Assembly: GCA_965242865.1 (NCBI GenBank)
Contig: CBDETK010000008.1
Span: 56,915-120,914, forward strand
DNA from: Candidatus Latescibacterota bacterium
GTDB lineage: Bacteria > Latescibacterota > UBA2968 > UBA8231
Length of the DNA stretch: 64,000 bases
Direction: 5' to 3'
Position numbers and translations under genes: made by a program
In this document: piece after piece, positions 1 through 64,000 of the stretch
How positions within the stretch are numbered: position 1 is the first letter of the stretch
Layout: each line of letters begins with the position of its first letter
The notes under the pieces: model-generated
Told to the model about the DNA's origin: nothing
Seen by the model: the letters and a program-made list of their open reading frames with translations, nothing else
Databases searched by the model: none

Positions 1-985
1 GGGCCAGCACCTCCCGGTGGAACCGGTCCAGGCGCTCCGCGTGCCGCCCGGGGATGTGCCCGTACCCGAACTGCTTGCGGATCACGCTGCCGTTCTTGCT
101 CTCCGCCAGGGCGTTGTCGTTGCTGCGCCGCGGGCGCGACTTGGTGAACTCCTCCACGCGCAGCTTCTCCAGCAGTTCGGCCACCTGGTAGTTGATGTAC
201 TCGGACCCGTTGTCGGAGTGAAACCCATGCACGGCAAAGGGGAACGACGCCAGCAGCCGCTCCAGCACCGGCAGCAGGTAGCGTTCCGAGATGCGCTCCA
301 CGCAGCCCGTGAACTGGTACTGGGTGACCTCGTCGACCGCGTTGATGTGGTACACCCCCTTGACCTTGTCGAGGTCGCCCTGATGCACCGAGTCGACCCG
401 CACCCAGCCCGGGCGGCCCTCCGGGCGCGGCTTGCGCCGCTCGCCGATCGGCGTCGGCGCGGGGCGCGTGCCGTCCAGGTTGCCGAGCACGCGCACGTAC
501 GCCTTCGAGTGCCGCAGGTTGTACAGATGGCCGTGGGAGATCCCCGCCAGACGCTCGTAGCGCTCGTCGCCGAAGACCTCGAAAGCCCGCCGCAGCAAGG
601 CCATCGTGGCCGGGCCGGACAGCGTGCCGTGCAGCGCGTCCGTCTCGGCCAGCAGCAGGATGTCGTCCCGCGTGTAACGCCGCCGGAACGGTCGCGCCGC
701 GCCCTTGCGCCCGTCCGCCAAGCCCCCTTTCTCGATGTACGCCGCGATCAGCCGCGCCACCTGCGCCCGCGACAGCCCCGTCGTCCGCTGCAAGTACGTC
801 CGCAGCAAGCCCCGCTCCGCCCGCTTGGGCAGCTTCCAGTACGAGAACCGCCGCACCGTGCGCTCCACGTGCGCGTACGCCTCCGTGCGCGACGGCGCCA
901 GCGTCGCCTCCGGCGGCGTCGCCTCCAGGAACTGACGCACGTCCGCCAAGGTCCTGTGCGTCGCCAGATCGATTTGCAAGATCAC
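1..985 (-). CDS. DDE-type integrase/transposase (rve catalytic core), 3' part runs off the window
   Basis: Open at the window edge, so absent from the ORF track. Reverse-strand translation from GTG at 985 (in-frame stop at 1028-1030) reads ILQIDLATHRTLADVRQFLE, then HTH-like LSRAQVARLIAAY, then VDSVHQGD ... HSDNGSEYINYQ ... NDNALAESKNGSVIRK. That is the D,D,E arrangement of retroviral-integrase-fold transposases. ORF 17..1024(+) is its antisense shadow. Confidence 0.8.
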   Translation of the reverse strand, partial: MILQIDLATHRTLADVRQFLEATPPEATLAPSRTEAYAHVERTVRRFSYWKLPKRAERGLLRTYLQRTTGLSRAQVARLIAAYIEKGGLADGRKGAARPFRRRYTRDDILLLAETDALHGTLSGPATMALLRRAFEVFGDERYERLAGISHGHLYNLRHSKAYVRVLGNLDGTRPAPTPIGERRKPRPEGRPGWVRVDSVHQGDLDKVKGVYHINAVDEVTQYQFTGCVERISERYLLPVLERLLASFPFAVHGFHSDNGSEYINYQVAELLEKLRVEEFTKSRPRRSNDNALAESKNGSVIRKQFGYGHIPGRHAERLDRFHREVLA

Positions 986-1015
986 CCTCCGATGATCCGC
1001 GCATCCCCTCCAGAG

Positions 1016-1077
1016 CCTCGTTGAGGCTCATCTCTCGTTGGAATCAACCCCCTCGTTGAGGCTCATCTCTCGTTGGA
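1016..1077. repeat. Two perfect 27-bp direct repeats (1016-1042 and 1051-1077, 8-bp spacer), probably subterminal transposase-binding sites
   Basis: cctcgttgaggctcatctctcgttgga occurs twice, between the transposase start (985) and lipA. Confidence 0.7.
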
Positions 1078-1206
1078 GAAGACTCAGTGATAGCTGGTTG
1101 TACGATAAAGGCCAAGGTGCCGGGCCGCGGCGCTTCGCCACTGGCCCGCCGCCCGAGCGACAGCGTGAGTGGATTCGTCCCGATCGGCAACCTGCGTGCC
1201 AAGCCG

Positions 1207-2121
1207 ATGGTTCCGCCGCACGCGAAGCCCTTGGAGAACCCGGCCGGTCCCAGGCCGCGCTGGCTCCTCGCTCCCGCCGCTACCGGCGAGAACTACCAGC
1301 GCCTGCGGCGCTTGACGTCGGAGTTACGCCTGCACACGGTCTGCGAGAGCGCGGCCTGCCCGAATGTCGGGGAATGCTGGAACCGGCTGAGCGCGACATT
1401 CATGATTCTGGGCAATGTCTGCACGCGTCGTTGCGGATTCTGCGCGGTCCAGAAGGGGCCTCCCGACACCGTGGATTACGACGAGCCGCGCCGAGTCGCC
1501 GAAGCTGTCGCGCAGCTCGGATTGCGCCACGCCGTGATCACTAGCGTCAATCGGGACGACCGGGAAGACGGAGGCGCCGAACTCTTCGCGATGGTCATCC
1601 GCGCGATCCGTGATAGGCTCCCGACTTGCACGGTGGAGGTACTCGTCCCGGACTTCCAAGGTGCTCGTGCCGCGATGGACATCGTCCTCGATGCGCGGCC
1701 CGATGTGCTGAACCACAACGTCGAAACGGTCTCTCGTCTCTATCGGGCCGTCCGCGTTGGTTCCGATTACCAGCGGTCACTGGGCATGCTGCGCTACGCC
1801 AGCGCGCAAGTGCCTGCGATGCCGACCAAGTCCGGCATCATGCTCGGCCTGGGAGAGACTTCCGAGGAGATTCGGAGCACCCTGTCGGACTTGCGCGACC
1901 ACGGCGTCTCGGTGCTGACGATCGGCCAGTACTTGCGACCCTCCCCCGATCACCTCGCCATCCAGAGATTCTACGCACCGGAGGAATTCGACGAGTACCG
2001 GGAGTTGGGTTACCGACTGGGATTCCGCCACGTGGAATCCGGGGCGCTGGTGCGCAGTTCGTACCACGCAGACGAAGGCGCTCACGCATTGAGCGCGCGA
2101 GACGGTGCCAAGCCTTCTTGA
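1207..2121 (+). CDS. lipA: Lipoyl synthase
   Basis: CESAACPNVGEC (auxiliary cluster CX4CX5C) and CTRRCGFC (radical SAM CX3CX2C). KPLENPAGPRPRWL N-terminus is typical of LipA. The longest ORF starts at 1087, but ATG at 1207 fits homolog length better. Confidence 0.93.
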   Translation: MVPPHAKPLENPAGPRPRWLLAPAATGENYQRLRRLTSELRLHTVCESAACPNVGECWNRLSATFMILGNVCTRRCGFCAVQKGPPDTVDYDEPRRVAEAVAQLGLRHAVITSVNRDDREDGGAELFAMVIRAIRDRLPTCTVEVLVPDFQGARAAMDIVLDARPDVLNHNVETVSRLYRAVRVGSDYQRSLGMLRYASAQVPAMPTKSGIMLGLGETSEEIRSTLSDLRDHGVSVLTIGQYLRPSPDHLAIQRFYAPEEFDEYRELGYRLGFRHVESGALVRSSYHADEGAHALSARDGAKPS

Positions 2122-2153
2122 CGGAATCGGTCTCGAGCAGGCGAAGGTGGGAA

Positions 2154-2240
2154 TGGTGCCCGGAGTGGGACTCGAACCCACACGTCCTTGCGGACAACGG
2201 ATTTTAAGTCCGTTGCGTCTGCCAATTTCGCCATCCGGGC
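2154..2240 (-). tRNA. tRNA-Leu(TAA): tRNA-Leu, anticodon TAA, long variable arm, CCA encoded
   Basis: The reverse complement folds by hand: acceptor GCCCGGA/TCCGGGC, D arm GCG..CGC, anticodon stem ACGGA/TCCGT with loop CTTAAAA, 15-nt variable arm, T arm GTGGG-TTCGAGT-CCCAC, then ACCA. Confidence 0.93.
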
Positions 2241-2347
2241 TGACTGCACCTGCTTTCATTGTAGGGAGTGGCCAATACGTCCGGATCGGTCCCGGTCGGG
2301 CTCTCCGCGAGTCGCCGGGCCGGACGGGCACGAAGGAGGGTTGACCC

Positions 2348-3916
2348 ATGCGCAGCAAGCTCCGTTCTTGGCGGCTATCCGCCGTTCTAGCGACTCTCGC
2401 CTGCATTTCGATGCACGGCTTGTCCGGCGGTTCGGCGTCGGGCGCGACCGTTGGATCGGCCGAAGATTGCGAGCGCCTCGGCGAACTGACCAACAGCGCG
2501 TACTCCATCCTCTCGGCGGAGTTCTTGCAAGCTGGCGACGAGGTCGCGGCACGCTGCCGCGTTGTGGGCGTTCTGCCGCCAGAGATCGTTTTCGAGGTCG
2601 TCATGCCGGCTGCTTGGAACGGTCGCATCTTGATGCAAGGCAACGGGGGTTACGCCGGGACGTCACCAAACTCGCGAGGACGCAGGCAACGGTCCGCGAG
2701 AGTCGCTTCGCAAGGATTCGTCTCGGTCTACACGAACACCGGTCACGACCGGGTCAACGAACCGCTGGCCACGTTCGCTTTGAACAATCGCCAAAAGGAG
2801 ATCGACTACAGCTTCCGGGCCGTGCATCTGACCATCGTCACCGCCAAGGAACTCACCGAGACCTATTACGGGCGCCCGGCCAACTACAGCTATTGGCAGG
2901 GCTGTTCCACCGGCGGTAGGCAAGGCTTGATGTCCGCCCAGCGCTTCCCCCGCGACTTCGATGGGATCGTGGTCGGCGCTCCCGTGCTGAACTTCACGGA
3001 TACGCAGATTTCCGGGGCATGGAACGCAAAGGCGTTGGAGAATTCGGGGATCGGGCTGGACAAGATGAAGATCGTGGCGGACGCCGTCTACAGCCGTTGC
3101 GACACGCTCGACGGCCTGCAGGACGGACTCCTGGACGACCCCCGCAACTGCGACTTCGACCCTCGCCGGGATCTGCCGCTCTGCGAGTCGGGACTCGGAG
3201 AGGCTTGCTTCACCTCCGACCAGATCGAGGTGCTCGAGAAGGTCTACGGCGGCGTGATCAGTCGCGGCGAGACGCTTTTCCCCGGATTTCCGTTCGGCTC
3301 GGAAGCCGCTCCCCCAACCGGGCGGCGGCGCACCAGCGGCTGGGCCGGGTGGCTGGTCCAAGGGGACGGACCTTCCCGGCAGCAGGTCTTCGCCGAGACG
3401 TTCCTGCGCTACATGGCCTTCGAGCCCGACGACCCCGATTACGACTGGCGCTCGTTCGACTATGACGAGGATCCGCATCGGATGGACTTCATCCGTTCGA
3501 TTCTCGACGCCACGGATCCCGATCTCGGGCGATTTCGAGACGCCGGAGGCAAGATGCTGATGTACTTCGGCTGGGCTGATACGGCGCTCAATCCGATGAT
3601 GGGCGTCGACTACTACGAAGCCGTGCTGGAGGAATCAGGACCGGGAGTGGAAGACTTCTACCGGCTCTTCATGGTGCCGGGCATGTACCACTGCGGAGGG
3701 GGTCTGGGGGTGTCCCAAACCGACTACCTCGGCGCTCTGATGAAGTGGGTGGAATCTGGCGAAGCCCCGGAACGCCTCGTGGCCGCGAGGGTGGTCAACG
3801 GCAGGAGCGAGATGACGCGACCGCTGTGTCCGTATCCGCAGATCGCTCAGTACGACGGCAGCGGGGACCCGAAGTCGGCGGACTCGTTCGCCTGTACAGA
3901 CCCACCCGCGCGGTGA
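2348..3916 (+). CDS. Tannase/feruloyl esterase family alpha/beta hydrolase, secreted
   Basis: N-terminal signal peptide. GCSTGGRQG nucleophile motif and about 520-aa length are typical of the tannase/feruloyl esterase family. Confidence 0.85.
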   Translation: MRSKLRSWRLSAVLATLACISMHGLSGGSASGATVGSAEDCERLGELTNSAYSILSAEFLQAGDEVAARCRVVGVLPPEIVFEVVMPAAWNGRILMQGNGGYAGTSPNSRGRRQRSARVASQGFVSVYTNTGHDRVNEPLATFALNNRQKEIDYSFRAVHLTIVTAKELTETYYGRPANYSYWQGCSTGGRQGLMSAQRFPRDFDGIVVGAPVLNFTDTQISGAWNAKALENSGIGLDKMKIVADAVYSRCDTLDGLQDGLLDDPRNCDFDPRRDLPLCESGLGEACFTSDQIEVLEKVYGGVISRGETLFPGFPFGSEAAPPTGRRRTSGWAGWLVQGDGPSRQQVFAETFLRYMAFEPDDPDYDWRSFDYDEDPHRMDFIRSILDATDPDLGRFRDAGGKMLMYFGWADTALNPMMGVDYYEAVLEESGPGVEDFYRLFMVPGMYHCGGGLGVSQTDYLGALMKWVESGEAPERLVAARVVNGRSEMTRPLCPYPQIAQYDGSGDPKSADSFACTDPPAR

Positions 3917-4055
3917 GCCTGTTCGGTCGTGCTTGAGGGGGTGGGTCCAAGGGTTCGGTGGAGGCCGGTGGATCAGCAATCGCGAGATAGGGTCTCAGTC
4001 AGGTCGATCTGCTGACGACCCTCGGCAGTCTGACAGCTTTCTTCCATTCGGATCC

Positions 4056-4083
4056 TTGCAGTCCATGTCGCACACTGTATAAT
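4056..4083 (+). promoter_or_regulatory. Sigma70-like promoter upstream of the methyltransferase
   Basis: TTGCAG (4056-4061), 16-nt spacer, TATAAT (4078-4083), about 68 nt upstream of ATG 4151. Promoter rules in this lineage are uncertain. Confidence 0.3.
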
Positions 4084-4150
4084 GGTATTCGCCTGACGGC
4101 AAAGAAGTAGGCCTTTTCCCGCGTCCCCTTGACGCCCGAGTCCCGAAACC

Positions 4151-5596
4151 ATGGCGAGAGCCCAGTTGCACGAACAGCGCGACATCATCGCAGAGCCTGT
4201 GATTCCACCTGTCACGTCTCCTCACGCTGGCGAGACTACGGCGCGCCAGCTGCTGAACGACCGCTTCGGGGGCCGGGTCGCATTCGACCCGGAGTTCACT
4301 CGTAGAACAGTCTCGTACCAAGGCAACCGACAAGTCCCCGGACTGCGCTGGATGAAATACAAAGAGGGATTCTCCAGAGCCTTGGTGGACTACCTGCTGG
4401 ATGAGTACAAGCCGAATCGTGTACTCGATCCGTTCGCTGGGATAGGCACCACGCCGCTGATCGCCGCCGGTCGGGGAATGCAGGCCACCGGAATCGAGAT
4501 CATGCCGGTCGGGGTCCTCGCCGGTGCCGGAGTTGCTGCAGCTGCTAACGGATTGTCGAGCGTGGCTATCAAGAACGCCGCGGATGCTATCCAGAATCGG
4601 TTGGGGTCGGCGCGGCCCGCTGCACGCAGCCATGCTTTCCCTCACGTGCGGATCACCGAGGGGGCCTTTCCAGCCGAGACTGAGAGCACCATCGGGAAAG
4701 CCCGTGAGTTCATCGCAGGAATGGAGGACGGGCCGGCGAAGACGCTGGTGAATCTTGCTTGTATGTCCGTACTCGAGGCCGTGAGCTTCACCCGGAAGGA
4801 CGGCCAGTACCTCCGCTGGGATACCCGATCCGGGCGCAATCTGCGGGCCAGAATGCACAAGGGCCCCATTCTGTCGTTTCAGGATGCCCTTGAATCACGT
4901 CTCTCAGAAATAGCTAGCGATTTGGAATTCGTCAAGCGCAAGTATGGCCGTGGCAGCCCTGAGCTTGTGAACGGCTCCTCCCTTGAACTGCTCCGAACCA
5001 TGCCCGACGCGGCATTCGACATGGTGATCACGTCTCCGCCGTATGCGAACCGTTACGACTACACCCGAACCTACGCGCTGGAACTGGCTTGGCTGAACCT
5101 AGATCAGACTGGTTTCGCTAGGCTCCGGCAACAGATGCTCTCTGCAACTGTTGAAAACCGGAGCAAACTCGATGCACTCAGTGACCTGTACGCTGACAGG
5201 CCGGACCTCCTGCAGCAGGCAGTCACTAGGTACGAGAAGCAAGCGGCTCTTCACGAAGTGCTACGCATACTGAGAACGCATGCCGCCGAACTTGGCAACC
5301 GCCATGTTATACGGCTACTGGAGGGATATTTCCTAGAGATGGCTCTCGTAGTGGCCGAACTTGGGCGCTTAGTGCGACCGGGTGGCAACGTGATCATGGT
5401 CAACGACAACGTGCAATACCATGGGGAGGAAATTCCGGTCGACTTCATTCTTGCCGACCTTGCTGAGCAATCGGGGTTCACCTGCGCGAAAATCTGGACA
5501 CTAGCTCGTGGCAAGGGAAATGCGAGCCAACAAATGGGGCGGTTTGGACGTCGCGAGATCCGCAAGTGCGTCTACCGTTGGGTTCGGGAACGATGA
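4151..5596 (+). CDS. Site-specific DNA amino-methyltransferase (N6-adenine or N4-cytosine)
   Basis: Motif I VLDPFAGIGTT lies upstream of motif IV DMVITSPPYANRYDY. Stop TGA 5594-5596 overlaps the ATG of the next ORF. Confidence 0.85.
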   Translation: MARAQLHEQRDIIAEPVIPPVTSPHAGETTARQLLNDRFGGRVAFDPEFTRRTVSYQGNRQVPGLRWMKYKEGFSRALVDYLLDEYKPNRVLDPFAGIGTTPLIAAGRGMQATGIEIMPVGVLAGAGVAAAANGLSSVAIKNAADAIQNRLGSARPAARSHAFPHVRITEGAFPAETESTIGKAREFIAGMEDGPAKTLVNLACMSVLEAVSFTRKDGQYLRWDTRSGRNLRARMHKGPILSFQDALESRLSEIASDLEFVKRKYGRGSPELVNGSSLELLRTMPDAAFDMVITSPPYANRYDYTRTYALELAWLNLDQTGFARLRQQMLSATVENRSKLDALSDLYADRPDLLQQAVTRYEKQAALHEVLRILRTHAAELGNRHVIRLLEGYFLEMALVVAELGRLVRPGGNVIMVNDNVQYHGEEIPVDFILADLAEQSGFTCAKIWTLARGKGNASQQMGRFGRREIRKCVYRWVRER

Positions 5597-6504
5597 GTGG
5601 ACACAAGGACCTGATTCGGCGCTCGAAGTTTCTTTCGGAGCGAATCAGACAACGCACTGACGTCAAGATGAGAGGGCTCGTCGACGACTTTCCCGCTCCG
5701 CTCGATTTCCAAGACAGGGAAGACCTGCTGATCAGCCAGTCTGCTTGGGAGTACGTAACCAAATCAGGAATCAAGCTGCAGCAAGTCTTTGCTCACCCTG
5801 ACTTACTGCGGATGCACCCTGAAACATCGCTTTATTACCGCGGGCTCGCACTGCTTCCATTGAAAAGGGTGCGCACAGCAGTAGGAGTTGAAGTGAAGTA
5901 TTGGGAGAAGGGCTTGGTTGAGAACCTGCCGATGGAAAGCGCAAAAGCAGTCTGTCGCCTCTACAACAGCGTCGTTTCCTCGATCATCGAAGGAGCTACT
6001 GACTGGACGTTGGAAAACGGCTACCGAAACATAATGCACAGCATCGGGATAACGCTCGACGGAGTATTCCGGAACACCATAGGCCAAGATGCCGAGCGAC
6101 TGATAAAAACCAAGATTGAAGACTGGCTGCGCGAGCATGAAATGATTGTAGAGCAGGGATCTCGAACTGAATTTGTACTCGCAGGTGGTGTGAATATGAT
6201 TTATGGGAGTGACCCCGACATCCTGTTCAAACGGCTAGGACGACAACTAGCCACCATTGAAATCAAGGGTGGCAAAGACCCCGCTGGCGCACTCGAGCGC
6301 CTTGGTGCCATGCAGAAGAGCTTCGATGCAACGCCTGCCACTTGTCAGAACATCCTAATTGCAGGCGTCGTTACGGCGGAAATGCAGACCCGACTCGAGC
6401 AGCTAGGTGTCCGTAGCGTCTTTATCCTTGACGACCTCTTGAATGACGACGAATGGCGCAGATTCACTCGAGAAGTATTCCATCACATACTTCGACTTCA
6501 TTAG
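5593..6504 (+). CDS. Putative type II restriction endonuclease, partner of the upstream methyltransferase
   Basis: ATGA start/stop overlap with the MTase. Visibly AT-richer than the flanks. PD-(D/E)xK-like signature SDPDILF ... ATIEIKGGKD. No other recognisable domain. Confidence 0.55.
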   Translation: MSGHKDLIRRSKFLSERIRQRTDVKMRGLVDDFPAPLDFQDREDLLISQSAWEYVTKSGIKLQQVFAHPDLLRMHPETSLYYRGLALLPLKRVRTAVGVEVKYWEKGLVENLPMESAKAVCRLYNSVVSSIIEGATDWTLENGYRNIMHSIGITLDGVFRNTIGQDAERLIKTKIEDWLREHEMIVEQGSRTEFVLAGGVNMIYGSDPDILFKRLGRQLATIEIKGGKDPAGALERLGAMQKSFDATPATCQNILIAGVVTAEMQTRLEQLGVRSVFILDDLLNDDEWRRFTREVFHHILRLH

Positions 6505-7124
6505 GGATCTCCCCTAGGTGACTTGGTTGGTAATTACCTAGGCACCAGTCAACATGACCTATGGCCAGTTAAGAATGTTAAGGGATTTCCAGCTCTTGAG
6601 CCCCAATGCGGAAGCTGTCGGAATCCTTGATCAGTCTCAATCGGATCCTTTCGTTGGGGCAGATCGGACTGCTCGCGCGGGTTGGGAACACCAAGATCCA
6701 GACCGCGCGCGAGTGTGCCCTCGCCGAACGCTACGCTTTGCCAGTGCAAGTCGTGATCCCAGCTAGTTGTCCGCCACGAAGCAGCCCATTCGACAAAGGT
6801 TCGCGCAACCCGCGCGGTAGCCCGCCACAGCGCTCCTCGCTGCGTCCGTGCCCGGTTGCTGTGGGGCCAAAACCATTAACCCGGCCGCTGGCCGGCTACG
6901 ACTCTCCGGCGAGTGTTCTGCTCACCCAAAGGCCTTGTTTCACTTGGTCTTGTCACGAAGCGACTGCCGCGACCGACCGTAGGCGTCATGTCGTCTGAGG
7001 CAGATTGCTCGGACTTGGTTGCGGTCATCGGGTAACGCTTGGTACCAGTCCGCCCAGCGATGCCGGGATCAGGCTTAGGTTCGCCCTAGCGATTCTGCCT
7101 TCAGAATCGACAGATCATGAAGGG

Positions 7125-7310
7125 GATCTGGGCTACCGGACCAATCGGAAACTCAATGCTCGTGAGATGAGTCGGTTGCAGACGTTTCCCGACGGCCTCG
7201 AATTCGATTGTGGACGCACGCATGTCCAGGAGTTGCTCGGGAACGCCGTGCCCCCGCTGCTGGCGGAGGTGCTGGCGGAGGTGCTGGCGCGAGAGATCCG
7301 GAATCAACTC
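7125..7310 (+). pseudogene. C-terminal relic of a DNA cytosine-5 methyltransferase (motifs IX-X only)
   Basis: Within ORF 7005..7508: RKLNAREMSRLQTFPDGLEFDCG ... LLGNAVPPLLAEV matches the conserved R.LT.RE.ARLQ.FPD ... GNAVPP C-terminus of Dcm-type enzymes. No PCQ or ENV motifs upstream in any frame. Confidence 0.6.
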
Positions 7311-7519
7311 TTCAATGGTGCCACCGATCCACGCCCTCTCAAACTGATACCCCCAGTGGGGTCACAGACACCGCCTCGGGAAACGGTCGGGCCCGTGCCA
7401 GTGCAGTACCGTCAGCTGGTGGTGGAGCATGCCGATCGCCCGGCAACAAGCAAGCGACAGCCGCAAGGCGTTCCTACCCGCCGTCCCGAGCCCGGTGCGG
7501 TCGCATGATCGAAGTCAAT

Positions 7520-8734
7520 TCATGCTTCTTCGCCGCTCGGGGCCTCCGCCGACCGCTCGGCTTCCCTCAGGTCGTTGAATTCGTGCAACATTTCGGCCAG
7601 GTCGCCTGGGATGTATACGCGATCATGGCTGATGTCCGAGGTTTCTTCCACGAGTTCGAGTTGCACGAGGCGATCCAAAGCCCTTCTGACCGTACGCTCA
7701 GAGAAATCGGTCTTGGCCACCAGCCATGACACTGGGGCTAGGGGCTTCTCCAGCAGTGCCTCGTGGACCATCTGGGCCGACAGCACTCCCTCTTCCATGC
7801 TCTGGATCTGCTCCCGCGTCCTTGCGACCAGAACGTTGGCACGTGTGATGGCCTTCAAGGCCCATTCCGCCGCGTAGATCGCGGCGTCTGCGAAGAATTC
7901 AAGCCACAGTGTCCAGTCACCTGTCTCGCGGACGGAGTTCAGCAGGTGGTAGTAGCGTTGCTGGCGGACACAGATGTAAAGACTCAGGCACAGCAGGGGC
8001 TCCCGCAGGACCTTCGCTTCATGGAGGATCAGCGTGATGAGTAAGCGCCCGATCCGGCCGTTCCCGTCCAGAAAGGGATGGATAGTTTCGAACTGGAGAT
8101 GAGCGACCGCCGCTTTGACCAGCGCCGAGTCCTCTCGACCCGACTCGGGTTCATCGTGCAAGAACAGTTCCAAGTCACCCATGTGCTCCAGCACGTGATC
8201 GGCCGGCGGCGGGACGAACGCGGCGTCTCCCGGACGCTTGCCGCCGATCCAGACTTGGCTCCGCCTGAAATCGCCTGGAGTCAAGTGCATGTCACGCTCA
8301 CCCGAGAGCAGCACCGCGTGCGTCTCCCGCAGCAGGCGCAGGGAGAGCGGAAATCCCTCATCAAGGCGTCGGAGTCCGTGGTCGAATGCGCGCACAAGAT
8401 TCAAGACCACGTCGACTTTGCCCCACGGATTCTTCGCAACGAGGTTTCCCTCAATCTGCACGAGGTCCCGCATCTGGGCGAATAGATGCTCGATCCTGGA
8501 AGAGAAAACCGCTTCCTTGCGGACGAGCACGAATGCCAGCAAGGACTTGGCCCGAGAGTGTGCCGACGTAGCGCTCAAGCATTCGATCGCGTAATCAGCT
8601 TCATCGAACTTGTCCACCAGATCTGCTGTCCATTCGATGGGCGGCCGCGGCCGCAGTAGCGGCGGAATAAACGCTTCCACCTTCTCGCCACCCGTGATGA
8701 CCGTCTCGTAGTGTCCGTGCTGATCGGCATGCAT
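7520..8734 (-). CDS. Fic family protein (Fic_N + Fic core + C-terminal winged-helix-like tail)
   Basis: Canonical Fic motif HPFLDGNGRIGR. N-terminal EAVFSSRIEH helix resembles the Fic_N inhibitory helix. AGGAGG RBS precedes the ATG. Confidence 0.9.
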   Translation of the reverse strand: MHADQHGHYETVITGGEKVEAFIPPLLRPRPPIEWTADLVDKFDEADYAIECLSATSAHSRAKSLLAFVLVRKEAVFSSRIEHLFAQMRDLVQIEGNLVAKNPWGKVDVVLNLVRAFDHGLRRLDEGFPLSLRLLRETHAVLLSGERDMHLTPGDFRRSQVWIGGKRPGDAAFVPPPADHVLEHMGDLELFLHDEPESGREDSALVKAAVAHLQFETIHPFLDGNGRIGRLLITLILHEAKVLREPLLCLSLYICVRQQRYYHLLNSVRETGDWTLWLEFFADAAIYAAEWALKAITRANVLVARTREQIQSMEEGVLSAQMVHEALLEKPLAPVSWLVAKTDFSERTVRRALDRLVQLELVEETSDISHDRVYIPGDLAEMLHEFNDLREAERSAEAPSGEEA

Positions 8735-9315
8735 TGAGTTCCAGCCTCCTTTTTACAAGATCCTTGTCATACGATACCGCGAAGCGGGTAGCTCGAGCAA
8801 GCGGCGTCCATGGAACGCTGCCGAGCGAGGTCCCGTAGACGCCTCTCTGCCTACCCCGGGCCGCCTAGCGGCAACTTCCGCCAATCACCGACGGATGGAC
8901 GGGACGCGTCGGGCTCGAGAGCCGGACCGCCGTCGTTCGCCAAGACCCGGGAAGGCAATTTCAATGCATCGCGGGCGAAGATCTGACGGCTCCCACTCGA
9001 CAGAGCCCGCCGCACGCTTCCACCATGTCGCGCTCAACGTTCGTCACCTCACCCTCCTCCTTCCGTGCCGTGCCCCGAGCAACTCGAATCCCGGCCGGTG
9101 AAGGTTTCTTCAGTCTCGGTACGGTCAACCATCGCGGCGGTTCGCGCGGGACCGGCCCTCCGAGGGCGTTGCATCGCGCCCCAAGCGCAAGCATCGGCGC
9201 GGTTGCAGCGAGTGCCCGCAATCCGTTGCTCGGCAGGCGATCGGGGCCGCAGTTCGACCCCTGTACTCGCATGCGGTGTGGTACGCTTACTGGCCGAATC
9301 CCTAGGAGGATTTTC

Positions 9316-10572
9316 ATGAATCGCGACCGACTCTTCCTTGCCAGTTGCGTGGCGCTCGTCACCACGTCCATGGTGTTCTCCATCCGCGGCGACGTGCTCG
9401 ACGCGCTCGGGGTCGACTTCAAGCTGACCAAGGAGCAACTGGGCCAGCTGTTGAGCCCAGCGTTCCTAGGCTTCACCGTGTCGATCCTGATCGGCGGGTC
9501 CTTGGTCGACGTGTTCGGGATGCGACGGCTGCTGACGATCTCGGGATGGTTCTACGTAGCGGCGATTCTCGTGATCGTCCTCGCCCCGTTTCCCGATGCC
9601 CCGATCGAGGCCATCACCGGTAATCCGATCACGATGCTTGTATGGTTCGCGATGCTGACTCTGGGGCTGGCGCAGGGGCTCGTGGAGGGCGTGATCAACC
9701 CGCTGTGCTCGACGCTCTACCCCGAAGACAAGACGCATCGCATGAACGTCCTCCATGCGTGGTGGCCCGGCGGCTTGATCGTCGGCGGCTTGCTGGCGTT
9801 CTTGATCACGATGGTGATGGGGCTCGGCGACGATGTTGTCACCCCCGCGACAGCCACGCTCGGCTGGCGCATCAAGCTGCTGACGATCTTGATCGTCGCG
9901 GTCGGCTACCTGTACTTGATTCGCGGCCAGGAGTTTCCCAAGACCGAGCGGGTCGCCGCCGGCGTGAGCAACCGGGACATGCTGCGCGACCTGCTCAGGC
10001 CCTCGTTCATCGCCCTGTGGGGTTGCATGTGGCTGACTTCCGCGACGGAACTGGGTCCGGACCAGTGGACGGCGTCCTTGATCACCAATCTGACCGGCAT
10101 GCAGGGCATCCTGATTCTGGTCTACACGGCGGGCATCATGTTCGTGCTCCGCTTTTTCGGCGGGCCCTTGGCCCACAAGTTCTCGCCGTTCGGATTGCTG
10201 ACGATCTCCGCGGTGCTCGCGGCCGCGGGCCTGTACTCGCTGGGCTCGGTGTCGACGATGATGGGCGCGTTCGCCGCGGCCACGCTGTTCGGCGTTGGCA
10301 AGACCTACTTCTGGCCCTGCATGCTGGGGATTACGTCGGAGCAGTACCCGAAGGGTGGCCCGGTGGCCCTGGCCTTGATGGGCGGCACGGGCAATCTCGC
10401 GATCGCGTTGGTGCTGCCGTTCATGGGTCGCTGGTACGACAACGACGGCGCGGCCGCCGCCTTCCAGTACGTTTCGGTCATGCCGGTGGCGCTGGTCGTC
10501 TTCTTCGGACTGTTCTTCCTGTACTTCCGCAGCAAGGGCGGCTACAAGCCCGTGGAACTCGCCCAGCAGTAG
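9316..10572 (+). CDS. MFS transporter
   Basis: About 12 hydrophobic segments. ATG 9316 is preceded by AGGAGGA. The longest ORF (9025) adds an implausible Arg/Pro-rich leader. Confidence 0.8.
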   Translation: MNRDRLFLASCVALVTTSMVFSIRGDVLDALGVDFKLTKEQLGQLLSPAFLGFTVSILIGGSLVDVFGMRRLLTISGWFYVAAILVIVLAPFPDAPIEAITGNPITMLVWFAMLTLGLAQGLVEGVINPLCSTLYPEDKTHRMNVLHAWWPGGLIVGGLLAFLITMVMGLGDDVVTPATATLGWRIKLLTILIVAVGYLYLIRGQEFPKTERVAAGVSNRDMLRDLLRPSFIALWGCMWLTSATELGPDQWTASLITNLTGMQGILILVYTAGIMFVLRFFGGPLAHKFSPFGLLTISAVLAAAGLYSLGSVSTMMGAFAAATLFGVGKTYFWPCMLGITSEQYPKGGPVALALMGGTGNLAIALVLPFMGRWYDNDGAAAAFQYVSVMPVALVVFFGLFFLYFRSKGGYKPVELAQQ

Positions 10573-10585
10573 CGCAGGTCGCTAA

Positions 10586-11068
10586 ATGAAGAGGCACCCG
10601 GCACTGGTTCCGCTTTCGAGGCAGCACCACGACGGGTTGGCGCTCGGGGTGTTCATCGAGAGAGGTCTGCGACAAGGCGCGGATCCGGGCGAGCCGGAAC
10701 GCTTGCGCAAGCAGGTGCTGGACGCTTGGGAATTCGAGCTCAAGGGACACTTCGAGGTCGAGGAACGAGTGCTGTTTCCAGCCGTGCGCGAATCCATCCC
10801 GGATCCGCGCGCGGTCGACTTGCTCATTCGCGAGCATCAAGAGATCCGCCAGCTGATCGACTCCCTGCGAACCGCCGATGACGACAGGCTGCGAGACGCC
10901 CTGCTCGCGGTGCGCAGCGTCCTGACCCGCCACATCCGTACCGAGGAACGCGTGCTGTTCGAGGCCGTGCAGGAAAGCTTGGAAGAGGCCGACCTGCTGG
11001 CGCTGGGCCGAAAGATCGACGAAGCCTTGCCGACAGCCTGCCTGCGGATGGGCAGTGCGCAGGTCTGA
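10586..11068 (+). CDS. Hemerythrin HHE cation-binding domain protein
   Basis: SRQHHDGL, HFEVEERVLFP, REHQEIR and HIRTEERVLFE give the H/E ligand pattern of hemerythrin-like domains. Confidence 0.8.
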   Translation: MKRHPALVPLSRQHHDGLALGVFIERGLRQGADPGEPERLRKQVLDAWEFELKGHFEVEERVLFPAVRESIPDPRAVDLLIREHQEIRQLIDSLRTADDDRLRDALLAVRSVLTRHIRTEERVLFEAVQESLEEADLLALGRKIDEALPTACLRMGSAQV

Positions 11069-11100
11069 GTCCCGGGAACGTTCCGCGGAGCGCTGCCGGA

Positions 11101-12138
11101 TCAGGTCCGTTCGAGGCTGCGCTTCAAGTTCGCTTCGATCTGGCGGTTGATGCCGCCGGTCTCGAACTCCACGGCCACCCGGATCGCGTTCTTGATCGCC
11201 TGGCAGCTCGAGCTGCCGTGGCAGATGATCACCCCGCCCCGCACGCCGAGCATCGGCGCGCCGCCGTACTCCTCGTAATCGACCCGCTTCTTGAACTCCT
11301 CGAACGCGCCCTTGGCGAGGCTGTAGCCGATCTGGCGCATGACGGTCGCTTCCAGCGATTCGATCAGCATTTTCTTGATGCTCGCGACCAGTCCCTCGCT
11401 GACCTTCAGCGCCACGTTGCCGATGAAGCCGTCGCACACGACCACGTCCGCGTTGCCGCTGAACAGGTCCCGCCCCTCGACGTTGCCCACGAACTGGAAC
11501 CCCTCTTGCTTCAGCAGCGGCGTGGTCTCCCGCGTGAGTTCGTTGCCCTTCTGCTCTTCCTCTCCGATCGAAAGCAGTCCGATGCGCGGCTGCTCCAACC
11601 CGAACAGGATGCGCGTGTACGCGTCGCCCATCACGGCGAACTGCACCAGCATCGCCGCCGTGCAATCCACGTTCGCCCCGACGTCGAGCACCAGCGTGCG
11701 CCCTCCGGTGCCGGTCGGAAACGTTTGCGCGACCGCCGGACGATAGACGCCCGGGATGCGACCGAGCACCTTCAGGGCGGTGGCCATGACCGCGCCCGTG
11801 TTGCCCGCCGAGACCAATCCGGCCGCGCGTCCCTGCAGCACCTGCTCGGCTGCCAAGCGAATGGAGCTTTCCTTCTTGGTGCGGAGGGCCTTGGAGGGGT
11901 TGTCGTGCATCGTGACCACGTCGCTGGCGTGGACGATTTCGATCTTGCCGCGCGCCGGGAAGTACTTGGAGAGTTCCTTCCGCAGGACATCCTCGCGTCC
12001 CACGAGCAGGATCTTGGCACCGAATTCCTCGGCTGCCAGCAGGGATCCCTCGACCTCGGCGACAGGGGCTCCGTCGCTGCCCATGGCATCGACAGCGACA
12101 GTGATCGGTTCCGGCACGGGGTTTCCGGTTCCTAGCAC
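11101..12138 (-). CDS. plsX: Phosphate acyltransferase PlsX
   Basis: [21 protein letters not shown] and ICHGSS motifs. Conserved synteny with rpmF and yceD. Confidence 0.93.
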
Positions 12139-12144
12139 TTTCAG

Positions 12145-12327
12145 CTACTCGGACTCGACCTCGATCACCTGCCGACCCCTGTAGTAGCCGCACTTCGGGC
12201 AGACGCGATGCGGCACCGTGCTCTCGCCGCACTGCGAGCAGAGCGAGTCTGCCGACTCGACGAGGTGGTCGTGCGCGCGTCGCTTGCCCGTGCGGGATCT
12301 GGAATGTCGTCGTTTGGGATTCGGCAT
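12145..12327 (-). CDS. rpmF: 50S ribosomal protein L32
   Basis: MPNPKRRHSRSRTGKRRAHD ... CSQCGE ... CPKCGYYRG is a Zn-ribbon L32. Confidence 0.95.
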   Translation of the reverse strand: MPNPKRRHSRSRTGKRRAHDHLVESADSLCSQCGESTVPHRVCPKCGYYRGRQVIEVESE

Positions 12328-12358
12328 GGTTCGATGCTCCTGATGGTGGTAATCGGGC

Positions 12359-12901
12359 TCAATGCTTGTATTTTAGATGGCGCAAGCCGTCCCAGCGGGG
12401 ATCGGCGAACGCGTCGCGGCAGTCGCAGGGCTCGACGTTGCGATCCGCCTTGCAGATCGGGCAGATGCCCTTGCAGTCGGGATCGCACAGGTAGCGGGCC
12501 GGCAGCCAGAGCAGCAATTGCTCCTGCACCACTTGCGTCAAGCCGATGCCGCCATCCTCGTAGAAACCCACTTCGGTCTGCTCGCGCGTGATCGCGGTCT
12601 CGCCGCTCTGCTCGATGATCTCCATCGGATAGAAGTACAGCTCGAAGCTCTCGTCGAAGTCGCGCCGCAAATCCTTGAGGCAGCGGTCGCAGGCATGGAC
12701 GGCGTTCGCTTGCAGCCGCCCTTTGACGCGAATCGTGCGGAGTCCTTGCTTGTCCAGCAGCTCGGCCTTGCCCGCGACCTGCGCGGGCCCGGCCAGGCCC
12801 CACCCGTCGATCAGCTCCAGCAGCCTCGGTTGGATCGCCGTCTCGAAGCGAAACGGCTTGCGCTCCAGTGCTGTCGCGTCGATGAAAAGCCTCCGATCCA
12901 C
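12359..12901 (-). CDS. yceD: YceD/DUF177 family protein
   Basis: CDRCL ... CDPDCKGICPICKADRN..PCDC cysteine pattern, and position directly upstream of rpmF. Confidence 0.85.
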   Translation of the reverse strand: MDRRLFIDATALERKPFRFETAIQPRLLELIDGWGLAGPAQVAGKAELLDKQGLRTIRVKGRLQANAVHACDRCLKDLRRDFDESFELYFYPMEIIEQSGETAITREQTEVGFYEDGGIGLTQVVQEQLLLWLPARYLCDPDCKGICPICKADRNVEPCDCRDAFADPRWDGLRHLKYKH

Positions 12902-13012
12902 GCCACGACACTCCCAGTCTAGCGACAGCGACCGAGTTCCCGCAAACCGCCGTTCGAGGCAGCGGGCGGGATGCGGTCTCGCGCCCCCTTCCTACAATGG
13001 TTGCTTCGGCCC

Positions 13013-14314
13013 ATGAAAATCAAGGATCTGCGGGTTCACTCCATTGCCATCGCCGACCCGCCGCTACGCAGCTCGTACGGGTTGCACGCGCCGTACGCGT
13101 TGCGGAACATCGTCGAGGTCGAGAGCGAGGACGGCATCGTCGGGATCGCGGAGACCTACGGCGGCGAGGGTCCGGCCGACGCCTTGCGCCAGCTCAAGCC
13201 CGAAGTGGTCGGCGCCGATGCCTACCGCGTCACCGGCGACCTCTTGGAACTCGCGGACGGCGCGGGCGCGGGAGCCGAGCGCTCCCACGTCATGCGCACG
13301 CCCGGCGAGAATCCCCTCGATGCCGGGCCGCGCACGTACTCCGCGTTGGAGACCGCCTGCCTGGACCTGATCGGTCGCAGCACCGGCGTCCCGGCGTGCG
13401 ACCTGCTCGGCGGCCGCTGCCGGGACGCGGTGCCGTTTTCGGCCTATGCCTTTTACAAGCACGCGGGTGGTGGCGGCGAGGGTGCCGATGCGCGCGAGGA
13501 CAAGTACGGCGAGTGCCTGACGCCCGCCTCGATCGTGGCGCAGGTGCGCTCGATGGTCGACGAATACGGGTTCCGGGACATCAAGCTCAAGGGCGGAGTG
13601 CTCGATCCGGACGACGAAATCGAAGCCATCCGCCAGCTGCGGTCGGAGTTCGGATCCGACATGCCCTTGCGCATCGATCCGAATTCGGCTTGGACGGTCG
13701 AGACATCGGTGCGGGTCGGCGAGCGCTTGCGCGAAGAGCTGCGGGGCGGAGGCTATCTCGAGGACCCAGCTGCCGGACTCGACGGCATGGCCGCGACCCG
13801 CCGCGAGCTGCTGCGACGGGGCATCGACACACCCTTGGCGAGCAACGTGGCCGTGACTTCGTTCGCCCATCTGCCCGAGGCGATCTCGCGAGATGCCGTG
13901 CAGGTCGTCCTGTGCGATCACCACTTCTGGGGCGGCATGCGCCAGGTCCAGCACTTGGGCAAGCTCTGCCAGACATTCGGGCTGGCGCTCTCGATGCACT
14001 CCAACTCGCACCTCGGCGTATCGCTGATGGCCATGGCGCACGTGGCGGCCGCCACCCGGAACCTGACGTACGCCTGCGACACGCACTACCCGTGGCAGGC
14101 TGCGGACGAAGTGATCGCGGGTGGGCGTTTGGCATTCGAGGGCGGCGCCTTGCGGATTCCCGACCGGGGCGGCCTGGGCGTCGATCTGGACTACGACCAG
14201 CTCGAGCGATTGAAGGCACGCTACGCTGCGATTCCGTACCGGCGGCGCGATGACGAAGCGGAAATGCGCAAGCATATCGACCCGACTTGGCGCAGGGTAC
14301 TGCCGCGGTGGTAG
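13013..14314 (+). CDS. Enolase-superfamily dehydratase (glucarate dehydratase-like)
   Basis: MKIKDLRV...AETYGG N-terminal capping domain. IKLKGG (KxK), RIDPNSAW and LEDP metal/base motifs. ATG 13013 preferred over 12971. Confidence 0.8.
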   Translation: MKIKDLRVHSIAIADPPLRSSYGLHAPYALRNIVEVESEDGIVGIAETYGGEGPADALRQLKPEVVGADAYRVTGDLLELADGAGAGAERSHVMRTPGENPLDAGPRTYSALETACLDLIGRSTGVPACDLLGGRCRDAVPFSAYAFYKHAGGGGEGADAREDKYGECLTPASIVAQVRSMVDEYGFRDIKLKGGVLDPDDEIEAIRQLRSEFGSDMPLRIDPNSAWTVETSVRVGERLREELRGGGYLEDPAAGLDGMAATRRELLRRGIDTPLASNVAVTSFAHLPEAISRDAVQVVLCDHHFWGGMRQVQHLGKLCQTFGLALSMHSNSHLGVSLMAMAHVAAATRNLTYACDTHYPWQAADEVIAGGRLAFEGGALRIPDRGGLGVDLDYDQLERLKARYAAIPYRRRDDEAEMRKHIDPTWRRVLPRW

Positions 14315-14392
14315 TATCTGTTGCGTGTTTTCCGTCCGGTCGTGTTGCATACCGGACGGCAAGAGTCTACGATCAATGCACCGGAAGGAGGG

Positions 14393-14851
14393 ATGGTCAT
14401 GGCGAGAGCGTGCCGTCTAACAGTCTTGTTTCTTTCTCTGGCCTGCGCGCTGGCGCTCGCGGTGCCCCGGATCGCGTCCGTCAATCCCGATGCCGTGGCA
14501 CCGGGCGGCTCGGCGGTCGCCGATGGCTCGGATCTCGGCGCAGGGTCGGTTGCCAAGCTGTACCTCACGGCGTCCGGCAAGGACGTCGAGCTGACTGTCA
14601 CCGAGCAGGCCGATGGCAAGATCGCCTTCACCGTGCCCGACGGCACGGACATGAAGCGGTATCGCCTGATGGTTCTCACGGCGGGGTCGGGAGCTGCTTA
14701 CATGGAGCAGCCCGTGGCGCTGGAAGTCGTCGACGAGGCGACCGCCAAGGCGCGCGCCGAAGAGGGCGAGGTCGAACTCGAGATCATCGAGGCCGAGCCA
14801 GCGGAAGAGGAAGAGCCCCAGCAGGGCAAGGGCAAGAAGAAGCGCAACTGA
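14393..14851 (+). CDS. Secreted protein with IPT/TIG-like beta domain and charged C-terminal tail
   Basis: GGAAGGAGGG RBS precedes the ATG. Signal peptide MVMARACRLTVLFLSLACALALA. PRIASVNPDAVAPGG...KIAFTVPDG resembles an IPT/TIG fold. Tail is EEEEPQQGKGKKKRN. Confidence 0.5.
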   Translation: MVMARACRLTVLFLSLACALALAVPRIASVNPDAVAPGGSAVADGSDLGAGSVAKLYLTASGKDVELTVTEQADGKIAFTVPDGTDMKRYRLMVLTAGSGAAYMEQPVALEVVDEATAKARAEEGEVELEIIEAEPAEEEEPQQGKGKKKRN

Positions 14852-14853
14852 GC

Positions 14854-14873
14854 GAGACCGCTCAAGCGGTCTC
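14854..14873. terminator. 8-bp GC hairpin between convergent genes (possible bidirectional terminator)
   Basis: gagaccgc-tcaa-gcggtctc overlaps the queG stop codon, 3 nt after the 14851 stop. No U-tract. Confidence 0.35.
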
Positions 14874-15998
14874 TGCGTTGCGGGCCGCGCCGGCGCTGCC
14901 GGTGCGCGGCGGGGATGCCCCCAACTGTTGCAACGCCCAGCGGGCGTGTTCGCGGACGACGGCGTCCGGATATTCCGCGAGTCGCGCGAGCGCCTCGCGA
15001 AACGCGGGGTTGCCGCTGTTGCCCATGGCCACGGCGACGTTGCGCAGGAACCCCGCGTAGCGGCTTCTCTCGACCGGCGTGCCCCCGAACCGGCGGTCGA
15101 ACTCTTCTTCGGAAAGGCCCGCCAATTCGGCTAGATCCGGTCGCTCGTTGATCGCTTGGTAGGCAGGTTCCGCGGTCACGGCCGCCCGGCGATGGTTGTT
15201 CCACGGGCAGACGTCCTGGCAGATGTCGCATCCGAAGACATGGTGGCCGACCCCCTCGCGATGCCCTTCGGGGATGGAGCCGCGCAACTCCACGGTCCAG
15301 TAGGCGATGCACAGCCGCGAGTCCAGCGCGTGGGACGGCCCGCTCGCGCTGTCGAGTTCGACGAACGCATCGGTCGGGCAGGCGTCGATGCATCTCCGGC
15401 ACGTGCCGCACCGGAAGGCCGCCTCCTCGTCCCGCGCGAATTCCACCGAGGTGAGGATCTCGCCGAGGAAGAACCAAGACCCCGTCCGTTCCTCGATCAG
15501 GCACGAGTTCTTGCCGATCCAGCCCAGCCCGGCCCTGCGGGCGTAGGCGCGCTCCAGCAACGGCGAGGTGTCCACGCAGACCTTGTTCTTCACACCGGGT
15601 CCGAAGCGCATCTGGATCCAGTCCGCGAGCGCGCGCAAGCGGGCCTTAATCGTGTCGTGGTAATCGGCGCCCCAGGCGTAGCGCGAGATCCAACCCCGGC
15701 GGTCGGACGCGAATTCCGTGGAGTACGGCGCCGAGGCGTTGTAGACCGACCCGACGCAGACCACGGAGCGAGCCGACGGCAGCAAGGCGCGCGGGTCGGA
15801 GCGCAGCTCTCCGCGGCGTCCGGCCAGATAGCCCATGTCGCCGTGGTACCCGCGCTCCAGCCACTCGGCGTAGAACAGGGATTCGAGTGTCGGCTCCGGG
15901 GATGCCACGCCCGCCAGTTCGAATCCGAGTTCGCGGGCGCGAGCCTTGAGCGGGGCGCTGTCCTGCACGGTGCCGTCCGTGGAGCGGCGCGGCCGCAT
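14862..15998 (-). CDS. queG: Epoxyqueuosine reductase
   Basis: Only the C-terminal 378 aa of the 1065-aa track ORF is real: ARELGFELAGV, RGWISRYAWGADYH, CGTCRRCIDACPTDAF, HHVFGCDICQDVCPWN. Start ATG at 15998. Confidence 0.9.
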   Translation of the reverse strand: MRPRRSTDGTVQDSAPLKARARELGFELAGVASPEPTLESLFYAEWLERGYHGDMGYLAGRRGELRSDPRALLPSARSVVCVGSVYNASAPYSTEFASDRRGWISRYAWGADYHDTIKARLRALADWIQMRFGPGVKNKVCVDTSPLLERAYARRAGLGWIGKNSCLIEERTGSWFFLGEILTSVEFARDEEAAFRCGTCRRCIDACPTDAFVELDSASGPSHALDSRLCIAYWTVELRGSIPEGHREGVGHHVFGCDICQDVCPWNNHRRAAVTAEPAYQAINERPDLAELAGLSEEEFDRRFGGTPVERSRYAGFLRNVAVAMGNSGNPAFREALARLAEYPDAVVREHARWALQQLGASPPRTGSAGAARNAETA

Positions 15999-16226
15999 CC
16001 CGCTCCCGAGTGACGCGAAACAGCCGTTCAGCCCCTCTATGCTGCCATAGAACCGCGAATTTCTGCGATTCGCCGATATTCCGTTGCGCGGCCGGGCGGC
16101 GAGGTCATATTCTTGCGTATGGCTGGCAGGAGTGCCTCCACGCGGGTGCGGATGCCGGCCGATCGCGATCGGGAGCCCCCTCGGGAGCGCGCTCGGCGCG
16201 AGTGGAATCTCGAGGAGGGAACACGC

Positions 16227-18329
<2,103 letters not shown>

Positions 18330-18355
18330 GCCGCCGGCATGGAATCAGCCCAGCC

Positions 18356-18383
18356 TCTGACTCGCGAATTCACGCGGGTCAGG
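18356..18383 (+). terminator. Hairpin 27 nt after the radical SAM stop
   Basis: tctgactcgcg-aattca-cgcgggtcagg is an 11-bp stem with two G:U pairs. No U-tract. Confidence 0.35.
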
Positions 18384-19337
18384 GGCTGAGCGAAGTTGTG
18401 CGAACCAGAACGGCAATCGCCCGCGGGTGACGGGAAGGTTCTCTATCGGTGTTCAACACGACATCGGAGAGTCTGACCGCCACGGGCGCGGGCGGATCGC
18501 CTTGCGCATTGCTACGCAATCGGCTTCAAGCCTCACAGAACAGCTCTTCCAGCCGCTGTTGGACCAGATCGATCCGTTGCGACTTGCCGTGGACACTCGA
18601 TCCATGCGCATGGCCGCGGAATACGGTATGCGGCTGGCGAAGCGCAGCGAGAACCTGAAGCATGACGGACTTGCTGAACTAATCTCGGACTACCCAGCAC
18701 ACGAGCCTGAGATCAATCGCGAGGCAGCAGCCGAAAAGCTCTGCTCAAGCGTCAAGGGACCGAGTGGAACCGCACTTGCACTGTTGGAAGGTCTGAGTCC
18801 CTAGTTGGAGATTCCGCAGGTCGCACCGTTGGTGCAGGTGTTCTCGATTGGTATAGTACGCAACGGGGAGAGGAGTCATGAGAAAGGGAAAATCCATCCA
18901 GCAGGTTCAAATCGAGAAGATGCTCGAGACCAAGAAGCTCATCGATCACCGCTACCAAGCGATCAGACGGTCAGACCGGTACATTCGGCCGAGCCGTCCA
19001 GACACGAGACAGACGAAATCAACTGACGATATGTTTCGCAGCTAGCAAGGCCGTGCCTGGCCATTTGCCTTGCGCGAGCTGGAGTGGCGGCTGGCGCAAC
19101 GAGTGTTCTGGTTGCGAGCGGTGTGTCTGCTCGTGTCACCACGAAGTCCCTTCAAAGCGACCTGCCGTGCAGAGGCTTGACGAATGGATCGGCGTGGAAG
19201 GGGGGACGAACGGCTAGCGGTGCAGTTCCGGCATCTCGAATTGCGGGGAACAGACCGGTCCGCCAAGCGAACCGTTGCTAGGCGATGCAGTATGGCGGAA
19301 CGCCCATGACATCTCAGGTGGTCAGGTTCGAGTCCTC

Positions 19338-19850
19338 TTAATCGGGAGCCGGAGCCTTCCAGCGCGACAACGATGGCTGTACCGTCCTGCACGATTCCAG
19401 AGTCAGGTCCCTCCGCAAATGACTGGGACCGCCCGTGGGCTCTCCCTTGCCGGCAGCAACTGCCAAGCACAGGTCACTGTTGGCTAACTTGATCCGGCCG
19501 TCGGCCTCGACCACGAAGCGTTGCGATCCTGAAGCACCGCAGGGCGCGAGCGAGACGCTCGCTCCGGCACGTGCGGACGATGCCTCGGCGCAACGGTCGT
19601 ACGCCTTCATGTAAAGCTGGCCAGCCTCCGGGTGGTTAGGCGTGAACAGCTCGTCCGCGGCACCCGGCTTGCAGGTGTGCGCCATCAATGGCGCGTCGAG
19701 GTTCACCCGATTACGGAACCCTGGAACATCGACGCAGTAGAACTGGGGCTCGTCCAGAGGATCGATCAACTGGATCAGCCCCTCGGCACCCACTAACGGA
19801 AGTGCCCCCGCAACGGCGATCAATACAGCGGCTCTGCGCATGCTGGCCAT
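19338..19850 (-). CDS. Secreted ricin-type beta-trefoil lectin domain protein
   Basis: Signal peptide MASMRRAAVLIAVAGALPLVGA. Cys-paired trefoil-like segments (FYCVDV, AHTCKP, DRCAEA, QRFVVEADGRIKLANSDLCLAV). The longest ORF start (20024) is implausible. Confidence 0.65.
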   Translation of the reverse strand: MASMRRAAVLIAVAGALPLVGAEGLIQLIDPLDEPQFYCVDVPGFRNRVNLDAPLMAHTCKPGAADELFTPNHPEAGQLYMKAYDRCAEASSARAGASVSLAPCGASGSQRFVVEADGRIKLANSDLCLAVAAGKGEPTGGPSHLRRDLTLESCRTVQPSLSRWKAPAPD

Positions 19851-19969
19851 TGTAATGGCACCGCCCAGTGGTGCCTCGGCTCCGGCGGGACCGAAACCAG
19901 TGCCGTGGGGGCGCGGCCTCGGATGGTTCGTAGCCCTGCCTTGAGTCGCTCCGGTGGTATCATTCCGGC

Positions 19970-21169
19970 GTGCGCCAGCAACTGATCTATCTCCTCCTTG
20001 TCGGCGGTCTTTGCGCGGGCGCATTCGCAGCCTCCGCTCCGGTCGAATTTCAAACGCACGTCATCGAAGCCGAGATGCCCGGCGGATACGCCGTACTCGT
20101 CGCCGACTTGAATGACGACGGCCGCCCTGACGTGCTCGGGATGACGTCCCGCATCAAGGAACTCCCTTGGTACGAGAATCCGTCCTGGCAACGGCATGTC
20201 TTGCAGAAGGACCTCAACGGATTAGTCAACATGGCTGCTCACGACATCGACGGCGATGGCATTCCGGAACTCGCTATCGAGAACGAATTCAGCATGGTCG
20301 CCGCCAAGAGCCGGGGCCTCGTGTGGTTGCTCGAGCATCAAGGAGACCCGCGGGAACCATGGAAGTCCGTGCCTGTCGACGAACTGACGACCTCCCACCA
20401 CGTGGCGTGGGCCGATGTCGATGGGAATGGCGACAAGGAGCTCATCAATGCCCCGCTCATCGGGTCCGAGGCGCTAGCGCCGAAGTACGAGGACAACGTT
20501 CCGCTGGTGTACTACCACGTGCCCCCGGAACGTCGCGGACCTTGGAAGCGGTTGCTGATTGATGACACGCTCAGAGGTGTCCTGCACCGCGTGCGGGTTG
20601 TCCAGTGGGATGCCGATCCCCGCGAAGAACTGCTGACCGCTGGATTCGACGGCATCACGTTGCACGATCCCACCGGGACGGGAACCGAAATCCGGTGGCA
20701 GAACACGCTGCTGTCCCCAGGCCGCGCGCCGGAACCGAAGACCGCCGGAGCGAGCGATGTGGCGATGGGGAACCTAAACGGAACGAGGATGTTGACTTCG
20801 GTCGAGCCATGGCACGGCAACGAGGTCGTGGTCTATACGGAAGCCGCTGATGGCCGCTGGCAGCGCAAGGTCATCTACGACCGCTTGACGGAGGGCCACG
20901 AAGTCTGCGTCGGAGACTTCAACGGCGACGGCCGCGACGACATCGTCGCCGGAGACCGTGCGCGGGGCGAAATCGCGGGTTCGCATGTGTTCTTCGCGCA
21001 AGACGACGCTGGTTCGGAGTGGCTCCACCAAGACCTCGATCCGATGGGCATGTCGGCTTCCGGCTGCGCGGTAGCGGATCTGAATGGCGACGGACGATTG
21101 GATGTCGTTCAGATCGGCGGCGCGACGAAGAACATCAAGTGGTACGAGAACCTAGGGACCGAGCGCTGA
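19970..21169 (+). CDS. FG-GAP/VCBS repeat protein, secreted
   Basis: Signal peptide. Repeated Ca-binding-like DLNDDGRPDV, DIDGDGIPEL, DVDGNGDKEL, DFNGDGRDDI, DLNGDGRLDV. Confidence 0.8.
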   Translation: MRQQLIYLLLVGGLCAGAFAASAPVEFQTHVIEAEMPGGYAVLVADLNDDGRPDVLGMTSRIKELPWYENPSWQRHVLQKDLNGLVNMAAHDIDGDGIPELAIENEFSMVAAKSRGLVWLLEHQGDPREPWKSVPVDELTTSHHVAWADVDGNGDKELINAPLIGSEALAPKYEDNVPLVYYHVPPERRGPWKRLLIDDTLRGVLHRVRVVQWDADPREELLTAGFDGITLHDPTGTGTEIRWQNTLLSPGRAPEPKTAGASDVAMGNLNGTRMLTSVEPWHGNEVVVYTEAADGRWQRKVIYDRLTEGHEVCVGDFNGDGRDDIVAGDRARGEIAGSHVFFAQDDAGSEWLHQDLDPMGMSASGCAVADLNGDGRLDVVQIGGATKNIKWYENLGTER

Positions 21170-21393
21170 CAACGCTCTCCACGTAGCACCGAGGATCGAT
21201 TCTTCTCCGCCCCTGCCAGCTGCCCGTGCTCGTACTTCGAGCCACGGCGGTAGCTGTCGGGTCTTGCCCAGGTATCGGGTTCCCGTGACCCGCTCAGTTC
21301 AGCCCGTTGCACTTGGACTGCCACGACACCGCCACAGTCGACCGCATGATGTCGAGCCACCGCCCTTGAGGGTGTTGTCATTGAACGGGCTGT

Positions 21394-22617
21394 GTGGTAT
21401 CGTGGGAACTCAAGAGCGAAGTGGCGGATACTATGGTACAACCTGAGCTGACGGTGACGGAGCGGACTGCAAGGGCCGGTGTGGATGCCCTGAGGGTTCG
21501 GAGTTTATCTGTCGATGGGTATCGAGGATTCCATGCATTACGTATCGGCGACCTAGGTCGCGTAAACTTAATCACAGGCCGAAATAACACGGGCAAGACA
21601 TCCCTTCTTGAGGCGATTCGAATTCTTGTCCACCGAGCCTCACCCCGCGTGATTCATGAAGTCGTCAGCTATAGGGAAGGAATTGAACTCGATGACAAGC
21701 AAGCACCATACTCAACAGGTCAGCCGCCATTAGTTGCGAAACTATTCAATGGATACCCGTTCCGTATTTCCAATCAGACTCTCGATCAGGTCATTGTTTC
21801 TATCAAAACAGAGGGCACTCTTATTCCTTCGACTATAACGATGCAACTAGCCAATGTTGTACCCAGTGAATGCAATCAGAAATCAACCGTGATCGAAGGG
21901 CAGTATCGCGATGGTGACATCGTCTTGGTGGTGGGAATCGACCACGAGCGGAAGGAACACCTTCTAAATTGGCCGTCAAGCAGTTGTGGCCGAGATCAGG
22001 GCGAGAATTCGTTACAGTTTTCCTGTCAGGAAACGTTTGGTCCAGTCTGCCATTGTGTTGGTGTCGATGTGTACGGGGCGCAAGACTTTTCCCGTTTAGG
22101 CAAGCTATGGGACAGTATCGTGCTATCGAAGGACCAAGACCTTGTAATTCAATGCCTTAACATTATCGAACCGAAGATTACCGGAGTTTCAATGATCAGT
22201 GATGGCCACAACTCGGATCATCGGAGGCCGTTCGTTCGGATGTCTGACTCCGAGAGTCCAGTTACGCTCCGCTCAATGGGCATTGGAATTAGTCGATTAT
22301 TTGAAATCATTGTATCTCTAGTTAACGCCCGTAGCGGATTCTTGTTGATCGAAGAACTCGATAGAGGACTTCACTATGGTGTTCATTTCGAAGTCTGGAA
22401 AATGATCTTGAGGCTGGCTCGCGAGCTTGATGCTCAAGTTTTTGCGACTTCCCACAGCGGGGATGCGGTCAAGGCATTTTGTCGTGCCAACGCCGAGGAT
22501 ACCTTTCACCATGGTGCTCTGATAAAGCTCGAGCGGATCCGCGGAGAGATTGTATCCACAGTCTTCTTCGGAGACGAGTTGGACATCATCGCTCGTCACC
22601 AAATCGAGGTACGATAA
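21394..22617 (+). CDS. ABC-type AAA_21-like ATPase (defence-associated family)
   Basis: Walker A ITGRNNTGKTSLLEAI, Walker B LLIEELDRGLH, H-loop FATSHS. AT-rich relative to the flanks. Alternative ATG at 21433. Confidence 0.8.
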   Translation: MVSWELKSEVADTMVQPELTVTERTARAGVDALRVRSLSVDGYRGFHALRIGDLGRVNLITGRNNTGKTSLLEAIRILVHRASPRVIHEVVSYREGIELDDKQAPYSTGQPPLVAKLFNGYPFRISNQTLDQVIVSIKTEGTLIPSTITMQLANVVPSECNQKSTVIEGQYRDGDIVLVVGIDHERKEHLLNWPSSSCGRDQGENSLQFSCQETFGPVCHCVGVDVYGAQDFSRLGKLWDSIVLSKDQDLVIQCLNIIEPKITGVSMISDGHNSDHRRPFVRMSDSESPVTLRSMGIGISRLFEIIVSLVNARSGFLLIEELDRGLHYGVHFEVWKMILRLARELDAQVFATSHSGDAVKAFCRANAEDTFHHGALIKLERIRGEIVSTVFFGDELDIIARHQIEVR

Positions 22618-22963
22618 CGCGAAGCGGGCCTTACATGGTCGACACACAGTCGCTCGGTGTCGATGCTGGCCATGAAAAACCCGACATAGGCTTGCGAGAA
22701 GAACGGAAATGTGACGCGAAGAGCGGACTGCCGGGGCCGTCTGAATCCAAGCCCACGTTCAAACTGACGTAGAGACGCAGCTAGCGAATCCGGGCAATCG
22801 TTGGTCAGGAGTTGTTGGCGGAAGCGTCGGCGTGGATCCGCATGCGCGGTCATGCGATTCCAGTTGCACCTAGAAGAGGCGACCTTACGCGCACCGCTCA
22901 GACTTGCTGTGCATTTGCGCCTGATGCGACCCTCGTTGCGTCACCTATCCGTCCTCACATGGA

Positions 22964-25807
22964 TCAATGCACGCCGATTCGAGTGGGCTTGCCGCCATGG
23001 ACGGATGGTTCGGCGCACCATTGATTTCGCAGCAGGTCAAGCCCTTCCGCCAAGTCGGGGTCGAACTGCAGCAGACTCGCTCTCCCGAAGAACAGGGCGC
23101 TATCGAGTGCCTTGCGTGTCGCGTCACGGTACGCCTCGTTCGCGGGCTGGAACACCCTGTCCTTGAACTCCTCGAATATCGTGCGACAGCGATCCGTTTG
23201 GTCTCCGGTCAATGTGCGAGGGTCGAGCACGGGCAGTTCGGGGAGTTTGGTAATGGTGATCCGCGCCCGTCCCTGCTGCTGCCTTGTCCCTTGCCACCAG
23301 AAAAGGATCAGTCCCAATGTCGAATTGGACCAGAGCAGAAGGGGAATCTCGTATCGCTGTTCGTGCGGAATCACGTTCGGCCATGCAGTTCCGCCTAGGC
23401 ACTTCTCCGGTGTCAGGCACATGGCGAGGCTCTGGGAGTTCAGCCGGAAGTCCAGGTTTGAGTGCAGGCGAGAGGCCGCTTGATGCCAACGCTCGGCCGC
23501 TCGCGCCTCGTCCCCCGCCCGGGGCTCTCCGCAACGGTCGGGCTGCACTACGAAGCTTCGCTGGTGATCGGCAGAGTGCCTCCAGAGTATTGGGTACGTC
23601 GGTACCTCGCCGGACCGGGTGAGACGCACGACGAACGGGCCTTGCGGCGGACCGGTCTTGTGTCGGTCCGTGGGGCCGCCACTGATGTCCCTATGCACGA
23701 GACCCCGCTTCGCGACAGCGCCTAGCGTGACGATGGGCAGATCAATTCCCCGCGACTGCCGCGGTAGGCACAGGTTCCCCGAAGCGAGGTTGCGAGCGGC
23801 CTCGATGACGCTATTGGAGCGGATGCCTGCAGCCCCCGCGTCGCGAATGTCGCCGGTCACGACGCGTCGCCTCGCTGATCTCGCTTCCAAGGCGGCGGCG
23901 AGGAGCGTCGCGGGCCGTGCAGCGAGGTTGGAGAACATCGTGCGAGGGGAACCGCTCTTCCGCTTGGTGGCTACGACAAGGCACTCCGCCATGCCCGTGT
24001 CCGCCGAGAATGCGCTCGCCGTTGCTCCCGTCGCAGCGATTGATGTGACGTGAATCTCTCCGTAGGATCCGGCAAGCGTTTCGCGCGCCCCCTTCCACGC
24101 CTCGCCGCGGACGAACGCGAACGGGAGCACCGCGGCGAGCACGCCGCCGTCCCGCAGCTTGCGATGCGCCAAGTCCAAGAAATTCGAGGCGAGACCGGCA
24201 TGGCCGCTGCCAAACCCCCCGCCAGCTTGCTTGAGCTTGCGTTGCATCGCGGCTTGCTCGTCGTGCGAGGTATTGAAGCCCGCGAATGACGGCACCGGTA
24301 TGTCGGCATGGTGGGCTTCGTGGTTCGTGGGCCGCGTGAACGGGGGATTCATGATGACCAAGTCGCAGGATTCGTCCTTGATCGTGACGGAGTGCTCGCG
24401 TCGGCTGTCCGCTGCCCGGCCGCCGAGCGACTCGCCCGTGGCGAACAGTGAGAAGGAATGATCGGAATCGAGGAAATCCAAGGCACCGATGTGCGTCCGG
24501 CCACCGCTGATGCCGTAGGGCACCGTGTGAATCTGCGATTCGCCGTAGACGAGCGAGGGGTGGGTGCTGGAGAGCATCGAGCAGGTCAAGTGTGTCGCGG
24601 CGGGCATGATGTCCAGACCGACCAAGACGCGCTCCATCATGGCCTTGTGCAAGAGCTTGTCATCGCCGCCCGCCCGGCGGTATCGCCGGTAGATGGCCCG
24701 CTGGGTGGCGGAGAGCAAGGCCCCCGTGCCGCACGCGAAATCCGCGACGCGCAGGTTTTCGACAGCGGCTTGGTCTGTCCAGTCCACGCCTAGCCGGTTG
24801 ATCGCCAGTTCCGCGAGCAGGCACGCGGACGGCGGCAAAGTGTAGAAGGTGGCGAGGAACTTCCGATCCGCGATCAGAGTCTGGAACATCCGTCCCGTCA
24901 AGTCGTGGTAGCTGGTCGCTCCGAGCTTCGTCAGTTCGGGGATAGCCGCCGTGAATAGTTCCATGACCCACCACACGAGCTTGGTGGGCATTCGTTCCAC
25001 TACCTCGCAAGCGATGCCGAAGATCGGGTAGTAGTTCACATCGAGGATTCGTCTCCAAGCCCGCAGCAGGAAAGATTTGTTTACCACCGGTTCATGTATG
25101 GGAAGGGGCGGAATCCCCGGCTGGCCTTCGATCGCCGCGTGAAAGACGCAGGCCGAGACGCAGATCGCAGCGGCCATGCGTTCGGTCTGCTTGCCGGGTG
25201 CTTGATGCAACGTCTGCGCGATTTCTTCCAGAATGCGGTCGGTGGCTCGCTCGGCCAACCGATCCGACGATTGACTCACCACCCGTTCGAGAACCTCTGT
25301 CCCGAGCGCGAGCTGCCGTTCCGAGAGCGACAGGTACTCGATGGCGTCGGCGAGGTCGTCCACACCCCCCTCCAGCCATTCCCGACCGGTCGGCCACCGC
25401 CTGCCGATTCCGCCGGAATCCAAGTAATAGGTGGCATAGCGGAACGGCGCATCCTCGATGGCTTCGAGATCACCTGTCCTCAGGCTCTCGGGCAAGACGA
25501 CGGCCAAGACGCCTTCGATCCCGGATCCGCCCTGTTTCAAAATCGTTCCCAACCGAGCGGTCGCGTCTTTCTCGACGCTCGGGGCAGGGGCGAACTCCGT
25601 CTCCACGATCACCGCCTGCCGGTTTGGCGCGGCGACGAGAATGTCCGGCCTCATGCCCGCCCCGCTGCCCATGCCCGGCGTGGCTTGTTGAATCACTCGG
25701 GTGCGCTCGGCGTGAACGGTCTTGGCGTTCCAGTCGGGATTCCGCTTGCACAGCGCGCGAGCCAACTCGCCGTTCGCCTGCGTTTCCGTGTTCCACGGTT
25801 CATTCAT
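22964..25807 (-). CDS. Fusion of an N-terminal nuclease-like domain, a gamma-class N6-adenine DNA methyltransferase and a TRD (type IIG-like R-M candidate)
   Basis: FYTLPPSA, VADFACGTGALL (motif I) and DLVIMNPPFTRP (motif IV NPPF). N-terminus RPDILVAAPNRQAVIVETEF looks like a PD-(D/E)xK variant. A roughly 350-aa C-terminal region is consistent with a target-recognition domain. Confidence 0.85.
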   Translation of the reverse strand: MNEPWNTETQANGELARALCKRNPDWNAKTVHAERTRVIQQATPGMGSGAGMRPDILVAAPNRQAVIVETEFAPAPSVEKDATARLGTILKQGGSGIEGVLAVVLPESLRTGDLEAIEDAPFRYATYYLDSGGIGRRWPTGREWLEGGVDDLADAIEYLSLSERQLALGTEVLERVVSQSSDRLAERATDRILEEIAQTLHQAPGKQTERMAAAICVSACVFHAAIEGQPGIPPLPIHEPVVNKSFLLRAWRRILDVNYYPIFGIACEVVERMPTKLVWWVMELFTAAIPELTKLGATSYHDLTGRMFQTLIADRKFLATFYTLPPSACLLAELAINRLGVDWTDQAAVENLRVADFACGTGALLSATQRAIYRRYRRAGGDDKLLHKAMMERVLVGLDIMPAATHLTCSMLSSTHPSLVYGESQIHTVPYGISGGRTHIGALDFLDSDHSFSLFATGESLGGRAADSRREHSVTIKDESCDLVIMNPPFTRPTNHEAHHADIPVPSFAGFNTSHDEQAAMQRKLKQAGGGFGSGHAGLASNFLDLAHRKLRDGGVLAAVLPFAFVRGEAWKGARETLAGSYGEIHVTSIAATGATASAFSADTGMAECLVVATKRKSGSPRTMFSNLAARPATLLAAALEARSARRRVVTGDIRDAGAAGIRSNSVIEAARNLASGNLCLPRQSRGIDLPIVTLGAVAKRGLVHRDISGGPTDRHKTGPPQGPFVVRLTRSGEVPTYPILWRHSADHQRSFVVQPDRCGEPRAGDEARAAERWHQAASRLHSNLDFRLNSQSLAMCLTPEKCLGGTAWPNVIPHEQRYEIPLLLWSNSTLGLILFWWQGTRQQQGRARITITKLPELPVLDPRTLTGDQTDRCRTIFEEFKDRVFQPANEAYRDATRKALDSALFFGRASLLQFDPDLAEGLDLLRNQWCAEPSVHGGKPTRIGVH

Positions 25808-26283
25808 GTCGTGAATGCTCTCGTGCGCGTTGCCGCGCTGGCTGCCGCACGACTCCCTGCGCTGGCTGCCGAATGCATTTCCCAGAACTGCTTCAGTCCA
25901 GTTGCTGCCGGGTGGATGGCGATTCTTCTTGCTCGCAAGCCAGCTTGCTCAACTCGATGGACATTTGGCTGCGGGCAGTTCATTTCGGATGCCATCGTAG
26001 GGCGATTGACACTGCGGCCGCTCTGCCAGCTCGCTGCTGGAGATTGAGATTCTGAAATCCACCTGCAGTCCACATACCTAGGTTGCGCCAATTCGATGAT
26101 TGCGAACGTCCTATACGATTCCAGAGACTCCCGGCCGTCGCAAGGCACCCATTCCAGATCCATACTCGTCCCGTCGGTTCCCGTCGCTTCCCCCAACAAC
26201 TTCATTGTCTCACAAGCCGCCGGCCGTGCGCTAGCAGCCGTTGCGCCGACAGGGACAATTCGACGTGACGCGGTCCTACCCAC
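25804..26283 (-). CDS. Hypothetical small protein, ATGA-coupled to the methyltransferase fusion (start uncertain: 26283, 26205 or later)
   Basis: Stop TGA (25804-25806) overlaps ATG 25805-25807 of the downstream gene. No recognisable motif. Weak coding signal. Confidence 0.3.
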   Translation of the reverse strand: MGRTASRRIVPVGATAASARPAACETMKLLGEATGTDGTSMDLEWVPCDGRESLESYRTFAIIELAQPRYVDCRWISESQSPAASWQSGRSVNRPTMASEMNCPQPNVHRVEQAGLRARRIAIHPAATGLKQFWEMHSAASAGSRAAASAATRTRAFTT

Positions 26284-26328
26284 GACTGCTATGTTGAAGA
26301 CGCGCCAGGGTCTGGAGAGACCGGTCAG

Positions 26329-26877
26329 ATGACATTGTTCAGTGGATCAAATCGGCATCCCGAGAGACGGCCAGAGACCGAGGCCAGTCGGATTCTGGAG
26401 CGTTTCTGGAATCGGCGATGCATCCCCGTCGATCCATTCACGATCGCTCGACGGATGGGTCTTGAGGTCAAGCGCGGACCGCTCCCGCAAGACGTTTCCG
26501 GAGTCCTCCGCAAGATCCCCGGAGATGTAGCGGTTATCGTTCTTGAGGCTACGGACTCGTTGAACAGGAAGCGATTCACGTGTGTGCATGAGCTAGGCCA
26601 CTATATACTCCGAGCGGGCGATGCAGACTACATTAATGTCGAGGGTTACGTGGAACTTCGGGGCACAGCCTCAACGCCGGGCGAGATCTCGGATGAGGTC
26701 TTCGCCAATCAGTTCGCGGCATTCTTGCTGATGCCTCGCGAAGAGGTCGTGCGGCGCTTCAGGAGTGACAGGCAGGTGTATATGCTTGCTCCGCATTTTG
26801 GTGTTTCCGATGAGGCAATGCGCTATCACCTAGAGAACCTCAGGATGAAATCAGACAAAGTCCGGCGCGGGCAGTAG
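26329..26877 (+). CDS. ImmA/IrrE family metallo-endopeptidase
   Basis: FTCVHELGHYIL (HExxH) followed by FANQFAAFLLMP, typical of DUF955/ImmA. Confidence 0.85.
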   Translation: MTLFSGSNRHPERRPETEASRILERFWNRRCIPVDPFTIARRMGLEVKRGPLPQDVSGVLRKIPGDVAVIVLEATDSLNRKRFTCVHELGHYILRAGDADYINVEGYVELRGTASTPGEISDEVFANQFAAFLLMPREEVVRRFRSDRQVYMLAPHFGVSDEAMRYHLENLRMKSDKVRRGQ

Positions 26878-27112
26878 AGATCAGTTTGATTGAGCTTGGC
26901 TGATCGTACGGTACGTGTTTACCGAGAGGAATATTCGGTAGAACGGCATCATCGGCTGCTTGGAAACTCAACCTGACCACGGCGCGCTAGAGGTCCACCT
27001 CGCTTCTGCAAGAGGTGTGCTGGCGAAAGGACCTCGGCAGTCAAATCCGCGGATCTAGGTCCCGCCGAGATGGGATCCCCACCCCGCAGGTCCAGCGCGG
27101 ACCAAGCTTGGA

Positions 27113-28420
27113 TCAGGCGTGAGCGAGCCGCTCGAGGACCGAGCCGGAGCGGACGATAGTGTGCTCGCGTCCCGGCCCGGTCGAGACGCCCCCGATCTCC
27201 ACCTCGATGCGGTCTTCCAAGAACGTTAGGTAGTCCCGCGCGACCTGCGGGAGATCGTCGTATGCCTCGATGCCCGATGTCGAACTCCGCCAGCCAGGAA
27301 GTTCCTCGTAGACCGGTTCCACCGCTGCGTAATCCTCGGCGATCGCCGGCATCCAGTCCAGCGTCGCGCCCTTGTAGCGATATCCCGTGCAAACCGGGAT
27401 CCTGTCCAAGTAGTCCAGTACGTCCAGCTTGGTGAGGAACAGCGTTGAAAGGTGATTGATCGAGTGGGCGTACCGCAGCAGCGGGATGTCGAACCACCCG
27501 CAGCGCCTCGGGCGTCCGGTCACCGTGCCGTATTCCTTGCCGACTTCCCGCAGCTTGTCCGCTTCGGGTCCGAACAGTTCCGTCACGAACGGCCCTTCCC
27601 CCACGCGCGTCGCGTAAGCCTTCGCCACGCCCGCGATCTCGTGCAGCAGTCGCGGCGAGACCCCGGATCCCGTGCAGAGCCCTCCCGCTGTCGCATTCGA
27701 CGACGTGACGTATGGGTAGGTGCCGAAGTCAATGTCCAGCATCGTGGCTTGGGCACCCTCGAACAGCAGTCGCTTGCCCTGCTTCGTGGCGTCGTTGAGG
27801 TACTTGCCGGTGTCCGTCACGAACGGGCGCAAGCGGTCGGCGAAGTCTTGGTAGCGCTTCAGAGCGGCATCGACATCCCAAGGTTCTCCGATACCCGAGG
27901 CGTCCGCTAGCACACCCTTCTCCGTCGCGAGTGCGCGGAATCGGTCGGCGAATAGATCCATCGACAGCAGCTCGGCAACGCGAATCCCGCGTCTGCCGAC
28001 CTTGTCTTCGTAGCAAGGGCCGATCCCGCGCGAAGTGGTGCCAATCTTGCGCTTGCCCGGCGTGGCCTCCGTCGACCGTTCCATCACCGGGTGGTACGGC
28101 GAGACCACATGCGCTCTGTTGCTGATGATCAGGTTGCGCTCGACCTCGACTCCAAGGTCACGCAGAGTCTCGATTTCATTGAGGAGGGCCTCCGGATCGA
28201 TCACAACCCCGTTTCCGACAACCGCCACCTTGCCGGGGCGGAGGATGCCGCTAGGCACTAGGGAGAGCTTGTATACCTGATCGCCAACTTGAACGGTGTG
28301 GCCAGCGTTGTTGCCGCCTTGGCAGCGCACGACGATGTCGAAGTGCTCCGCGACCAGATCGATCAGCTTGCCCTTGCCCTCATCCCCCCACTGCAGACCC
28401 AAGACGGCAAGGTTAGGCAT
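27113..28420 (-). CDS. purA: Adenylosuccinate synthase
   Basis: GLQWGDEGKGK, GGNNAGHT and TTSRGIGPCYEDK signatures. Confidence 0.95.
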   Translation of the reverse strand: MPNLAVLGLQWGDEGKGKLIDLVAEHFDIVVRCQGGNNAGHTVQVGDQVYKLSLVPSGILRPGKVAVVGNGVVIDPEALLNEIETLRDLGVEVERNLIISNRAHVVSPYHPVMERSTEATPGKRKIGTTSRGIGPCYEDKVGRRGIRVAELLSMDLFADRFRALATEKGVLADASGIGEPWDVDAALKRYQDFADRLRPFVTDTGKYLNDATKQGKRLLFEGAQATMLDIDFGTYPYVTSSNATAGGLCTGSGVSPRLLHEIAGVAKAYATRVGEGPFVTELFGPEADKLREVGKEYGTVTGRPRRCGWFDIPLLRYAHSINHLSTLFLTKLDVLDYLDRIPVCTGYRYKGATLDWMPAIAEDYAAVEPVYEELPGWRSSTSGIEAYDDLPQVARDYLTFLEDRIEVEIGGVSTGPGREHTIVRSGSVLERLAHA

Positions 28421-28545
28421 AGCTGTTCCTGTGGAATCCCGCCAAGTGCGGGGAAAGGGGACACCGGGCTCGCCTGCGATAGGGGCGTTAGGCCGCGGCT
28501 CTCCTCTTATTCTAGCCCCTCCAGAGGGAAACGGATCGTCGACGC

Positions 28546-30141
28546 TTAGCCGTCCTGCAGGGAGGGCGGGCCTTCGCGCCAGGCGTTCCAGAGTCGTTCG
28601 AGTCCTGCTACGCGCTCCGGCTGGGACCCGGCGAGATCGTTCAGTTCCGTCCCGTCGGCCTCCAAGTCATAGAGTTCCCATGGTTCGTCCCGGACAGCGA
28701 CCAATTTCCACCGCCCCTGCCGAATCGCTCTGCCGCGGCTCCACTGCCAGTACAGTTCGCTCGGCGGCTCTCGCGAGCCGCCTTTGAGTACCGGCAGCAA
28801 ACTGCGGCCATCCATGGGATGCACGGGCGAGCCATTGAATTCTGTCGGTTGCGCGACGCCAGCCGCTTCCAAGAACGTTGGCATCAAGTCGATCACGTGC
28901 GCCAATTGGTCGGTGATGCCTCCGGTATCGCCAATCACGTCCGGCCAGCGTGCGATCAGCGGGACGTTGATGCCGCCTTCGTGGTCATGCTGCTTGTAGA
29001 GGCGGAAGGGCGTGTTGGACGCGTTCGCCCATCCGTATCCGTAGCTCTGGTAGGTGTCCTCGGGGCCCGGCATGACCTCCGGCACGTTGCCCGGCACGAC
29101 CGGCCTCCCGTCCCGCGTTTGCTCCGGCAGGTACGGACCCTCGCGATCCGTCGTGTATTCGACATGGCAGCCGCCGTTGTCGACTTGGAAGACCACCAGC
29201 GTGTTGTCCGCTTCACCCGAGGCCTCGAGGAGGTCGAGCAGCTTGCCGATCCCGCGATCCATGCTCGTGACCTGCGCGGAATAGACCTCCATCCGGCGTT
29301 GCTGCCACGCCTGGTGCGGCTCGTCCGACCAAGCGGGCACGCGCGGATTGCGCGGCGAGAGATCCCAAGCGGGGTTGACCATCCCGAGTTCCTTGGTCCG
29401 AGCGTGGCGCTCGAGGCGCAGGTCGTCCCAGCCCTTGGCGTAGCGGCCTTCGTAGTGCGCGACATCCTCCGGGAAGGCATGCAGCGGCCAGTGGGCCGCG
29501 GTATACGCGACATAGAGGAAGAACGGCCGATCTTGACTCAGTCCGTCTCGCATGAAGTCCAGGGCGTAGTCGGTGATCGCGTCGGTGTAGTAGAAGTCCG
29601 GATCCATGAAGAGATGCTCGGCCGGATCGTTGTCCAGCATCAGCGAAGCCGGCGTCCAGAAGCTCCCGGCACCCAGCATGGTTCCGAAGAACCGGTCAAA
29701 TCCGCGCTCGCAGGGAAGGCTCTCGCGCCGCTCGTCGTTCGCAAGATGCCACTTGCCGCTCATGTAGGTCGCGTAGCCCGCGTCGCCGAGGGCCTCGGCG
29801 GCCGTGACCACGGATGGCGAGATGGCGCTCTCGTCCGTCAGCGCCTTGGTCGTGTAGCAGCCGCTCAGCAGAGATGCCCGGGTGGGCACGCACATGTTGT
29901 TGGTGTAGTAGCGCGTGAACCGCAGGCCTTGCGCCGCCAAGCGGTCCAGATGCGGTGTCTCGATCTCGCCGCCGTAGCACCCGAGGTCGGAATAGCCCAT
30001 GTCGTCCGACATGATCATCACGATGTTGGGCCGCTTGGGCTCAGCTGGCGCGTCCGGACGCGAGCAACGAACCGCCGCCAATGGCGCAGCGAGCGCGCCG
30101 AGTTGCACGAACCGGCGCCGGTTGATGACGGAGAGATCCAT
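28546..30141 (-). CDS. Arylsulfatase (formylglycine-dependent), Tat signal
   Basis: Twin-arginine INRRRFVQLGA. Sulfatase signature CVPTRASLLSG. MSDDMGYSD metal site. Confidence 0.9.
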   Translation of the reverse strand: MDLSVINRRRFVQLGALAAPLAAVRCSRPDAPAEPKRPNIVMIMSDDMGYSDLGCYGGEIETPHLDRLAAQGLRFTRYYTNNMCVPTRASLLSGCYTTKALTDESAISPSVVTAAEALGDAGYATYMSGKWHLANDERRESLPCERGFDRFFGTMLGAGSFWTPASLMLDNDPAEHLFMDPDFYYTDAITDYALDFMRDGLSQDRPFFLYVAYTAAHWPLHAFPEDVAHYEGRYAKGWDDLRLERHARTKELGMVNPAWDLSPRNPRVPAWSDEPHQAWQQRRMEVYSAQVTSMDRGIGKLLDLLEASGEADNTLVVFQVDNGGCHVEYTTDREGPYLPEQTRDGRPVVPGNVPEVMPGPEDTYQSYGYGWANASNTPFRLYKQHDHEGGINVPLIARWPDVIGDTGGITDQLAHVIDLMPTFLEAAGVAQPTEFNGSPVHPMDGRSLLPVLKGGSREPPSELYWQWSRGRAIRQGRWKLVAVRDEPWELYDLEADGTELNDLAGSQPERVAGLERLWNAWREGPPSLQDG

Positions 30142-30268
30142 TACGGAAACATCGTACCCCTACACCCGCCGGACCACATGATCGCAAGCGACTGTCTCAC
30201 TGCCGCTCCGACTAACTCGGAGTATCATCCGAATTAGTCGGACCATTTCGGAATTCGATTCGATTCGG

Positions 30269-31432
30269 ATGCACTACGAGCGAACCCTACGCTTGGATCT
30301 TCCGCGAGGCCAGTCGGCTTTCCTCTGGGGGCCTCGCAAGGTAGGCAAGTCAACGCTGTTGCGCGAGCGATTCCCGGACTCCGCTCGCTTCGACCTGCTG
30401 GACACGCGCCTGATGCTGGAGCTGACGCGTTCCCCATGGGCGCTTTCGGAACGGGTGCGCGCCTTGGAGCCGGGCGTTCGCGCCAGACACATCGTTATCG
30501 ATGAAGTGCAAAAGGTACCGACCGTTCTGGACGAGATCCACCGGTTGATCGAGGACGACGGCCTGAGCTTCGTGCTTTGCGGCTCCAGTGCCAGGAAGCT
30601 GAAGCGCACGGGCTCGAACCTGCTCGGCGGGCGCGCATGGCGCTTCGCCCTCCAGCCGCTAGCTTGGCTGGAGGTGCCGGCGTTCGACATCCTGCAGGCC
30701 GTGAACCGCGGACTGGTCCCGCAACACTATGACAGTGCGCAGCACCGTCGCGCTCTCGCGGGATATGTGGAGGATTACTTGAAGGAGGAGGTGTTCGCCG
30801 AAGGGCTGACGAGGAACGTGGCCGCGTTCGCCCGGTTCTTCGAGACGCTCTCGTTCTGCCACGGCGAATTGGTCAATTACAGCGACATTGCCCGCGACTG
30901 CGGCGTGGATTCCAAGACCGTCCGCGAGTATTTCCAGATTCTCGTCGACACGCTACTCGGAGTCTTCGTGGAGCCGTTCAGCCGCCGTCGCTCGCGCGCG
31001 GTCATCACCCGTGCCCCGAAGTTCTACTTGTTCGATGTCGGGGTCGCGGGCCACCTCGCCGGACGGCGGATCGAGCGTCCGTCCGGCGCGGAGTTTGGGC
31101 GCGCCTTCGAGCACTTCCTGCTGATGGAACTGCTCGCCTATCGCGCTTATCGCGAGCGCGATTTCCCGGTGCGCTTCTGGCGCACCAAGTCGGGACTGGA
31201 ATGCGATTTCGTGCTGGGCGCGGACGGTGCCACGGTGATTGCAGCGAAGGGTGGCGGACGAGTCCGGCCGTCGGAACTTGCGGGAATCCGCGCTTTTGTC
31301 GACGAGCATGAGCCCCGTCACGCCGTGGTGGTGTGCAACGAGAGCGACGCTAGACGGACGCCGGACGGAGTCTGGATATTGCCGTGGCGTCAGTTCCTCG
31401 AACGGCTCTGGGCGGACGAGTTCTTCGATTGA
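30269..31432 (+). CDS. AAA ATPase with DUF4143 C-terminal domain
   Basis: P-loop GPRKVGKSTLL, Walker B IVIDEVQK. The length and C-terminal ...RTKSGLECDFV region are typical of the AAA_14/DUF4143 family. Confidence 0.85.
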   Translation: MHYERTLRLDLPRGQSAFLWGPRKVGKSTLLRERFPDSARFDLLDTRLMLELTRSPWALSERVRALEPGVRARHIVIDEVQKVPTVLDEIHRLIEDDGLSFVLCGSSARKLKRTGSNLLGGRAWRFALQPLAWLEVPAFDILQAVNRGLVPQHYDSAQHRRALAGYVEDYLKEEVFAEGLTRNVAAFARFFETLSFCHGELVNYSDIARDCGVDSKTVREYFQILVDTLLGVFVEPFSRRRSRAVITRAPKFYLFDVGVAGHLAGRRIERPSGAEFGRAFEHFLLMELLAYRAYRERDFPVRFWRTKSGLECDFVLGADGATVIAAKGGGRVRPSELAGIRAFVDEHEPRHAVVVCNESDARRTPDGVWILPWRQFLERLWADEFFD

Positions 31433-31665
31433 CCGACCAGGCTCGGGTATCCGGTCACCAAGCTGCCGAACCATGCGCCGGTGCCGTTGCGCCCCCGGTG
31501 CCGGTGATCGCTTTCCGCTTGATCTTCAACGGTCGTTGCAAAGTTCCGCTCCGAATCCTGCGGTGCTGTCTCGCCGACTCAGGTCGATGTGCGCTGCAAC
31601 CCCAACCAAGCGGGAAGACGGGAGCGGAAGGTGACGCTCCCGTCAAATCGTGCCGCGCCCGAGCC

Positions 31666-34600
31666 CTACGGTGCGGGATTGTAGTCGGCTCCGAACGAGC
31701 CGTAGATCTTGCCGGCGCCGTTGTTCCCGCCGGTGGCGCTCATCCAGTGCCCCGTACCGTATTGAGCACCGGTGCCGATGATCGCCCATGTCCCCATCAC
31801 GGCCAACGGGCCGTCGGGGCCTTGGCCCACGAACATGCCGCTGATTTCCGCGGAAAGATCGATATCCGATTTCGCGACGTTCAAGTAGCCTCTTGCGGGG
31901 CCGCTGAAGAAATCGTCGAAACTGGCCTCCGGAGTCCGCGGGGCGGACCAAACGACGTGAGACTTTTGGTTGCGGGGACCGGAGCCGTCCGGATCCGTAG
32001 CGAATATGCTCCCTGTCGAGAAGCCTCCGACAGCATTCTCCAAGGTGGTTCCGTCCTCAAACTCCAAGACCACCCTGCCGTTGCCCGAAGTCGGCCTTTC
32101 GTACGTCGCGGACACGAGTTCCAACTTGTGTCCCAACCGTCCGTCCGCGTCAGTCCACTCGGAGTTGGCCAGACTGTTCAACTGCGCGAGGCCCGCGGCG
32201 TCCATGGAAACCGAGGATCCGGGGTCCGGCGGATCGCTGGTGTCGAAGAGATTGATGAAATCCTGCCGAGCAACCCCCGGCAGGTTGTCGGCCGCGTTAA
32301 TCGCTCGGCCGTCGCTCGGGCGGTTCCCGCCGCTGTGGTGAACGCGCAACCTCCCCGCGCTTAGTTCTAGCGTGTTGATGTTCCAGAGGGTGTCGTCCCG
32401 GTACCCCTTCAACTCGCCAGGGAGGTCCGCGTACGTGATCTCGACGTCAATGTCGGTCTCCTCGAAGCCGATCTTGCCGCTCGCGTCGGCCCCGATGTCA
32501 GCCCAGAACGTCAGCGTCTCGACATCGAACGTGCCGGGCCTGGACCGCGTGAAGGTATTGTCCGCGGCCCGGTAGTTGATCAAGCCGTGCTGCAGCAAGC
32601 CGAAGCCCCCTCCGGATTCCCGGGCGGTCAGGTCGCTGATGTCGACGCGGAGGTCGCCCGCGACGGTCGCGGCGTCCCATTGCACCCGTGCCGTGACATC
32701 GCCTTCATAGAAGACGGTGTGCTGCATGGCCACCGTTCTCCCCTCGTAAGTCGCCAGCACGCCGGCGGGGTATCTCGACGAGCTGATCGAGTCGTAATCC
32801 GACTGGGCCAGCGGGCTGTAAGCGAACGGCTCGCCGAACTCCTCGATCCTGTGGTAGCCGCTGTAGCTCCCATTCCGCCAGGACGACAGCCGGTGGGCCG
32901 CGTACTGGCTCGTGTGGATCTGCCAGGCTCCCAAGCGGGTATGGTCCGTGGTATCGGTCAGAAACAGGATTCGCGTCGGCGACTTGTTCCACATGATATC
33001 GACCGAAGGATCGACGCCGCTGCCGCTGTCGAACCCGCTATCCGCCTTGCCGTAGAAGATCCCGCCCTCCGCGAAAGCGTCCGCGAAAGCGTCCCGGTTC
33101 TCCAGTGCTGCCAGCACGTCTTCGACCCGGGTGATGACCTCGCGGTCCCTGGCCAGGCCCGCGCTAGTCACCGGGTAATCGCTGTGAGCCGTCCACGCGG
33201 TCGCCGCGTCTCCCTCGAGTGGCGTCGTCTCGGCCGGGTCCAGCACGCCGCTATCCCGGCTCGCGTCCCTGCCCCGCGTGATGAAGTCCTTGCCTCTGTT
33301 GTCCGGGCCCAGCAGATGGCCTCGGATCCAGTTCTGCATCTCGTCGAAGATTCGCTGTCGCTGGTCGTTGGCGAAGCGGGTGTCGTCGGCGCTCGCTTCC
33401 GCGCCGTCCAGGCTGACCACTCTCCGCAACTGGCCGAGCAGCTTGGTGAGCTCTTCCCGGACGACTTGGACATGCGTCGGCGACTTGAACTCGGCCGATG
33501 CGGCGACCCGCACACGAGAATCTCTGGATTGCGGCTCGTACCCGTCCGTGAACAGCCGCTCGCGATCCAGCGTGAACTTGTAGAAATTGCGAGGTTCGTT
33601 CTTGAAGTCGTAAAACTCGTAGCTGCGGTCGTCTCCGAGGTTCCCCAAGCGCAAGTAGCTCGCGACGACGAGGTTGTTGTTCTCGGTGCTGATCGTAGTC
33701 CGCGACTCGGTGATCGCCACTCCCGGCTCTCCTCCCGGATATTCGATCGGCTCTAGATCCGATGCCGGGCGCAACCCGCCGTTTCCCGACCGTCTCGACA
33801 GTACCACCCGTCTGGAGACGCTCGCGGCCGTCGCAAAGTCGGGTTCTGGCGGCGCGGTCGTCGACATCAACGTGCCGTCGTCGCGGGCCGCGCCGAAAAC
33901 AGCTGCCGCTACTTCCAAGGGATTCTGGGACGCGCTGCCTGCCGCTACCGTGCTCCGGAAGGCGGTCACGGCGGCACTCGCCGCCGCAACGGTGTATCCC
34001 GCTCTCCGCAGCGCCGCTTGGAACTGGCTCACGGCCGCCTCGACCGCAGCTTCGTCCGCCGGGTCCAGCGCGGCCTGCTCGCCCAGCCCGGCCGCCGACA
34101 GCGCCAGCCGGAATTGGTCCTCCTCCAAAGGCTCGCCTAGGATGCCCCGGGCCCGGGCCGTGCTGAACGCGTTCGCAGCCGTTCGCGATATGTCCTGATC
34201 CGGAGTGCCTGCCAGCACAGTCTGTCGGAAGGAAAGCGCTACCGTGCGCGCCGCGGCCGGGCCGTAACCGGCCGCCAGCAAAGCTGCTTGGAATCGATTC
34301 ACCACCGCCTCCACGGCGTCGGTGTCCGCCGGGTCCAACGCACTGCCCTCGCCCAGTCCGGCTGCCTCCAGCGCCGTACCGAACAGGGAGCGCTCGCGGG
34401 CCGCCTGCCGGTCCGACGGAATCGGGGCGCGCATCGCCCCGAAGCCGCCCGCCAGGAGCGTGGACCCGCGACTGTCCGCGATCTTCCAGGCCCCAAGCAC
34501 CTGCGCGCCGACATCGACCTCGCGGCCCAGCAGTCGACCGCTGAAATCGCCCTCGACGCCCGTCTCCAGTTCCGGTGCGCCGCCCGGCAGCGAGTAGTAG

Positions 34601-36633
34601 GACAGCCGTACCGCGCCCTCGCGCTCCGCCCAACTGCCGTTGCGCCGCAGGTTCGCTTCCGGCAGCGTGATCGCCTCGACCGCCCCGCCGAAGCCGTACG
34701 TCCAAGCCGCGCCGGTGTCCGTCCGCGCTAGATTCAGCACCACGCCGTCCACTCGTTGCGGCCCGAATCGCACCTGCACGTCCATGTCGCCCGCGTACAA
34801 GACGCCCTTGCTGTCTGCCGCGTAGGTCCCGCCGGTGTAGTAGGCGTTGCCTTGCACTTGGACATGGTTAGCCCTTCGCACGGGCTCCACGGTCGACCAC
34901 GCGAACCCTTGCGCCCGCCGTCCGCTCGACAGTTCCTTGGTCGCGTCAGCCCTCTCCACGTAGCTCGCCGCGCCGTAACGCACGTCTCCAATCACGCTCA
35001 GGGCGGCTTCTGCTGTCCACTCTTCCGCGTCGAAGGCCTTGGCCGCGTTCGCCGCGCTGAGCGTATTGAACCCTCCGATGAAGTCGCTGCCGCCCTGCTC
35101 GGTCGCCGCCGCCAGGCTCTCCGCGCTCGAGAACGCTTCCACTACCCGGTCGAACGAGTCCAGCAGCCGATTCCGGTTGTATTCGCGCTCCAACTCCAAG
35201 TCGTCATCGCCGAAGAACGCCCTCAGATGCCTCTCCGCGCTCGCCCAGTGACGGTCGAGCAGGCTCCTGAAGGTGGCCTGACTGTCCGCGAAGGTCCCGG
35301 CCCGCTCCGTCTCCACGAGCCGCTCCATCTGGCCGCGGATCTTGGTCAGCTCGGTCAGCGTGCTCGCTGCCAGACGCGGTCCCGCCGCGGTAGCCTGCCC
35401 GCTGCCCAGCAGGTCGCCCATGGCGAACTCCGCCTGCACAACCTCCAGCGTCACGCCCGTCTCGTCGATTGCGGTCTTGCGGTCGTCCGTGCTCAGCATC
35501 GGCAATTCGTTGGCGCCCGCAGCGTCCTCCTTCATGGCCGTGCCCTCAGCCATCGGCAGGTCGTAGCGCATGCCCGAGAACATGCCCTCGGCGTCCATTG
35601 CCACGCGATACAGCGCGCCGTACAAGGAGATGTTGCCGCTGCCGTCGGCCGGCAGCGTGACGCCGGTCGCGCCTGCTACCGAGTAGCCCCCGCTGTCCTC
35701 GTCGCGCGTCACCTGCAGATCCGTGCCCGCGACCTGCAGAGCCTCCGGCGCGTACTCGGCCGTCCAGACGCCGTCGGCCAGAGTCAGCGTGTAGGCGTTG
35801 GTGTCGCCCGCTTGGTTCTCCGCCTCGACGGTGCCGCCCGACGCCACGGTCCGCTCGCCCATCTGCCACGAGCCGTCCTCGGATCGCGACACCGTCGCCG
35901 AGCCGCCTTCGGCGCCCAGCGCCAGCGTCTGCACAGTGGCCCTGTAGGTGCCCACCCAGCCACCGCGCTCGGTGCGCTCCAGCGCGTACTCGTTGCCGTT
36001 CGCGGTGACGATCGCCCCCGCCATCACGGTCATGCCGTCCGCGTCCTGGAAGGTGTCGTCCTCTTGTCGATACAGCGTCAGCGTGCCGCCCAGCTGGCCT
36101 AGCGCTGCCGTCACGGCCTCCGGCACGTACACGGCCATGGGCACGCCATCCTCTCCCAGCTCAACGCCGTAAGTGTTGCCGTTCTCGGTGGTGTAACGTG
36201 TTTCGGCGGTGATGGTCGTGCCGTCGGGGAGCGCGTAGGAGCCGTCCTCTTGGCGGGTGATGATGACCAATTCGCCTCTGGTCCCCAGCGGAACGGTCAC
36301 TTCAACCGGGTTGTAGGTCGCCGCCCACGTACCGTCCTCGCTCATGCTGAGGGTGTAGCTGTTGCCGTTCGAGCTGGTCGTCATGGTCTCGCCGGATATG
36401 ACCGGTGCGCCGTCCAGCGTGTAGCCGCCGGATTCGGTGGGCATCAAGGTCACCGACTCGTCGCTGGAGCCGAGTGCGACCTCCACGGCGTGTGAGTGGG
36501 ACCGTGCCGGGGGACCGGTTACAGCGCCTTGCTCGTCAACCCCGAGCGCTGCCGGACAAAGTGCCAGCACGATGCATGGTGCGAGAAGGGATCGCCCCCC
36601 CCCATTTCTGTGCCCGAGTCGAAAGATCGTCAT
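31666..36633 (-). CDS. Giant (1655 aa) secreted/surface protein with two TbpB/fHbp-like beta-barrel modules
   Basis: One uninterrupted ORF. Signal peptide with a possible lipobox-like LALC. Five ~60-aa N-terminal repeats. Barrel signatures at 34424..34860 and 31669..32760, ending GGFGAMR and YGSFGADY. See findings. Confidence 0.85.
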   Translation of the reverse strand: MTIFRLGHRNGGGRSLLAPCIVLALCPAALGVDEQGAVTGPPARSHSHAVEVALGSSDESVTLMPTESGGYTLDGAPVISGETMTTSSNGNSYTLSMSEDGTWAATYNPVEVTVPLGTRGELVIITRQEDGSYALPDGTTITAETRYTTENGNTYGVELGEDGVPMAVYVPEAVTAALGQLGGTLTLYRQEDDTFQDADGMTVMAGAIVTANGNEYALERTERGGWVGTYRATVQTLALGAEGGSATVSRSEDGSWQMGERTVASGGTVEAENQAGDTNAYTLTLADGVWTAEYAPEALQVAGTDLQVTRDEDSGGYSVAGATGVTLPADGSGNISLYGALYRVAMDAEGMFSGMRYDLPMAEGTAMKEDAAGANELPMLSTDDRKTAIDETGVTLEVVQAEFAMGDLLGSGQATAAGPRLAASTLTELTKIRGQMERLVETERAGTFADSQATFRSLLDRHWASAERHLRAFFGDDDLELEREYNRNRLLDSFDRVVEAFSSAESLAAATEQGGSDFIGGFNTLSAANAAKAFDAEEWTAEAALSVIGDVRYGAASYVERADATKELSSGRRAQGFAWSTVEPVRRANHVQVQGNAYYTGGTYAADSKGVLYAGDMDVQVRFGPQRVDGVVLNLARTDTGAAWTYGFGGAVEAITLPEANLRRNGSWAEREGAVRLSYYSLPGGAPELETGVEGDFSGRLLGREVDVGAQVLGAWKIADSRGSTLLAGGFGAMRAPIPSDRQAARERSLFGTALEAAGLGEGSALDPADTDAVEAVVNRFQAALLAAGYGPAAARTVALSFRQTVLAGTPDQDISRTAANAFSTARARGILGEPLEEDQFRLALSAAGLGEQAALDPADEAAVEAAVSQFQAALRRAGYTVAAASAAVTAFRSTVAAGSASQNPLEVAAAVFGAARDDGTLMSTTAPPEPDFATAASVSRRVVLSRRSGNGGLRPASDLEPIEYPGGEPGVAITESRTTISTENNNLVVASYLRLGNLGDDRSYEFYDFKNEPRNFYKFTLDRERLFTDGYEPQSRDSRVRVAASAEFKSPTHVQVVREELTKLLGQLRRVVSLDGAEASADDTRFANDQRQRIFDEMQNWIRGHLLGPDNRGKDFITRGRDASRDSGVLDPAETTPLEGDAATAWTAHSDYPVTSAGLARDREVITRVEDVLAALENRDAFADAFAEGGIFYGKADSGFDSGSGVDPSVDIMWNKSPTRILFLTDTTDHTRLGAWQIHTSQYAAHRLSSWRNGSYSGYHRIEEFGEPFAYSPLAQSDYDSISSSRYPAGVLATYEGRTVAMQHTVFYEGDVTARVQWDAATVAGDLRVDISDLTARESGGGFGLLQHGLINYRAADNTFTRSRPGTFDVETLTFWADIGADASGKIGFEETDIDVEITYADLPGELKGYRDDTLWNINTLELSAGRLRVHHSGGNRPSDGRAINAADNLPGVARQDFINLFDTSDPPDPGSSVSMDAAGLAQLNSLANSEWTDADGRLGHKLELVSATYERPTSGNGRVVLEFEDGTTLENAVGGFSTGSIFATDPDGSGPRNQKSHVVWSAPRTPEASFDDFFSGPARGYLNVAKSDIDLSAEISGMFVGQGPDGPLAVMGTWAIIGTGAQYGTGHWMSATGGNNGAGKIYGSFGADYNPAP
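33870..34395 (-). repeat. In-frame tandem duplication, 2 x ~270 nt (90 aa), inside the giant gene
   Basis: ALEAAGLGEGSALDPADTDAVEAVVNRFQAALLAAGY... versus ALSAAGLGEQAALDPADEAAVEAAVSQFQAALRRAGY.... The string gtccgccgggtcca recurs at 34324 and 34054. Confidence 0.75.
35580..36495 (-). repeat. Five degenerate ~60-aa coding repeats at the N-terminus of the giant protein
   Basis: Recurring pattern V.V.LG..G.L.....EDGS(Y/W) ... T.NGN.Y.L...EDG.W.A.Y.P, read in the translation. Confidence 0.65.
36595..36603 (-). repeat. G9 homopolymer in codons 11-13 of the giant gene (C9 on the + strand)
   Basis: Coding strand reads AAT GGG GGG GGG CGA (N G G G R). Confidence 0.95.
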
Positions 36634-36680
36634 TGCTGAACCTACACAAGCCCTGTTTCAGTCATCACCAGAAACTGCTC

Positions 36681-36692
36681 GGGGGGGGGGGG
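36681..36692 (-). repeat. C12 homopolymer 48-59 nt upstream of the giant-gene ATG (G12 on the + strand)
   Basis: Read directly: ctc gggggggggggg tgaag. Confidence 0.95.
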
Positions 36693-37316
36693 TGAAGACT
36701 GACACTTTCCCCGACCTTCTCCCGATCGCGCCTGCGCTCCTCGCGAAAGCCCGACTCTTGATATTGTAGACTGATCGTGCGGAGCATTGTCAACTCTACT
36801 GCATCCGGGCGGTACAGGGGATGGCAATCCGAATATCAAAACTTTGTAAAGAATCTGATCAAGAGTGAAATCTGCCCATCGCTCGCCAGTCCGCCGATGC
36901 GGAAAATCGAATGTCTGGACAATCGGCTTGGAGGAACCGCAGGGGCGAGACTTCGCAACTAGAAGCTAGACCTACTTCTATTCGGGACGAACGATCCGGC
37001 GAGACAGCTTGTGGTATACGGGGTGTCTTGGCCGTAGCGCGCACCGGGGATTTGATCGCCGAGACAATGAGAAAGCCATGCACGACGCGTCAAGGCCGCA
37101 AGAAGCCTAGCCAATGACGAAGGGGACGAACCACGTTTGACCGTCGGTCCGGAGTGATTCGTCGGAGTGCGCGGGGGCGGGCAATGCCTCGTGTTTTCAA
37201 TCGTCGACGCGGCGGGACTCAGACGAGTTAACCCGCAGGGCCCGGTTGGTTCGATGACGCGACGGAATATCGCAGTTGCACGAATTGCGCCGCAGAGCAC
37301 GTGCCCTCCCGATGCC

Positions 37317-38807
37317 TCACAGTTCGGCGAGTTCCGGATTCTCGGCGGCCCATTCCAAGAAGTCCTCGACGGTATAGAACGTCTCGTGCCTGTACAGCCG
37401 GCCCCGGTCCTCGACCGGCACTGTCCAGTCGTGGTCCCACGAGTCTCCCGTGCGCTCCATCCAGTCCGCAATCTTTCCTTCGAGCTCGGCTTGGATTGCC
37501 GCCGCCTCGGGCTTGTCAACCAGGTTGTTTAGTTCGTAGGGATCCGCATCGAGGTCATAGAGAACCCAAGGAGCCTCCCTCGTGCGGGCGTACATGTAAC
37601 GCTTGGTTCGGACCCCGCGCCAACCCGCGTCGACGCCTCCCGAGATGTACGGCCCGAGGATCTGGAAGTAAGCGGATTCCGGCCCGCTCTCGGACTCGCC
37701 GAGAATGACCGCCGACAGATCGCTGCCCTGCATCGCCGGATCGGGGTCCAAGCCGCATAGCGAAAGGAGGGTAGGGGCCATGTCGACATGCGAGAACAGC
37801 TCGTCCGTCACGCGACCGCCCGGAGCCCGCGGGTGCCGCACGATGCCCGGCACATTGATCGATTCCTCCCAAGGCTTGCGCTTCAGGCGCGCTCCCTGCG
37901 AACCGAGCATGTCTCCGTGGTCCGAGGAAACGACCACGATCGTGTTCTCCCGCAAGCCCAGAGCGTCCAGTTCGGCCATGAGCCGGCCGACTTCGACGTC
38001 AAGCGCCGTGATCATGGCGTAGTAGGCCGTGATTTCCTTGCGGCCCGGTATCCTGCGATTCGGATTCGACTCCGGATCGGGAGTCGATTCCTCGCCCTTG
38101 TAATTGGGGCGGAGCGTGATCGCTTCCGGGTCGTACATCGCCATGTAGTCCTCCGGCGCGATGTAGGGGTTGTGGGGCGGACCCATCTGAACGGTCAGGA
38201 AGAACGGACGCTTGTCTTCGCGGGTCTGCTGCAGGAACTCGATGCCCAGATCCGCCCAGACCTCGGCCTCGAACCGCTTGATCGGGATGGGCTCCGGATC
38301 GTCGCGGAAGTATTGCGTGTCGAAATGCCGGTGGCTGACTTCGTTGGCTGCCCAGAACTCGAAGCCTTGGCGGCGCGGTCCGGGCGGGATCCAGCCTGGC
38401 TGGCGCGGCCCGCCGTCCAGGTGCCACTTGCCGATAAAGCCCGTCCTGTAGCCGGCCTCAGCGAAAAGCTCGGCAACGCTCGTTTCGGACTCGCGCAAGC
38501 GGAGGTCGTTGGCGACCATGCCGTTGGCATGGGCGTACTTGCCGGTGAGGATGATCGCTCGCGCCGGGCAGCACACCGGTGTGTTGGCGAGATGATTGCG
38601 GAACAAGAGCCCTTCGGAGGCCAGCTTGTCCAGGTGGGGTGACTTGACGTCGGGGTTGCCCATGCACCCCATCGCGTGAGCCCGCATCTGATCGGGGAAC
38701 AGGAACAGGACGTTGAGCGGTGCGTCCGGTCCTTTGGAACCGGATCCGCAGGCGAGGGTTCCCAGCAGGGCTCCGCCCGAGGCCATGAAGTCACGTCGCG
38801 TCAGCAT
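37317..38807 (-). CDS. Sulfatase (formylglycine-dependent), Tat signal
   Basis: MLTRRDFMASGG twin-arginine leader. CCPARAIILTG sulfatase signature. FPDQMRAH metal site. Confidence 0.9.
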   Translation of the reverse strand: MLTRRDFMASGGALLGTLACGSGSKGPDAPLNVLFLFPDQMRAHAMGCMGNPDVKSPHLDKLASEGLLFRNHLANTPVCCPARAIILTGKYAHANGMVANDLRLRESETSVAELFAEAGYRTGFIGKWHLDGGPRQPGWIPPGPRRQGFEFWAANEVSHRHFDTQYFRDDPEPIPIKRFEAEVWADLGIEFLQQTREDKRPFFLTVQMGPPHNPYIAPEDYMAMYDPEAITLRPNYKGEESTPDPESNPNRRIPGRKEITAYYAMITALDVEVGRLMAELDALGLRENTIVVVSSDHGDMLGSQGARLKRKPWEESINVPGIVRHPRAPGGRVTDELFSHVDMAPTLLSLCGLDPDPAMQGSDLSAVILGESESGPESAYFQILGPYISGGVDAGWRGVRTKRYMYARTREAPWVLYDLDADPYELNNLVDKPEAAAIQAELEGKIADWMERTGDSWDHDWTVPVEDRGRLYRHETFYTVEDFLEWAAENPELAEL

Positions 38808-38897
38808 GCGGTAAAGATTCTAGCGCGGCAAGGCGGTTGGCACACTCGCGAGCATCGCTCGCAGACCCGTCGCACGTCACACTCGCTGCATTGATCC

Positions 38898-39110
38898 TCA
38901 ACGCTTCCGGTACTTCGCAAGCAGTGCCTCCCGTCCGCGCTGCGCCTCTTCGAGACTGCGGTATTTGAAGACCCCCTTAGGGAGGGATCGCGGTGCCATC
39001 TCGCGCAGGGTCTGGTTGTGGCGGATGAAGTGCTCGAAGCAGTCCGTCCGCCGGCGGGGGACCGGCACGGCATTCATCTCCTCGAGCGACCGAAATCGCT
39101 GCACGCCCAT
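38898..39110 (-). CDS. Small conserved-looking hypothetical protein (70 aa), coupled to the upstream NTase-fold gene
   Basis: ATG 39110 directly abuts the TAG (39111-39113) of the upstream gene. Internal repeat GVQRFRSLEEMN / GVFKYRSLEEAQ. Confidence 0.45.
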   Translation of the reverse strand: MGVQRFRSLEEMNAVPVPRRRTDCFEHFIRHNQTLREMAPRSLPKGVFKYRSLEEAQRGREALLAKYRKR

Positions 39111-39638
39111 CTAACTGTCCTCCTCGAGATCGAAGTGAGCCCGCAGTGCCGCAGCATCTTGGCGATCAATCGGTCTCATGGTCCCTCTCTTGAGCCGGTG
39201 TAGAGCGGCCGGAGTGGCTACTCGGATTCGAACTCCCCGATACTCCATGGTTTCCGCATCGACCGACTCGAACGTCGCCTTCTCGCTAATTCCGGCGATG
39301 AGGTCCAAGCAGAGTTTCTCGCTTGGAGGATAGTATCTGACCACGGGATAGAACCCCATCAGGTCGTCGGCTCGGATTTCTTCAATGCTCGGATCGTCTT
39401 GATACGCCGACCGGAGGGCCGCGGCGATTCGTTGGATGTTCTCGCGACTTGCTTTGACCAGTAAGTCCACATCTTCGGTTCCCCGAATGATCCCATGCAT
39501 ACCCAACGCGGCAGCTCCTACCAAGGTGTACTCGACACCAGCCTGGTCCAAGGCTCTGAAAACACGTATCAACTCTTCGCGATCCACCGTGCCAAGGGTA
39601 GCAAGGGAGGAGCTAACTGAGTCCTTGAATCGGGTCAT
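39111..39638 (-). CDS. Nucleotidyltransferase-fold protein (MNT/DUF6036-like)
   Basis: LVGAAALGMHGIIRGTEDVDLLV matches the G[SA]..x(9-12)..D.D NTase signature. 175 aa. Confidence 0.6.
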   Translation of the reverse strand: MTRFKDSVSSSLATLGTVDREELIRVFRALDQAGVEYTLVGAAALGMHGIIRGTEDVDLLVKASRENIQRIAAALRSAYQDDPSIEEIRADDLMGFYPVVRYYPPSEKLCLDLIAGISEKATFESVDAETMEYRGVRIRVATPAALHRLKRGTMRPIDRQDAAALRAHFDLEEDS

Positions 39639-40048
39639 CCGCCTGCGTCGGCCGCTCTTGGGCGAGCGAACCCGAGGTCGATGCGAATGCGGGAGCGGCG
39701 ATCGTGCGTATCCGGCGATTCAGTGCCCTCGAGCGGGAAATCCGCTGCGCTCCGACCGCGAGCGCCCGAGGTGCTCAAGAAGCGCGACCCCGCAACGCAC
39801 CGCGGGCGCGACGCTGCTTGCGGCACTGAGACGAATCGCAGTAAGTGCAACAAGATAGCAGATAATTAGCGACACGCGGTGACTCCGGACGCGACGGAGC
39901 GGCCACGCGGCCAGATCGCAAATACATGAAACAGCTTCGTGCGCTGTGCGCGCATTGTCGGCAACGCGCGCTCGCGCACCACCTAGGCCGGAGAGCTATG
40001 CATCAAGTTGAACTTGAGACGATGTTGCAGAAAGGCTACAATCGGGGC

Positions 40049-41194
40049 ATGCAGACCTTCCGCAAGGTTCTCTTTTGGCTGCACCTCATTTGCGGCGTGG
40101 CGGTCGGCTTGGTCGTCTTCGTGATGTCGGCCACGGGCGTCGTCCTGACCTACGAGAAGCAGATGGAGCGGTGGGCCGACGGTTTCGAGGTGGGCGAGGA
40201 ATGTGGCGAGGGTGCCCGGCTGGGGCCGGAGGCGTTGCTCGCGGCCACGCGAGCGTCCACCGGGAGAGTGCCGACCGCGATACTCGTCCGTTCCGACCCG
40301 TCGCAGCCTGTGCGCGTCTCGTTCGGGCGCCAGTCGAACGAGGTCCATCCCTGCACCGGAGAATCGATGGGGGAGGGCGCGCCGCAAGTGCATGGCTTTT
40401 TCCATCAGATGATCCTCTGGCACCGCTGGCTGGGCCAGGAAGGCGACGGGCGCAGCGTAGGCAAAGCGATTACCGGAGCCTGCAATCTGGCATTCCTGTT
40501 CATCATCCTGTCGGGTTCGTACCTGTGGTGGCCGAAGCAATGGACGTGGAAGCAATTGCGCGGGATCGTGCTGTTCCGGGGCGGACTGAAGGGCAAGGCG
40601 CGCGACTTCAACTGGCATAACGTGTTCGGGCTTTGGTGCGCCGTGCCGCTCTTCATCGTGGCTGGCACGGCCGTGTTCTTCTCATACTCGTGGAGTTCCG
40701 ATCTGCTCTATGCCGTTACCGGCGAGGAGCGGTCAGCTTCAAGCGGACGGGGCCGAGGGGGCGGGGCGGCAAGCCCCGGGCAGGAGAGTGAAGAGCCTCC
40801 CGGTTTCACGGGACTCGACGCGCTCTGGAAAACGGCAGTTGCCATCGAGCCCGATTGGAGATTGATCACGATGCGCATTCCGGAACGTCCGCAGGCCCCG
40901 GTCTCGTTCACGCTCGACCGCGGGAACGGCTTCCGACCGGATCTCCGCACCACCGTGGTGCTCGACCGCAGCACCGGCAAGGTCGTGCGCCAGGTGGAAT
41001 ACGCTGACAATCCAAAGGCGGCCAACGCCCGGTCTTGGATCCGCTGGCTGCACACCGGGGAAGCGGGCGGCCTCGCCGGGCAAACCTTGGCCGGGATCGT
41101 CTCGCTGGCCGCTTGCTTTCTGGTGTACACGGGCTGGATGCTGAGCTGGCGTCGCTTTCAGGCTTGGCGGACTAGGAATCGCGGATCCCCGTGA
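40049..41194 (+). CDS. PepSY-associated TM helix protein (PiuB-like)
   Basis: MQTFRKVLFWLHLICGVAVGLVVFVMSATGVVLTYEKQ is the typical PepSY_TM N-terminus. Four TM segments. ATG 40049 preferred. Confidence 0.8.
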   Translation: MQTFRKVLFWLHLICGVAVGLVVFVMSATGVVLTYEKQMERWADGFEVGEECGEGARLGPEALLAATRASTGRVPTAILVRSDPSQPVRVSFGRQSNEVHPCTGESMGEGAPQVHGFFHQMILWHRWLGQEGDGRSVGKAITGACNLAFLFIILSGSYLWWPKQWTWKQLRGIVLFRGGLKGKARDFNWHNVFGLWCAVPLFIVAGTAVFFSYSWSSDLLYAVTGEERSASSGRGRGGGAASPGQESEEPPGFTGLDALWKTAVAIEPDWRLITMRIPERPQAPVSFTLDRGNGFRPDLRTTVVLDRSTGKVVRQVEYADNPKAANARSWIRWLHTGEAGGLAGQTLAGIVSLAACFLVYTGWMLSWRRFQAWRTRNRGSP

Positions 41195-41355
41195 CCCGCT
41201 CAATCGGTTACGTATCTTGGCTCCAGTGCTAGGCGCAACGGCAGTCGAGCCGAGCCGACCACGGGAACCCCACAGATCCGCTCGATTCGCAAACTTAGCG
41301 ATCTGACTGTGTCCGGCACGTCGGATCGAGATTCGATGCGTGGGAACATGGAGCA

Positions 41356-41763
41356 ATGCATACCAGCACCGGATGGACGAACGAATCGAACGACCTGACT
41401 TCCCCATACTTGAAACGCATCGAATGGCTCAGGAATGATGGGCTCTGCTACGACATCACGTTAAACGAGTCGTCCGTGCGGGACTTTCTTTCGTTCATCG
41501 ATGCCGCGTCATACTCGCTCAGAGCATCTCTAGTGCTCCACGACAATGGCAACATCCGGGCGCTGTGGAAGCTGAGCGACGAAGATCGAATCGGCGTTCA
41601 ATTCCGAGGCGACGGGAATGCCTCGTTCGTGATCTTCAAGCGTCCTGCTGCGGGAGTCGCTACTTCACGAACCTACGGGTTGGATTCGCTGGACGGAGTT
41701 CGCGCCCGGATTCAAGCATGCGGATTCGAGCCTGAGTTGAGCGGACGGTCGACCGATCCCTAG
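41356..41763 (+). CDS. Hypothetical protein (135 aa), AT-richer than neighbours
   Basis: ORF only. No known motif. See the finding on similarity to the C-terminus of the 48070..49023 product. Confidence 0.45.
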   Translation: MHTSTGWTNESNDLTSPYLKRIEWLRNDGLCYDITLNESSVRDFLSFIDAASYSLRASLVLHDNGNIRALWKLSDEDRIGVQFRGDGNASFVIFKRPAAGVATSRTYGLDSLDGVRARIQACGFEPELSGRSTDP

Positions 41764-41810
41764 CGACTTGTCCCCGGCAAGCACGCGCAGTCGTAGGCTT
41801 ACTATGAGGC

Positions 41811-44222
41811 GTGCATCCTAATTCACCCTATAGGCGTGATCGACGCTGCCTGTTCGCATGGCGGTTTCGTGCGCTTGCAGCGTTGCTTGCCGCGTCCTCC
41901 GGCGGTATCGCTACGGGTCAAGACACGGTCGGAACCGCATCAGTTCGCGGAGTCGTGCAACGGCATGACGGCACTCCTGGCGCGGGCTTGCGAGTTTGTA
42001 TCGCGGATACGAATCAATGCGCCGTCAGCGACGGGGAGGGGCGGTTCGGCACTCTTGACGCCCGCCCGGGGACCCGTCGGCTCGAAGTCCAACTGGAGCT
42101 GGGCGTCGTCCTGGCAACTCGCGAAGTCGAGACTCGCGCCGGCCTCACCAGCGAGGTGCAACTCGTGCTGCCGGAAGTTGGAGCGGTGGAGACTTCGATC
42201 ACCGTGAATGCCTCCGCGGTGACCACGCCCGACGAGGTCGTCACCTCCGGCGTGCGCATCCGAAACCGGGAAATCGCGAAGGTGGCGGACGGGATGCAAG
42301 ATGTCTCGCGGTACGTGGCGACCCTACCCGGCGTCATGACGGGCTCGGCGGACTTCCGCAACGACATCATCGTTCGCGGTGGGAGCCCGTTGGAGAACTT
42401 GTTCATTGTCGACAACATCGAGATTCCGAACATCAATAGCTTCGCGAACCTAGCCTCCGCCGGGGGCACGTTCAGCCTGTTGGACGTGCAGTTGATCGAG
42501 GACGTGACGTTCTTGACGGGAGGGTATCCGGCACCGTACGTCAACCGGCTCTCGAGCGTCATGCAGGTCACCCAGCGCGAGGGCAGCCGGGAGAAGTTCC
42601 GGGGACGCGCCACGCTGGCGTACGCCGGGGCCGGGGGAGTGCTGGAGGGTCCATGGGGCGGAGGGAACGGTTCGTGGATCGTGTCCGGCCGCCGGAGTTT
42701 CTTGGACCTGTTCGGCAACAATCTCGGCACGGGCGGCGTGCCGGTCTATTACTCGTTCACCGGCAAGGCCGTGCGGGACTTCGGCTCTCTGGATCGGGTT
42801 TGGATCACCAGCATCACCGGCCTGGACACCGTCCGACTCGGTCCGTCCGACGATCTAGATCCCGCCGACGAGTTGAACACCGTCGATATCCGCTACAGCG
42901 GATTTCGCAACGCGACGGGATTCAATTGGCAGCACATCTTCGGCTCGCGGGGCGTAGGCCTGCTGGGTCTGACCCATTCTCGGGCGAGGGTCGATTCGAC
43001 AGTCAAGGACCTTGTTCGGAACGGCCCGTTCGCGCCCGGCGCGGACATCGAGCAACGGCTCGCGGCCGGAGCGGTCGCCTTCCGGCAGGACGCGACGGAA
43101 GACGAAACGACGCTGAAGTACGACTTGACGCTGCATGGGAACCGCTTCGGCGAGTTCCGCCTCGGCGCCACGCAGAAGCGCTTCGTGAACAACTACATCA
43201 CGCTCTCGCCGCTGGGCTACGACGGTCCCTACACGCGGGTTCCTGACATCAACCCGATCAACTTGCGGGAGCGCATCACGGCCGCGCAGTCCGGGGCGTA
43301 CCTGCAGGGCACGCACTCCTTGGCTCCGCGGGTCCGCCTGACTCTCGGGGGGCGCTTCGATCGCTACGCGCATTTTGGGAAAGCGCATACGCGCTTCAGT
43401 CCGCGGGCCGCCCTCCGGGTGGGTCTCGGGGGCAACCTTTCATGGAACACGAGCTGGGGCCTGTACCACCAATTGCCCTTGTATCTCTTCATGAGCGCGT
43501 TCGAGTCGAATCGGGCGCTGCGGCCGGCGCGGTCGGAACATTGGGTTACCGGAATCAGCTGGATCCCGCGGCCCAGCCTGCGAGTGACTGTCGAGGGATA
43601 CGCGAAGAACTACAAGGACTACCCGGCTTCGACCCAGTTCCCGCAGCTCTCCTTCGCCAACGTGGGCGACACCTTCAATGTCCGCGACATCCTGTATCCG
43701 ATGTCGAGCGTCGGCAGGGGGAGATCCCGCGGGGTCGAATTCTTCGTCGAGAAGAAATCGGAACAGAACTGGTTCGGGCAACTGAACTTCGCTTACTCGC
43801 GGACCTATCATGCCGGGCGCGATCACGTGTTTCGTCCTGGCGCGTTCGACCGTCCCTTCGCCTTCAACGCGGTTGGCGGCCGCCGACTCGCCGCCAACTG
43901 GGAACTCGCCATGCGCACCTCTTACCTGACCGGCAGGCCGTACACGCCGTTCCACGGGGAGTTGTCGCGGGCGCAGCAACGAGGCATCTTCGATCTAGAC
44001 CGAGTGAACGCGTTACGGCTTCCGGCCTTCTTCACGCTCGACCTGCGTGTCGACCGCATCTTCCGCGTCGGCGACCAGACAGCGGTGGTTTACGCGGGCC
44101 TGCAGAACGTGACCGGCCGCCAGAATCGGACGAGCCCATCCTGGAATCGCTTGACGAACGAGGCCGGGGCGAGTGACGCTTTCGGTCGCCTTCTGATCAT
44201 GGGCATGGAATGGGCCTTCTGA
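41811..44222 (+). CDS. TonB-dependent receptor with N-terminal carboxypeptidase-regulatory-like domain
   Basis: VRGVVQRHDGTPGAGLRVCI...DGEGRF (CarboxypepD_reg), plug IIVRGGSPLENLFIVDNIEI, C-terminal aromatic ...GMEWAF. Confidence 0.85.
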   Translation: MHPNSPYRRDRRCLFAWRFRALAALLAASSGGIATGQDTVGTASVRGVVQRHDGTPGAGLRVCIADTNQCAVSDGEGRFGTLDARPGTRRLEVQLELGVVLATREVETRAGLTSEVQLVLPEVGAVETSITVNASAVTTPDEVVTSGVRIRNREIAKVADGMQDVSRYVATLPGVMTGSADFRNDIIVRGGSPLENLFIVDNIEIPNINSFANLASAGGTFSLLDVQLIEDVTFLTGGYPAPYVNRLSSVMQVTQREGSREKFRGRATLAYAGAGGVLEGPWGGGNGSWIVSGRRSFLDLFGNNLGTGGVPVYYSFTGKAVRDFGSLDRVWITSITGLDTVRLGPSDDLDPADELNTVDIRYSGFRNATGFNWQHIFGSRGVGLLGLTHSRARVDSTVKDLVRNGPFAPGADIEQRLAAGAVAFRQDATEDETTLKYDLTLHGNRFGEFRLGATQKRFVNNYITLSPLGYDGPYTRVPDINPINLRERITAAQSGAYLQGTHSLAPRVRLTLGGRFDRYAHFGKAHTRFSPRAALRVGLGGNLSWNTSWGLYHQLPLYLFMSAFESNRALRPARSEHWVTGISWIPRPSLRVTVEGYAKNYKDYPASTQFPQLSFANVGDTFNVRDILYPMSSVGRGRSRGVEFFVEKKSEQNWFGQLNFAYSRTYHAGRDHVFRPGAFDRPFAFNAVGGRRLAANWELAMRTSYLTGRPYTPFHGELSRAQQRGIFDLDRVNALRLPAFFTLDLRVDRIFRVGDQTAVVYAGLQNVTGRQNRTSPSWNRLTNEAGASDAFGRLLIMGMEWAF

Positions 44223-44398
44223 GGGGTGCGGTCGTCGCGAGCAGGGTAGTCGTCGCCGGGAACTGGCGGATGGGTGACGCGCTGTCAATTTCGGCCCGGT
44301 CCGGCTCGAACGCATGACGCAGTTCGAGCAATGTGAATCCGGCCGGCACTTCCCGGGATTCGTAGCCGACGAGTGTTCTAACCTTGGGGTAGATCGAA

Positions 44399-45547
44399 GT
44401 GTTCCGCTGGGCCGGAACGAAGAGGACGGTGTCGGTGCATCCGGGCCCGTTCTTGCCAGGTGCAGGAGGGCTGCCGCCCTGTTTGGCCGGAAGGGAGCGA
44501 GAGCAAACCGAGATAGATGATTTTCTTGAAGCTATTCGCTCCGGGGTGCCGCCGCCATCGATGCTGATCCTTTACGGGCCACGCGGGAAAGGCAAGACCA
44601 CGCTGCTGAACTGGACCAGTCGACAGGCTCTTGATCAAGGTATTCGATCTCTCCGATTAGAGGCCTCCGAGATCCTAACGGAGGACACGCCGGCCAAGCC
44701 TCAATTGCCGGATACTTGGTTGACTAAGATTTTCCAAGGCGTTTCTCGGCGCGGCTCAGGGGTTCGCTTGCGGAGGCCAGAAGCCAGCAACGTGACAAAG
44801 GCATTGGCTCGCCTTGCGAAGAAGAGTCCGACGGTCATTCTCATTGACGAAGCTAACACTCTGGAAACGACCTTGGGTGCGCAACTGCTGCAAGCGGCTC
44901 AGACACTGGCTGGGGACGGCAAGCCATTCCTATTGGTACTCGCAGGTACTCCCGACTTGCCGAGCCGTCTGCGGAAGATGCGCGTGACTCTCTGGGATAG
45001 AAGCGCGATCTTCCCGCTGCAAAGGCTCGATGACCGTGCCTCGTCCGATGCCATTCAGATCCCATTCGAGAGGGCCGGTTACGGTATCGCTCCTGCAGCA
45101 CTGGAGAGCATAGTCAGAGACAGCCGCGGATACCCTTACTTTCTGCAACTCTGGGGAAGGGCCCTATGGAGCCAAGTGCGCCACTCCGTCGGGCCGAGCA
45201 GGATGGAAGAGGTGAATCGAGTCCGCCCGCGAGTCGAAGAAACGAGAAACCGATTCTACTTGGAGCGGTATCAAGAGTTGAAGGACAGGGGACTGGTCGC
45301 CTCGGCCGTTGCCTTAGCCCAAGCGTACGAGGGTAGCGACAGCATGGATGACTACAGGGTCGACCAGGTGCTGAAGCGCGCTCTTGAGGCGGATGGCCAG
45401 ATGACCGGGTCGTCGGAGTTGATGCAGGTCCGCCCAGAGCTGCACGACCTCGGCTACATCTGGTCCCCGGGCGGAGCGAGGAAGAGCCTCTATATCACCG
45501 GGATTCCAAGTCTGATGTCGTTCGTCGCAGATGGCGCCCACCACTAG
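44399..45547 (+). CDS. AAA ATPase (ORC/Cdc6- or Arch_ATPase-like)
   Basis: GREREQTEIDDFL then Walker A LYGPRGKGKTTLL, Walker B VILIDEANTL. GTG start. Confidence 0.7.
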   Translation: MFRWAGTKRTVSVHPGPFLPGAGGLPPCLAGREREQTEIDDFLEAIRSGVPPPSMLILYGPRGKGKTTLLNWTSRQALDQGIRSLRLEASEILTEDTPAKPQLPDTWLTKIFQGVSRRGSGVRLRRPEASNVTKALARLAKKSPTVILIDEANTLETTLGAQLLQAAQTLAGDGKPFLLVLAGTPDLPSRLRKMRVTLWDRSAIFPLQRLDDRASSDAIQIPFERAGYGIAPAALESIVRDSRGYPYFLQLWGRALWSQVRHSVGPSRMEEVNRVRPRVEETRNRFYLERYQELKDRGLVASAVALAQAYEGSDSMDDYRVDQVLKRALEADGQMTGSSELMQVRPELHDLGYIWSPGGARKSLYITGIPSLMSFVADGAHH

Positions 45548-45803
45548 CCGACTGCTATCCGGAACTTGACATCGAAGGCATCGCCCTCGGGATGACCGCA
45601 GTGCTTGAAGCACGTTTGGCCGCTGGCACGTCACACCGACGGGTGCAGCTACCGGCACGGATCGCGCGACGAATGAATCGACTCGGTGGTGGTGCGCATG
45701 ACGAGCTTAGGCCCTTCAATGTTCGGACGTTCACACTAGGGCAGTCTCGCGGTCGAATGGCAGGACTGGACAGAACGGATCCGTTTGTGGCATTACTGAG
45801 GGA

Positions 45804-47180
45804 GTGACTGACGAACCGATCCCGTTGCGTGAGGTGCGCGTGCGCGTGGTGCGGCCCGACGAGGAGCCGCGCTTCAACGCGCTGCTGCGGGAGCACCACT
45901 ACCTCGGCTTCCGGAAGTTCTGCGGGCGCCGCTTGCGGCACGTCGCGGTGCTCGGCGAACGCTGGCTGGCACTCCTCGGCTGGCACGCCGCGGCATTGCA
46001 CTGCGCGGCGCGCGAACGCTGGATCGGCTGGCACACCTTGCAGCGCCGCCAGCGTCTGTTCCTGATCGTCAACAATTCGCGCTTCCTCTTGCTGCCGGAC
46101 GCCGCGGGCACTCCGCACCTCGCCTCGCGCGTGCTCGGCCTGAGCTTGCGCCGGCTACCCGGCGACTGGCTCGCCCGGCACGGCCACGCGATTCTCCTCG
46201 CAGAGACTTTCGTGGATCCCCAGCGCTTCGCCGGAACCTGCTATCGCGCTGCAAACTGGCTGGAGATCGGGCGCACGCTCGGCTATGGCCGCACGCGCAG
46301 CGGACCGCTCGGCTACGTCGCGCACGGCCAACCCAAGCGCGTATTCGTGTATCCCTTGCGGCGAGATGCCCGGCACCAGCTGGCCGCGCCCGTGCCCCGG
46401 CCCGAGTGGCTCCCGTGGAGGCCCCGCATCCTGCTCACCACCGCGCAAATGCTCTCGCTGCGCGACTTCGTGCGGTCCCAGCCCGACTCGCGCGGGCGCC
46501 GCGGCCTGCGCTACCCGTGGCCCGCGCTGCTGACGATCGTGCTGGCCGCCCGCGTGGCGGGCGCGACCACTCTGACGGAGATGTCGCGCTTCGGACGCGC
46601 CTTGGAGCAGTCCGTGCTGCAGGATCTCGGAATTCCCCGGCGAACGCAGACCGGGCGCTATCACGCCCCGGGCATCAGCACCTTGCACTACGCGCTCAAG
46701 GGGATCGACGTGGAGACCCTTGAAGACCTGCTGGCCGAGTGGACCCGCATCCAGGCTCCCGACGAAGAGCCGCTGGCCATCGATGGCACGTCCCTGCGCG
46801 GCTCCGACGAACATGACCTCTAAGGAGACCGGTGCGTGCATGCCCAGTCCCCTAGCAGCAGCTCTCGGCGGTCTGCATCCTGTCCGGCCTAGTGACCTGC
46901 CAGCACGGTTCAATGAGACCATGCACTGACCAGCCTGTCGGCGGCACTGGCCTCCCCGGGGTTACCTGCGTCACCGGTTACGGCTATACCCGACAGCTGA
47001 GAATTGTGTGCATCACGTGCGCGATACGGTGCGACGGGAAGTCGCACGCGGGTTTGTGCAAGCGGTTAGTCCCGCAGGTCTTGGCGGCGTTCGCCAACCC
47101 CCCTATTTCGGTGCTGCGCCTGCTGGGCAAGCAACCCTTGGCGAGGGGCATGTACAACTCCCGTCTGCGCCCGAACTGTG
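45804..47180 (+). pseudogene. Decayed DUF4338 + ISAs1-family transposase (catalytic core deleted)
   Basis: N-terminus HHYLGFRKFCGRRLRHVA ... ETFVDPQRFAGTCYRAANW is DUF4338-like. DSRGRRGLRYPWPALLTIVLAARVAG...LAIDGTSLRGS is the ISAs1 N-terminal domain, then a stop at 46823. C-terminal fragments lie in two other frames: HHVRDTV..E (47008 onward) and VPQVLAAFANPPISVLRLLG (47066-47180). Confidence 0.65.
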
Positions 47181-48069
47181 TCGTGGGGGTCCGGTTCGCG
47201 GTGCGTCCGGCCGCGCAAATCCGTCGCTGTGCTTGGCCGTGCCCCGACCGGAGCGGCTCTTCCCCTCGCGATGCAAGGCGCACGGGTCTCTCAACATGCC
47301 CAGCAGACACCGGTCGGACTCGCCCTTCAATTCGCGTAGGTGCTTGCGTAGCCAAACGATTCTTGGCTTCGTCTAAACTATCTGGGATGGATGCAGAGGC
47401 GTCGATCCGCCACTAGTAGGATCAGTCCCTGCGAGAGACCAACTGAACCCACACGTTCGGTTCTCTCCGAGCGTCACTGGCGGAGGATACTCTCATTGAG
47501 GAGCACGATGGATCGTACGACCACCCGTAGGTTGCCGGTCTCGATGCTGCCTAGCTTGCACTGGACTCATCTCCCGAGTCATCTACTGAAGTGGGGCAGG
47601 GGTAACGCCGGAAGGACAATTTCGTGGCGGTCCGGCTCAGCAATGTCGCCCACCGATGTGAGGGGTGTGCTATTCTGCTGTGGGTGTACGAATCCAATGA
47701 CCACGCTAGGCCTAGGGCCCGGCGGAGATTCGCTGTTCTTGGCTCGCGGTAGCGTAACCTCGGGCCTTGACCGGGCTCTACCGCCGAGTGCGCCAAGGGC
47801 ATGCTGCACCTCGGTCACCGTCTTTGCCCTCACGTCTCAAAACGGCGTTGCAGCGCAGTTCTCTTGGAAGGAGTCCTGCCATGCCTAAAGGTTCCTTCTT
47901 GCAACTTCGTTTGGCAGGAGATCGTTTCTCTGACCATTCGGTACCGTTCGACACCTTGCTTGGAATCGCTCAGTTCAAAGCCCTGGTTGTAGAAGCATCG
48001 AGGCTCGAGTATCTCTAGCATCAGAAACACCGCAAACGGATCCCCCGTGGTTTTTCACAATCCATCGAG

Positions 48070-49023
48070 TTGAAACTCACTTCGATAGAGGCAGGGAGTG
48101 CCCAAGTGGGAATTGGTCTGGAACTATCGGGCACTCAATCGTTGATTGCCAATCAAGAGAGCTATTTCGCTCGGGGTCGTGATAGTTTGATTAGGACGAT
48201 TCAAAAGGCAGGTAATGGGGAGAAATTGGAAGGCGTGAAAGTGTCTAGAAAGATGTCCAACGGTTTCGATTCGATTGCAGAGATTCTAGAAGATGGCGAG
48301 GAACTTCACGTAATTCGTCCAAGTGGGACCGCCAATGAACACGAAAGGGCAGTGTTCACAAAGGAAATCGCCGCTAGACTACGAAATACGAGTGCTAACG
48401 ATGATGCAGTTTCAGCGGATATTGAAACTTGTGGATATATCTCGGAGTTCAATCAAGAAAACAACACGTTTCGATTGCGATTGCATGACGGCACGAAATT
48501 CAATCCATCTATCTCTGCAGAACTTCTAGAAACTGCGCTTGATGTATTCAATGGATATCGAAGAGGTCTGCAAGCTCATTTCCGGGGTACTAGCCTAAAG
48601 AATTCAGCTGGTCGTATTGTTGATGTCAATAAGATAACGCATTTACACATCATGGACGACCCACTGAACATAAGCCATCAACTGGACGACATCCGAAAAC
48701 TGAGCAACGGATGGCTTGATGGCGAAGGAGCAGCTCCTTCACGCGATGGAATCAATTGGATTGAATCGAAGTTGCACAGGTATATTCCCAGCGATTTCCC
48801 ACCAATCTATTTGTATCCAACTGAGACCGGAGGAATTCTAATTGAATGGTCAATTGAGTCGAATGAAGCCAGTATCGAAGTCGACCTAGAATCACGCATT
48901 GGCATTTGGCATGAATTGAATGTGCAGTCAGGTGAAGATGATGAGCGAGAGTTCAATCTTGATCAAGCCGCGAATTGGCAATGGGTAATCGATCATGTGG
49001 ACGGCTTGAGGCCAGTCACATGA
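48070..49023 (+). CDS. Hypothetical protein. The same frame is open from ATG 47881 except for a TAG at 48016-48018
   Basis: AT-rich. The track start is a weak TTG. AAGGAG RBS plus ATG at 47881 lie in the same frame. Stop TGA overlaps the next ATG (ATGA at 49020-49023). Confidence 0.6.
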   Translation: MKLTSIEAGSAQVGIGLELSGTQSLIANQESYFARGRDSLIRTIQKAGNGEKLEGVKVSRKMSNGFDSIAEILEDGEELHVIRPSGTANEHERAVFTKEIAARLRNTSANDDAVSADIETCGYISEFNQENNTFRLRLHDGTKFNPSISAELLETALDVFNGYRRGLQAHFRGTSLKNSAGRIVDVNKITHLHIMDDPLNISHQLDDIRKLSNGWLDGEGAAPSRDGINWIESKLHRYIPSDFPPIYLYPTETGGILIEWSIESNEASIEVDLESRIGIWHELNVQSGEDDEREFNLDQAANWQWVIDHVDGLRPVT

Positions 49024-49379
49024 AACACAATTCACTCCTGCATCGTCAGATTCATCCGAACTGGATTGCCGAGTGCCAGATCTCTTCACAAGCATTCTTG
49101 CCTACAACTCAACACCGGGGTTGCCTCTCGGTGTATGATGGTGAAGGGATCACTGCTGGCGATGCGTACAAACACTACACAAGTCATGGTTACGCCTCGG
49201 TAGGGGTGCTATCGGTGACAGTTGACGAATGTAAGCAGCTTGATCTGTTCGTTCGAAACGATCCGTTGGAGTTCTCAGGACACCACGCAGTAATCGACTT
49301 TGAGCCGATCAAAGGATCCCGGGCAAGAAGGCGGGTTGCGAAGCAACTCAGGGACATTGCGGCGGACCGAGGCTGTTAG
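49020..49379 (+). CDS. Hypothetical protein (119 aa), translationally coupled to the upstream ORF
   Basis: ATGA overlap. MKHNSLLHRQIHPNWI...SSQAFLP...LSVYDG...GVLSVTVDEC...NDPLEFSGHHAVIDF. I recognise no family. Confidence 0.6.
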   Translation: MKHNSLLHRQIHPNWIAECQISSQAFLPTTQHRGCLSVYDGEGITAGDAYKHYTSHGYASVGVLSVTVDECKQLDLFVRNDPLEFSGHHAVIDFEPIKGSRARRRVAKQLRDIAADRGC

Positions 49380-49380
49380 C

Positions 49381-49806
49381 GCAATCTTTAAACGTCCGGT
49401 TCCTGCAATCCTTAAGTGTCCGCTTTTTCGAAGTAGCGGAGTAGCATGCCGGACCCCGTGCCACAAGGGCTGGGGCCAAGCCCACCGGCTGCAAGCAGCC
49501 GGTGGGCAGCGTTACGGCGAGCGCGCCGAGGTGCCTGGCAGGGCCGGGTACGCGTTGAGCGGCCGCGACCTGCTGTTGAATGTCTGTATGTCTTGTAGAA
49601 CACTGGCTGGTTCGGCCGCAGCCAGCTTGAAGGCCGCTCCTGCAGAAAGGACTACGGGGGTGCCTCTGTCCTCCGCGCCGCGAGGCTTCCCTTGGGCCTG
49701 ACGCGGCCCCGATGGAAGAAGCGGCCGCAGCGGTAGGGACAGCCCGGAGCCCGCCCGGCGAACCGGACATTTAAGGTTTGCCAAAAAGCGGACATTTAAG
49801 GATTGC
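49381..49806. mobile_element. MITE-like 426-bp element bounded by paired 21-24-bp repeats
   Basis: Left copies: gcaatctttaaacgtccggtt (49381-49401) and gcaatccttaagtgtccgcttttt (49405-49428). Right inverted copies: aaccggacatttaaggtttgc (49761-49781) and aaaaagcggacatttaaggattgc (49783-49806). Matches are 23/24 and 18/21. Confidence 0.4.
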
Positions 49807-49839
49807 TCCGCCCCGTTCCGCTGGCTGGCTTGACAGCGC

Positions 49840-50328
49840 ATGCTCTGCGTCCTAGACTCTGAGACCGTGAGCGACAGCACCGAGACGGTTGATCACGAAA
49901 ACGACGCCCCCCTCACATCCATCCAGGTGGAGCGGGAGTTCGCGGCGCAGCCCCGCGCGGTCTTCGATGCTTGGGTAGTGTCGGAAACGGCCAGCCGCTG
50001 GCTCTTCAGCACGGAGACGAGCGTCATGACCTGCGAGATGGATCCGCGCCCGGGCGGCGCTTACAGGATCGAGCGGAGGGAGGGAGACGAGTCGTACGTC
50101 GCCCTGGGCGAGTACCGGGAAGTCAATCCGCCCCACCGCCTCGTATTCACGTTCGGCATGCCGCAGTTCGCGCCGGGCTTCGCTACGGTCACCGTCGAAG
50201 TCGAGCCTGCGGGCGCGGGAACCCGCATGCGACTGTCCCAAGACAGCGTGCCTCCTGAGCACAAAGACGCTATCCGAGAGGGCTGGTCAGCCATGTTCGA
50301 CCTGCTCGAGCGCGCGCTCGCCGAGTGA
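49840..50328 (+). CDS. SRPBCC / AHSA1-like domain protein
   Basis: VEREFAAQPRAVFDAW...ASRWLF...GGAYRIERREGDESYVALGEYREVNPPHRLVFTF...GWSAMFDLLERAL is typical of the Aha1/START-like family. Confidence 0.8.
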   Translation: MLCVLDSETVSDSTETVDHENDAPLTSIQVEREFAAQPRAVFDAWVVSETASRWLFSTETSVMTCEMDPRPGGAYRIERREGDESYVALGEYREVNPPHRLVFTFGMPQFAPGFATVTVEVEPAGAGTRMRLSQDSVPPEHKDAIREGWSAMFDLLERALAE

Positions 50329-50387
50329 CCCGCGGCGAAGGCGCCCAAGGCAGCTGGGCCGGAGCTGCGCTCCCGGGTTACGAACGG

Positions 50388-50464
50388 TGGTAGGCGCGCC
50401 AAGACTCGAACTTGGAACCCTCTGCTCCGAAGGCAGATGCTCTATCCAATTGAGCTACGCGCCC
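50388..50464 (-). tRNA. tRNA-Arg(TCG): tRNA-Arg, anticodon TCG, CCA encoded
   Basis: The reverse complement folds: acceptor GGGCGCG/CGCGCCT (G1:U72), D arm GCTC..GAGC, anticodon stem TCTGC/GCAGA with loop CTTCGGA, T arm CCAAG-TTCGAGT-CTTGG. Confidence 0.93.
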
Positions 50465-50629
50465 TCCCTCGTACCGTTCTCATGATACGCCGCTCCGAGC
50501 GGGCCGCTCGCTTCGAGTCAAGCGTCCACAACGGATTTCGGCGACGAATTGGCGGATTGCAGCGCGACGAGTCTGCCGCCCCTCGAATCGACAGTGCTCT
50601 CCATCGGTTGAGAGCTTCCGGTCCAAGCC

Positions 50630-52474
50630 CTACGGCGCTGTTCCCTGGCCCTCTTCCAGCAGCACTTGCCGATTGACCTTGAACGGACCGAAGCTCTCGA
50701 CCAGTCCGCTGGGCCAGCGGGCTTCCACACGGCGGATTTCTTCCGCGCTCCCCACTCCGAAATGCAGCCGCATGTCGTTGTGCGACATGTAGCTGCCGCC
50801 GCTGCGCACCTCGTCCGCTTGGCGCATATCTCCGGACTCGACCACGACCCGCGCCCCAATGCCGTTGCGGTTCGACTGCGTCCCCTGCACGGCGATGCGG
50901 ATCCAGTTCCCGCCCGCGCCTTCGTTTCGCAGCAGGTTCGGGCGGCCATCCAGATTGTTCACGACCACTTCCACGGATCCGTCATTGTCCAGGTCGCCGA
51001 ATGCCGCGCCCCGCGCCGCTGTCCTTTCGACGATACCCGGGCCCGCCTGCGCGGACATATCGATGAACGCTCCGTTGCGAATGTTCCAATACACCAATCG
51101 CGGCTGCCGGTACCGGCTGGCCGACTCCAGCGTGTCGATCGTGGGGTATACGTGACCGTTGACGATGAACACGTCCTTCCAGCCGTCGCGATCCATGTCG
51201 ATGAAGCCGACGCCCCAGCCCACGGAATTGGTGTCGACCCCGAGCCCCGCGCGGTAAGAGACCTCCGTGAAGAATCCCCGGCCCTCGTTGCGGTATAGCG
51301 AGGGCACGTCGTCGGAGAAGTTCGTCTTGACGATATCCACGCGACCGTCATGGTTGAAATCCGCCGCTGCCACGCCCATGCCCGCCTGCTCCTTGCCGTT
51401 CTCGTTCAGCGCCGTGCCCGACAGCAAGCCCACATCCTCGAACGTCCCGTCGCGCTGGTTGTGGAAGAGCATGCTGGGCGTCGAGTCGGCCGCGATATAG
51501 ATGTCCGTCCAGCCGTCATCGTCGAAGTCCAGCGTGAGCACGCCCAAGGCGTAGCGGTCGGTAGCGTGCGCAATACCGCTAGGCACCGAGACATCCTCGA
51601 AGCGTCCCTCTCCCGTGTTGCGCCAGAGACGGCTAGTCTCGGGCGGCAAGCCGCGGGGTCCGCACAGAACCGCGAGGCCCTTGAATCGGCAGAAGTTGCT
51701 CTCGCCGGGAGTCGGGGTCGTGTCCAGATCGAGAGCGACGTAATGCGCGACGACCATGTCCAGCCAGCCGTCGCGGTCGTAATCGAGAAACGCGCAGCCG
51801 GTTCCCCAACGCTGTCCGGCCGTCGGAAGCCCCGTCGCTTCCGTGACGTCGGCGAACCGACGTCCCTCGAGGTTGCGGTACAGCCGGTGCGGGCCGTATT
51901 GAGTGACCAGCAGGTCGTCGAAGCCATCGTTGTCGTAATCGCCGACGCAGACGCCCTGTCCCCAGCCGCTTCGGTCTAGTCCGACAGTCTCGGTGACATC
52001 CTCGAAGCGCAGGTCGCCTAAATTGCGGAACAAGCGGCTGGTGGGCACTGCCTGCGTCTCGTCCGCGTCCCAGCGCCGCCCGTTGACGAAGAACACGTCT
52101 GCGAGACCGTCCCGGTCGTAATCGAAGATGGCCGCGCCGCCGCCCGTCGTCTCGAGGATGTAGCGCTTCTCCATCGGATCCCCGAGCACGTGGCGAAAGT
52201 CCAAGCCGGCCTCCGCGGCGACATCCTCGAAGTGAATTCGGGGCGGAGGCAGATCCGTTTTCGCGAGCGGAGAGCCCCGTGCGGTGCGTCCGGCTACGGC
52301 TACCCCTTGGGCCGTCAGGGCGACTGGCAGCGCCAAGCTCATGGCGGCGAGCACGGCCACTTGGCTGGGGAGCGACACGCCGACCATTGCGCGTGGGCAT
52401 TCTCGCATAGCCGCTCCAGTTCGTACGAGGCCAGCCCGCATCGCGAGTGGCGACCTACCTTGGCGGCATTGCAC
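50630..52474 (-). CDS. CRTAC1-family protein (FG-GAP/VCBS repeats + ASPIC/UnbV C-terminal domain)
   Basis: Multiple D.D.DG..D repeats. C-terminal NRNGIGARVVVESG...VRSGGSYMSHNDMRLHFGVG...VEARWPSG. The true start is probably an internal Met (MRECP or MVGVSL). Confidence 0.85.
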   Translation of the reverse strand: MQCRQGRSPLAMRAGLVRTGAAMRECPRAMVGVSLPSQVAVLAAMSLALPVALTAQGVAVAGRTARGSPLAKTDLPPPRIHFEDVAAEAGLDFRHVLGDPMEKRYILETTGGGAAIFDYDRDGLADVFFVNGRRWDADETQAVPTSRLFRNLGDLRFEDVTETVGLDRSGWGQGVCVGDYDNDGFDDLLVTQYGPHRLYRNLEGRRFADVTEATGLPTAGQRWGTGCAFLDYDRDGWLDMVVAHYVALDLDTTPTPGESNFCRFKGLAVLCGPRGLPPETSRLWRNTGEGRFEDVSVPSGIAHATDRYALGVLTLDFDDDGWTDIYIAADSTPSMLFHNQRDGTFEDVGLLSGTALNENGKEQAGMGVAAADFNHDGRVDIVKTNFSDDVPSLYRNEGRGFFTEVSYRAGLGVDTNSVGWGVGFIDMDRDGWKDVFIVNGHVYPTIDTLESASRYRQPRLVYWNIRNGAFIDMSAQAGPGIVERTAARGAAFGDLDNDGSVEVVVNNLDGRPNLLRNEGAGGNWIRIAVQGTQSNRNGIGARVVVESGDMRQADEVRSGGSYMSHNDMRLHFGVGSAEEIRRVEARWPSGLVESFGPFKVNRQVLLEEGQGTAP

Positions 52475-52504
52475 TTGTGGCGGCGGGCGGATAGCCTATG
52501 GGCC

Positions 52505-54130
52505 ATGCGGGGCGGTCCATGCATTGCGCTCGCTTGGGCGATCTGCGCTGTCGCGACCATGCCAGCGCTGTCCGCCGAAGCGGACGCCTGCGGGCAGTGC
52601 CATCCGCAGGAGGTTGCCGGATACCTCGAGACTGGCATGGGCCGCTCCATCGCACGTCACGCCGAGCAACCGCCCGGCGCGTTCGAGCATGCGGTCTCGG
52701 GATCCTCCTTCGATGTCGCGCGCTCGGACGCCGGCATGATCCAGCGGATCGAGCGCGACGGTCTCACCGCCGCCTATCCGGTCGAGTACGTGATCGGCTC
52801 CGGGAACGCAGCATTCGGGTACCTGATCCGGGTCGACCAAGCGGTTTACCAATCTCCGATCGCCTACTACGCCAAGCGGTCTCGCTGGGGCATGGCTCCC
52901 GGGTACGAGGAGCATCCGGCACCCGACTTTGATCGGCCCGTCCTGCCCGAATGCCTCTGGTGCCATGTCGATCAGCCGCAAGCCGTGCCGCTGAGCCAGA
53001 ACAGCTACGCGGGAGCGGACCTCGGGCTAGAGCCGATTTCTTGTGCGCGCTGCCACGGCGACGGTGCTGCCCACCTTGCCAAGCCGTCCGCCGAAACCAT
53101 TGTCAATCCCGCCAAGCTGCAGCCGGTCGAACGTGACAGCGTGTGCGAGCAGTGCCACCTCAGCGGCGAGCTCAGGGTGCTCAATACCGGCAAGACCTTC
53201 GGTGACTTCCGGCCCGGCATGCGTCTGGAGGATGTCTTCTCGGTCTATGTCGGCGATTTCGGCGACAACTCCCCGGGGCGGTTCAAGGTTGTCAGCCACG
53301 TGGAGCAGCTGCAGCTCAGCGCCTGCTACCGCCAATCGAACGGTTCCATGTGGTGCGGGACCTGCCACAACCCTCACGAGAAACCGACGGAGCCTGTGTC
53401 TTACTACAGATCCCGATGCCTGGATTGCCACGAGGGGACGCTGCCCGCCGGACATGTCGAGCCCGCCGCCGATTGCGTCTCCTGCCATATGGCTCGCCGT
53501 GCATCGCACGACAGCGGCCATAGCGCGTTCACGGACCACCTCATCGCCGCGCGGCCGAGCGCCGGGGAGGATCCCCAGCGACCAGCGCAACGCATCCGAG
53601 CGTGGCGGGAATCAAGAGACGCGGAACTCGCCCAGCGGAATCTCGGGATGGCCTATATCGATCTCGGTCGTCGGCGAGAGCGGACGGAACTCTTGGACGA
53701 GGGAGCTTCCCTGCTGGCCCGGCTCGCGCAAGCCGGATCCTTGGACTCCGCCGGGCTAGCGGAGCTGGGCGGGGTGCTGATCGCGAAGGAAGCGCCGCCG
53801 GAAGCGGGCTTCAAGCCGCTCGCCGTGCAATTGCTGCGCGATGCGTTGGAACTGGCACCCGCGCATCCCGCGCGCCACCGCGCACTCGCGGCGGCGCTCT
53901 GGGATACGGGTGACCGCGAGCAGTCGATTGAACTTCTCGAGCGGGCGATCCGGCTCGATCCGCAAGTCAAGGCGGCGTATCAGGTGCTCGCTCGCATCTA
54001 CCGGGAGTCCGGCGAACCCGATGCCGCCGCCGCGATCTGGAACCGGTACCTCGATCTGGTTCCGCAGAGTCTCGCGGCCCGGCGCGAGCGACGGACCCTG
54101 CAGCGGCCCCTTTCGCTCGACGGCTTGTAG
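52505..54130 (+). CDS. Multiheme c-type cytochrome (7 CxxCH) fused to C-terminal TPR repeats
   Basis: Signal peptide. CGQCH, CLWCH, CARCH, CEQCH, CGTCH, CLDCH, CVSCH between 52589 and 53488. TPR-like helices from about 53600. ATG 52505 preferred over 52190. Confidence 0.8.
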   Translation: MRGGPCIALAWAICAVATMPALSAEADACGQCHPQEVAGYLETGMGRSIARHAEQPPGAFEHAVSGSSFDVARSDAGMIQRIERDGLTAAYPVEYVIGSGNAAFGYLIRVDQAVYQSPIAYYAKRSRWGMAPGYEEHPAPDFDRPVLPECLWCHVDQPQAVPLSQNSYAGADLGLEPISCARCHGDGAAHLAKPSAETIVNPAKLQPVERDSVCEQCHLSGELRVLNTGKTFGDFRPGMRLEDVFSVYVGDFGDNSPGRFKVVSHVEQLQLSACYRQSNGSMWCGTCHNPHEKPTEPVSYYRSRCLDCHEGTLPAGHVEPAADCVSCHMARRASHDSGHSAFTDHLIAARPSAGEDPQRPAQRIRAWRESRDAELAQRNLGMAYIDLGRRRERTELLDEGASLLARLAQAGSLDSAGLAELGGVLIAKEAPPEAGFKPLAVQLLRDALELAPAHPARHRALAAALWDTGDREQSIELLERAIRLDPQVKAAYQVLARIYRESGEPDAAAAIWNRYLDLVPQSLAARRERRTLQRPLSLDGL

Positions 54131-54280
54131 GGCGTCCGACCGCGCGTCGAGTCGCAGGTTTTGGTGCCATACCGGCGATTGCCGCCCGTATGGCGCCGAA
54201 TTCGCGTCCACGGCGTACCTGCCGCTTGCGAGACGTGATACAGTACCCGTGCCATCACGGCCCATGAAGGAGGTCAGAGA

Positions 54281-57200
54281 ATGCGTCCATTCCGGAACTT
54301 GGTAACTGTCGCGACACTGGTCCTGTCGCTGGCCATCGCGCCAGCTGCATTCGGGCAGGCCGTGAGCGGCACGATCACGGGCGTGGTCACGGACCCGACG
54401 GACGCCGCGATCGCGGGAGCGGGTGTCACGATCACCAACGTCGGCACGGGGATCGAGACGAGCCGCGAGACGGACGAGTCGGGCCGCTACATCAACACGA
54501 ACCTGCCGCCAGGCACGTACATCGTGGCCGTCGAGGCGGCGGGCTTCCAGCGCTACGTCCAAGAGAACGTGGTGCTCCGCGTCGACCAGACGGTGCGCGT
54601 GGACCCCGTGCTCGAGCTGGGCGCGGTGACGGAGCAAGTCGTCGTCAACGCCGCGCCACCGATGCTCAAGAGCGAGAAGACGGACGTCGGATCGTATATC
54701 CCCGAGAACCAGCTGCAGGCCGTGCCCACCTTCGGGAACAACCTCAGCAAGCTCTACAACACGGTTCCCGGCGTCATCCAGAACTTCTTCCAGATCGGCA
54801 TCGGCGAGAACCCTTCGGAATTCAACGGCACCTTGGTCAACGGGCAGTTCTTCGGCAACAGCGAGTACGAGGTCGACGGCATTACCAACACGGCTTACGG
54901 CTTCAGCGGCTTCCAGATCATCGTGCCCAACAAGGACTCCGTGTCGGAACTGAAGATCACGACCGCTTCGTTTGACCCCGAGTTCGGCTCCTCGGCGGGC
55001 ATGGTGGCGCAGTACGTGACCAAGTCCGGTACCAACGAGTTGCACGGCTCGGCCTTCTGGTTCAACCGCAACGATTCCACGTTCGCGGCGGATCCTTTCA
55101 CCGAGAAAGTCGCGGGCACCGGCCCCAATGGCACGGGGACCGGGCCGGCGCCATTCAAGTGGAACCAGTTCGGCGGCAGCGTCGGCGGTCCGATCGCGAG
55201 GAACCGGGTCTTCTGGTTCACGGATTATCAAGGCGTGGAGGCTTCGCAGGGAGCCCAGCTGACCGCGACCGTGCCGAACGACGCGTTCCGCGAGGGCGAC
55301 TTCAGCGCGTGGCCGGGTAATCCCGTCTTCGACCCCGCCAGCGGCGTGACCGGCGGCGGGACGGGGCGCAGCCAGTTCACCAACAACCGGATCCCCGCCT
55401 CGCGCGTCAATCCAGTCGCGACCAACCTCTTGGCACTCCTCCCGCGCGCGAATCTGAATCAGGACACCCAGCAGAACTTCAACGCCGGCGACAGCGTGAC
55501 CAACTCGTCGAAGCAGTGGGATGTCCGCGTCGATTCGTCGGTGGGCAATTCGGGCATGGCCTTCGCCCGGTACACGCTGGCGCAGGTGTTCCTCGACAAT
55601 CCGCCGCTATTCGGCGCGGCGGCTGGCGGTCCGGCGGTCGGCGGCCTGAGTCCGCAGACGGGCGACTTCCGCATGCAGCACCTGTCGACCAACTACACCC
55701 ACACGTTCTCGCCGACATTCCTGACCGAGGTGCGGGCCGGATTCTCCCGGTTCCGCCTGGACGGATACCAGTACGACGCGGGCCTGTCCACGAATACCGA
55801 TGTCGGCATCCCGAACATCAACACCGACGACAGGCTGACGCAAGGGCTGGCGGGAATCGATGTTTCCGGCCCGGTCGGAGGCTGGTCGATGGGCATCCTC
55901 AGCGGCGTCGGCATCCCGCGCTTGGATCGCACCACGACGCCCCAGTTCGTGAGCAACTCGACCCTGATCAAGGGCAGCCATCAATTCCGGTTCGGCGCGG
56001 ACATCCGATACACGTCGTTCGACTTCATCGCCGCCAACTTCAGCTCGCGCGGCAACTTCCGATTCGGGAATCGCTTGACCGGCAGCCAGGAACTCGAGGA
56101 GCAGTCGATCCCGAGCGGACTGGGCATGGCTTCGTTCCTGATGGGTCTCCCGGACAACTTCAATCGCGTCGTTTTCGAGGACTACACGAAGGAGCGCGGG
56201 TGGCGCACCTCGCTGTACTGGCAGGACACGTGGCGGATCAACGCGCGGCTGACCTTCAATTTCGGGCTGCGGTACGACTTCGTCGGACCCGTACACCCGG
56301 CGGATGCCGGCGGGATCGCGAACTTCGATCCGAACACCGGTGACATCCTGCTGGCCGGACTGGGGGACATCGACATGCGTGCCGGCGTCCGCCCGGACTG
56401 GAACAACATCGCGCCGCGCGGCGGACTGGCTTACAAGCTGACCGACAAGACCGTGATCCGCACGGGATTCGGGCGCAGCTACTTCGCCTCCAACTACGGC
56501 GGGCTGTTCTACGCGATGACGAACCTGTATCCCATCACGGCCCAGCAAGAGGAGCAGGCTCGCAACAACTACGTGCCGGTCTTCCCGATCGAGCAGGGCC
56601 CGCCGCCGTCGCCGCCGCTGCAACTGCCCGACTCGGGCAGGCTCAAGGCGCCCGAGGGGGTCTTGCTCCGGTATCGTCCGGAGGACAACGCCACCGAGTA
56701 CATCGACTCGTGGAACTTCTTCCTCGAAAACCAATTCGCCCAGGACTGGAAGGTGTCGATCGGCTACGTGGGCAGCGTCGGGCGGAAACTGTGGTGGAAC
56801 CACAACATGAACGCCGCTCCCGCCAGCACCGATCCGGACATCGCCTCGCGACGGCCGCTCTTCCAGTCCATCGGGTACGGCTCGCGCGTCAGCAACGGCT
56901 GCAATTGCGCGAGCTCGCACTACTCGGCGCTGCAGTTCGTCATCGAGAAGCGCTACTCGAAGGGCTACTCGATCAACTCCTCGTTCACGTGGGCGAAGGC
57001 GCTGGACGGGCAGCTCGGCGGCTTCGGCTGGGGCGATCAGGGAGCGAACCCTCACGATCGCAAGGGCGGCTACGGCATTTCGCCGTACAACCGCGCCGTG
57101 GTCTGGGTGCTGTCGCACAACTGGGAACTGCCGTTCGGCAAGGGCCGCCGGTTCGCTAGCAGCGCGAGCACGGCGCTAGACGCCATCATCGGCGGCTGGC

Positions 57201-57652
57201 AGTTCAACGGGGTGACGACCCTCGAAACGGGTTTCGCGTTCTCGCCGACCGGCACGAACACGACCCACAACGGGGAATTCGGGAACCGGCCGGATCGCAT
57301 CGGCGACGGGAGCCTGGACAACCCGACACGGCAGCGATGGTTCGATGTGGGCGCGTTCACGAGCGGGCAGTACGGGATCTGGGGCAATGCGGGGCGAGGC
57401 ATCCTGCGCGGTCCGCCCTTGGTGGGCACGGACTGGTCGTTCTGGAAGGAGTTCCGGTTCAAGGAGGACTACCGCCTGCAGGTGCGGTGGGAGAACTTCA
57501 ACATGATCAACTACACCAACCTCGGTCCGCCGGTCAGCAACATCACCGCGCCCAACGCGGGCTCGATCAACGGACTGGCAGGCTCGACCAGCGTGAACCC
57601 GGTCACCGTGCCGATGCGCCGGATGCAATTCGGGCTCCGGTTCGTGTTCTAG
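54281..57652 (+). CDS. TonB-dependent receptor with carboxypeptidase-regulatory-like N-domain (1123 aa)
   Basis: Signal peptide. ITGVVTDPTDAAIAGAGVTITN...DESGRY...PGTY. Plug and 22-strand-sized barrel. Terminal ...FGLRFVF. Confidence 0.9.
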   Translation: MRPFRNLVTVATLVLSLAIAPAAFGQAVSGTITGVVTDPTDAAIAGAGVTITNVGTGIETSRETDESGRYINTNLPPGTYIVAVEAAGFQRYVQENVVLRVDQTVRVDPVLELGAVTEQVVVNAAPPMLKSEKTDVGSYIPENQLQAVPTFGNNLSKLYNTVPGVIQNFFQIGIGENPSEFNGTLVNGQFFGNSEYEVDGITNTAYGFSGFQIIVPNKDSVSELKITTASFDPEFGSSAGMVAQYVTKSGTNELHGSAFWFNRNDSTFAADPFTEKVAGTGPNGTGTGPAPFKWNQFGGSVGGPIARNRVFWFTDYQGVEASQGAQLTATVPNDAFREGDFSAWPGNPVFDPASGVTGGGTGRSQFTNNRIPASRVNPVATNLLALLPRANLNQDTQQNFNAGDSVTNSSKQWDVRVDSSVGNSGMAFARYTLAQVFLDNPPLFGAAAGGPAVGGLSPQTGDFRMQHLSTNYTHTFSPTFLTEVRAGFSRFRLDGYQYDAGLSTNTDVGIPNINTDDRLTQGLAGIDVSGPVGGWSMGILSGVGIPRLDRTTTPQFVSNSTLIKGSHQFRFGADIRYTSFDFIAANFSSRGNFRFGNRLTGSQELEEQSIPSGLGMASFLMGLPDNFNRVVFEDYTKERGWRTSLYWQDTWRINARLTFNFGLRYDFVGPVHPADAGGIANFDPNTGDILLAGLGDIDMRAGVRPDWNNIAPRGGLAYKLTDKTVIRTGFGRSYFASNYGGLFYAMTNLYPITAQQEEQARNNYVPVFPIEQGPPPSPPLQLPDSGRLKAPEGVLLRYRPEDNATEYIDSWNFFLENQFAQDWKVSIGYVGSVGRKLWWNHNMNAAPASTDPDIASRRPLFQSIGYGSRVSNGCNCASSHYSALQFVIEKRYSKGYSINSSFTWAKALDGQLGGFGWGDQGANPHDRKGGYGISPYNRAVVWVLSHNWELPFGKGRRFASSASTALDAIIGGWQFNGVTTLETGFAFSPTGTNTTHNGEFGNRPDRIGDGSLDNPTRQRWFDVGAFTSGQYGIWGNAGRGILRGPPLVGTDWSFWKEFRFKEDYRLQVRWENFNMINYTNLGPPVSNITAPNAGSINGLAGSTSVNPVTVPMRRMQFGLRFVF

Positions 57653-57689
57653 GCGAAGCCCTTGCGGGCGCTGTCCGCAGGGGCTTCGC
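57653..57689 (+). terminator. 15-bp GC-rich hairpin directly after the receptor stop codon
   Basis: gcgaagcccttgcgg-gcgctgt-ccgcaggggcttcgc with one G:U pair. No clear U-tract. Confidence 0.45.
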
Positions 57690-57978
57690 GGATCTTCGCC
57701 CGGGCGGCGATTGTCGCTGCCCGGCTTCTCAGTGCCCGAGGCTGGTTCCGCAAGCGAGTTGGTGCGGATTGCGGTGATAGTCGGGGATTAGCGGATTCCT
57801 CGCCAGTGCCTCCGGCTTCCGGCTACACGCTCACCGTCGGAGCAGGTCCTGACCCCGGTGGCAGGGCGGTTACTCGCACACACCGAAAGACAGGACCAGC
57901 GCAACGCATCTCAGCGCATCTTCAAGTCCACCTCGAAAGACTCGTTCTCGTGATGTCCACCCCTATCATCGTCTTGAG

Positions 57979-58008
57979 TTGACAGCTCTTGCCTGCGTGT
58001 TTTATTCT
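57979..58008 (+). promoter_or_regulatory. Sigma70-like promoter of the Panacea-domain gene
   Basis: TTGACA (57979-57984), 18-nt spacer, TATTCT (58003-58008). The track's TTG start codon is this -35 box. Confidence 0.3.
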
Positions 58009-58032
58009 ATAGCAAGAGTGGGCGAGGGAAGT

Positions 58033-58527
58033 GTGCCGGTTCCATATGACTCCAAGGCTGTGGCAAACTATTTCTTGAGTCAAGAGCACTTGACTCAGAT
58101 GAAGTTGCACAAGTTGATCTACTACGCACATGGTTGGCACCTAGCCCTTAGAGACGAGCCGCTGATGGACGAGTTCGTCGAGGCTTCGACGTACGGCCCC
58201 TTGATACCGACAGTATTCCATGAGTTCAAGGATGTCGGAACGTCACCTATTTCTAGGCTCGCGACGGACTTTGATCCGCTCACGGGTCGCTGGGATCGAA
58301 TTCCTGCGATCGATGCGGACGATCAAGCGACAGAGAGGCTGCTGGATCGTGTGTGGGCGGTATATAGAGTCTATTCGCTTGGTCAATTGATCCGCATGAC
58401 GCACGAACCGGGCACTCCTTGGTCGGAAACCCGCTCAGAGAATCGTGGCATCAAGAATGCCAACATTCCGAACGAGTTGATTCAATGCTTTTTCGTCGAT
58501 AAAATGAACGGAAAGGATCAGGAATAG
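58033..58527 (+). CDS. Panacea (DUF4065) domain protein, antitoxin-like
   Basis: YDSKAVANYFL...LTQMKLHKLIYYAHGWHLALRDEPLMDEFVEASTYGPLIPTVFHEFK matches the KLqKLlYya.g......pl....feAw.yGPv..v.. core. GTG 58033 follows GGCGAGGGAAG. AT-rich. Confidence 0.8.
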   Translation: MPVPYDSKAVANYFLSQEHLTQMKLHKLIYYAHGWHLALRDEPLMDEFVEASTYGPLIPTVFHEFKDVGTSPISRLATDFDPLTGRWDRIPAIDADDQATERLLDRVWAVYRVYSLGQLIRMTHEPGTPWSETRSENRGIKNANIPNELIQCFFVDKMNGKDQE

Positions 58528-58839
58528 TCATAAGAGATCGAGCTAGGGCAAATACGCGAGCGCGAAGATGTGCGAGATGATCTGCCGGAAGAGCAGCACA
58601 GTATTCGAATGACCAGCTAGTGTGCGGCAAGTGTGGGCTCCATGCCCATTCGCGAGCCGGAGCTGACCCTTCACGAGCCCTCGACAGAGTGCTATGCCGT
58701 GTGCGATGACGCCCCGGTGGCAGCCCCCGGGGCGATCAGCCGACGACCGAATTTCCCTAGCGACGGTCTGACCGGTCGGCCGGGTCGAATGCCCTTGCGC
58801 GATAATTGCCACGGGCCAAGACGGCTTTCGGCTGGACCG

Positions 58840-60033
58840 ATGCGGCGAACACTCAGCGCGGCGACATGCGCCTTGGCACTTTCGTCCATCCACGCCCAGT
58901 CCCCACCGGCACCTCCGTCCGATTCCGTTCAAGCGCGCTTCCAGAGCGCCCAGCAAGCACTCTCCGAGCATCGCTACGCCGAAGCCGAGACGGCTTTCGA
59001 GGAGCTGGTCGCAGCCGCCCCGAACCTTTCCGGGGCCCATGCCAATCTCGGCGTAGCCCGATACCTGCAGGGCCACTACGAAGAGGCGTCCAACGCTTTC
59101 CGCCGGGCACTCGAAATCAGTCCGTCGATGCCTAGCGTCGAACTGTACATGGGGCTGAGCCAAGCCAGGGCGGGACGAAGGGAGGAAGCCTTCCCCGCGC
59201 TGGCCCAGGGCTTTTGGAATGCGAGCGACGACGACTGGCGCCTTCAGGCGGGAATGATCCTCGCCGAGTTGCATGCCGCTCGCCACGAAGACGAAAAGGT
59301 CCTCGATGTCGTCCGGGCCCTGAAGAAAGCCTTTCCCGGCAATCCCGATGTCCTGTACGCGGCCTATCGCCTGCACTCCGACATGGGTGCGCGGACGCTC
59401 GCTGACTTGGTCCGCGAGGCGCCCGGATCCGCGCGTTTGCACCAAGTTACGGCGGAATTGCTGGTTAGCGAGGGAGACTACCCGCGCGCGGTGCGGCAGT
59501 ACCGCGAAGCGCTCAAGGTCGCGCCGCAATTGGGCGGATTGCATCGGGCTCTCGCGGTAGCCATCATGAACAGCAATCCAGATGAGGACGGCATCCGCGA
59601 AGCAGAGCAGGCACTCGAGCGCGAACTCGCTCTGAATCCGCGCGATGTCGAATCACTGTTCCAGTTGGGAGAGATCGCGTGGCGACGCGGCGACGAGGAG
59701 TCGGCCTTGCGACGCTACGAAGAGGTGCTCGAAGTGCAACCCACGTTCGTGGAGGGGCTGGTCGGGCTGGCCAAGGCGCTGATCGCTCGAGGCGAGTTCG
59801 GCCGTGCCGCCGAGCGTTTGGAATCCGCCGTCGGAATCGACTCCGAGCATGAAGTCGCCCGTTACCGCCTCGCACAAGCGTACCGACAGCTCGGCCGGCC
59901 AGAGGAAGCGGCCAAGGAGCTAGAGGAATTCCGGCGTATTCGCAGCGCTTCCGAGGCATTGAGCGCGATCTACCGCCAAGTCCAGCGCAGCACGGCCCCG
60001 AGCGACGACAGCGCTGCGGCGAGTTCTCAATGA
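58840..60033 (+). CDS. Secreted TPR repeat protein
   Basis: Signal peptide MRRTLSAATCALALSSIHA. About 8 TPR-like units (A..Y..AL...P). Stop overlaps the next ATG (ATGA at 60030-60033). Confidence 0.8.
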   Translation: MRRTLSAATCALALSSIHAQSPPAPPSDSVQARFQSAQQALSEHRYAEAETAFEELVAAAPNLSGAHANLGVARYLQGHYEEASNAFRRALEISPSMPSVELYMGLSQARAGRREEAFPALAQGFWNASDDDWRLQAGMILAELHAARHEDEKVLDVVRALKKAFPGNPDVLYAAYRLHSDMGARTLADLVREAPGSARLHQVTAELLVSEGDYPRAVRQYREALKVAPQLGGLHRALAVAIMNSNPDEDGIREAEQALERELALNPRDVESLFQLGEIAWRRGDEESALRRYEEVLEVQPTFVEGLVGLAKALIARGEFGRAAERLESAVGIDSEHEVARYRLAQAYRQLGRPEEAAKELEEFRRIRSASEALSAIYRQVQRSTAPSDDSAAASSQ

Positions 60034-61907
60034 GCGCTGCCCGTCTCCGAAGGTTACCTGCACGTCCTGTCGGCAAGAAGTCAATGGCAAGACACTCGAG
60101 ACGGCTCGACCGACACACGATCCGCCGGGCCGCAATCCTGTTGGTTTGCGCACTTCTCGGCTTGCTCGCTGTCGCTGAGGAGTCGCCGGATCCATCCTTC
60201 CACCTGCCCGGCGAATGGGGCGGTCCCGCTGGAGGCGATTTGGCCCGCATGGTGGATCCGTCCAACGACTCGTACGCCACCGAAGTCTACGCCGAAGAAA
60301 TCGCTGCGGAACTGCATGCTCTCGCTGATCAGCTGCTCGTAGATCCGACCGACGGCGAGGCCGTCCGTAGTTTGCTGGATCCGGTCTTTCGGGGCGCTCC
60401 GCTTGAAGGGCCTGACGAATCGAAGCGACAGGGAGGACTCGCAGTGTTCGAAAGCTCCCCGACCAAGGAGACGATTCTGAACGCGGATCAGTTCGCGGCC
60501 GCTTTCTCCGGGTTAGTTGGCCGCCACGGCCAACTCGAGAGTGCCGAGTTCCACGTCACCGGTCTGGCGGAGCGTACCGCGCGAGGGGAAACCGAAGTTG
60601 AATCGGTCGTCCATTACGCGTTGTTCGGTCCGACCGGCGATGGCAATGGATCCGTCCAGCAGACGGGCGAGTGGATCTTGACTTGGACTCGTCGCGCATC
60701 GGGTTGGAGCGTGCGGACATGGCAGACGAGCAAGCACAGCCGCGTCGAGGCTGTCCGTCCGCTCTTCACCGACGTGACCGAGCAGTCTCTGGGATCCAAC
60801 GAATCCTACTGGAAGCAGCTGACCTTGGGCGTCGATCATTGGCGGGCCGCCCTTGATGGCGCGATCGGCATCGATGTCTACGGACACCACGGCGTCAGCC
60901 TCGGGGACATTGATGGCGATGGAGATGACGACCTCTACGTAAGCCAGCCGTCCGGCCTCCCGAATCGGCTCTATCGCAACAATGGCGGATTGGTCTTCAC
61001 CGACATCACCCGAGCATCGAGCGCGGGGGTGCTGGACAGCACTTCCATGGCCCTGTTCGCCGACATTGACAATGACGGCGATCAGGATCTGACGCTGATC
61101 ACCGCGCGAGCCCCGATCCTCCTACGCAACGACGGCACGGGTTCGTTACAGCACGATCGGGACGCGTTCAGCTTCTCGGTCTCGCCGCGTGGTCAGCTCA
61201 CGTCGGCCGCAATGGCCGACTACGACCGCGACGGCGATCTCGACTTGTACGTCTGCTCCTATCGATTCCACGCCGGGGCCGGGGATCACCGTCCGCCCCA
61301 GCCGTATCACGACGCCAACAACGGGCCCCCGAACTTCTTCCTCCGCAACCGAGGGGACGGCACATTCGAGGAGGTCACCGCGGCGAGCGGCCTCAATGCG
61401 AACAACACGCGCTTCAGCTTCGCCGCCGCTTGGGCCGACTACGACGCTGACGGCTGGCCCGACCTTTACGTCGCGAACGACTTCGGTCGCAACAACCTCT
61501 ACCGCAATCGCGGCGATGGCACGTTCTCCGATGTTGCGGAACTCGCAGGCGTGGAAGATGTCGCCGCGGGCATGAGCGTCGCGTGGCTGGACCACGATTT
61601 GGACGGCAACCGAGACCTGTATGTCGGAAACATGTGGTCGTCAGCAGGCCTCCGCATCAGCGACAAGGCAGAATTCCGGGCGGGTTCCGCCACGGAAGCA
61701 CTGGCCCTCTACCGGCGTCACGCGAAAGGGAACTCTCTGTTCCGGGGCCTTGGCGAGGGACGCTTCGACGAGATTTCCTCGACGGCTGGGGTGGAGCGCG
61801 GGCGCTGGGCTTGGAGCAGCGACGCTGTCGATCTCGACAATGACGGCTACGAGGAACTCTATGTCGCCAACGGGTACGTCACGAACGCCAGCGACCGAGA
61901 TCTTTGA
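60030..61907 (+). CDS. CRTAC1-family FG-GAP repeat protein, N-terminal part of a gene split by an in-frame TGA
   Basis: DIDGDGDDDL, DIDNDGDQDL, DYDRDGDLDL, DYDADGWPDL, DHDLDGNRDL, DLDNDGYEEL. Ends ...NASDRDL*, and the same frame continues SFFWRQVVSRSP. Confidence 0.8.
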   Translation: MSAARLRRLPARPVGKKSMARHSRRLDRHTIRRAAILLVCALLGLLAVAEESPDPSFHLPGEWGGPAGGDLARMVDPSNDSYATEVYAEEIAAELHALADQLLVDPTDGEAVRSLLDPVFRGAPLEGPDESKRQGGLAVFESSPTKETILNADQFAAAFSGLVGRHGQLESAEFHVTGLAERTARGETEVESVVHYALFGPTGDGNGSVQQTGEWILTWTRRASGWSVRTWQTSKHSRVEAVRPLFTDVTEQSLGSNESYWKQLTLGVDHWRAALDGAIGIDVYGHHGVSLGDIDGDGDDDLYVSQPSGLPNRLYRNNGGLVFTDITRASSAGVLDSTSMALFADIDNDGDQDLTLITARAPILLRNDGTGSLQHDRDAFSFSVSPRGQLTSAAMADYDRDGDLDLYVCSYRFHAGAGDHRPPQPYHDANNGPPNFFLRNRGDGTFEEVTAASGLNANNTRFSFAAAWADYDADGWPDLYVANDFGRNNLYRNRGDGTFSDVAELAGVEDVAAGMSVAWLDHDLDGNRDLYVGNMWSSAGLRISDKAEFRAGSATEALALYRRHAKGNSLFRGLGEGRFDEISSTAGVERGRWAWSSDAVDLDNDGYEELYVANGYVTNASDRDL

Positions 61908-61928
61908 AGTTTCTTCTGGCGGCAAGTT

Positions 61929-63857
61929 GTGTCGCGCTCGCCCGCCGACGAGCGGTCGGCATCGGACTACGAATCCGCGTGGAGATCGATTACCGCACTC
62001 ATCGAAGCCGGGGAATCGTGGAGCGGGAACGAGCGGAACCTCTGCTACCTCAACAACCGTGACGGCACGTTTGCGGAAATCTCGGCGGTGGCCGGTCTCG
62101 ACTTTCCTGACGATGGGCGTGCGTTCGCTGCAGGGGATCTGGACGGTGACGGCGATCTCGATTTGGTGCTGAAGTCGCGCAACGCACCCGGCATCCGCAT
62201 CGTGCGCAACGACTGGTCCGCGGGCAATTCGATTCGCATCAGGGTGCGCGGCGGACCGGAGCGGCGTTCCGCGGCAGGTGCGGTCGCTACGGTTCAAACC
62301 GACGGTCGCCGTATGGAGAAAACTCCGCGCATCGGTTCGGGGTTCCTGTCGCAGCACTCTCAGGAACTGCACTTCGGACTCGGATCGGCGGATGACGTCG
62401 AAGAACTGCGTGTGAGTTGGCCTTCCGGGACAGAGCGAGTCTGGAGGAACTTGGCTGCGAATCGACGCTACTCGGTAGCCGAGGATTCGGATCGCATCGC
62501 TTCGATGGCATTCGAGACGACACCGCGAGATACCGGATCGAATGACGCGAACCGGCCGCTGCCGCCCGAACTGGCCTCGGGAACCTGGCTCGTCGAACCC
62601 CTCGCGGCACCGGATTGGGAACTCAAGGATCTCGATGGCCTCGCACGTAGCCTCTCGGATTTCCGGGGCGCTCCGCTCGCCGTGAATGTCTGGGCCACTT
62701 GGTGCCCGCCCTGCCGCGGCGAATTGCGGGACTTCCAGCGCAACTTGGGGGAGTTCGAGCAGGCTGGAGTGCAATTGGTCGCGGTCTCGGTTGACGAACC
62801 GGGCACTGCCACTGAGGTGGCCGCATTCGCCCGGGAGGAGCGATTGGGATTCCCAGTGCTGCTTGCGGATCGCGATTTCGTCACTGCCTACAACGTCCTG
62901 AAGCGCAACATGTTCAACCTCCGGTCCGATTTGCAGATTCCCACTACCTTCCTGCTGAACCGGGAAGGATTCATCGAACGCATCTATCAGGGCCGCATCG
63001 AACCGGAGCGCCTCTTACGCGACATGGAATTCCTGGATGAGCCTGCGGCAACCCGACTTGCCCGAGCCCTTCCGTTCGAAGGGCGCTTTCTCGGACCCGC
63101 GCCGATTCGAAACTACACCGCATTGGGGACGGAGCTGCTAGAAGGCGGTTTGTCTGGAGCAGCCCTGCCGTACTTCGAGGCCGCGGCCGAAAGAGTTCCG
63201 AACGACGCCATCCTTCAATTCAACCTCGGCACGGCTCTGGCCGCGCGGGGTTCGCTGGCTGCGGCGCAGTTCGCTTTCGACCGGGCCGTGCGATTGAATC
63301 CTGCCTACAGCGAGGCACGCAACAGCCTTGGAGTCGTTCTGGATCGCCTCGGGAACCAGGAAGCGGCCATCGATCAGTTTCGAGCAGCGGTCGAGGCCAG
63401 TCCATCGTACGAGAAGGCGATCGGCAACCTATCGACCGCCTATGCACGCTCCGGAAAATTGGATCTCGCCATCGCAATGCTGGAAGCGGCCATAGCCAGT
63501 GATCCGAGTGCGGTCAGATTGCTCAACCGCCTCGGTCGGCTACACGCCCGAAAAGGAGCTCTCGACGCCGCCCGGAACCGGTTCGACCAAGCGTTGAAGA
63601 CGGCACCGACGGATCCCGACACGCTCAATAATCTCGCGCTCCTCGCAGCCCAACGTGGGGAATTCGGCGAAGCGATGGCTCGGCTCCACGACCTCGTCGG
63701 TGCGCGACCCGACTTCGAACCCGCCTACCTCTCGCTCGCGCAGGTGCAGGCCGCGACGAACGATCCAGAGGGGGCCCGAGCGACGCTGGAAGCGCTTCTC
63801 GCGCGGCATCCGGGAAACGTGGAAGGGCGGAAGATGTTGGACGGGCTGGAGAACTAG
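61929..63857 (+). CDS. ASPIC/UnbV + thioredoxin-like (CPPC) + TPR protein. Same frame as 60030..61907
   Basis: GSGFLSQHSQELHFGLG...LRVSWPSG (UnbV), VNVWATWCPPCRGE (TlpA/redoxin-like), then TPR repeats to the end. Confidence 0.8.
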   Translation: MSRSPADERSASDYESAWRSITALIEAGESWSGNERNLCYLNNRDGTFAEISAVAGLDFPDDGRAFAAGDLDGDGDLDLVLKSRNAPGIRIVRNDWSAGNSIRIRVRGGPERRSAAGAVATVQTDGRRMEKTPRIGSGFLSQHSQELHFGLGSADDVEELRVSWPSGTERVWRNLAANRRYSVAEDSDRIASMAFETTPRDTGSNDANRPLPPELASGTWLVEPLAAPDWELKDLDGLARSLSDFRGAPLAVNVWATWCPPCRGELRDFQRNLGEFEQAGVQLVAVSVDEPGTATEVAAFAREERLGFPVLLADRDFVTAYNVLKRNMFNLRSDLQIPTTFLLNREGFIERIYQGRIEPERLLRDMEFLDEPAATRLARALPFEGRFLGPAPIRNYTALGTELLEGGLSGAALPYFEAAAERVPNDAILQFNLGTALAARGSLAAAQFAFDRAVRLNPAYSEARNSLGVVLDRLGNQEAAIDQFRAAVEASPSYEKAIGNLSTAYARSGKLDLAIAMLEAAIASDPSAVRLLNRLGRLHARKGALDAARNRFDQALKTAPTDPDTLNNLALLAAQRGEFGEAMARLHDLVGARPDFEPAYLSLAQVQAATNDPEGARATLEALLARHPGNVEGRKMLDGLEN

Positions 63858-64000
63858 TCCGAGGGCGAGCAGCGGGTGATCCTTCCATTCCGATAGCTGT
63901 CTAGGTCAGAATGGAAACCGGGCGAAACGCCTCCCGACAGTGCGCGTCAAGCAGCCGCTCAAATTTTCCTCCGGCGATCCGACGGGAGTTGGCTCGAGAT

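Follow-up and report, generated by a model that had tools for sequence, protein, structure and literature searches.

The locus and its giant gene

The window, by which we mean the whole 64-kb stretch of DNA analysed here, contains a giant gene flanked on both sides by sulfatase genes (Table 1). The preliminary description had reported the 1655-aa open reading frame (ORF), an N-terminal signal peptide and the flanking sulfatases, and all of these were found again. It had also raised the possibility that the ORF is broken in close relatives. The frame is intact in five related assemblies, with L001, L013 and L019–L022 as the loci: it spans 1655 aa at L001, a 97.6%-identical locus of a metagenome-assembled genome (MAG), and the sponge-metagenome contigs are likewise unbroken. 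Orthologues of the protein measure 1649–1655 aa, with identities of 78–96%. The earlier description had not noticed the multi-copy family, the lipoprotein relatives, the duplication of a handle and barrel, or the C12 and G9 tracts at the gene's 5' end, which resemble slipped-strand switches.

Table 1. Features of the giant gene and its surroundings, in window coordinates.
Feature	Residues	Coordinates	Strand	Basis or remark
Whole ORF	1655 aa + stop	31666..36633	(-)	ATG start
Promoter-like TTGACA – 19 nt – TACAAT		36763..36793	(-)	putative, read from sequence
Poly-C tract C12 (sense strand), leader		36681..36692	(-)	ends 47 nt before ATG
Signal peptide	aa 1–31, MTIFRLGHRNGGGRSLLAPCIVLALCPAALG, then cleavage before VDEQ	36541..36633	(-)	sequence inspection
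Poly-G tract G9 (sense strand)	codons 11–13, GGG GGG GGG, 'NGGGR'	36595..36603	(-)	signal-peptide n-region
Five tandem ~62-aa beta-strand repeats	aa 49–360	35554..36489	(-)	repeat HMM and AlphaFold2 model
Lobe 1 handle	aa 361–594	34852..35553	(-)	DSSP of AlphaFold2 model
Barrel 1, eight-stranded, TbpB/fHbp/NHBA/hemophilin type	aa 595–737	34423..34851	(-)	Foldseek
Inter-lobe linker	aa 738–960	33754..34422	(-)	Ala-rich; clade-specific
Lobe 2 handle	aa 961–1292	32758..33753	(-)	AlphaFold2 model, hhalign
Barrel 2, split	aa 1293–1655	31669..32757	(-)	barrel-1 profile, Foldseek
Variable beta-rich insert within barrel 2	aa ~1338–1588 (~260 aa)	31870..32622	(-)	model, conservation
Sulfatase		28546..30141
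Sulfatase		37317..38807
PepSY_TM gene		39926..41194	(+)
TonB-dependent receptor gene		41811..44222	(+)
947-aa neighbour		22964..25807
TPR protein		58633..60033

The signal peptide appears to be of the signal-peptidase-I type, with a predicted site between PAALG and VDEQ and, as judged by eye, without a canonical lipobox. At the aligned position, an L-A-G/A-C lipobox is present in 82 of 120 relatives, which share the conserved start 'LAGC-GGDEP-PPAPPPAPPP' (GGDEP..PPAPPPAPPPFQPQ motif). Judging from this alignment, the lipobox cysteine is lost in the clade of the window gene, and a putative signal-peptidase-I site stands in its place. The promoter-like element lies approximately 130 nt 5' of the ATG and is kept in the orthologues; a consensus scan restricted to spacers of 16–18 nt did not report it.

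A repeat stalk and two handle–barrel lobes

The AlphaFold2 model of aa 32–760 has a mean pLDDT of 89.1. The preliminary description had claimed five repeats of ~60 aa that it could not assign to a family, and both statements hold. A repeat HMM delimits five domains (aa 49–110, 111–172, 173–233, 234–297 and 298–360; E 5e-27 to 3e-8) with the consensus VxVxLG..G..VTL...EDG.y.L.G..v.sG....NGN.Y.L.l.eDG.W.A.Y.P., and searches of the repeat profile against Pfam and the PDB revealed no family match. The region is modelled as all-beta (pLDDT 80–94), and the number of repeats per protein varies from 3 to 12 across the family. Matches of the profile to the endofucoidanase 6dms (E 0.0018), to 2yn3, a 'putative inner membrane protein', and to Adhesin_Dr and Invasin_D3 are weak, scattered and of the Ig-like/adhesin kind, and none of them was usable.

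The repeats are followed by the first lobe. Its handle consists of short beta strands, a helix bundle (aa ~405–534) and a three-stranded sheet (aa ~539–580), and precedes an eight-stranded barrel whose C-terminal end is LLAGGFGAMR. A barrel of the surface-lipoprotein type had been proposed at aa ~592–736 from sequence motifs, with a structure prediction lacking such a barrel named as the contrary outcome; the model and the Foldseek search place the barrel at aa ~595–737. Its PDB matches, all at a Foldseek probability of 1.0, include LbpB (7jrd, E 2e-7), TbpB (4o3y, 4qq1), the NHBA C-terminal domain (6cuj, TM(target) 0.72), fHbp (8bk2, TM(target) 0.69), the hemophilins (7re4, 8glo and 6om5) and PmSLP (9b3e); the hemophilin entry 8gmm is also matched. 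The top matches are all Slam-cargo-type barrels and rank above other barrel types. A Foldseek search of the aa 32–760 model against BFVD returned only low-TM, uncharacterised viral proteins, and a match of the barrel-1 profile to the arenavirus glycoprotein G1 among PDB sequences (E 0.17) was attributed to chance.

A second lobe follows an inter-lobe linker, which holds a tandem duplication of ~90 aa (local alignment score 162, versus 39.6 +/- 7.7 for shuffled sequences). The linker is alignable in just ~10 of 120 relatives, and aa 738–760 are its sole modelled part. The lobe 2 handle comprises helices (aa ~1054–1216) followed by a beta sheet, and is homologous to the lobe 1 handle by hhalign. 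Modules 1 and 2 match each other with an hhalign probability of 99.9% (E 1.3e-36). The barrels are thus parts of a duplicated module of helical handle and barrel.

For barrel 2, the preliminary description was right that a barrel exists, as indicated by the internal homology and a weak fold match (best Foldseek hit fHbp 8bk2_B, E 1.7e-3, probability 0.99), but not that it forms one contiguous domain from 1292 to 1655. The barrel-1 profile matches it in two stretches, aa 1228–1327 (E 1e-8) and aa 1589–1621 (E 9e-4), and it is split because the ~260-aa insert separates them. The N-terminal strands lie at aa ~1293–1337 and the C-terminal strands at aa ~1589–1655, the last residues being KIYGSFGADYNPAP. 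The insert is of mixed model confidence (pLDDT 36–97) and poorly conserved, with 11–25 of 120 relatives alignable. The barrel-1 profile also matches most relatives in two to three stretches.

A multi-copy family in marine metagenome-assembled genomes

The family is rare: the barrel profile found 352 representatives (E<=1e-3) among 1.84 billion (1.84e9) proteins, and a word-index search gave 130 matches, none of which has a name or a Pfam family. An exact database look-up of the window protein gave no record, cluster look-ups yielded neither names nor accessions, and the family is undescribed in the literature as far as searched. It is found in marine MAGs, where its copy number can be high. 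A 6.7-Mb 'Bryobacterales' MAG carries at least 15 copies, spread over eleven loci of contig CBDEST010000005.1, and another genome of 5.79 Mb has at least 22 paralogues. The contigs with orthologues of the window gene derive from tissue of the sponge Agelas clathrodes, and the lineage of the gene is a sponge-symbiotic Bryobacterales acidobacterium, outside Proteobacteria. One locus with a family gene, L006, is labelled 'Rubritalea sp.'; its GC content is 64%, that of described Rubritalea is presumably near 50%, and the label is doubtful.

Homopolymer tracts at the 5' ends of the family genes

The C12 and G9 tracts are the sole homopolymers of at least 8 nt in the window. Across 420 kb containing family genes, 22 of 24 G/C runs of at least 9 nt fall in the 650 nt that precede the first repeat of a family gene, a region that makes up 3.7% of this sequence (P = 9e-30; 20 of 22 and P = 1e-27 in a conservative recount). 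These runs measure 9–16 nt and have a constant polarity, with poly-C always in the leader and poly-G always in the coding region. Of 24 family genes, 17 carry one or more tracts of at least 9 nt, and a leader poly-C of 10–13 nt is also present in paralogues from three genomes. The poly-G tracts of the paralogues (G9–G16) are homologous in place, and their length sets the reading frame. Since G9 of the window gene is in frame, this copy is read as ON.

Tract lengths differ between otherwise similar sequences. Orthologous alleles of the window gene from Illumina sponge metagenomes carry C12/G9, C10/G9 and C11/G6 between otherwise identical flanks, G6 being found in L021 and L022. A single genome holds an in-frame G13 (L017) and out-of-frame G12 tracts (L014 and L018) in a near-identical context, and a 1290-aa subfamily of the MAG comprises two ON copies (G16 and G14) and four OFF copies (G14, G12, G11 and G9). 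The L023 and L010 sequences are identical at 500 of 503 positions and differ solely in G9 versus G12; both are out of frame and exactly 3 nt apart, unlike the outcome of simple +/-1 slippage. In the 5.79-Mb genome, 15 of 22 paralogues are called from an internal 'MAGCGGDEP', without a signal peptide. In many paralogues, the true start codon is not in frame and the annotation therefore begins at such an internal Met, which makes the family a test case for gene callers. The 1635-aa protein P0267 was considered as an OFF allele and rejected, as its DNA shows G9 in frame and the internal ATG is the gene caller's choice. Taken together, the 5' G/C runs suggest random on/off switching of the family genes.

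Alternatively, the tracts may not be switches. The poly-C would be a hairpin arm or a Rho/attenuator element, the poly-G a tolerated glycine run, the OFF copies long-read errors or copies rescued by transcriptional slippage, and expression conventional or constitutive. A G-run upstream in the leader can pair with the poly-C, a hairpin is predicted in most leaders, and a similar G6...C12 hairpin occurs at the 3' end of a family gene in L006; on this evidence, the C-tracts may have a structural role. Long-read assemblies miscall long homopolymers, RNA polymerase slips on runs of at least 9 nt, and every out-of-frame copy comes from assemblies whose contig names suggest long reads, while all six assemblies show the window gene in frame, with G9 or G6. 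However, the length polymorphism between identical flanks is seen in Illumina assemblies. Furthermore, the tracts keep their position in paralogues just 30–40% identical and across genomes, although the genome otherwise avoids such runs. The poly-G is built of three GGG codons, yet GGG accounts for 19% of the gene's Gly codons, and approximately two-thirds of the copies are out of frame, as expected for free drift of tract length. We regard this non-switching reading as somewhat unlikely and favour switching. In the literature searched, no homopolymer switches are reported for Acidobacteria or PVC bacteria.

Genomic context, export and origin of the barrels

The context was previously called atypical for such barrels, and this assessment stands: neither a Slam gene nor a conserved receptor accompanies the family, and no partner gene recurs beside its members. 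The sulfatases were rejected as functional partners, as none of the 11 paralogue loci has them and their sole recurrences are the orthologous locus and a single case in a different genome. The 947-aa neighbour recurs near the paralogue L009 and was rejected as a partner because of its 'NPPF' DNA-methyltransferase motif and its position among defence genes.

The lack of a neighbouring Slam gene bears on the proposal that the proteins are genuine cargo of type 11 secretion (T11SS; Slam/DUF560), with a distantly encoded Slam-like protein exporting all paralogues through the C-terminal barrel. Their plan fits the published definition of a variable N-terminal effector, a pedestal and a C-terminal eight-stranded barrel (PMC12282271, PMC8406197), and lipidated and soluble forms are both present, as in that definition. 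The barrel stands at the extreme C-terminus, and its top fold matches are known Slam cargo throughout. Nevertheless, no DUF560 protein was found in the window, among 128 neighbour ORFs of the 11 paralogue loci or at L013–L018, and T11SS has been characterised as proteobacterial (PMC8406197). The TPR protein of the window was rejected as a Slam, since TPR_Slam matches it alongside other overlapping TPR families (23 in all) and it has no barrel domain. Export by Slam is unlikely in our judgement; if it operated, T11SS would extend beyond Proteobacteria.

TbpB, LbpB and HpuA act as co-receptors in bipartite uptake, and the window protein might likewise capture a ligand that carries a metal or haem and pass it to the TonB-dependent receptor whose gene lies 5 kb away, beside a reductase-like PepSY_TM gene. 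The earlier statement that no receptor is adjacent is correct in that none adjoins the gene, but it overlooked the PepSY_TM and TonB-dependent receptor genes 3.3–5.2 kb upstream on the opposite strand. This pair is divergent from the side of the sulfatase and the giant gene, and L001, from a related strain, carries a second family gene between the two. However, the receptor gene is neither adjacent nor co-oriented: it lies on the opposite strand at a distance of 5.2 kb, and the interval holds two genes, a sulfatase and an ORF of 175 aa, and a gap of 683 bp. The pairing is not repeated at other family loci: a TonB-dependent receptor is absent from the recurrent neighbour families of the 11 paralogue loci and from L014, L016, L017 and L018. 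A dedicated co-receptor would also not usually have 15 to over 22 paralogues in one genome, and we consider this function very unlikely.

Equally improbable is a convergent origin, in which generic calycin/nitrobindin-like barrels would have acquired the TbpB shape and would serve in an S-layer-like coat or an adhesin. The Foldseek list also includes DUF3598 (2o62), BFA1 (5yvf), a de novo barrel (8ah9) and nitrobindin, the weak Ig-like matches of the repeats fit an adhesin, and the barrel profile finds just 352 proteins and gives no sign of reaching the proteobacterial TbpB-like families. The whole window protein has no match in Pfam (none at E<=1), NCBIfam or PDB sequences, and neither it nor the relatives scored reach the gathering thresholds of PF01298 or PF08794. 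The other barrels on the Foldseek list nevertheless rank below LbpB, TbpB, NHBA, hemophilin, fHbp and PmSLP, and the only recurrent Pfam matches are to the TbpB and fHbp families. PF08794 (FHBP_C) matches 6 of 21 barrel-1 sequences below threshold (E>=0.003), and PF01298 (TbpB_B_D) matches two distant relatives (E 1.3e-4 and 5.8e-3), spanning positions 1–123 of 126 of the profile in P0090. The sub-threshold scores are 23.0 bits for P0112 against a cut-off of 26, 17.6 for P0090, and 21.2 for P0044 against 28.1. The motifs A.Y.G...G.a.v.V.F, G.f.G and the terminal G.FGA also fit what we take to be the TbpB_B_D pattern. Matches to DUF5633 in two relatives are sums of fragments of 13–15 residues and were set aside.

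Proposed explanation and significance

Considering the structural and genomic findings, the family probably represents phase-variable, Sec-exported surface or extracellular binding proteins with a bilobed, TbpB-like body on a repeat stalk. The five-repeat beta stalk bears two tandem lobes, each of a helical handle and an eight-stranded barrel, and the overall plan is that of a stretched, bilobed TbpB. Most members are lipoproteins with the conserved Cys-GGDEP-polyproline tether, and the window protein is probably set free or kept in place by non-covalent contacts because its lipobox is replaced by a putative signal-peptidase-I site. Expression would most likely be stochastic, with hypermutable homopolymers at each gene: the poly-G length in the signal-peptide codons decides whether the start codon and the protein body share a frame, a poly-C lies in the 5' leader, and the window copy (G9, C12) is in the ON frame. 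We infer the surface or extracellular location, the reversibility of switching and the binding function. The variable insert of barrel 2 and the repeat number are the likeliest determinants of specificity.

More tentatively, the dozens of stand-alone giant TbpB-like genes may constitute the phasome of a sponge-symbiotic acidobacterium, a random subset being displayed per cell; this extension is possible, though we would not presume it. A separate poly-G frame switch would then govern each gene, with tuning by the leader poly-C. If this holds, neither a contingency-locus system nor a family of TbpB-type barrels would have been described outside Proteobacteria before. Passage of such barrels across the outer membrane would then call for a new non-Slam route or a T11SS homologue in Acidobacteriota, and the 'C-GGDEP-polyPro' tether could be a sorting signal.

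To our knowledge, the TbpB-type barrels and the Slam/T11SS export described so far are all proteobacterial and come mostly from pathogens, in which TbpB-type proteins acquire nutrients from the host or obstruct its immune defences. The same fold now turns up in a giant, duplicated and repeat-bearing family of an uncultured acidobacterial symbiont of Agelas whose gene neighbourhoods lack a Slam, and it must be asked by what path the barrels of further phyla arrive at the cell surface. The tracts would provide sponge symbionts with a stochastic surface variation like that of Neisseria, Haemophilus and Campylobacter, and would offer a handle on the old question of how symbionts evade sponge phagocytosis, host recognition or phage attack.

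Comparison with known systems

The closest likeness is to TbpB/LbpB of Neisseria and Pasteurellaceae (PF01298), which are also bilobed, with two modules of handle and eight-stranded barrel arising from internal duplication, and which share the flexible N-terminal tether after the lipobox found in most family members. In contrast to the beta-sheet handles of TbpB/LbpB, those described here are mainly helical, and the window protein is 2.5–3 times larger, with a beta stalk of five repeats (3–12 in relatives) before the lobes. It is acidobacterial, lacks the lipid-anchor cysteine, scores below the Pfam threshold and has no adjacent TbpA-type receptor or Slam.

HpuA, the lipoprotein of the Neisseria haemoglobin receptor, is a barrel surface lipoprotein of the fold class of the window barrels, and it was not among the Foldseek matches. 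A poly-G tract within its coding sequence acts as the switch of its expression (PMC3786947). HpuA is a single-copy, one-lobed protein of ~35 kDa in an operon with the TonB-dependent receptor HpuB, whereas the present family comprises dozens of stand-alone paralogues with an additional leader poly-C tract.

Hemophilin/HphA, a soluble T11SS cargo ('TbpBBDsol'), resembles the window protein in having a signal-peptidase-I type secretion signal, no lipid anchor and the same type of terminal barrel, and the split of the family into lipidated and soluble members parallels that between TbpB and hemophilin (PMC8406197). Hemophilins have ~250 aa, a haem-binding clamp and a Slam neighbour, whereas no haem-binding domain is recognisable in the window protein. 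The multi-TbpBBD proteins of Sphingomonas and Psychrobacter, predicted T11SS cargo, are similarly large, with two or three handle–barrel pairs and N-terminal proline-rich repeats (PMC12282271). They differ in being proteobacterial and co-occurring with T11SS outer-membrane proteins, and their repeats are low-complexity Pro-Thr(-Asp) sequences rather than folded 62-aa units. No homopolymer switches are reported for them.

Among wall-less bacteria, the Vlp proteins of Mycoplasma hyorhinis form a phase-variable lipoprotein multigene family with a poly-A tract in the promoter spacer. Vlp and the present family are alike as multi-copy surface lipoproteins with a homopolymer for each copy, a switch in Vlp and a probable one here, and a variable number of internal repeats. 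Unlike Vlp, which is unrelated in fold and organism, the family described here combines a coding poly-G with a leader poly-C tract in a diderm, high-GC sponge symbiont.

Repeat stalk and bilobed barrel architecture

The ORF of the preliminary description has 130 homologues, among which the orthologues measure 1649-1655 aa at 78-96% identity, and it is unbroken in L001 (a genome segment 97.6% identical) and in several metagenome contigs. As judged by sequence comparison, these homologues and intact copies rule out a chance ORF. The whole protein gave no matches against Pfam, NCBIfam and the PDB sequences. It begins with a signal peptide (aa 1-31, MTIFRLGHRNGGGRSLLAPCIVLALCPAALG/VDEQ), by inspection of the signal-peptidase-I type, which is followed by five tandem repeats of about 62 aa (aa 49-360; HMM domain E-values 5e-27 to 3e-8). 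An AlphaFold2 model of aa 32-760 (mean pLDDT 89.1) predicts all-beta repeats (pLDDT 80-94), and their copy number in relatives ranges from 3 to 12. No family match to them was found in Pfam or the PDB, so the N-terminal array that had resisted assignment keeps its five copies and its lack of a known family.

In the model, lobe 1 (aa 361-737) consists of a helical handle, a short sheet and an eight-stranded barrel. Its best fold matches are the known cargo barrels of Slam, the DUF560 protein of the T11SS: Foldseek against the PDB returned, each with probability 1.0, LbpB (7jrd, E 2e-7), TbpB (4o3y, 4o49, 4qq1), the NHBA C-domain (6cuj, TM(target) 0.72), hemophilins (7re4, 8glo, 6om5, 8gmm), fHbp (e.g. 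8bk2, TM(target) 0.69) and PmSLP (9b3e). An Ala-rich linker (aa 738-960), which holds a tandem duplication of about 90 aa and is restricted to the clade of the window gene, leads to lobe 2 (aa 961-1655), where the same handle and barrel plan recurs (model pLDDT 76). Profile-profile alignment of the two modules gave a probability of 99.9% (E 1.3e-36), and the direct fold match of barrel 2 is weak (fHbp 8bk2_B, E 1.7e-3). Since the barrel-1 profile matches lobe 2 in two separate stretches (aa 1228-1327 and 1589-1621), a variable, beta-rich insert of about 260 aa interrupts barrel 2; the second barrel proposed at aa ~1292-1655 thus exists, but not as a contiguous domain. FHBP_C was matched below threshold in 6 of 21 barrel-1 sequences, as was TbpB_B_D in two homologues, P0112 (23.0 bits, cut-off 26) and P0090 (over the full profile, positions 1-123 of 126). 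Membership in TbpB_B_D or FHBP_C is not assignable at these scores. Together, the Foldseek matches, the internal duplication and the sub-threshold Pfam matches support the earlier proposal of two TbpB/fHbp-type barrels, and we consider TbpB-type barrels in this protein very likely. The degrees of confidence worded in this text are the author's own estimates, made without computation.

Coordinates of the window gene and other features in the window and in related loci of other assemblies (L001-L016)
Feature	Locus	Position	Strand	Remark
Window gene	window	31666-36633	(-)	ATG start, 1655 aa
C12, sense strand	window	36681-36692	(-)	ends 47 nt before ATG
G9, sense strand	window	36595-36603	(-)	codons 11-13, signal peptide
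Leader G-run/C-run hairpin	window	36693-36740		predicted
Leader G-run/C-run hairpins	L016	9900-9960, 15900-15960, 22270-22330		predicted
G6...C12 hairpin, then classic terminator	L006	15400-15440		directly past family gene
Coding C12 run	L002	9797-9808		PPPP of proline tether in one paralogue
~5-kb insertion	L001	1838-6980		against window 39554-39800
~2-kb insertion	L001	17995-20008		after sulfatase; against window 28545-28549
Matching segments	L007; L008	contig 6689602-6712049; 6633911-6656358
TonB-dependent receptor	window	41811-44222	(+)	large outer-membrane barrel, CarboxypepD_reg N-domain
OMP_b-brl_4 protein	window	54281-57652	(+)	large outer-membrane barrel, CarboxypepD_reg N-domain; homologues near paralogue loci L002, L005
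TPR protein	window	58633-60033	(+)	466 aa
Defence/mobile-type gene	window	22964-25807	(-)	947 aa, NPPF methyltransferase motif, no Pfam match
Further defence/mobile-type genes	window	25804-26283, 26329-26877, 21394-22617, 44399-45547, 45804-46823, 4151-6504

Homopolymeric tracts and reading frame

Homopolymers were absent from the preliminary description. The 64-kb window contains only two of at least 8 nt, both at the 5′ end of the window gene (Table). Among 24 G/C runs of at least 9 nt in 420 kb (window plus related loci), 22 fall in the 650-nt zones that precede the first repeat of family genes and together make up 3.7% of this sequence (binomial P 9e-30); a conservative recount without orthologous copies gave 20 of 22 (P 1e-27). 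At least one tract accompanies 17 of the 24 family genes, with constant polarity: poly-C in the leader and poly-G in the early coding region. The G9 tract is composed entirely of GGG codons, whereas GGG accounts for 19% of the Gly codons of the window gene.

Comparison of paralogues indicates that poly-G length sets the reading frame in this family. At locus L017 of a 5.79-Mb genome (G13), MHSKLKKFGGGGVTLFLAGLLTVGMAGCGGDEP is read through in one frame; in the near-identical contexts of L014 and L018 (G12), a stop follows MQS(K/R)LKKFGGGG and the lipoprotein body lies in another frame. Fifteen of the 22 paralogues in this genome are annotated from an internal MAGCGGDEP, without a signal peptide. 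In a 1290-aa subfamily of a Bryobacterales MAG, the start codon is in frame with the protein body in two copies (G16, G14) and out of frame in four (G14, G12, G11, G9). Loci L023 and L010 are identical at 500 of 503 positions, with G9 versus G12 as the sole difference. Orthologous alleles of the window gene carry C12/G9, C10/G9 and C11/G6 (the last from Illumina-based contigs) within 150 nt of identical sequence. All six assemblies have the window gene in frame, and the out-of-frame copies all sit in contigs whose names suggest long-read assembly. On sequence grounds, the tracts show the defining features of slipped-strand contingency loci, and we lean slightly towards true phase variation of the family.

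Part of the tract signal may be structural, because base pairing is possible between the leader poly-C and a G-run upstream of it, and a like hairpin lies 3′ of one gene. In most leaders, a hairpin of a G-run (4-6 nt), a loop of about 10 nt and the long C-run is predicted, and the C-tracts may form part of a small hairpin element that is repeated. The coding C12 run of L002 would add another type of slippage site within an ORF.

A rare multigene family with orthologues from sponge tissue

All 120 matches listed align to a conserved core (aa 50-737), and the C-terminal half is kept in fewer. Against 1.84 billion representatives, the barrel-1 profile retrieved just 352 proteins at E<=1e-3, most of them matching in two or three stretches that correspond to both barrels, with no sign of reaching the large proteobacterial TbpB-like families. 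This rare family has no name, and a literature search found no description of it. Copies are numerous within genomes: 11 loci with at least 15 family genes on a 6.73-Mb contig (MAG: Bryobacterales bacterium), 22 paralogues on the 5.79-Mb contig and tandem triplets on a 3.74-Mb contig. Relative to the window, L001 carries two insertions (Table); the larger adds another family member (1287 aa; G14, out of frame) adjoining PepSY_TM and TonB-receptor genes, which indicates that family genes are gained or lost between close strains. L007 and L008 score identically, at the same match positions, over barrel 1 and the initial repeats, which suggests that the two, about 55 kb apart, arose by a recent segmental duplication; long G/C tracts are missing from both. 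The family gene in L006 appears to be broken into two ORFs (1296 and 418 aa).

Samples PANK22-1_SAMN12291530, SAMN12290620 and SAMN12291347 are the source of three orthologue contigs; supplementary file 8 of PMC13083261 gives them as tissue of the sponge Agelas clathrodes from Saint Croix and Grand Cayman, credited to Pankey et al. 2022 (PRJNA555077). The MAG table of PMC13083261 assigns 49 sponge MAGs to Acidobacteriota; Bryobacterales; UBA6623; VXMF01, and two of them have GC 0.63-0.64 and 6.3-6.8 Mb. The 6.73-Mb contig of L001, with about 64-65% GC, agrees with these UBA6623 entries, making the Bryobacterales label credible. L006 (CBDBEG010000052.1, labelled Rubritalea sp.) has 63.8% GC, and described Rubritalea have about 50%; this taxon label is doubtful, and the fault may lie either with it or with the assembly. 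Family-bearing genomes (L018 6701-7588; L014, L017, L004, L009, L010, L012) also encode ankyrin-repeat proteins, many sulfatases, FGE-sulfatase and DUF1501/PSCyt/PSD1 sets, several of which are often reported for sponge symbionts.

Genomic context and export partners

The window gene is flanked by two sulfatases and a DUF4143 ATPase, with PurA and defence/restriction-type genes further out. The defence/mobile-type genes (Table) include an M78/IrrE peptidase, AAA_15/AAA_21 ATPases, a STAND NTPase, a DruA-like protein fused to DDE_Tnp_1_assoc and a methylase with an XcyI-like restriction partner. All-against-all clustering of neighbour ORFs at family loci recovered only further family members as recurrent neighbours, and a Pfam scan of 128 neighbour ORFs at 11 paralogue loci found no recurrent families, TonB-dependent receptors or DUF560. 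The neighbourhood is not conserved at other family loci, and the family genes look like stand-alone units. The sulfatase-flanked context described earlier holds, with a qualification of "no adjacent receptor": at 3.3-5.2 kb upstream of the window gene, the opposite strand encodes a PepSY_TM protein and a TonB-dependent receptor. That the protein serves as a nutrient co-receptor with this receptor is a reading we regard as improbable.

No DUF560 protein was found in the rest of the window. With 53 bits, the TPR protein (Table) passes the Pfam threshold for TPR_Slam (35 bits). TPR_Slam is one of 23 overlapping TPR models that it matches (22 further families), and the protein lacks a DUF560 barrel; the match is probably one of TPR repeats in general. 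With no Slam nearby (window and 11 loci scanned) and a non-proteobacterial host, assignment as T11SS cargo is withheld.

Proposed model and comparison with known systems

A lipobox and conserved tether (L-A-G-C-GGDEP-x5-PPAPPPAPPPFQPQ) open 82 of 120 relatives among the matches listed. The lipobox Cys is absent from the window gene and its nearest relatives (homologues P0001-P0005 and P0007-P0012), which have AxA-like cleavage sites instead. The mature N-terminus C-GGDEP-(x5)-PPAPPPAPPPFQPQ-VEVALG is near-invariant (P0010-P0058, L003-L007) in proteins from different genomes that are otherwise 30-40% identical, which suggests a sorting or docking signal. The C-GGDEP motif is a candidate sorting signal and looks similar to the acidic signal for lipoprotein export in Bacteroidetes. 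An extracytoplasmic location, surface or secreted, is likely. After Sec export, most paralogues would be lipidated and displayed on the surface via a polyproline tether, and the protein of the window clade would be released or held non-covalently. The outer-membrane step could be served by a distant Slam-like protein encoded at another place in the genome, or follow some other route. The lobes may capture an external ligand, and their reach and specificity might depend on the variable insert of barrel 2 and on how many repeats are present; poly-G slippage would toggle single paralogues on and off, and leader poly-C length might modulate expression level.

The barrel fold is already known; the beta-repeat stalk, the helical handles and the split terminal barrel are new, as are the phylum, the habitat and the large, apparently phase-variable multigene family. 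The division into lipidated relatives and a non-lipidated window clade parallels that of T11SS cargo into lipidated TbpB and soluble hemophilin (PMC8406197). The coding poly-G resembles that inside the ORF of Neisseria hpuA (PMC3786947), the known example in the same fold class. The window protein is akin to TbpB/hemophilin-type binding proteins, and its gene to Neisseria-style contingency loci.

Follow-up and report, generated by a model that had tools for sequence, protein, structure and literature searches.

A likely phase-variable homopolymer switch at the 5' end of a giant gene for a predicted surface protein in an uncultured bacterium

Do the two long homopolymers that flank the translation start of a giant gene act as a heritable switch of its expression, or do they reflect the structure of its transcript, recoding or errors of assembly? 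We addressed this question in the window, by which we mean the whole 64-kb stretch of DNA that was analysed (64,000 nucleotides), from what we take to be an uncultured Bryobacterales bacterium (Acidobacteriota). A preceding sequence-only reading had proposed that a surface-protein gene is turned on and off here by a slipped-strand switch at its 5' end, made up of the two homopolymers. Our analysis supports this proposal and extends it to a gene family; we consider it likely (probability about 0.75) that the locus is a contingency, i.e., phase-variable, gene with a slipped-strand G tract at its 5' end. The tracts exist, their natural alleles differ in length, the consequences for the reading frame follow, and the architecture is family-wide.

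Both tracts stand out from the DNA around them. A census of homopolymers of at least 6 nt in the window, which has a GC content of 63.1%, returned nine, namely one 12-mer, one 9-mer and seven 6-mers. Simulations with Markov models trained on the window (orders 1, 3 and 5; n=300) gave an expectation of 0.64 (order 1) or 0.12-0.14 (orders 3 and 5) G/C runs of at least 9 nt per 64 kb, and of only 0-0.01 runs of at least 12 nt; two runs of at least 9 nt within 150 nt of each other occurred in 1/300 simulations of order 1 and in 0/300 of orders 3 and 5. Moreover, GGG accounts for only 18% of the Gly codons of the giant ORF, in which codons 11-13 are the sole adjacent GGG codons. C12 and G9 are thus real compositional outliers of the window. 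It is known that G/C homopolymers slip from about 8-9 nt upward, a length that is reached by G9 within the 5' part of the ORF and by C12 upstream of it, as well as by the tracts of the paralogs (G9-G16 and C10-C12).

Table 1. Features of the giant gene and its upstream region (positions within the window)
Feature	Position	Strand	Basis or remark
Conserved upstream motif TTTACAAAGTTTTGAT	36835..36850	-	Near-invariant in the 10-locus alignment A1
Likely -35 box TTGACA	36788..36793	-	Inferred; same in 10/10 orthologous loci while the spacer differs
Likely -10 box TACAAT	36763..36768	-	Inferred; invariant in alignment A1
Conserved 5' leader, about 123 nt, holding the C tract	36634..36756	-	Long invariant blocks
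C12 tract in the leader, second hypervariable homopolymer	36681..36692	-	Window sequence and ortholog alleles
TTG start, frame open when the G tract is 2 mod 3	36647..36649	-	Sequence and frame analysis
Weak Shine-Dalgarno-like GTAGGT	36640..36645	-	Seen in the sequence; AGG 7 nt ahead of the ATG
Canonical ATG, in frame when the G tract is 0 mod 3	36631..36633	-	ORF and frame analysis
Alternative ATG (AAT plus first tract G), in frame when the G tract is 1 mod 3, MGGGRSLL...	36603..36605	-	Frame analysis
G9 tract, Gly-Gly-Gly in the signal-peptide n-region, translational frame switch	36595..36603	-	Natural alleles and frame consequences
Giant gene, 1655 codons	31666..36633	-	Encodes beta-rich ~60-aa repeats in tandem at the N-terminus, plus at least one barrel of TbpB/NHBA type
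Predicted Sec signal peptide MTIFRLGHRNGGGRSLLAPCIVLALCPAALG / VDEQ	36541..36633	-	Read by eye
TbpB/NHBA/fHbp/HpuA-fold beta-barrel, residues 556-740	34414..34968	-	AlphaFold2 and Foldseek

The tracts are embedded in a conserved upstream region (Table 1). Alignment A1 of the orthologs shows conservation of both likely promoter hexamers (-35 and -10) and of the leader; the spacer varies, as does the DNA farther 5'. The paralogs possess a -10-like element at the matching place relative to the conserved leader. It is likely that a sigma-70-like TTGACA...TACAAT promoter drives the giant gene; this assignment is inferred, with no transcription start data at hand, and our consensus promoter scanner did not pick up the pair because its spacer is 19 nt, an unusual length. 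The motif TTTACAAAGTTTTGAT, which sits about 45 nt 5' of the -35 box, may be a regulator site or an UP element, its function being inferred in the absence of functional data. Within the leader, the invariant blocks (GGGAGAAGGT... and GTCTTCA-Cn-G...AGTTTCTGGTGA) are kept even where the ortholog proteins are only 79% identical, and an Rfam search of 36300..37300 returned no match to the leader, the sole hit being a miRNA model at E 0.56, attributable to chance. Of the Shine-Dalgarno-like GTAGGT, the GT core is invariant among the orthologs and the A/G positions vary.

The lengths of the tracts were compared at 11 orthologous loci from other, independent assemblies. The C tract is present at all 11, as C9, C10, C11 or C12 and never interrupted, and the G tract is found as G6, G9, G10 or G11. 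The combined alleles are C12/G9 in the window, L132 and L005/6, C10/G9 in L001, C11/G6 in L002, L009, L010 and L011, C12/G6 in L003 and L004, C9/G10 in L007 and C11/G11 in L008. The tracts evolve much faster than their flanks, since L001 and L011 differ in both tracts, yet their flanking sequences show 1 mismatch and 0 indels over 2177 nt. The flanks of the window, L132 and L005 are 4-5% diverged, yet all three carry C12/G9, hence the tracts are not in free drift; either a favoured state is maintained by selection or mutation is only moderately frequent.

The evidence for switching of the reading frame is in silico only, drawn from consensus assemblies, and does not cover heterogeneity within populations. 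At L007, G10 leaves the gene out of frame (ATG...G10...TGA) with the other 1605 codons intact, and at L008, with G11, the sole start that opens the frame is an ATG located 10 nt 5' of the canonical start, the product being P0130. In the sister lineage represented by these two loci, an ATG occupies the same frame as the TTG of the window, at -40 rather than -46. The third frame is likewise provided with a start, and one relative (P0065) was called from exactly such an ATG overlapping the tract (MGGGRLSLL).

Several particulars of the sequence-only reading can be judged against these data. Its placement of the tracts held when the minus strand was read: by sequence inspection, C12 lies 48-59 nt 5' of the ATG, and G9 occupies codons 11-13 of the 1655-codon ORF, in the context AAT GGG GGG GGG CGA (N-G-G-G-R). 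Its statement that the longest other homopolymers measure 6-7 nt held in part, the maximum elsewhere in our census being 6. The claim that a one-nucleotide change in G9 truncates the protein after about 13 codons was also partly right, as the frame is lost at the tract; in silico, termination follows later, at about codon 32 with G10 and about codon 37 with G8. C12 had been assigned to the leader or promoter, with a possible effect on promoter spacing. A position in the leader is supported, and a role in promoter spacing is unlikely because the tract lies ~65 nt downstream of the inferred promoter, inside the conserved leader. The 65-aa upstream ORF said to run through C12 exists (36839..36642) and is not conserved; we do not regard it as a credible uORF, as it begins 5' of the likely promoter and its frame is lost in orthologs with C10 or C11. 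The comparison of tract lengths among related genomes, which had been suggested as a test, was run, and the variation that it revealed supports a slipped-strand switch.

The same architecture recurs across a whole gene family. The Bryobacterales MAG CBDEST010000005.1 (6.7-Mb genome, same lineage) contains 11 family genes in which the homologous site is occupied by G9-G16; of these, four (L132, L138, L139 and L143) are in frame, six (L137, L140, L141, L142, L145 and L147) are out of frame and otherwise intact, their open frames exceeding 900 codons, and one (L144) is out of frame and has one in-frame stop. In five of these genes C10-C12 is located 74-90 nt 5' of the G tract. L138 has an open frame but has lost its Shine-Dalgarno region, hence an in-frame state does not guarantee expression. 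An unrelated genome, the circular 5.79-Mb contig ctg6951c, possesses about 20 paralogs (22 listed). Only two of them were checked for frame state on the DNA: the frame is broken in L148, where G12 runs directly into TAA, and open in L149, which has G13, the flanks immediately around the tract being alike. Sixteen of the 22 listed paralogs were called from a start 3' of the tract (15 of these from MAGCGG), and four have full MxxKLKKFGGGGVTLF-type N-termini. Truncated N-termini are merely indicative of an out-of-frame state, since in L005 the gene caller picked a downstream start despite an open frame. The in-frame proportion is 4/11 in the MAG and, inferred from N-termini, 4/20 in the second genome, near the one-third expected for unconstrained phase. 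Each family gene is 1300-1900 codons long. As a separate observation, gene callers truncate or split these genes, so that automated annotation misreads the family.

What would such a switch vary? The signal peptide of the giant protein was recognised from a charged n-region, a hydrophobic core and A-L-G in the sequence, without a predictor. Most relatives have an LAGC lipobox (LAGC/GGDEP); that of the window protein is non-canonical (LAPC/LALC), with Cys residues that are not conserved, and the lipobox Cys is missing from the L007/L008 lineage. The AlphaFold2 model of residues 556-740 (pLDDT 89.5, pTM 0.84, 10 DSSP strand elements) was compared with the PDB by Foldseek, and the best match was the NHBA C-domain (E 1.4e-6), followed by TbpB, fHbp, PmSLP, HphA and HpuA, with a probability of 1.00 throughout and target-normalised TM-scores up to 0.75. 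This mid-protein domain, which is confidently modelled, is predicted to belong to the TbpB/NHBA/fHbp/HpuA surface-lipoprotein fold. Pfam and NCBIfam searches of the giant protein gave no match, and no Pfam TbpB domain in particular, a profile search against PDB sequences gave nothing at E up to 1, and the model of the C-terminal 376 aa had no significant fold match. The earlier designation as a surface-lipoprotein gene therefore held in part, with a TbpB-like fold supported and the window copy lacking a canonical lipobox; similarly, the analogy with TbpB held structurally, through the fold of residues 556-740, and no sequence-level relationship was found. Surface exposure of the protein is inferred. 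Among the annotated genes nearby we saw no Slam translocon, and a TonB-dependent receptor gene, also present in L002, is encoded about 5 kb away on the opposite strand. Members of the protein family are uncommon, with 242 representatives in 1.84 billion clusters.

We postulate that slipped-strand mispairing at replication lengthens or shortens the G run in the part of the gene coding for the n-region. At any multiple of three (G6, G9, G12) the canonical ATG would stay in frame and only the number of Gly residues in the tolerant n-region would change; at other lengths that ATG would no longer lead into the 1655-codon ORF. Weaker starts in the other two frames may allow low expression, which would give three states (high, low, low) and not a strict on/off switch. 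The C run would be a second, independently varying homopolymer in the transcribed leader, ~65 nt past the predicted start of transcription; its probable effect is to adjust how much product is made, by way of the structure or stability of the leader RNA, although this is inferred without expression data and the mechanism is open. In the proposed scheme at least 10 paralogs of the same genome, and about 20 of an unrelated one, carry the G-tract switch, and since each gene has its own switch, each cell lineage would express a changing subset of giant surface proteins. The varied products would be giant secreted proteins or lipoproteins of the surface with TbpB/NHBA-type barrels. That slippage is the mutational mechanism, and that switching is reversible and frequent, is inferred from consensus assemblies only, without reads.

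The alternative that survives best is that the C run pairs with the G run in an mRNA helix enclosing the RBS and AUG, so that translation is controlled structurally and length variation is secondary or tunes helix strength; this is possible, and such a helix could coexist with a frame switch. In its favour, C12-G9 pairing appears in both the minimum-free-energy and the centroid folds of the window leader, RNAalifold returns the same pairing for the ortholog set and for the paralog set, there are a few compensatory changes beside the tracts (UCG/CGA to UGC/GCA in L002 and L004, A-U to C-G in L145), and the distance between the tracts is fairly constant (74-94 nt). However, we found no thermodynamic signal (z-scores of -0.09 and -0.53 against dinucleotide shuffles), and flank complementarity outside the homopolymers was no better than in shuffled leaders or with non-cognate partners. 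Moreover, the G tract occurs without a C tract in five Bryobacterales paralogs and in L148 and L149 of the second organism, L133 has C10 without a G tract, C11-C12 is retained in orthologs with only G6, and the compensatory pairs are broken in L003. A bolder combination of both ideas, which we regard as unlikely, is that the C and G runs form a heritably adjustable two-arm device, slippage in either arm changing the frame (G arm) together with the length and register of the C:G helix around the RBS, and that this module has spread across the giant TbpB-fold family among host-associated bacteria that are not related to each other (Acidobacteriota and a Planctomycetota-like lineage). If it were true, a locus could have many expression levels rather than on and off.

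Recoding is an unlikely explanation. It holds that polymerase slippage or ribosomal frameshifting expresses the out-of-frame alleles, so that the tract is not a heritable switch. Runs of 9-16 bases suffice for transcriptional slippage (this is established for A/T and less so for G/C), and the ORFs of the out-of-frame paralogs are intact. On the other hand, the tract length is variable, whereas recoding sites are usually fixed, the same genes have in-frame alleles, and the alternative starts in other frames suit phase variation at the DNA level better; slippage would blur a DNA-level switch rather than replace it. Still weaker is the view that tract lengths are fixed and that differences between loci, as well as out-of-frame paralogs, are errors of sequencing, assembly or polishing. 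Errors are common in homopolymers of 9-16 nt, above all when assemblies are made from long reads, as the MAG probably was; furthermore, a single nucleotide separates any out-of-frame state from an in-frame one, and three diverged assemblies have identical C12/G9. Nevertheless, we find this very unlikely: G6 and G9 differ by a clean 3 nt in near-identical backgrounds, a difference reproduced in two samples and two assemblers; the G10 allele of L007 comes from an ENA scaffold, with a second contig encoding the same protein; the G11 allele of L008, from a Logan contig, coincides with an alternative ATG that restores the frame, which is not expected of an error; and the in-frame fraction is near one-third, while errors on truly in-frame genes would leave most of them in frame. 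Finally, site-specific inversion of the ~80-bp RBS/ATG segment, suggested by the tracts being reverse complements that flank the translation start, is all but excluded, as the segment has the same orientation in all 11 orthologous and 10 paralog loci, no recombinase gene adjoins the locus, and a segment of 74-94 bp would be very small for inversion by a recombinase.

Phase variation through homopolymers is a textbook subject in a few animal pathogens and commensals, and in the full-text literature that we searched none was found for Acidobacteriota or for sponge or other marine-host symbionts. Read as a phase-variable switch, the locus points to a whole repertoire in uncultured bacteria, with 11 genes in a 6.7-Mb genome and about 20 in another, of which only about one third to one fifth are in frame at one time. 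The family has no Pfam domain, yet it bears the TbpB/NHBA/fHbp barrel typical of host-interaction lipoproteins. Provided that the samples are sponge metagenomes, which is inferred from their labels, we speculate that long-term symbionts may change their surface and so evade phages or phagocytosis by the host.

The closest counterparts are Neisseria hpuA and hmbR, in which a poly-G near the 5' end of the ORF switches translation of exported proteins by frameshift. The 5' poly-G frameshift switch is common to both systems, and the barrel fold of NHBA, TbpB, fHbp and HpuA is shared. In contrast to the Neisseria surface lipoproteins, the proteins described here reach giant size (1300-1900 aa), carry long tandem repeats in their N-terminal part and have tens of paralogs per genome, they have no Pfam TbpB domain detected by sequence and no Slam seen nearby, the window copy is without a canonical lipobox, and the organisms are Acidobacteriota and other non-proteobacterial lineages. 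A G run inside the signal-peptide coding region, as found here, is reportedly also present in Neisseria gonorrhoeae pilC (Jonsson et al., 1991). As is known for pilC, this placement makes in-frame changes of length harmless, and out-of-frame ones abolish export and expression; pilC nonetheless belongs to another family and phylum, differs in size and copy number, and is not known to have a second tract in its leader. Each of the Neisseria opa paralogs has a repeat of its own in the signal-peptide region and is switched separately from the others, with combinatorial surface variation as the result, and Haemophilus influenzae lic1 has starts in several frames, giving graded rather than binary states. 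The locus resembles opa in its many independently switched paralogs and lic1 in its starts in multiple frames, but those repeats are pentamers (CTCTT) or tetramers (CAAT), not homopolymers, and the products are small outer-membrane proteins or LOS enzymes. The earlier reading was not aware of such a switch having been described for this kind of high-GC organism; contrary to the impression that this gives, a high GC content does not stand in the way, for in Bordetella pertussis, with a genome of ~67% GC, the promoter poly-C of fim2/fim3 and the poly-C of bvgS vary phase. The fim tracts, however, are placed with an activator site on one side and the -10 box on the other, and the organism is a proteobacterial pathogen that is not known to have a giant gene family. 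Control by two tracts has precedent as well, since in Neisseria meningitidis a variable poly-C in the promoter region of opc controls its expression level (PMC3960869), and porA combines a promoter homopolymer with one in the coding region. These upstream tracts work through promoter geometry, whereas here the C tract is placed ~65 nt 3' of the inferred -10 box. In Moraxella catarrhalis, an upstream G(n) tract of uspA1 results in graded mRNA levels, and G(n) at the 5' end of the mid/hag ORF in on/off switching (PMC7302503), the very roles that we propose for the C tract and the G tract, respectively. The two kinds of tract are carried by different genes in Moraxella, whereas here, with the effect of the leader tract being inferred, a single gene carries both, and they are mutually complementary.

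The 5' end of the giant gene combines two long homopolymeric tracts, C12 and G9, which follow each other on the minus strand in the order GTCAGTCTTCA, C12, GAGCAGTTTCTGGTGATGACTGAAACAGGGCTTGTGTAGGTTCAGCA and then ATG ACG ATC TTT CGA CTC GGG CAC AGA AAT GGG GGG GGG CGA TCC. Only nine homopolymers of at least 6 nt occur in the window (GC, 63.1%), namely these two and seven 6-mers. With Markov models of the window sequence (orders 1, 3 and 5, 300 simulations each), 0.64 (order 1) or 0.12-0.14 (orders 3 and 5) G/C runs of ≥9 nt and 0-0.01 runs of ≥12 nt were expected per window, and two runs of ≥9 nt within 150 nt arose in 1/300 simulations of order 1 and in 0/300 of orders 3 and 5. Moreover, GGG accounts for 18% of Gly codons across the giant ORF, and adjacent GGG codons are found solely at the tract. 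The presence of both tracts is confirmed and lies beyond chance. We consider the locus likely (probability about 0.75) to be a mechanistically classical simple-sequence contingency locus, with switching being inferred from assemblies, without read-level evidence of heterogeneity within a population. The sequence-only reading, in which C12 and G9 form a slipped-strand phase-variation switch, held in its essentials, and what was a single-locus finding is now widened to a gene family.

Positions of the tracts, conserved elements and genes discussed in the text
Feature	Position	Strand	Remark
Giant-gene ORF	ATG at 36633, end 31666	-	1655 codons
C12	36692..36681	-	read on minus-strand sequence
G9	36603..36595	-	codons 11-13 of the giant-gene ORF
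TTGACA	36793..36788	-	invariant, alignment of ten orthologous upstream regions
TACAAT	36768..36763	-	invariant, alignment of ten orthologous upstream regions
Conserved leader	~36756 to ATG	-	strongly conserved, ten-locus alignment
TTTACAAAGTTTTGAT	36835..36850	-	~45 nt upstream of the -35 element
GTG of short upstream ORF	36705..36703		rejected candidate
AGTTTCTGGTGATGACTGAAAC	36654..36675	-	directly after the C run
Mid-domain	34414..34968	-	residues 556-740; model pLDDT 89.5, pTM 0.84
PepSY_TM gene	39926..41194	+	~3-8 kb upstream of giant gene, opposite strand
TonB-dependent receptor gene	41811..44222	+	~3-8 kb upstream of giant gene, opposite strand

Clustering at 90% identity puts the window protein in a group of 12 members with differing N-termini, and we read both tracts in the DNA of these members' loci and of three orthologs at 78-79% protein identity. 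Such a comparison among related genomes had been proposed by the sequence-only reading; the lengths vary, which supports slipped-strand variation. The contrast between orthologous loci L001 and L011, separated by one substitution and no indel across 2177 flanking nt and nevertheless differing in both tracts (C10/G9 versus C11/G6), is likely the signature of hypermutable tracts. The flanks of the window, L132 and L005 loci, on the other hand, are 4-5% diverged, yet all three carry C12/G9, hence selection or a preferred state constrains the lengths. The C run is free of interruption in 11/11 orthologous loci, including orthologs at 79% protein identity; that it is maintained despite its mutability suggests selection on the run itself, either for this mutability or for a C-specific property.

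Tract lengths of the window gene, its orthologs and tract-bearing paralogs
Locus	C tract	G tract	Reading frame
window, L132, L005/L006	12	9	in frame (L132, L005)
L001	10	9	
L009, L010, L011	11	6	
L007	9	10	
L008	11	11	
L002	11	6	
L003, L004	12	6	
L138		16	in frame; Shine-Dalgarno region lost
L139		12	in frame
L143		12	in frame
L137		11	out of frame
L140		12	out of frame
L141		14	out of frame
L142		9	out of frame
L145	12	12	out of frame
L147		11	out of frame
L144	10	10	out of frame; one in-frame stop

Two orthologs show how G-tract length acts on the reading frame. At L007 the canonical ATG runs into TGA while the rest, a 1605-codon ORF, is otherwise intact, and the gene is therefore called from a downstream GTG. 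L008, with G11, can be read in frame solely from another ATG, which lies 10 nt upstream in a different frame and gives the N-terminus MYKDDVRSIPAQIRGGGRF. The earlier claim that a 1-nt change would truncate the product after about 13 codons failed, as termination falls at about codon 32 or 37. In the window lineage, start codons are also present in both other frames: in the 1 mod 3 frame an ATG is formed from AAT and the first G of the tract (product MGGGRSLL...), and in the 2 mod 3 frame a TTG is available. Given these alternative starts, the switch may have three states rather than two. Relative P0122 (1635 aa), a candidate out-of-frame allele, was rejected, since at the DNA level its G9 tract is in frame and the call merely began at a downstream ATG. 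Automated gene calls for the family have inconsistent starts (P0122 at L005:2501, P0035, P0044 and others), with a downstream ATG chosen despite an open frame (P0122) or calls truncated at MAGCGG or MALWAQSE where the tract is out of frame; thus, database N-termini for the giant-gene family are unreliable.

A word-indexed search returned 130 relatives of the window protein, and an exhaustive search found 242 representatives only among 1.84 billion clusters, hence the family is rare. Scanning species-representative genomes yielded a 99%-identical ortholog (L132), whose contig spans 6.73 Mb and belongs to a 'MAG: Bryobacterales bacterium' (Acidobacteriota); other relatives reside in a Rubritalea MAG (Verrucomicrobiota) and on a circular 5.79-Mb contig, ctg6951c. 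Short-read contigs labelled PANK22-1_SAMN..._METAG possibly derive from marine sponge metagenomes, although this is only our inference. The Bryobacterales MAG encodes at least 13 paralogs (~38-42% identity). A G run of 9-16 nt lies just past the start codon, at the homologous position, in L132 and in ten paralogs (L137-L145 and L147, locus positions ~6840-7000, contig CBDEST010000005.1); in five of the ten, C10-C12 also precedes the G run by 74-90 nt, and in the remaining five the C-rich stretch is interrupted. When each tract was swapped in silico for every length from 5 to 18, six of the out-of-frame genes (L137, L140, L141, L142, L145 and L147) each proved to have an open frame of >900 codons, one 1-nt change away from reconnection. 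The in-frame fraction, 4/11, is that expected for unconstrained phase. Another family member with G14 begins at L142:17546. Long C runs also occur away from family 5' ends, in the Bryobacterales MAG (L142:12001, C11; L139:13982, C10) and the Rubritalea MAG (L134:12548, C12), and could mark other phase-variable genes.

Contig ctg6951c (GC, 61%) comes from a second genome, unrelated to the Bryobacterales MAG. The neighboring genes on it encode PSCyt1, PSCyt2, PSD1, DUF1501 and sulfatases, from which we infer a planctomycete-like gene content. Two paralogous loci on this contig share identical flanks immediately around the tract: L148 (position 9954) reads ATG CAG AGC AAG TTG AAG AAA TTC, G12, TAA and is off, and L149 (10026-10038) has G13 in frame and reads MHSKLKKFGGGGVTLFLAGLLTVGMAGCGG, which is the signal peptide of a lipoprotein. 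Among about 20 lipoprotein-type paralogs of ctg6951c (22 listed), 16/22 have called starts downstream of the tract (15 at MAGCGG) and 4/22 the full N-terminus. At the two loci examined there is no C tract, with no C run of ≥7 nt upstream of L148 or L149. Conversely, family locus L133 (6778) has a canonical LAGC lipobox, starts at GTG, carries C10 about 50 nt before this start and lacks a G tract. Because the leader C tract can occur alone, just as the G tract does at L148 and L149, the tracts count as separable modules.

The promoter scanner gave no match at this locus because the spacer of the conserved TTGACA/TACAAT pair is 19 nt (variable among the ten orthologous loci), and we took the promoter from conservation instead. 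Paralogs have a similar layout, with a -10-like element followed by a conserved leader of ~125 nt. In the absence of transcription start data, we infer from this conservation that C12 belongs to the 5' untranslated leader, ~65 nt past the transcription start. Our best guess, by analogy with the tracts upstream of uspA1 (PMC7302503) and opc (PMC3960869), is that the C tract may serve as a graded 'volume' control. No Rfam match was found for the leader, and a pattern scan of JGI metagenome contigs with the leader motif gave at least 120 matches, all 120 returned being chance ones. The motif TTTACAAAGTTTTGAT, which all orthologs retain and which recurs in similar form upstream of L133, is possibly a regulator-binding site. 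The block AGTTTCTGGTGATGACTGAAAC is almost invariant, holds a GTTTC...GAAAC hairpin or palindrome and, with the TAG of most orthologs, ensures stops in each of the three frames.

Among other explanations, pairing between the C and G runs survives best. RNA folding pairs them in single sequences as well as in ortholog and paralog alignments, and a few compensatory changes are seen beside the tracts, too weak a signal to rely on. Folding energies were no better than those of shuffled sequences (z = -0.09 and -0.53), and flank duplexes showed no excess complementarity of cognate over shuffled and non-cognate partners. Since energies, flank complementarity and the independent occurrence of the tracts all speak against it, an obligate C:G helix is unsupported; pairing with a modulatory effect remains possible. 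The proposal that C12 alters promoter spacing is unlikely, if our leader placement is correct. The previously noted 65-aa upstream ORF exists and was rejected, as its TTG start precedes the promoter and its frame is lost in C10 and C11 alleles; a shorter one starting at GTG, reading the C run as Pro-Pro-Pro, was likewise rejected, the GTG being missing in L003, L007 and L008 and the frames shifting with C length. Template switching between the arms predicts runs of equal length; this holds at 3 of about 10 loci (L008, 11/11; L144, 10/10; L145, 12/12), which is indistinguishable from chance. We also rejected inversion of the segment between the two arms, given no inverted allele in 21 loci and no recombinase nearby.

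No Pfam or NCBIfam domain was detected in the window protein. The protein begins with a segment laid out like a Sec signal peptide, and 3-nt changes are harmless because the tract Gly codons sit in the n-region. The majority of relatives have an LAGC|GGDEP lipobox; a canonical lipobox is absent from the window copy, whose Cys residues are missing in the L007/L008 lineage. The mid-domain is predicted, by a high-confidence model, to be an NHBA/TbpB/fHbp/HpuA surface-lipoprotein barrel: against the PDB, Foldseek matched it to the C-terminal barrel of NHBA (probability 1.00, E 1.4e-6) and, also with probability 1.00, to TbpB, fHbp, PmSLP (a Slam-dependent lipoprotein), HphA and HpuA. Sequence-level searches detected no TbpB-like domain, and a model built for the C-terminal 376 aa (pLDDT 68.7) had no significant fold match. 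The C-terminal end, GKIYGSFGADYNPAP, resembles a mid-domain motif, and the model there is too poor for a fold test. Tandem repeats of ~60 aa (VEVALG..SVTLM..E.GGYTL...NGN.Y.L...DG.W.A.Y.P) span residues ~50-330, and an internal duplication at ~745-900 (AGLGE..A.DPAD..AVEA.V.QFQAAL..AGY) is absent from many relatives. The gene order is sulfatase, giant gene, AAA_14/DUF4143 ATPase, sulfatase and purA. TbpB-type proteins usually partner TonB-dependent receptors. The PepSY_TM/TonB-dependent receptor pair is found at ortholog L002 too, and the receptor may act together with the giant protein or lie there by coincidence; no Slam was seen among the neighboring genes.

Within the literature searched, we found no paper tying phase variation to sponge symbionts or Acidobacteriota. 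The closest analogues include mid/hag and uspA1 of Moraxella (PMC7302503). Among them are also well-known cases: hpuA and pilC of Neisseria are poly-G switches whose tract, as here, falls within the 5' ORF or the part encoding the signal peptide, porA offers dual-tract control comparable to the C and G tracts, opa is a multi-copy family resembling the many switched paralogs, and lic1, with multiple in-phase ATGs, parallels the alternative starts. Poly-C tracts are also used by high-GC genomes, e.g., Bordetella. What appears new is the setting, in Acidobacteriota and other non-proteobacterial, uncultured bacteria, together with giant proteins bearing a TbpB fold, genomes with tens of paralogs that are switched independently, and a leader C run combined with a coding G run on one gene.
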